Shown here: positions 1 to 22,304 of the stretch, piece by piece
How positions within the stretch are numbered: position 1 is the stretch's first letter
Layout: the number at the start of each line of letters is the position of its first letter
Assembly (NCBI GenBank): GCA_036478295.1
Contig: JAZGDW010000212.1
Location: 1 to 22,304, forward strand
Source: Candidatus Krumholzibacteriia bacterium
GTDB taxonomy: Bacteria; Krumholzibacteriota; Krumholzibacteriia; WVZY01
Direction of reading: 5' to 3'
Length of the DNA stretch: 22,304 nt
Program-made: the position numbers and the translations under genes
Notes under the pieces: generated by a model
The model's input: only the letters and a program-made list of their open reading frames with translations
What the model was told of the DNA's origin: nothing
Databases searched by the model: none

Positions 1-1299
1 GACCGGCTCTCGCTCGGGCGCGAAGGGGGGCACTCGGTAAACCGTATCGTGCATAGCAGCGATCTGACCGGCCAGGAGATGCAGAGCATTCTGCTCGAGC
101 GGGTCAGGGAACAACGCAATGTAGCGCTGTACGAAAACCACATGGCCGTTGGACTGGTGACAGCGCGCCACCTGTGTGATCCGGCCACCGATGCGCAGGC
201 GGTCTTCGGCGCGTACATCCTGGATGTGGACAACGAGGAGGTCGAGGCCTTCGCCGCCAAAAGGACCATCCTGTCGACGGGCGGAGCGGGCAAGGTGTAT
301 CTCTACACATCCAACCCCGACATCGCCACCGGCGACGGCATCGCGATGGCGTATCGAGCCGGTGCCCGCATCGCGAACCTCGAGTTCGTCCAGTTTCACC
401 CCACCTGTCTTTACCACCCGCAGTCGAAGTCATTTCTCCTGAGCGAGGCCCTTCGCGGTGAAGGGGGTCTCTTGAAACGGGAAGACGGGTACGCGTTCAT
501 GAAGGACTATCATCCCAAGAAGGACCTGGCTCCACGGGACGTTGTGGCGCGGGCGATCGACAGGGAGATGAAGACGACGGGCGCCAAGTGCGCCTATTTG
601 GATCTGACCCATGTGGACGCTGGACATCTGCGGCGTCGTTTTCCAAACATCTCGCGGCGGTGCCTGGAACTCGGCATCGACATCACGCGCGATCCCATTC
701 CCGTCGTCCCGGCCACCCATTACTTCTGTGGCGGCGTAGACGTGGACATGGCCGGACGAACGTCGCTGCCGAACCTGCTCGCGCTGGGCGAAGTGAGCCA
801 CACGGGGCTTCACGGCGCCAACCGGCTCGCGAGCAACTCGCTGCTGGAGGCGGTGGTCTACGTCGACCGCGCGGTGAAGATGCTGCAGGAGGATGAGGGC
901 CTCGTGCAGGAGACGGTCCGCGAGCCGATGCCGTGGCAGGAGGATCACACTGAAACGCTCAAGGAGCCAGTGATCCTCGACCACGACTGGGACGAGGCCC
1001 GCCGGGTCATGTGGGACTACGTGGGGATTGTGCGCAACGACGAGCGGCTGGACCTGGCCCGCCGGCGCATGCGCGAGCTGGAGTCAACCGTCGAGTCGCT
1101 GTACTGGAAATGCCGTCTGACTCAGGATCTTCTCGAGCTGAGGAATGTCGTCCTCGTCGGGCAGCTGGTCATCCGCTGCGCGCTGAAACGAAAGGAAAGC
1201 AGGGGATTGCACTATACGGAAAGCTATCCACAACGTGATGACGATGCGTTCGGGGGCGACACGGTCGTGACGCGCTCACAGGACGGCGAGGCGTTCTAG
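1..1299 (+). CDS. nadB: L-aspartate oxidase (5'-truncated by the window edge)
   Basis: Frame 1 is open from base 1 (DRLSLGREGGHSVNRIVHSSDLTG). Motifs match NadB: TGGAGKVYLYTSNPDIATGDG, EFVQFHPT, LLSEALRGEG, LAPRDVVARAI, HYFCGG, TGLHGANRLASNSLLE, ESRGLHY. Confidence 0.95.
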   Translation, partial: DRLSLGREGGHSVNRIVHSSDLTGQEMQSILLERVREQRNVALYENHMAVGLVTARHLCDPATDAQAVFGAYILDVDNEEVEAFAAKRTILSTGGAGKVYLYTSNPDIATGDGIAMAYRAGARIANLEFVQFHPTCLYHPQSKSFLLSEALRGEGGLLKREDGYAFMKDYHPKKDLAPRDVVARAIDREMKTTGAKCAYLDLTHVDAGHLRRRFPNISRRCLELGIDITRDPIPVVPATHYFCGGVDVDMAGRTSLPNLLALGEVSHTGLHGANRLASNSLLEAVVYVDRAVKMLQEDEGLVQETVREPMPWQEDHTETLKEPVILDHDWDEARRVMWDYVGIVRNDERLDLARRRMRELESTVESLYWKCRLTQDLLELRNVVLVGQLVIRCALKRKESRGLHYTESYPQRDDDAFGGDTVVTRSQDGEAF

Positions 1300-1307
1300 G
1301 AAACCGC

Positions 1308-2039
1308 ATGGAGTGGTACGAAGCCGCTTTTGACCGTTTGTACCCGGTCCTGTACAGCCACCGCGACTGTGCCGCGGCCGAGGCAGCGCTGGATTCGTTC
1401 GGCCACTATTTCGACGGGAGGTCCCCGGTTCTCGACCTTGCCTCGGGGGACGGCCGCTACCTGGAGGCGTTGCTGCGGCGGGAGGTCGAAGTCTACGGTC
1501 TCGATCTTTCGCACTACCTTCTCAGCCGGTCGGTCCGGGAGTGGGGGCACGGGGGCAGGGTGGTGCAGGGGGACATGCGCTATTTGCCGTTTCGGGACGG
1601 ATCGTTTGGCGGTGCACTCAATATGTTCACGAGTTTCGGCTATTTCTCCGTCGATACGGACAACCTGCTCGTTTTCAGAGAGGTCCATCGCGTACTACGG
1701 AAGAACGGCGTGTTTCTATTTGATTTTATCAACGCAGAAAAAATAGCGTCCGAACTGCTGGAGGAATCACACCGCGAGTCGGGCAGCTACGAGATTCACG
1801 AGAAGAGACGAATCGAAGAGCACGGGAAATACCTGGTAAAGCGCGCCGAAGTCACAAACAGGGACACGAACCACAAAGAAACGATTACGGAGCGCCTGCG
1901 ACTCTACACGCGGGCCGACCTGGTGATGATGTTCGAGAGCACGGGTCTGTCGCCACGCGACCTCTACGGAGACTACGCGGGAAACGAATTCGTGGATGGC
2001 GTCTCCGAGCGCGTAATCATCCTGTCGGTGAAGCGGTAA
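1308..2039 (+). CDS. Class I SAM-dependent methyltransferase; candidate bacillithiol N-methyltransferase (NmbA-like)
   Basis: Motif I VLDLASGDGRY, post-I GLDLS, QGDMR, NMFTSFGYF, LRKNGVFLFD, N-terminal W..F...Y..LYSHRD. Lies directly upstream of bshC. The methyltransferase call is firm; the substrate is inferred from context. Confidence 0.9.
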   Translation: MEWYEAAFDRLYPVLYSHRDCAAAEAALDSFGHYFDGRSPVLDLASGDGRYLEALLRREVEVYGLDLSHYLLSRSVREWGHGGRVVQGDMRYLPFRDGSFGGALNMFTSFGYFSVDTDNLLVFREVHRVLRKNGVFLFDFINAEKIASELLEESHRESGSYEIHEKRRIEEHGKYLVKRAEVTNRDTNHKETITERLRLYTRADLVMMFESTGLSPRDLYGDYAGNEFVDGVSERVIILSVKR

Positions 2040-2068
2040 GCGCCGGCAAGAACAGGCAGGAACTCAAC

Positions 2069-3703
2069 ATGCCCGCGATAATTGCAAGAGCGGACTGGGC
2101 CACAGTAGGGGACCCGTCGAGACTGTTTCTCGATTACATCGCGTCCCCGGGTGAGGGTCTCCCCACGTTCATCGGCGGCGTGAGCTCCAACGGGACATTT
2201 TGGGAGAGGGCGCTCGCCGGAGGCGAGAGCGCCGGGCGCGAGCGAGATGGCGCCGCATGGGAGCGGGTCGTCGACTCGGTCGCGAGTCTTAGCCTGCGGC
2301 TCGGCACACAAAAGGCCGTCGTCGACAAGCTACGCAAAGCAGGCACGGGTGACACGGCTTTTGTGATCACCGGCCAGCAACCGGGCACGCTGGGGGGACC
2401 ACTCCATACCGTCTACAAGGCCGCCACGGCGGTTGCGTTGGCGTCTTTCCTCGAGGGTGTGATCGGCCGCCCCGTGGTGCCGCTCTACTGGTGTGGGTCG
2501 GACGATACCGATTTCGGGGAAATCCGCCAGCTGCGGATGCTCACCGATACCTACGACCCCGTGTCGGCGGCGATCGCGCAGAGCGCGCACCGCAGCGGCA
2601 TGCCGGTCGGGGATATCTCGTTGTCACCCCTCACGACCCTGTGGCACGTTGTGCGCGGGTTCACCGACAGGTTCGATCACGGTGCGTACGTGGCGGCGCG
2701 CGTCGGTGCTGCGCTCGAAGCCGCCGAAGACCACGGAGAATCGGCGGCGGCGATCCTCGTCGGGTTTTTCAACGGCGCCTTGGCAGTGGTCGACGGGCGC
2801 ATGGGCTGCGTGCGAAAGTGCGCACAGTCTGTGCTGTCGGACTATGCGCGCGAAGAGGAAGAGGTCAACCAACTGGTGCGCCGGGAAGGCGAGCGCCTGG
2901 AGCACGGGGGGTACCACGCCCAGATTACGCCCGGTGGGGACTCCGGCGTCTTTCTGCTGGAGGGAGGGCTTCGCAAAAGCGTCTCTGCCGAAAACCGCGG
3001 TCTTCTTCTGGCCGCGATCGAGAACGACATCGAGAAGTGTTCGCCGGGAGTCGTGGCGCGCAACCTGGTGCAGGACCACGTCTTCAGACCGCTCGCCGTG
3101 GTGCTGGGGCCGGCCGAACTGGCCTACCGCGCCCAGATCGGGGCGCTGTACGACAAGTTCGGTGTCCCGCGTCCGGTAGAGCTTCCGCGCATGGGTGCGA
3201 CTTTTCTGCCGCCGCCCCTGGCAGCTCTCGCCGCGGATCGTGGGGAGGTCTCCGGGTTGGTGGAGAACCCCGTGGCGTACGCGAAGACCGTTTACCAGCG
3301 GAGCGTTCCCTCCGATCTCGTCGCGGCGGTCGCCGAGCTCAAGACCGGTCTCTCCGACCTGTTGGAGAGATTCGCCGAGCGGGCCCTCGGCGATCTGCCT
3401 GAAAAATCGCAGCAGAAGATTCGTGCGCGCCTGGGCGAACTGGAGGACCGCCAGGAAAAGCTCGCCCAGACGGCGGCAGGTGCGGGCAAGGTGATGGCGC
3501 TCGAGCAATGGCCGTTTCTGGGACATATCCAACAACTGATCAAACCCGACGGCAAACCGCAGGAGCGATGGCTCGCCGGCTTGTTTCCGTTTCTCTACAG
3601 CGGTGACGGGACGGGCGATCGTCTGGTCGTGCTCGCGAGGACGCACGTAGACGAACTGATGGACGGGCATGCGCAGCATATAGTATATTCATGCGGGCCA
3701 TGA
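2069..3703 (+). CDS. bshC: Bacillithiol biosynthesis cysteine-adding enzyme BshC
   Basis: 544 aa with VITGQQPG.LGGPL..YKA, YW..SDD.DF.EI, SPGVVAR..QD, GPAELAY.AQ, PRMG, a coiled-coil region and C-terminal PQER. Adjacent to bshB1 and bshA. Confidence 0.9.
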   Translation: MPAIIARADWATVGDPSRLFLDYIASPGEGLPTFIGGVSSNGTFWERALAGGESAGRERDGAAWERVVDSVASLSLRLGTQKAVVDKLRKAGTGDTAFVITGQQPGTLGGPLHTVYKAATAVALASFLEGVIGRPVVPLYWCGSDDTDFGEIRQLRMLTDTYDPVSAAIAQSAHRSGMPVGDISLSPLTTLWHVVRGFTDRFDHGAYVAARVGAALEAAEDHGESAAAILVGFFNGALAVVDGRMGCVRKCAQSVLSDYAREEEEVNQLVRREGERLEHGGYHAQITPGGDSGVFLLEGGLRKSVSAENRGLLLAAIENDIEKCSPGVVARNLVQDHVFRPLAVVLGPAELAYRAQIGALYDKFGVPRPVELPRMGATFLPPPLAALAADRGEVSGLVENPVAYAKTVYQRSVPSDLVAAVAELKTGLSDLLERFAERALGDLPEKSQQKIRARLGELEDRQEKLAQTAAGAGKVMALEQWPFLGHIQQLIKPDGKPQERWLAGLFPFLYSGDGTGDRLVVLARTHVDELMDGHAQHIVYSCGP

Positions 3704-4398
3704 ACATTCTCGCCTTCGGCATCCATCCCGACGACGTCGAGCTCGGCTGCGGCGGCACCGTCGTGCTGGCCGCCCGCCAGGGGCACGGCGTCGTTGTTGT
3801 CGACCTGTCCGACGGAGCCGCCGCGAGCAATGGCACGCCAGAAATCCGCGCGAAGGAGGCCGCCCGTGCAGCCGAGATCATGGGGATCGGCCGCAGGGTG
3901 AACCTCGGTTTGCCCGATGGAGCGATTCAGAGTGAGAACACGGACTATTTAAAAGCCGTTGTGCGTGCGATCCGCGAGGCGAGGCCGGATCTGGTGCTCG
4001 CGCCTTCCGGAGACGATCCCCACCCTGACCATGCCGCGGGCGCAACGCTGGTCGAGAGGGCGCTGTACCTGGCCGGCGTGCACGGTTACGAAGCACAACA
4101 AGAAGCGTGGTCAGTCAGGAATGTCCTCGTCTACCCCGGCCGCAACGAGCTCGAGCCGAACGTCGTCGTGGACATTTCGTCGTGCTGGGACACAAAGGTC
4201 GAAGCGATTCGCGCCCACGAATCGCAGTTCGTCGCGGGGCCCGGTCGCAAGCCGACGCCGCTGAACGCGCCGGACTTTCTGGCGGTTATGGAGGCTCGCA
4301 GCCGGGTTTTCGGCCAAAAAATCCGGGTTCCCCACGGGGAGCCCTTCCGGTCACCGCGTCCGATCGCGCTGCAGGACCTGGCGGTTTTCGGAGCCTGA
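3700..4398 (+). CDS. bshB1: N-acetyl-alpha-D-glucosaminyl L-malate deacetylase (PIG-L/LmbE family)
   Basis: HPDDVELGCGG, R..EA..AA.IMG, DPHPDH, VVDIS..WDTK..AI.AHESQF. Start placed at ATG 3700, which overlaps the bshC stop (ATGA). Confidence 0.92.
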   Translation: MNILAFGIHPDDVELGCGGTVVLAARQGHGVVVVDLSDGAAASNGTPEIRAKEAARAAEIMGIGRRVNLGLPDGAIQSENTDYLKAVVRAIREARPDLVLAPSGDDPHPDHAAGATLVERALYLAGVHGYEAQQEAWSVRNVLVYPGRNELEPNVVVDISSCWDTKVEAIRAHESQFVAGPGRKPTPLNAPDFLAVMEARSRVFGQKIRVPHGEPFRSPRPIALQDLAVFGA

Positions 4399-4425
4399 GT
4401 TCTCGCCCATCTCCATGGAAACCCA

Positions 4426-5559
4426 ATGAAGAAAGCGAATATTGGCATCGTGTGCTATCCGACTCCCGGCGGCAGCGGTGTGGTGGCGACCGAGTTGGGC
4501 AAGTCGCTCGCCGGCCTCGGCCACAAAGTGCATTTCATTACCTACGGGCTGCCCGCGCGGCTGAATCACTTCGACGAAAACCTCTACTTTCACAAAGTCG
4601 CCCCGGGAGATTACCCCCTATTCCAGCAATTCACACCGTACTCGCTAAGCCTTGCCGCCAAGATCCGCGAGGTGGCGGTGAAGTACTCCCTGGACGTTGT
4701 GCATTCGCACTACGCCGTCCCGTACGCGACTTGTGCGTACCTCGCTAAGGAAATGCTGCGGAGTTGCGGTCAGGATTTGAAGACTATCACCACACTGCAC
4801 GGCACCGATATCACGCTGGTTGGGGTGATGCCGTCGTTCTACGAGATAACGCGCTTCAGCATCACCAAGAGTGACGCGATCACCGCCGTGTCCGATTTTC
4901 TGAGACAGGAGACCGTCCGCGCGTTCAAGACGGACAAGCCGATCCACGTGATCCATAATTTTGTCGACTGCAATGAATTCCGGCCCAATGCGAACAGTGC
5001 CATCCGTGAGCAGTACGCGCGGCCGGAAGAGAAGCTGATCGTTCATGTGTCGAACTTTCGTAAAGTCAAGAACATACCAACGATAATTGATGTATTGTCT
5101 GAAGTGAAAAACCATGTGCCCTGTCGCCTGCTCCTCATCGGCGACGGCCCGGAGTTCGAGGTGGTCGAGCGCATCGTGGTCGAACGCGGGCTGCAGGCGC
5201 ACGTGAGCTTTCTCGGTGATCAGGAGTTCATCGCGGACCTTCTGCCTGTGGGGGACGTGTTTTTGCTGCCCAGCGAACATGAGAGCTTCGGCCTGGCGGC
5301 GCTCGAGGCGATGAGCTGTGGCGTGCCTGCCGTGACATCGAACATCGGCGGTCTGGGAGAAGTGATCCAGGACGGCGAGACGGGTTTTCTGCTCGATCCG
5401 CACGACGTGGCGGGAATGAGCTCGATCATCGTACGGTTGTTCCAGGACGACGACTGGCGTCAGAGTATAGGTCTCAAGGCCCGTGAGCGAGCGAGAAAGG
5501 ACTTTGGCAGGGACAAGATCGTGGGGGACTATCTGCGACTCTACGAGGACGTCATCTGA
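4426..5559 (+). CDS. bshA: N-acetyl-alpha-D-glucosaminyl L-malate synthase (GT4 glycosyltransferase)
   Basis: IGIVCYPT.GGSGVVATELG, H.HYAVP, TTLHGTDITLVG, HVSNFRKVK, LPSE.ESFGLAALEAM are all characteristic of BshA. Confidence 0.96.
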   Translation: MKKANIGIVCYPTPGGSGVVATELGKSLAGLGHKVHFITYGLPARLNHFDENLYFHKVAPGDYPLFQQFTPYSLSLAAKIREVAVKYSLDVVHSHYAVPYATCAYLAKEMLRSCGQDLKTITTLHGTDITLVGVMPSFYEITRFSITKSDAITAVSDFLRQETVRAFKTDKPIHVIHNFVDCNEFRPNANSAIREQYARPEEKLIVHVSNFRKVKNIPTIIDVLSEVKNHVPCRLLLIGDGPEFEVVERIVVERGLQAHVSFLGDQEFIADLLPVGDVFLLPSEHESFGLAALEAMSCGVPAVTSNIGGLGEVIQDGETGFLLDPHDVAGMSSIIVRLFQDDDWRQSIGLKARERARKDFGRDKIVGDYLRLYEDVI

Positions 5560-5568
5560 GGAAGCGAC

Positions 5569-5937
5569 ATGGATCGAGAAGCCAATTTCTGGGAAGTCGT
5601 AGACAATATTCGCGCCAAGGACCCGCGGCTCAAACCCCAGGTGTATCCATTCGTCATGGAGACTCTGGATTTTACGATGCAGGCTCTCGGCAAGCGGCGG
5701 CACGTCAGCGCGGAGGAGCTGCTCGACGGCTTCTGCGGGTACGCGCGCCATCGATTCGGACTGCTCGCCGGGACCGTGCTGACGAGCTGGGGGGTTTCGT
5801 CGAGTCGTGACGTGGGCCGCGCCGTCTTCCAGCTCGTCGACGCGCAGATCCTTTCCAAACGTGACAGTGATCAGCCGGAGGATTTCGAGATTGACTACGA
5901 CCTCACCGCGCGGCTGGAGGATACTTACCTCGAGTGA
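5569..5937 (+). CDS. Conserved hypothetical protein, Minf_1886-like (Planctomycetes/Verrucomicrobia-type) family
   Basis: 122 aa with DPR...Y.FV.E.L, RHVS..ELL.G...YA...FGLLA..VL..WGV....DVG..VF.LV....L.K...D..EDF pattern. RBS GAGGAAG; starts 9 bp after the bshA stop. Confidence 0.8.
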   Translation: MDREANFWEVVDNIRAKDPRLKPQVYPFVMETLDFTMQALGKRRHVSAEELLDGFCGYARHRFGLLAGTVLTSWGVSSSRDVGRAVFQLVDAQILSKRDSDQPEDFEIDYDLTARLEDTYLE

Positions 5938-5949
5938 CCCGCGAGCCCC

Positions 5950-6294
5950 CTAGCCGGGCGGCCACTGAAACATCCGACCCCCAAGCAGGTGTGCGTGGAT
6001 ATGAAAAACGGACTGGCCGGCTCCCGCCATGCAGTTCATGACCGTCCGGTAACCCTCGTCGGCGATTTTGCGCCGGGCCGCCAGTACCTTCGCGCAAACC
6101 AGCATCTTGCCCAGCAACGCCTCGTCGGCCGATGACACATCGTTGAGTGTCGCGATATGTTTTTTGGGTACGATCAGAATGTGGACCGGCGCCACGGGAT
6201 TGATGTCGTCGAACGCGAGCAGATCGTCGTTTTCGTAGACTTTCTCCGTGGGGATTTCGCCATCGACAATCTTGCAGAAGATACAATCCGGCAT
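5950..6294 (-). CDS. Histidine triad (HIT/HinT-type) nucleotide-binding protein
   Basis: MPDCIFCKIV.GEIP, AF.DINP.AP.H.LIVPK.H, GQSVFHIHAHLLGGR...WPPG. Start set at ATG 6294, which follows a strong GAGGAGG RBS. Confidence 0.95.
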   Translation of the reverse strand: MPDCIFCKIVDGEIPTEKVYENDDLLAFDDINPVAPVHILIVPKKHIATLNDVSSADEALLGKMLVCAKVLAARRKIADEGYRTVMNCMAGAGQSVFHIHAHLLGGRMFQWPPG

Positions 6295-6328
6295 TTTCGA
6301 CCCCCTCCTCGCTATGTGGAATTCGTGC

Positions 6329-6358
6329 AGTATACCAGACCGTAGTTCCCCGGTGGAA
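6329..6358 (-). promoter_or_regulatory. Putative extended -10 sigma-70 promoter of the HIT gene
   Basis: Minus strand reads TTCCAC-N18-TATACT with TGG immediately before the -10 (TGn motif), about 35 bp upstream of the ATG. Confidence 0.45.
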
Positions 6359-6417
6359 AGCATAAAACCCGTGCCGGCGAATGCCGCCGCCGGGGGCCCG
6401 CGCACCCGCGCGGGAGA

Positions 6418-6449
6418 TTTTTTGCCAGCGAATACGGGCGGGCAAAAAA
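6418..6449. promoter_or_regulatory. Perfect 9-bp inverted repeat; putative enhancer (UAS) for a sigma-54 activator
   Basis: TTTTTTGCC(6418-6426)-N14-GGCAAAAAA(6441-6449), 80-110 bp upstream of the -24 element. Confidence 0.45.
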
Positions 6450-6527
6450 AGTGAAAGTTTTTGTTGACGGGCACAGTCCCTAGACGGTGAAATCATTGGA
6501 GTTACCCGCCCTGGCGGTGGGCTACCC

Positions 6528-6544
6528 TTGGTATGTTTTTTGCG
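6528..6544 (+). promoter_or_regulatory. Putative sigma-54 (-24/-12) promoter of the prkA operon
   Basis: TTGGTATGTTTTTTGCG: GG(6530-31)-N10-GC(6542-43), matching YTGGYAYR-N4-TTGC. Confidence 0.7.
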
Positions 6545-6686
6545 AGATTGGCAAGGGCGGTCCGGCACCGGCAAGTGTTCGTCCGATGCGCTAACACTGG
6601 CGTGGGCAGAGGGGAAACACTATATTTTTTAGTGGGGAAGACGGTAACCAAACGTTACTTTCACACCACCCTGTTGAGGAGGATAC

Positions 6687-8738
6687 ATGTTAGGGGCCAA
6701 GGATATAATTTCCCTCATCGAGAGCAAACAGGACGTCGCGGAGTTCCAGGAACTGAACTGGAAAGGATCGTTTGAAGAATACCTGAATATCGTCATCTCC
6801 GAACCCCGTGTGGTCCGTTCGGCGTTCCAGAGGATCTACGACATGATTCTTTCCCACGGCATCGAAGAGTACACAGAACACAAGCGAAAGATTATCAAAT
6901 ACAAGTTCTTTGGGGATATTGGGACGGGGGGGGTCGATGCCGTCTACGGTCTGGAGATATCGCTGATGAAGATGGTGAACATCTTCAAGGCGGCCGCCCA
7001 GCGCTACGGCACCGAGAAACGAATCCTGCTGCTCCATGGCCCGGTGGGCAGCGCCAAGAGCACCGTCGTTCGCCTGCTGAAAAAAGGAATCGAGCAATAC
7101 TCGAGAACACCGGAGGGGAGGCTCTTCACCTTCGGCTGGCGGGATGAGAAGTCGGAGGACGGCGAGTTCGCAATTTGCCCGATGCACGAGGATCCGCTCC
7201 ACCTGATACCGGAAGATTTCCGGATAGAGGTGGCGGCCAAGATCAACGGGGCCATCGGGGAGGAGGGCCCCGAAGTCCGCATCGAAGGTGAGTTGTGCCC
7301 GTCGTGCCGCTTCCAGTTTTCGGAACTGCTGCGGGGCTATGACGGCAACTGGCTGCAGGTGATGGACCACGTGCAGGTGCGGCGGTTCGTGTTGTCGGAG
7401 AAAGACCGCGTCGGGATCGGGACCTTTCAGCCGAAGGACGAGAAGAACCAGGATTCGACGGAGCTGACCGGTGACCTGAACTACCGGAAGATCGCGGAAT
7501 ACGGGAGCGATTCCGACCCCCGGGCGTTCAACTTCGACGGCGAGTTCAACATCGCCAACCGTGGATTGATCGAGTTCATCGAGGTTCTGAAGCTCGACGT
7601 AGCGTTTCTCTACGACCTGCTGGGTGCCTCGCAGGAACACAAAATAAAACCCAAGAAGTTCTCGCAAACGGATATCGACGAGGTCATCATCGGGCACACC
7701 AACGAACCGGAGTACCGCAAGCTGCAGAACAACGAATTCATGGAGGCCCTGAGGGACCGGACGGTCAAGATCGATATTCCCTACAACACGCGGCTCAAAG
7801 ACGAAGTCAAGATCTACGAGCGTGATTTCAACCCCTCGCGTATCACCGGCAAGCACATCGCTCCACACACCCTCGAGATGGCGGCGATGTGGGCTGTGCT
7901 AACGCGCCTGGAGGAGCCCAAGAAGGCGTCGCTCAATATCATGCAGAAGATGAAGCTGTACAACGGCCAGACGCTGCCCGGTTTTACCGAGGACAACATC
8001 AAAGAACTCCGCAACGAGGCGGTCCGGGAGGGGATGGAGGGTATCTCTCCCCGCTACATTCAGGACAAAATATCGAACGCGCTGGTGGATGAGGAAGCGG
8101 AGGGGTGCATCAACCCCTTCATGGTGATGCACGAACTCGAGGCGGGGCTCAAGCATCACTCGCTTGTTACCTCGGAAGATGTGCGCAAGCGTTACCGGGA
8201 GCTCCTGAGCTTTGCCAAGGACGAGTACGAAGACCTCGTCAAGAATGAAGTGCAAAGGGCCATCTCGGCAGACGAAGAGTTGATCAAGAAACTCTGCGCG
8301 AACTACGTCGACAATATCAAGGCCTACACGCAGAAGGAAAAAGTAAAGAACAAATATACCGGCGAGGACGAGGAACCGGATGAAAGATTGATGCGCTCGA
8401 TCGAAGAAAAGATCGGCATCCCGGAGAATCGCAAGGACGACTTCAGAAGGGAAATCATGAATTATATCGGCGCCCTCGCCGTCGAGGGCAAAACCTTCGA
8501 TTACCGGACGAACTCCCGCCTGCAGAAGGCTCTGGAGTTGAAACTGTTCGAGGATCAGAAGGACTCAATCAAGCTCACCAATCTGGTGTCGAGCGTGATC
8601 GACAAGGATACGCAGGAGAAGATCGATGTAGTGAAACAGCGCCTCATCCGAAACCAGGGTTACTGCGACGTGTGCGCCACTGACGTCCTGAATTTCGTGG
8701 CGAGCATCTTCGCGCGCGGCGATACAAAACAGGCGTAG
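6687..8738 (+). CDS. prkA: PrkA/YeaG family AAA+ ATPase (annotated as serine protein kinase)
   Basis: 683 aa with Walker [91 protein letters not shown]. Confidence 0.96.
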
Positions 8739-8761
8739 CGCCGTTCCAAGGAGGCACCAGC

Positions 8762-9871
8762 ATGGTGCAGCGCATAGAGCAAGACCTGAACAGGTTTCGG
8801 CAGATCGTCCGGGGCGTGGTCAAGAAAGAACTCAAGAAGTTCGTGACGACGGGTGAGCTGATCGGCAAGAAGGGCAAGGATCTGGTCAGCATCCCCATCA
8901 ACCAGATCGAGATCCCCAATTTCAGATACGAGACCCGCAAGCTCGGCGGCGTAGGTCAGGGCGACGGCGACCTGGGCACTCCCATTGCGGTGGGCGAAGA
9001 TGGCCAGGAGGGGGCCGGCGCAGCCGGCAACGCGCCGGGCCGCCACATTCTCGAGGTCGATATCACCCTCGAGGAACTGGCCGACATCCTGGGCGAGGAA
9101 CTCGAACTCCCCAAGATCCAGCCCAAGAACAAGAACTCCATCGCCGCCGAGAAGGACCGTTACACAAGCATCGCCCGCACCGGCCCGGAGTCCCTGCGCC
9201 ATTTCAAACGCACGTTCCGCGAGGCCCTGAAGCGTGAGATCGCCTCGGGCAACTACGACCCCAAACGGCCCATGGTGATACCGGTGAAGGAGGACAGGCG
9301 CTACCGTTCCTGGCGGACCACGAAATCTCCGGAGACCAACGCCGTCATCATCTACGTGATGGACGTGTCGGGGTCGATGGGGGACGAGCAAAAAGAGGTG
9401 GTGCGTATCGAGTCTTTCTGGATAGACACCTGGCTCAAGCGCCAGTACAAGGGTCTGAAGACGAAGTACATCATCCACGATGCGGCCGCACAACTCGTCG
9501 ACGAGGACACGTTTTTTCACACGCGGGAAAGCGGCGGAACGAGAATCTCTTCCGCCTACGAACTGTGCCGCAGCCTCATTCAGCAGGAACTCTCGCCGAA
9601 CGACTGGAATATTTACGTGTTCCATTTCTCCGACGGCGACAACTGGGGTGGGGGCGACACGGAACTCTGCCTCGAGATGCTCCGCAAGGACATCCTGCCG
9701 GCGGTCAACCTCTTCTGCTACGGGCAGGTGGCCAGCCCCTACGGCAGCGGCGCATTTATCACCGATCTGGCGAAAGCGTTCTCTGATGAGGAAAATCTTG
9801 TCCTGTCGGAGATCAATCGGCGCGAGGACATTTACAAATCAATCAAGGAATTTCTGGGAAAAGGAAAATGA
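8762..9871 (+). CDS. YeaH/YhbH (DUF444) family protein with vWA/MIDAS-like motif
   Basis: Gly-rich [52 protein letters not shown]; follows prkA. Confidence 0.93.
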
Positions 9872-11370
9872 TCGACCTCGACGAACTCAGACGCTGGATA
9901 AAGAAAATCGAAGGCCACGCGCGCAGCTACGGCCTGGATTTCTATCCAGTGATCTTTGAGATGGTGGCGTTCAAGCAGATGAACGAAGTCGCTAGTTTCG
10001 GCGGGTTTCCCGTGCGCTATCCGCACTGGCGCTTCGGCATGCAATACCAGTACATGGAGAGAAGTTACAAGTACGGGCTGCACAAGATCTACGAGATGGT
10101 GATCAACAACAACCCGTGCTACGCGTATCTGCTCGACAACAACAAGATGATCGATCAAAAGATGGTAGTCGCGCACGTCTACGCGCATTGCGATTTTTTC
10201 AAGAATAACGCGTACTTTTCGGTGACGAACCGAAAGATGATGGACGAGATGGCCAATCACGGCATGAGAATCCGTCGGTACGGCATGAAGTACGGCTACG
10301 AGGTGGTAGAGGATTTTCTGGACACCTGCTTCTCGCTGGAGAATCTCATAGACCCCGAGTCTGCGTTCCTGCCTTCCGGCGGCAGCGCGTACGACCGACA
10401 GGCGTTGAACGACGAGGACGACGCGATCACGGTTCCCAAGCTCAAGAGCAAGGGCTATATGGACTCGTACATCAACCCTCCAGATTACCTGCAGCGCAGG
10501 AAGGAAGAAATGGAAGAAGCGCGAAAGAGGGAGGGCGGGTTTCCCCCCAAGCCGGAGAAAGACATCCTGATGTTTCTCATCCAGTACGCCCCGATTCCGA
10601 CGTGGCAGCGCGACATCCTGTCGATGATTCGAGAGGAGAGCTACTATTTTGCGCCTCAGGCCCAGACCAAGATCATGAACGAGGGATGGGCCACGTACTG
10701 GCACACGAAAATCATGACGCGGAAGTGCCTGGACGATTCGGAGCTGATCGACTATGCGGACCATCAATCGGGCACGCTGGGCGTGCAGCCGGGTCAGATC
10801 AACCCCTACAAGCTGGGACTGGAGCTGTTCAAGGACATCGAATACCGCTGGGACAAAGGCCGCTTCGGCAAGGAGTACGACGAGTGTGATGACCTGGAAA
10901 CGCGCACGACATGGGATCTTGACCTGGGGCAGGGTCTCGAGAAGATCTTCCAGGTGCGGGCCATTTACAACGACATGAATTTTATTGATGATTTTCTCAC
11001 CGATGAGTTTTGCCGCGAACACAAGTTGTTTTCATACCGGTTGAACGAAAAAACCGGGATGTATGAAATCGATGACCGCAGCCTGGAAAAGATAAAGGAG
11101 AATCTCCTCTTCTCGCTCACTAATTCGGGGTATCCGTATGTTACCGTTGTCGACGGCAACTACGAGAACCGGGGTGAGCTGTACCTCAAGCACCGGCATG
11201 ACGGTGTCGACCTGCGCGTGGACTACGCCAACGCGACGCTCGAGCGTCTCTTCAAGATCTGGACCCGCCCGGTGCACATCCAGACCTGCGTGGGTGAGAC
11301 TGTACACGTCCGGTCCTTCGACGGATCCTCGCACAAGGAACGTACCATCACCGAAAAAACCGCGGCTTGA
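9868..11370 (+). CDS. spoVR: SpoVR/YcgB family protein
   Basis: [72 protein letters not shown] overlap with the DUF444 gene. Confidence 0.95.
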
Positions 11371-11387
11371 TTCAATAGGCTCGCTAA

Positions 11388-11404
11388 TGGGAACGATACT
11401 TGCA
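11388..11404 (+). promoter_or_regulatory. Weaker second sigma-54-like element upstream of the hypothetical gene
   Basis: TGGGAACGATACTTGCA: GG(11390-91)-N10-GC(11402-03)A, about 25 bp before ATG 11429. Two mismatches in the -24 box. Confidence 0.3.
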
Positions 11405-11428
11405 TTGCACTACGCCGGTGGTGTAATT

Positions 11429-11960
11429 ATGGTATCCAGCGACAAACTGATACAGGCGCTCGAGGACGAGAAGGCGCGCGAAAAGCAACTGGCCTTCGGT
11501 TTTGCCGACCGCAAGGGGAAACGCCCTTATCGTCTGGACGTTCAGGAGAACGGTGTGCAGCTGCATCTCGAGGTGGAGGATTGCGACCGCCTGGGGATCC
11601 TGCTGAACACGGTTGAGGTTCGCTGCACCGACGGCGCACCGGAGTTCGAGGCGCACGTCTCTATTGAAAATCAGATTGACCGGATTACAAATGACATTCG
11701 CTGCCTTTCGGGGAATTTCCAGCTGATCGAGAAAGATACGACGTCTCCGGTAGCGATCCTCCGTACACCCCCGCCGAGCGACAATTCGTCGCACTATTTC
11801 GAGTTGGTTGTGCGAAGAGGTTCAGAACTGACCCTGCGGCACTTCACCGTAGGCGACACGGGCGTCCCGGCGTGCGTCGTCGGCCAACATCAGCATGGAG
11901 TCATTTCGCACGCTCATGGCGCACCTGGTCGAGGCAGTTTCTTCCACGGGGCGCGAGTAA
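11429..11960 (+). pseudogene. Uncharacterised ~177 aa protein, apparently frameshifted near 11850 (real lesion or sequencing error)
   Basis: Frame 2 gives a protein-like MVSSDKLIQALE...ILRTPPP...YFELVVRRGSELTLRHFTV. From 11853, frame 3 continues ATRASRRASSANISMESFRTLMAHLVEAVSSTGRE* (TAA 11958-11960), ending 17 bp before the convergent gene's stop. Frame 2 instead runs about 270 bp antisense into that gene. Confidence 0.65.
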
Positions 11961-11977
11961 ACAACCGGTCGGTGAAC

Positions 11978-13402
11978 CTACTCCGAGAAGACCTGGGCGC
12001 TGAAGACGTAGATACGGGTACGGTCGTCCTTCCAGGCGTCCCTTGGCAGGGCGCCCTTCTGACAGGTGTGCTCGAGAAAAGTGGTCGCGTCCCAGCCGTA
12101 CTCCCCAGCCACCTGCGGCAACAGCAGGCCGCGGTTGACCCCGTCATCGATGACCAGCCCGTGGTGCCCAACGCGGATGTCACCCACGTCCGTGATCTGT
12201 CGCAGCGGCGTCAGCACCGATATCTCGATTCTCAAATCCTGTATCTCTGATTGTGTGACGCGCGGAAAGCGCGGGTCGTGAAAGGCGGCCGCCCTGGCCA
12301 TTTCATCCACGACCTGGCGCAGCGGGCGGTCGGCTTCCAGGTTCCCGATACACCCCCTCAGGCGACTTCCACTCTTGAGAGTCACGAAGACACCGCGAGG
12401 TTCTTGCAAGATGGGCCATTCGCCAGCCGGCGGTTGTTCCACCGGCATGTCGAGGGCGCTCTCGATAGCGCCTCTGGCGTGCCGCAGCAACCAGGTTTGA
12501 ACGCCCTCGTCGAGCGCCGTTTGCTCCGCCGGTGGACCGGGAGTAGAGGCACCCTCTTGCGCCGTGACAACCGCGGCGGCGTATCCCACGACGCGATCGA
12601 GTTCACCGGTGATGTCACCGGAGTTGGCGACCGAGAGCACGGCGCACCGCACCGCGCCCAGGCTTCTGGCGGCGATAAGCGACGCGATGACGGGACCGGC
12701 CCCGCAGGCCTCACACTCGCCCTCCGCCACCGAGTCGTACAGGCGTCGCGGATCCATGCCCTCGAGCAGCTCGCAGAAAATAGCGTCTTTGCGCCGGGCG
12801 ACTTCATACGAGTAGAAATGCGAAAGGTCGGAACTGGCGACCACCGCGACGTCGGGCCGGGTAAGATGCGGGCCCAGGGCTTCTCCGAGGTCCTGGCAGA
12901 CGGACCAATCCTGGTCGCCCATCACGATCGGCACGATGCGAAAATCGCCGAGGACCGCCTGGAGAAAGGGCAGTTGTACTTCGAGTGCGTGTTCCTGGTG
13001 CGGGAGACCGGTCTGGATGTGTCCCTTTGCCGACCTGCGCACGCGCAGGCCGCCGCCGGCGACGCTGTCGGACAGCTCCTGGTCCACCTCGATACTGCCG
13101 AGTGGGGTCTCGTACGTGTCGCCGTCGAAAACCGAGGCGAACGGAAAATGTTCCATGTGTGACGGCGAGATGACGACCACCGTACGAACGGCCGTGCCCT
13201 GCAGGAGCCTATAGGCGTGCGCGGCGACCTGGCCGGAATACACGTAGCCGGCGTGCGGCGCCATGATGACGACCGGACGACCACGGGACGGCGTGGACTG
13301 CACGTTGTTCAAGAAGCGATCGATGTCACCGCGAAGCGTTTTGTCGTCGCCGGGATAAAAGCTCCCCGCAACAGCGGCCTTGCGGACCCGAGGGGTAGTC
13401 AC
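11978..13402 (-). CDS. AmmeMemoRadiSam protein B (Memo-like) fused to protein A (AMMECR1 domain)
   Basis: Memo motifs R.AAVAGSFYP, APHAGY.YSG, SPSH, EHALEVQLPFLQ, ASSDLSH, ACG, NSGD, VVGY. After a Pro/Ala linker, AMMECR1 motifs GVFVTL, LRGCIG, AAF.DPRF, EISVL, GLLLPQV, C.K. Start chosen at GTG 13402 (GGGAG RBS). Confidence 0.92.
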   Translation of the reverse strand: MTTPRVRKAAVAGSFYPGDDKTLRGDIDRFLNNVQSTPSRGRPVVIMAPHAGYVYSGQVAAHAYRLLQGTAVRTVVVISPSHMEHFPFASVFDGDTYETPLGSIEVDQELSDSVAGGGLRVRRSAKGHIQTGLPHQEHALEVQLPFLQAVLGDFRIVPIVMGDQDWSVCQDLGEALGPHLTRPDVAVVASSDLSHFYSYEVARRKDAIFCELLEGMDPRRLYDSVAEGECEACGAGPVIASLIAARSLGAVRCAVLSVANSGDITGELDRVVGYAAAVVTAQEGASTPGPPAEQTALDEGVQTWLLRHARGAIESALDMPVEQPPAGEWPILQEPRGVFVTLKSGSRLRGCIGNLEADRPLRQVVDEMARAAAFHDPRFPRVTQSEIQDLRIEISVLTPLRQITDVGDIRVGHHGLVIDDGVNRGLLLPQVAGEYGWDATTFLEHTCQKGALPRDAWKDDRTRIYVFSAQVFSE

Positions 13403-13477
13403 GGTTTCGGTCTCCCATCGATTCCGGAAAAGGGGACTCAGCGCATTATAGGCCGGGCCGACGCGGGCGCGCAAGGG

Positions 13478-14815
13478 CTACTGCAAGCGAAAGCCCTCGA
13501 ACTGTGACTGGAGCTCGTCGACGGGTTCCGCATCGACGCGACCCAGGTGTCCCGACGAACGGCTCGTCGCGAACCGGAGCTGACGAATCGGTTCCGTCAC
13601 GCCGCCGGCGAACCGGTCGACGACGTTGCCTCGCCGGTCGTACAGCGTCAGGCGAAAAGGCGGGGTGTCCAGGCCGTATGCTCCGGGTGAGGAGAGTGTC
13701 TCTGCCACAATTTCCCGGAACTTAAAATTCGCCAGGCGCTGGAGAAACAAGCGAACCTCACCCTGGTCGATGGCGCCGAGCCCCGGGTTCACGAACGACC
13801 AGTCTCCGTTGGATCGCACGATGGAGGTCGTCCGTCCCCGAATTTCCATCGTGATGCGGGCAAGCGAGTCGGCCACGAAATGCACCACTCTCCGGTCGCG
13901 CAGGTCATGGATGGTCTTGGCGAAGATTCCGAGCACCGCGGATTCGACGCGCGCGATGCGCGCGGAACCGTCGTGGACCCAGCAGCCACCCAGCGAATCG
14001 CTGCCGAAGACGAACGCCGCCAGGGAGTCGCCGCGCAGGCCGACGGTGACCGATCCCGAGGGAGCACTGAGGAGGCGGACCAGATTCGGGCCATCGGCGG
14101 GCAGCAGCCGGTCGGCGCGCATGGCGCGGAGACCGCCCAGGATACCCTCGATCTCGTCGGGTTCTCCGCGAATGGAATCCCGGCCAATGTACGCCGACCA
14201 CCGACCATTTTCTGCTTTCGACCACCTCAGCCGGCGCACCGGTGACGTAATGTCCAGCTGCGTGACATCTGCCACGCGAAACCCGACGACTTTCTTGTCA
14301 CGGTACTCGAATGGGGCTTGATGCGCGTAGCGCCGCAGCCCGGCGGGGACCAACAGCACCTCAGGCTCGTCGTCGCGCATGACGTAGCAGGACGATTTGG
14401 TCATGTTGAAATCACCGACCTTGACCAGGAGCGACTCGCGCGGCGTGGCAATACGCACCACCGCGCCGGGCCGGTCCAGGCCGTAGTCGGCGATCCGGGA
14501 TGGGGAGGGGTTGAGGCGCCTTTCGATGGTGCAGTTCAGCACCGTCCTCAGCATGACGTTCACCGCGGCCAGTTCGACCTTGTCCTGCACCGGTCGGGTC
14601 ATCCGCCACTCGTCATCGGAGCGGACGAGCTCGATGGTGACGAGCGTCCCCTCGATGACGAGCCGGGTAACGTCACGGGGCTCAATGTCGGTCAGGCGGG
14701 TCTCACCTTGACGCCGTTCGACGCTGCGCCGGTGGCGCGGTTGTTCTACGAGAAAATAGTAGAGGAGTCCCGCGGCGCTAACCAACAGCAGAATCCAAGT
14801 CGAGCGGAATCTCAT
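13478..14815 (-). CDS. DUF4340-type periplasmic protein with N-terminal membrane anchor (repeated domains)
   Basis: N-terminal TM (TWILLLVSAAGLLYYFLVE), W.MTRP, two YGLD.P motifs, and R(D)K/R boundaries between about three similar units. Typical position downstream of a GldG-like gene. Confidence 0.8.
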   Translation of the reverse strand: MRFRSTWILLLVSAAGLLYYFLVEQPRHRRSVERRQGETRLTDIEPRDVTRLVIEGTLVTIELVRSDDEWRMTRPVQDKVELAAVNVMLRTVLNCTIERRLNPSPSRIADYGLDRPGAVVRIATPRESLLVKVGDFNMTKSSCYVMRDDEPEVLLVPAGLRRYAHQAPFEYRDKKVVGFRVADVTQLDITSPVRRLRWSKAENGRWSAYIGRDSIRGEPDEIEGILGGLRAMRADRLLPADGPNLVRLLSAPSGSVTVGLRGDSLAAFVFGSDSLGGCWVHDGSARIARVESAVLGIFAKTIHDLRDRRVVHFVADSLARITMEIRGRTTSIVRSNGDWSFVNPGLGAIDQGEVRLFLQRLANFKFREIVAETLSSPGAYGLDTPPFRLTLYDRRGNVVDRFAGGVTEPIRQLRFATSRSSGHLGRVDAEPVDELQSQFEGFRLQ

Positions 14816-14831
14816 AGTAAGGTGAAGCGGG

Positions 14832-16385
14832 TTACGCGGTTCGTTTTCTTTTCATGAAAACGGTGGTGCCGAAACTGATCACGGCCAGGGGAAGCAACAC
14901 GACACATAACAAGAAAATGAATCGGCCCTGGCTGGCCGTGAGAAAAAGACGGTCACCGAGGTTCTCTTTTGTGCGGATGGCAATCAGGTCCTTTTCCTCG
15001 GCGAGGAAATTGACCGTGTTCAACAGGAGATCACCGTTTCCCAGCAAGCGGAACGAGCTGTTGGCGGCGAAATCCGAATCGCCGAACAACACGATCTTGC
15101 TCTCGTCGCTGCCCCCGTCCATTGGCTGTCCGTTCTCGTAGGTCTTGGTAGAGATCATGGCCAGGGCGATGGGTGCTGCAATGTCCTCGTCGTCCATCGA
15201 AGCGGTCCCGCGTTTGAAGCTGTCGAGGTCGATCTCACCCCAAGCGGACTTGCTGGCGAGTATCAAGTACTGGGCCCGGACGCCGGCGACGTCCGCTGCC
15301 GAAATGTTGACCGATCGCGCCACCGGAAACAGGGTGACCTCGTTCATCGGCAGGGTAATAGGGTGCTCGACATATTCCCGCACGACGGGCACCGTGAAAT
15401 CGCGTCCGGATACACGGCTGAAGGGATCGATGACCATATCCTGCTCGAGAAGGGCACGGTACCGGGCGAGCACTCCCTCGAGAAGCGGCAGCGTCTCGAC
15501 CGGGTCCATCATGAAAAGCGCGTTTCCCCCACCGGAGAGGTATTCTTCGATCTTCGTGATCTCTCCCCCCAGATAATCCTTCTTCGGACTGGCGATGATC
15601 AGGACCGCACAGTCCTCGGGGACCGACGGCTCTTCGAAGAGCGAAATGGTGCGCGCGATATAATTTTCCTTTTGGATCGCGCTCTTCATGATTGAGTAGC
15701 CGAAGGCCTCCTTGCTGGAGATGTCCCTTTCGCCGTGACCCCACACGAAATAGACCGCCTTTGCCTCTTCGCGCGTGAGCTTCAATATGGTGTTGGTAAG
15801 AATCTCCTCGGAAATGCGCGACAGGTGCTCGGACTTCTTGCCGTAACGCACGACGGTGGTGCCGGGAGTCTTCACCTCGAACTCTCGGGCCCGGGCCGGC
15901 CTCTGGTCCGGGTCGATTAACTCGTAGCGGATTCGCGAGGAATGGTGCCCGTATTGATCGAGCAGGCTTTCTGCATAGTCCCTCTCCACGGTGCCAGCGG
16001 CGAAGAACGCGAACAGCTCCAGGTCGCGCTCGAGACCGGCCAGTACGTTGAGGGTCTGCCCGGCGAGGCTGAAGCGTTTGTTGCGGGTCATATCGTAGCG
16101 GACGGCATGCCTCGCGGCCAGCGCCTGGATGATGACGACGATGCAACTGAAGAGGATGATAGCCGCGGCCATGTTGGCGCCGTGGCGGGAGGAGCGCCTG
16201 TTGAGGTAGCCGACGATCACTGTCAAATTGAGGCCGGCGAACGCGAGCAGCAGCACCAGGCCCGATGCCACGGCGGCGTATGTCAGGTTGCGCTGCGGAG
16301 AATTCACCGCGTACAGCCCTGCGCCGACAACGAGCAAAGCCAGCCCCGCGTAACCCAGCACCTGTGATACTTGCCGCCGGCTCAT
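14832..16385 (-). CDS. GldG-like ABC-type uncharacterised transport auxiliary protein
   Basis: Start MSRRQVSQVLG at 16385. Three N-terminal TM segments, RYDMTRNKRFSL..QT, IDPD..P, VYF..GHGE, GGNALFM.DP, HPIT, FGDSDF, N.DLLLN.VN.L, C-terminal TM. Confidence 0.88.
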   Translation of the reverse strand: MSRRQVSQVLGYAGLALLVVGAGLYAVNSPQRNLTYAAVASGLVLLLAFAGLNLTVIVGYLNRRSSRHGANMAAAIILFSCIVVIIQALAARHAVRYDMTRNKRFSLAGQTLNVLAGLERDLELFAFFAAGTVERDYAESLLDQYGHHSSRIRYELIDPDQRPARAREFEVKTPGTTVVRYGKKSEHLSRISEEILTNTILKLTREEAKAVYFVWGHGERDISSKEAFGYSIMKSAIQKENYIARTISLFEEPSVPEDCAVLIIASPKKDYLGGEITKIEEYLSGGGNALFMMDPVETLPLLEGVLARYRALLEQDMVIDPFSRVSGRDFTVPVVREYVEHPITLPMNEVTLFPVARSVNISAADVAGVRAQYLILASKSAWGEIDLDSFKRGTASMDDEDIAAPIALAMISTKTYENGQPMDGGSDESKIVLFGDSDFAANSSFRLLGNGDLLLNTVNFLAEEKDLIAIRTKENLGDRLFLTASQGRFIFLLCVVLLPLAVISFGTTVFMKRKRTA

Positions 16386-16387
16386 CC

Positions 16388-17158
16388 CTATCCCCTCCAC
16401 CGGTTGGACTCGAGTACTCTCGAGCAGAGAAACAAGAAGAACACGGACACGTTGACATAGTAGATCAAGTCGTTGCTGTCGACGACACCCCTGGCAAAGC
16501 TGTCCAAATGCCGCAGGATTGAGAGTTCGGTGACGATGCGTCCGGTGCTCTGTGAGACGAACGGGGTGATCCACCCGATGATGAGGAAGAAGAGCGCGCA
16601 GCCGAATGTCAGTATGCCGGCGACGATCTGGTTTTCGTTGAGCGATGAGAAGAACAGTCCCATGGCGATGAACGCCATTCCCAGGAGCAGGAGACCCAGG
16701 TAGCCGGTGGCGATCGGGCCCCACTCGGGGTCCGCGTACCTCGACAACAGGGCGGGGAAGACCAGCGTCAGACCCAGCATCACCACGAAGACGGTGACGG
16801 TGGCGAAATACTTCCCGAGGATCACGTCCCAGTCGGAAATGGGAAACGTGAACAGCAATTCGGCGGTGCCGCTCTTGCGCTCTTCGGACAGCAGGCGCAT
16901 GGTCAGCATCGGCATGGTCAACAGCATGACGATGCTCAGGTTGCCGAACAGGGGCTGGAATATTGCCTGGGTCATGTTCATCTGCTGGGCGAGCAGCGGG
17001 TTCTGCATGACTTGCATGGAGGCGAGATTGAAGAATGCGACGAGGTTGTAAAAGAAATACCCGCCAAGCCACACGAACATCATGATAACGACGTACGCCA
17101 CGATGGAGTTAAAAAAATAGGAGAGCTCCCGTTGGTATATGGTGAGCATTCGCGACAT
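16388..17158 (-). CDS. ABC-2 type transporter permease (GldF-like)
   Basis: REL..FF.S..AY, P.LTMRLLSEERKSGT.ELLFT.P, ILGKY, GLFFSSL.ENQIVA, H.DSF.RGV.D; about six hydrophobic helices. Confidence 0.92.
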   Translation of the reverse strand: MSRMLTIYQRELSYFFNSIVAYVVIMMFVWLGGYFFYNLVAFFNLASMQVMQNPLLAQQMNMTQAIFQPLFGNLSIVMLLTMPMLTMRLLSEERKSGTAELLFTFPISDWDVILGKYFATVTVFVVMLGLTLVFPALLSRYADPEWGPIATGYLGLLLLGMAFIAMGLFFSSLNENQIVAGILTFGCALFFLIIGWITPFVSQSTGRIVTELSILRHLDSFARGVVDSNDLIYYVNVSVFFLFLCSRVLESNRWRG

Positions 17159-18102
17159 TATTGTTCGTCCTCCCCGGTCACCAGCTGCACGAAGATGTCT
17201 TCCAGGCTGAGGTCGGCGGCGGCGAGCGACAGTAGACCGAAACCGTTGTCCGCCAGCGCCCGTGAAACCGCCTCGCGGATGTCCTTCCCAAGGTTCGATT
17301 CCACGCGCAGGCGGTGAATGTCCGTACCGCTCGTGCCGAGGTGCTCCACCGTCTGCGCGTCGGGCAGCGACCGCAAGCAGCGCATGACGCCCTCTCTGTC
17401 ACCACGCGCCTCCAGTTCGACAACCAAAGCCCGGCGGAGGCGGGACTTGAGATTCTCGGGCCGGTCCACGGCTACGAGCCGGCCCCGGTCAATAATGATG
17501 ACTCGATCGCACAACAGGCTGACTTCCGGCAAGATATGGGTGCTGAGAATGATGGTACGGTCACCGGCCAGTTTGCGGATCAGCTCGCGGATCTCGATTA
17601 TCTGGCGGGGATCGAGGCCCACGGTTGGCTCGTCGAGAATCAGCACCTCGGGGTCGTTGATGAGCGCCTGCGCCAGGCCGACCCGCTGCCGGTATCCCCT
17701 GGACAGGTTGCCCACCTGACGATGGCTGACCTCGGAGACACCGCACTGCTGCATTACCCGCTCGATGCTGGCCGCTCGGGTCTTGCGCGGCATTCCCTTG
17801 AGCTTGCCGACAAAGTCCAGGTAGTTCGTTACACGCAGATCACCGTACAGCGGAACGTTCTCCGGCAGATAACCGATGCGCCGCCTCACCTCGAGGGACT
17901 GCTCGAGGATGTCGAACCCGGCCACCCGGGCCGAGCCTTCCGTCGGCGGCAGGTAGCAGGTCAGCATCCGCATCGTCGTCGTTTTGCCGGCGCCGTTCGG
18001 CCCGAGAAATCCGAGGATCTCTCCCTTTTCGGCCCGGAAATTGATCTGCGACACGACCCGGTTGGAGCCGTAGTGTTTGCTGAGATTGTGGACTTCAATC
18101 AT
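17158..18102 (-). CDS. ABC transporter ATP-binding protein (GldA-like)
   Basis: Walker A GPNGAGKTT, signature LSRGYRQRVGLAQA, Walker B LILDEPTVGLDP, H-loop STHILPEV, C-terminal SLEDIF. Confidence 0.95.
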   Translation of the reverse strand: MIEVHNLSKHYGSNRVVSQINFRAEKGEILGFLGPNGAGKTTTMRMLTCYLPPTEGSARVAGFDILEQSLEVRRRIGYLPENVPLYGDLRVTNYLDFVGKLKGMPRKTRAASIERVMQQCGVSEVSHRQVGNLSRGYRQRVGLAQALINDPEVLILDEPTVGLDPRQIIEIRELIRKLAGDRTIILSTHILPEVSLLCDRVIIIDRGRLVAVDRPENLKSRLRRALVVELEARGDREGVMRCLRSLPDAQTVEHLGTSGTDIHRLRVESNLGKDIREAVSRALADNGFGLLSLAAADLSLEDIFVQLVTGEDEQ

Positions 18103-18124
18103 GGTGGTTTAGTAAGGTTCTTAA

Positions 18125-18154
18125 AAGATAATCATCCGCGCGAATCGCTGTCAA
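18125..18154 (-). promoter_or_regulatory. Putative sigma-70 promoter of the ABC/Gld-like operon
   Basis: Minus strand TTGACA(18154-18149)-N18-TATCTT(18130-18125), just upstream of ATG 18102. Confidence 0.6.
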
Positions 18155-18258
18155 TCGGCAAAACCCCGGTGGCACCCTGACACACTACGCGCCCGGCGGC
18201 GCAGCGACCGCCGCGAGCATGCGCGTGCCCTGCCGGCGCGCGACGGTCGAAAATAAGA

Positions 18259-18287
18259 TTGCACGGCGCGCGAAAGAAGCGTAACAT
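18259..18287 (+). promoter_or_regulatory. Putative sigma-70 promoter of the 18322 gene pair
   Basis: TTGCAC(18259-18264)-N17-TAACAT(18282-18287). Confidence 0.6.
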
Positions 18288-18321
18288 TCTGCCTGCTTGA
18301 CTCGTAACAGTAACAGAACAC

Positions 18322-18882
18322 ATGAGAAATTCATTTCAAAAGACACTTGGTTGGGCTACGAAGCGGCGACCGGCACGATGGCAGCCGGTCGTGCTGGTCT
18401 CGCTGTGCGCCTTGTTGCCGGCGCAGGCACTGGCTCTGGACGGGGCCTTCTACCGCTCGCTGGCGATTCCAGGTACGGGGCAGGCGCATCAGGGTCATAT
18501 GGCCAAGGCAGCCGTGTTCGCCGGTGCGGCGGTCCTTTCCGGTGTGGGACTGACCGTGAGCGCCGTGCAGTACAATCAGGCGGTGGATCGTTTTCGCAGA
18601 GAGAAGCGAGCGCTGGCCGCACTGCTGGACGGTCTGAATTCGGGGCAGGTGGCGTCGATAGAGGAGATCAACACGCGTGACGCCGCCATGCGCGCGGCTC
18701 TCGACGACGCGGACACGCGCCTGGTGTGGCGCAACGCGTTTCTTATCTCACTCGTATCCGTCTACACACTCAATATCGTTGATGTGATAAGAAATCAACC
18801 GCACGATCCCGACGTTGCGCTCCGTTACTCGATAGACGCCAACCGGGAGAGGGTGCTTGTCACTAGGAGCTTTCGGTTCTGA
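18322..18882 (+). CDS. Exported/membrane hypothetical protein, DUF5683-like
   Basis: Signal peptide ending AQALA, then RSLAIPGTGQ...G...KA motif, TM helix, amphipathic helical insert, second TM ending VYTLNIVD, C-terminal ...VTRSFRF. Confidence 0.7.
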   Translation: MRNSFQKTLGWATKRRPARWQPVVLVSLCALLPAQALALDGAFYRSLAIPGTGQAHQGHMAKAAVFAGAAVLSGVGLTVSAVQYNQAVDRFRREKRALAALLDGLNSGQVASIEEINTRDAAMRAALDDADTRLVWRNAFLISLVSVYTLNIVDVIRNQPHDPDVALRYSIDANRERVLVTRSFRF

Positions 18883-18883
18883 C

Positions 18884-19255
18884 ATGCGTTGCCTGCGAGT
18901 GATGATAATGGTTGGTCTGGCCGGTACCGTCCTGCTCGCGGCGTGCTCGCGGCACGGGGACGATGACCTGGTCGCAATACCGGTACTGGTACTAGCGCCG
19001 GCGCCGGACAGTGTCGTGGTCACAACCATCAGCGCCACGGAATTCGATCTGACGTGGTTCGTGAGCGACCCGTCGAACGTGCTGTTCTACCGCGTATATG
19101 GTTCAGACTTCTTCGGTAACCTCTTCTTCGCCGACTCCACGGCCCAGAATAGCGCGACAGCGGTCGGCGTTCTTGTGCCTATTTTCGGCGTGTCATCGGT
19201 GAGCACGGACTACGTCGAGAGCAGCGTTACCCTGGGAGTGGCGACTATCCCGTAG
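18884..19255 (+). CDS. Small putative lipoprotein with fibronectin-III-like beta domain
   Basis: ATG 18884 lies 1 bp after the previous stop. Hydrophobic signal with lipobox LAAC; PAP..V, LTW, YRVY, F.VSSV....ES pattern. Confidence 0.7.
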   Translation: MRCLRVMIMVGLAGTVLLAACSRHGDDDLVAIPVLVLAPAPDSVVVTTISATEFDLTWFVSDPSNVLFYRVYGSDFFGNLFFADSTAQNSATAVGVLVPIFGVSSVSTDYVESSVTLGVATIP

Positions 19256-19286
19256 ATCGCGCTGCCCACCGCTCCCCCAGCGTCAA

Positions 19287-19311
19287 TATTGTATCCCATT
19301 TACATACAATA
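19287..19311. promoter_or_regulatory. Perfect 8-bp inverted repeat in an AT-rich intergenic patch; putative operator
   Basis: TATTGTAT(19287-19294)-N9-ATACAATA(19304-19311), followed by a -10-like TATAGT (19317-19322). Confidence 0.45.
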
Positions 19312-19385
19312 AGATATATAGTGTATCTAAAGTTTCGTATGAACGGCCGACCATGGGTGGTACGTTCCATGCTAGACCCTTGGGC

Positions 19386-20021
19386 ATGAGCGAAATCGAC
19401 GAAAAACTGTCTGTACACAGCAGAAAGTTCTACCGCGTGATCCTCGAGTCGATTGATGAAGAGCAGGAGACGTCGGAGAGCTTCGCCATCAAGTTGTCCA
19501 TGCGGCTGCGGACGCCTTTTCCCCGCGTGCGCCAGGTCATACGTAACCTGCCCCACACCATCAAGAGCAACCTGACAGCGGCGCAGGCGAATCGCCTCAA
19601 AGCCATGATCGAAGAGGTGGGTGGCCGGGTGAAACTCGAGACGCATTTTGCCACTCCCGGAGAGACCCTGCTCCCGGACACGGACCGGGACCCGTTTGAA
19701 GAGGGTGCGGAGGACATACCGCCGATTGTCAAAGACGGGAGAATCAAGTGTCCCTCGTGCGGGTGGGAATCGGAGGAGGGCGCCCAGTATTGCACGATCT
19801 GCCTTAGGCGGTTCCGGGATTCCTCACGGCGCGGCGCCGGCCTGGGCTCGAAGATCCCGCACGACAACCCGCTCGAAGAAAAGTCCTTCCGTGACCAGGC
19901 TCAAGCGGAGCGGGAGCCGTCCCAGGGTGTCGATCTGGCGGCGATATGGGCCCGATACAAGTTACAGATAGTCATCGGCGGGGCGGTCATCCTGCTGCTC
20001 TTCATCCTGGCCCTCAAATAG
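19386..20021 (+). CDS. Hypothetical protein: L7/L12 C-terminal-like domain + zinc ribbon + C-terminal TM anchor
   Basis: YRVILE...VIRNLPHTIKSNLTAAQANRLKAMIEEVGGRVKLE; CPSCG-x8-YCTIC; terminal LQIVIGGAVILLLFILALK*. Start could be 19353 or 19386. Confidence 0.75.
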   Translation: MSEIDEKLSVHSRKFYRVILESIDEEQETSESFAIKLSMRLRTPFPRVRQVIRNLPHTIKSNLTAAQANRLKAMIEEVGGRVKLETHFATPGETLLPDTDRDPFEEGAEDIPPIVKDGRIKCPSCGWESEEGAQYCTICLRRFRDSSRRGAGLGSKIPHDNPLEEKSFRDQAQAEREPSQGVDLAAIWARYKLQIVIGGAVILLLFILALK

Positions 20022-20951
20022 ACTCCCCTGCGTGTCGTTGCCGGTCGCTGGTGGGCGGCGGTGTTGCTCGGGTCGCAGTACGTCCACGAGCCGTGGGTAG
20101 CGCGCGAGTAATTGCGGCGGGTCCGGCACTTTCTTCCCCTGCAGCATCGCTTTGAGCTGCAGTGCGTTGGCCACCGCCTGACCACGAAAATGATTGTTGA
20201 GCACGACGTGCATTCTTGTGGGGGCGGCGGCTCGTTTGATTCGTTCGTGGATGTCAGACAGCTCCGCTTCATCGTAGAGGTAGTCGTAGCGGGCGTCACG
20301 GTTCGCGTTTGCGTCGAACCAGCTGGCGCGGTTGCGGCCGTGGAGCCGAAAATAGCATCCCGCTGACCCTGGGGAGAAGACATCCGGTTGGAGCGAGGCG
20401 CCGATAATCGGCTGGTCTATACCGCAAAGTGTGATGTCGTGCTCACGAAAGAAATCAAGCGACGCATCGGCGCTCCAGCTCGCATGGCGAACCTCGACTG
20501 TCACCGGGACCGGTGACAGTCGGCGTGTCAGGGTGTGAACATAGTCGCGCGCATCCGAGGAGAACTTGAAGGACCAGGGAAACTGGATGAGCACCGTGTT
20601 CAACACACCCGCTTCCGACAGGGGAGCGATCGCGGTTGTGAAAGCCCTCACGTCGTGGTCGTGGAGTGGACCTCGCTTGTGCGTGAATTCCCGAAACGCC
20701 TTTACGCTGAATGCGAAACCCTCCTGATCCGCGACGCGCCTCGCCCAACTCCTGCACGTGGCCACCGTTGGAATGCGGTAGAATGTGCTGTTGATTTCGA
20801 TAAGATTAAAGTATGATGACAGGTACACCAGCGGGTCGAACGAACGCGGTTTTGGCCGCGGGTATACGACACCTTCCCAGTCTGGATAGGACCAGCCTGC
20901 TGGACCGATGTAGACTTCCGATCTTGAGATGATGCTCTCCCCTAGGTCCAT
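19962..20951 (-). CDS. DUF72 (YecE-like) TIM-barrel protein
   Basis: IGPAGWSY.DW.G..YP, EINSTFY..P, F.VKA...FTH, LIQFP.SF, EVRH.SW, IDQP, YFRLHGRN..W, RYDYLY...EL, NNH.RGQAV.NA. Exact start uncertain. Confidence 0.93.
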   Translation of the reverse strand: MDLGESIISRSEVYIGPAGWSYPDWEGVVYPRPKPRSFDPLVYLSSYFNLIEINSTFYRIPTVATCRSWARRVADQEGFAFSVKAFREFTHKRGPLHDHDVRAFTTAIAPLSEAGVLNTVLIQFPWSFKFSSDARDYVHTLTRRLSPVPVTVEVRHASWSADASLDFFREHDITLCGIDQPIIGASLQPDVFSPGSAGCYFRLHGRNRASWFDANANRDARYDYLYDEAELSDIHERIKRAAAPTRMHVVLNNHFRGQAVANALQLKAMLQGKKVPDPPQLLARYPRLVDVLRPEQHRRPPATGNDTQGSLFEGQDEEQQDDRPADDYL

Positions 20952-20960
20952 TCTGAGTAA

Positions 20961-22304
20961 ATGAAGAAGAAAGATCTAACTTTTCTTCTCTGGCTCCTCG
21001 CCGTTGCCCTGCTTCTGAGACTCTTCAGGATAGGCTCTCAGAGCCTCTGGGTGGACGAGCTGCTCACGCTCAAAGTCAGTGTTCCAGGACCCGGCCTGAA
21101 CATATGGGACTATTTGAAGTATAACATCCATGGGCCGCTGCATTCATTCGTGATCTGGATGATTCACTTCGTCAGTATGCACGACGGGTGGCTGCGGTTG
21201 CCCAGCGCAGTGGCTGGCGTGGGCGGCGTCTACTATTTTTATCGTTGGGTGTGTGTTTGGCTGAACCACAGCGTGGCCCGTCGGGCGAGCGTATTGCTCG
21301 CCATTCACCCTTTGCATATCTACTATTCGCAGGAATGCCGCAACTACAGCCTGCTTTTTTTCTTCGCGATGCTTGCGAGCTATGTTCTTCACCGGCTGCT
21401 CAAAGACGAGAGCGTCAAGAATTACGGAGCGTACCTTCTGGGCATAAGCGGAGCCGCCCTTTGTAACTTGTCGTCGGCGTTCCTGTACGTGATCCACTCC
21501 CTCATATTTCTCTTGCGACGCGCCGGCGTTCGGCGGCGGCTTACGTACTGGGCGGTACTCTCCGTGCTGGTGCTGGTGCTGATTTCGCCGTGGGTCTATC
21601 GCGTGTACCAGGTGATCGACGTGTCGAGACTGGTGACGCCGGTGTTGCCCGGCGAGATAGAGGAGAGGGAGCGGCTGCGCGGTGATACGACGGTGAATTT
21701 GGCCGTCATCCCCTACACGTTTTACGCGTTCAGCGCGGGTTTCAGCCTCGGGCCGTCGACGCGGGAACTCCACCGGGACGCCTCGTTGAGATCCGTGCTG
21801 TCCCGGCACGCACCGGCGGTGCTTTGGGTGTCGCTGTTGTTTGGCCTTCCGGCAGTGCTGGGAATGGTCGCGGCGGTTCGGGGCGGCCGTCCCTGGCGCC
21901 AGATCTTGTTGTACTTGCTGCTGCCGATTGTTTTCGTGGTGGCCATCTGCTGGCAGAATGCAAAAGCGTACAACGTTCGCTACGTGCTGCTTGCGCTTCC
22001 CGCGTACCTGTGCGTTGTGGCCATCGGACTCCAGTCGCTGCCGGGCAGGTGGTCGCACGTCGTCTCCGCTCTTGTCGGCGTGACGATGCTTTATTCCCTC
22101 GGCAATTATTATTTTAAAGGCGCCTACGCCCGTGAGGACGTTCGCGAGGCCGCCCGCTACGTCCAGGCCAACGCGTCGCCGGGTGACTGCGTGCTGGCGC
22201 CGACGGTCCTGCATGTGTTTACCCACTACTATGGGGGTGAGGGCGTGTACGCGGTCGGGGCCCCGACGGGCAAACCGCGCGTGAAGGTGGACGAGGAGCT
22301 CGAG
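20961..22304 (+). CDS. GT-C fold integral membrane glycosyltransferase (GT39/PMT-like or ArnT-like), 3'-truncated by the window edge
   Basis: Absent from the ORF track because there is no stop in the window. My translation from ATG 20961: MKKKDLTFLLWLLAVALLLRLFRIGSQSLWVDE..., HGPLH, WLRLPSA, P.HIYYSQECRNY, many TM helices, NVRY, REDVREAARYV. Confidence 0.88.
   Translation, partial: MKKKDLTFLLWLLAVALLLRLFRIGSQSLWVDELLTLKVSVPGPGLNIWDYLKYNIHGPLHSFVIWMIHFVSMHDGWLRLPSAVAGVGGVYYFYRWVCVWLNHSVARRASVLLAIHPLHIYYSQECRNYSLLFFFAMLASYVLHRLLKDESVKNYGAYLLGISGAALCNLSSAFLYVIHSLIFLLRRAGVRRRLTYWAVLSVLVLVLISPWVYRVYQVIDVSRLVTPVLPGEIEERERLRGDTTVNLAVIPYTFYAFSAGFSLGPSTRELHRDASLRSVLSRHAPAVLWVSLLFGLPAVLGMVAAVRGGRPWRQILLYLLLPIVFVVAICWQNAKAYNVRYVLLALPAYLCVVAIGLQSLPGRWSHVVSALVGVTMLYSLGNYYFKGAYAREDVREAARYVQANASPGDCVLAPTVLHVFTHYYGGEGVYAVGAPTGKPRVKVDEELE

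What the first reader, a model, noticed from the sequence alone, without database searches (positions are those of the whole stretch)
1308..5559. Candidate single-operon N-methyl-bacillithiol pathway: methyltransferase-bshC-bshB1-bshA
Seen: a SAM methyltransferase gene lies 29 bp upstream of bshC, bshC overlaps bshB1 by ATGA, and bshA follows after 27 bp, so all three bacillithiol (BSH) enzymes and the methyltransferase form one unit. Known: BshA/B/C make BSH, Chlorobaculum tepidum methylates it to N-methyl-BSH using the SAM methyltransferase NmbA, and bshC is unlinked from bshA/bshB1 in Bacillus subtilis. Inferred: this gene is nmbA or another BSH-tailoring methyltransferase, giving a fully clustered modified-thiol operon in a non-Firmicute lineage. 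The resemblance to NmbA is from memory of the family, not from an alignment.
Basis: partly seen in the sequence, partly recalled or inferred. Interest (0 to 1): 0.85.

Follow-up and report, generated by a model that had tools for sequence, protein, structure and literature searches.

The report
N-methyl-bacillithiol four-gene cassette (nmbA-bshC-bshB1-bshA)
Four tightly packed genes in an uncultured bacterium (likely Krumholzibacteria) encode homologues of the three enzymes that build the protective thiol bacillithiol plus a relative of the known methylase NmbA, so they likely make N-methyl-bacillithiol: a tidy new example of a known pathway, not a new system.

Summary
The methyltransferase's best PDB match is C. 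tepidum NmbA (9RI2, E 6e-26; next 2e-7). It is a reciprocal best hit with Chlorobaculum orthologues and falls with them in one clade (97/97). It keeps 5 of 7 NmbA residues named in the structure paper. In 151 genomes of the phylum, 97 of 103 orthologues sit directly before bshC; the other 6 lie at contig ends. In 17 of 20 genomes without bsh hits, the flanking nadB and Minf_1886 genes are directly adjacent, so the four genes come and go as one cassette. nmbA-bshC linkage also appears in 56 of 80 metagenome loci. Caveats: no activity or transcript was shown; identity to NmbA is about 30%; W20 is Ala; BshC is divergent (below the TIGR03998 cut-off). The chemistry is published (Hiras 2018; Hammerstad 2025). 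My seven searches found no paper describing the operon. This scan already noted the same operon on other DNA (24 findings, at least 22 genomes). New member of a known kind.

The parts
1308..2039 (+). nmbA: NmbA-family class I SAM methyltransferase, predicted bacillithiol cysteine-N-methyltransferase (243 aa)
   Evidence: 9RI2 E 6.2e-26 over residues 2-240; reciprocal best hits; clade 97/97; residues
2069..3703 (+). bshC: divergent BshC, predicted cysteine-adding enzyme (544 aa)
   Evidence: PF10079 151 bits; TIGR03998 196.7 < 265.8; 4WBD E 3.8e-20; only copy found in the genome; DDTD at 145-148 where B. subtilis has EDHD
3700..4398 (+). bshB1: GlcNAc-malate deacetylase homologue (232 aa), ATGA-coupled to bshC
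   Evidence: TIGR04001 258.7 > 182.5; 2IXD and 6P2T best PDB hits
4426..5559 (+). bshA: GlcNAc-malate synthase homologue, GT4 glycosyltransferase (377 aa)
   Evidence: TIGR03999 501.7 > 273.7; 2JJM/3MBO/5D00 E <= 5e-104
49..1299 (+). nadB L-aspartate oxidase (5' end cut by the contig start): conserved upstream flank, likely co-transcribed, not part of the thiol module
   Evidence: seen in 76 of 80 fetched regions; present in 20 of 20 genomes without bsh hits at E<=1e-100
5569..5937 (+). Minf_1886-family gene (TIGR04138): conserved downstream flank, likely co-transcribed, not part of the thiol module
   Evidence: seen in 58 of 80 regions; directly next to nadB in 17 of 20 genomes without bsh hits

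Best explanation
The four adjacent genes form a cassette, conserved across this bacterial class, that likely makes N-methyl-bacillithiol, with the methyltransferase predicted to act as NmbA. [quoted passage not shown] The cassette sits between nadB and a Minf_1886-family gene and is likely read on their transcript. Shown here: gene order, family membership, orthology, conservation. Inferred: every reaction, the product and co-transcription.
For: Best PDB match is 9RI2 (E 6.2e-26, residues 2-240; next hit 1.8e-7), and 9RI2 is CtNmbA (PMC12719100). A C. thiosulfatiphilum orthologue (E 4.9e-136 to 9RI2) is 30% identical over 252 columns. Its best hit in this genome is this gene (6e-23, next 1e-7), and this gene's only hit in 5 of 5 Chlorobiaceae genomes is their nmbA. 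In a 76-row ML tree the gene lies in one clade (67 rows, 97/97) with Chlorobiaceae NmbA and Paenibacillus/Brevibacillus homologues; paralogues lie outside. It keeps W16, R70, Y134, F135 and K198 (named in the structure paper) plus the Y-x-HRD motif, E214 and R254. In 151 genomes: 103 orthologues, 107 bshC, 107 bshA. 97 of 103 orthologues lie directly before bshC and 6 at contig ends. Of 43 genomes with neither bshC nor bshA, only 1 has an orthologue, cut by a contig end. 17 of 20 genomes without bsh hits have nadB next to Minf_1886. The genome also encodes BrxA/B and BrxC bacilliredoxin families, and no glutathione synthetase over cut-off was found.
Against: No activity, metabolite or transcript was shown. 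Identity to NmbA (about 30%) passes the paper's 25% ortholog rule but not the 35% floor of its similarity network. W20 and H31, listed among CtNmbA's entry-site side chains, are Ala and Ser here. W20 is invariant in 38 of 38 Chlorobiaceae-side sequences but Trp in at most 1 of 82 class-mates. BshC scores under the equivalog cut-off, gives no hit to the coiled-coil model PF24850 and lacks the His of the EDHD motif (78 of 80 relatives). Fold comparison does not single out NmbA: first by Foldseek but tied with CcbJ, 14th by VIA-align (Z 24.0 against 26.4). No YpdA/Bdr reductase over cut-off was found in this 91% complete genome.
Confidence: 0.88

Rival explanations
1. The cassette makes a different BSH derivative: the divergent BshC and the W20-to-Ala NmbA would handle another amino acid, another aglycone or another methylation site (for example N,N-dimethyl).
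For: Lineage-wide loss of W20 in the methyltransferase and of the His in the BshC acidic motif; BshC under cut-off; CtNmbA can methylate a secondary amine by-product in vitro (bioRxiv 2025.07.06.663066).
Against: Paenibacillus cellulosilyticus and Brevibacillus laterosporus homologues also lack W20 (Ser), and a Paenibacillus polymyxa NmbA is active on BSH (its own sequence was not seen here). The two changes do not go together in 52 metagenome pairs (W with His 30, W without 10, non-W with 7, non-W without 3, gap 2). BshA and BshB1 pass their equivalog cut-offs. One of three BSH-producing control genomes is also under the TIGR03998 cut-off (which one is not shown).
Confidence: 0.07
2. The cell makes plain BSH, and the methyltransferase acts on something else; it is only a passenger in a conserved housekeeping string with nadB and Minf_1886.
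For: nadB and Minf_1886 are as tightly linked yet unrelated to the pathway; two relatives (G060, G091) keep bshC-bshB1-bshA without the methyltransferase.
Against: When bsh genes are missing, nadB and Minf_1886 stay but the methyltransferase is missing too (19 of 20 with no hit, 1 weak 82-bit hit). It is the orthologue of a proven BSH methylase, and it stays next to bshC in lineages where nadB is not the neighbour.
Confidence: 0.04
3. NmbA here is physically coupled to BshC and methylates the cysteine on a BshC-bound intermediate (channelling), which would explain why nmbA-bshC is the most conserved link.
For: nmbA directly precedes bshC in 56 of 80 metagenome loci, often without bshB/bshA following; BshC's reaction is not reconstituted and a partner protein has been proposed (PMC5790435 passages).
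Against: C. tepidum lacking nmbA makes BSH at full level and N-Me-cysteine was never seen (PMC6282198); NmbA methylates free BSH in vitro; the genes are unlinked in Chlorobiaceae and their relatives.
Confidence: 0.05

Closest known systems
NmbA (CT1040) of Chlorobaculum tepidum, N-methyl-bacillithiol synthase, PDB 9RI2 (Hiras 2018 PMC6282198; Hammerstad 2025 PMC12719100)
   Same: Orthologue by reciprocal best hit and clade; class I SAM fold; W16, R70, Y134, F135, K198 and the Y-x-HRD motif kept; co-occurs with bshA/B/C
   Different: About 30% identity; W20 is Ala and H31 Ser; in C. tepidum the four genes are scattered (CT0548, CT1040, CT1419, CT1558), here they form one cassette; activity untested
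PpNmbA of Paenibacillus polymyxa (PPSC2_19805), active on BSH in vitro
   Same: Paenibacillaceae homologues fetched here are 33-36% identical, lie in the same clade and also lack W20
   Different: The P. polymyxa sequence itself was not seen; the Brevibacillus homologue has no bsh gene within 3 kb
Bacillus subtilis bacillithiol pathway (bshB1-bshA operon; panE-bshC)
   Same: Same three enzyme families; bshA and bshB1 linked
   Different: bshC is elsewhere in B. subtilis; the BshC here is divergent (DDTD for EDHD) and nmbA is added
Clustered bsh genes visible in public records (Dataset 1 of PMC12719100)
   Same: Consecutive accession numbers suggest nmbA-bshC adjacency in Ca. Palauibacter and near adjacency in Caldithrix, and bshA/B/C clusters in Archangium and Vulgatibacter (adjacency inferred from numbers only)
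   Different: The preprint text has no occurrence of 'operon' or 'neighbo', the journal text none of 'operon'; Krumholzibacteria/Latescibacteria do not occur in the supplements

Membership tests
NmbA (BSH N-methyltransferase) | Class I SAM-binding motif I (VLD-x-AxGxG) and seven-strand fold | tested here: met
   Motif aligned to 9RI2; model pLDDT 92.8, matches class I N-methyltransferases
NmbA (BSH N-methyltransferase) | Ortholog rule of Hammerstad 2025: E <= 1e-20, similar length, >80% coverage, >25% identity to CtNmbA | tested here: met
   phmmer E 6.2e-26 to 9RI2 over 239 of 243 residues; 30% identity, E 4e-28 to the Chlorobaculum proxy. Program and database differ from the paper's.
NmbA (BSH N-methyltransferase) | Reciprocal best hit with Chlorobiaceae NmbA | tested here: met
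   done with C. thiosulfatiphilum and four other Chlorobiaceae because C. tepidum was not among the 10 loci
NmbA (BSH N-methyltransferase) | Same clade as Chlorobiaceae NmbA, apart from paralogues | tested here: met
   97/97 in the careful tree of 76 rows; two quick trees gave SH-aLRT 91 and 86 for the same grouping, the first with one long-branch paralogue inside
NmbA (BSH N-methyltransferase) | Pocket and SAM-site residues named for CtNmbA (W16, W20, H31, R70, Y134, F135, K198) | tested here: inconclusive
   5 of 7 kept; W20 is Ala, H31 Ser. H31 varies among Chlorobiaceae relatives; W20 is Ser in Paenibacillaceae homologues. The paper shows none of them to be essential in the text I read.
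NmbA (BSH N-methyltransferase) | Co-occurrence with bshA, bshB and bshC | tested here: met
NmbA (BSH N-methyltransferase) | Narrow Cap-domain topology of the crystal structure | not testable with these tools
   The paper reports that AlphaFold mispredicts this region even for CtNmbA
NmbA (BSH N-methyltransferase) | SAM-dependent N-methylation of reduced BSH, not BSSB, GSH or glycine | not testable with these tools
   Needs an enzyme assay
BshA (TIGR03999) | Score above equivalog cut-off | tested here: met
   501.7 against 273.7
BshB1 (TIGR04001) | Score above equivalog cut-off | tested here: met
   258.7 against 182.5
BshC, Pfam PF10079 | Rossmann-like BshC domain above gathering score, GQQ, GP-x-E and QER motifs | tested here: met
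   151 against 27 bits; motifs
BshC equivalog (TIGR03998) | Score above 265.8 bits | tested here: not met
   196.7: filed as a divergent BshC homologue, not as an equivalog member
Single operon | Co-transcription of the four genes | not testable with these tools
   Spacing of 29, -4 and 27 bp and conserved order imply it; the promoter region is cut off by the contig start

The most novel reading that the evidence does not exclude
Krumholzibacteria run a variant of the pathway: a His-less BshC (and, in one family, a BshC about 120 residues shorter that ends without the QER motif) works with a W20-less NmbA, either as a channelling pair or to make a modified thiol other than N-methyl-bacillithiol. 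The self-contained cassette would then be the simplest system in which to reconstitute the still unexplained BshC reaction.
Probability: 0.1. Interest if true: 0.65.

Novelty: new member of a known kind. Interest (0 to 1): 0.25.

Why it matters
It extends predicted N-methyl-bacillithiol synthesis to most of an uncultured class absent from the published RefSeq survey. It also adds gene-context support for NmbA's role, which the scattered genes of C. tepidum could not give. The compact cassette is handy for heterologous production, and the natural BshC variants (His-less; C-terminally short) bear on BshC's unknown chemistry. It does not reveal new chemistry.

Tried and rejected
NmbA fusions: long open frames are overlapping frames of high-GC DNA, not fusions. 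The 519-aa two-domain top hit lacks the HRD motif in both halves and is not NmbA. nadB or Minf_1886 as pathway members: rejected, they persist and abut where the cassette is missing. Covariation of NmbA W20 with the BshC His: not seen. Fold search as a test of identity: uninformative, many N-methyltransferases tie. Promoter/terminator scan: 4 promoter-like sites (shuffle mean 1.1) and 7 terminator-like sites (mean 5.3), none that defines the unit. Expression: no RNA holder was listed. The motif scan did not return C. tepidum itself, so a sister species served as proxy. No complex prediction was run, since no binding is claimed. Literature searches found no description of an nmbA-bsh operon; subscription papers and bioRxiv supplements are not covered.
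Full report
Observation. The window is the whole of contig C127 of a 3.5 Mb, 91% complete genome. BshA and BshB1 pass their NCBIfam cut-offs; BshC passes Pfam PF10079 but not TIGR03998 (196.7 against 265.8); the first gene is a class I SAM methyltransferase. Each is the only close copy in the genome. nadB ends 8 bp upstream and a Minf_1886-family gene starts 9 bp downstream. The nearest named homologue of the methyltransferase (81%) is labelled Ca. Krumholzibacteriia, so the lineage is inferred, not given.

Is it NmbA? The best of 9 PDB matches is 9ri2_A (E 6.2e-26 over residues 2-240; next 1.8e-7), and the journal version of the structure paper gives 9RI2 as CtNmbA. A motif scan of GTDB genomes returned 10 Chlorobiaceae-type loci, not C. 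tepidum itself, so I used the C. thiosulfatiphilum gene as proxy (E 4.9e-136 to 9RI2). It is 30% identical to the window protein over 252 columns. Its best hit in this genome is the window gene (6.3e-23; next 1.1e-7), and the window protein's only hit in each of 5 Chlorobiaceae genomes is their nmbA. In a careful ML tree of 76 sampled rows, rooted on 5 paralogues, the window protein, Chlorobiaceae NmbA, their phylum relatives and three Bacillota homologues form one clade of 67 rows with support 97/97; its internal order is unresolved. Two earlier quick trees gave weaker support (91 and 86); one long-branch paralogue (L142) fell inside the clade and was left out.

Residues. Of seven residues the paper names for CtNmbA, W16, R70, Y134, F135 and K198 are kept; W20 is Ala and H31 Ser. 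A 13-position signature that I drew from these alignments (so not an independent test) scores 13 in the window protein and in 10 of 10 Chlorobiaceae, and at most 6 in 14 paralogues. W20 is Trp in 38 of 38 Chlorobiaceae-side rows, mostly Ala or Gly in 82 class-mates, and Ser in Paenibacillus cellulosilyticus and Brevibacillus laterosporus homologues. A Paenibacillus polymyxa NmbA is active on BSH, but I did not see its sequence. The AlphaFold model is confident (pLDDT 92.8). Foldseek ranks 9RI2 first, level with CcbJ, and VIA-align ranks it 14th, so the fold does not discriminate.

Neighbourhood. In 151 genomes of the phylum (all listed ones in the same class), 104 hit the methyltransferase at E<=1e-12, one of them (G103) only through a paralogue; 107 hit bshC and 107 bshA. 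By the listed coordinates, 97 of 103 orthologues lie directly before bshC on the same strand. The other 6 are at contig ends. I fetched 80 regions, chosen because the hits shared a contig, so this set is biased: 78 read nmbA-bshC-bshB1-bshA, and two (G060, G091) read nadB-bshC-bshB1-bshA-Minf_1886 without the methyltransferase; nadB was seen in 76 and Minf_1886 in 58. Of the 43 genomes with neither bshC nor bshA, one has an orthologue, cut by a contig end. I tested 20 of these 43: nadB lies within about 160 bp of Minf_1886 in 17, and a 54-row NmbA profile found nothing at E<=1e-20 in 19 and a weak 82-bit hit in one. These genomes are kin, and most of those without it belong to two families, so this reflects few events. 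Ancestral presence followed by loss is my inference; no rooted species tree was made.

Beyond the class. Among the 80 metagenome loci most like the query (of 583 from 4 of 64 parts of the collection), 56 have bshC right after the methyltransferase, 20 of 23 among loci with 2.5 kb on both sides, and 12 show all four genes. Their taxa are unknown, but many fall in other branches of the tree and keep W20. In contrast, none of 10 Chlorobiaceae loci (up to 6 kb each side) and none of 30 loci from their phylum (1.5 kb each side) has a bsh neighbour, and bshC lies far away in 5 of 5 such genomes. In the paper's Dataset 1, consecutive accession numbers hint at nmbA-bshC adjacency in Ca. Palauibacter and bshA/B/C clusters in Myxococcota.

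BshC. It keeps the GQQ, GP-x-E and QER motifs and full length but has DDTD where B. subtilis has EDHD. The His is missing in 78 of 80 class-mates (one is a gap) and in 13 of 52 metagenome BshC, and in 1 of 5 that pass the cut-off. Its loss does not track W20. One of three control genomes of known BSH producers is also under the TIGR03998 cut-off. I read this as drift in a divergent orthologue; BshC's mechanism is unknown, so it stays a caveat. The genome encodes BrxA/B and BrxC families over cut-off; no YpdA/Bdr or glutathione synthetase over cut-off was found.

Mechanism. Inferred from C. tepidum, P. polymyxa and Bacillus: BshA makes GlcNAc-malate, BshB1 deacetylates it, BshC adds cysteine, NmbA methylates the cysteine amine of reduced BSH with SAM. 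Confidence 0.88. Rivals: a different derivative (0.07), channelling through BshC (0.05), a passenger enzyme (0.04; these overlap in part).

What is known. Read: parts 1-4 of 6 of bioRxiv 2025.07.06.663066 plus passages; passages and supplement searches of PMC12719100; passages of PMC6282198, PMC6336425, PMC5790435 and PMC4454575 (which notes bacillithiol machinery in Latescibacteria single-cell genomes). Other papers were seen only as search listings. The survey predicts N-Me-BSH in 1765 species; Krumholzibacteria and Latescibacteria do not occur in its supplements. Searches found no account of an nmbA-bsh operon; paywalled papers and bioRxiv supplements could hold one. This scan's earlier notes list 24 such findings in at least 22 genomes, one in Krumholzibacteria; they are unchecked AI notes and were consulted after my reading was formed.

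Verdict. Real, correctly read, and ordinary in chemistry: a new member of a known kind, of modest interest for its class-wide cassette form, its clean boundaries and its BshC variants. Interest 0.25.

Noticed in passing
L066-L071, L074, L077, L081 (family f6 genomes): BshC is about 120 residues shorter (314-331 aa from GQQ to stop against about 443) and lacks the QER motif in 9 of 9 f6 loci, yet stays in the intact cassette: a natural BshC likely without the C-terminal coiled coil.
   Followed up: partly
L123 (G060:C2) and L124 (G091:C1): nadB-bshC-bshB1-bshA-Minf_1886 without nmbA: predicted plain-BSH producers within the class.
   Followed up: partly
L080 (G112:C44:15900-24100): Full four-gene cassette without nadB or Minf_1886 hits; its NmbA groups with proteins labelled Anaerolineae/Bipolaricaulota and its BshC keeps the His: possible transfer or mis-binned contig.
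   Followed up: partly
L261 (Bacillus mycoides plasmid NZ_CP036067.1, 120244-120972): NmbA-clade methyltransferase with HKT in place of HRD, two genes after an adenylation-domain gene; a similar hit lies on a B. thuringiensis plasmid. Possibly repurposed for a secondary metabolite.
   Followed up: no
L141 (G034:C368): A second, divergent nmbA-bshC pair in one relative, on a 2 kb contig; duplicate or contamination.
   Followed up: no
L062 (G023:C2): nmbA's last 60 codons align in three frames: frameshifted gene or assembly error.
   Followed up: partly
window 5569-5937: Minf_1886 family (TIGR04138, function unknown) stays next to nadB with or without the cassette; one paper listing only for the term.
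   Followed up: partly
window 6687-11370 (+): prkA - yeaH/yhbH - spoVR-like three-gene run (all but one model under cut-off).
   Followed up: no
window 11978-13474 (-): Memo-like and AMMECR1 domains fused in one protein.
   Followed up: no
window 13478-18102 (-): ABC ATPase, ABC-2 permease, ABC_transp_aux/DUF7088 and DUF4340 genes in a row; resembles Gld-type modules (recalled).
   Followed up: no
window 5950-6294 (-), 18322-18882 (+), 19353-20021 (+), 19962-20951 (-): HIT-domain protein, DUF5683 protein, a small protein with weak L7/L12-like and zinc-ribbon hits, and a DUF72 protein.
   Followed up: no
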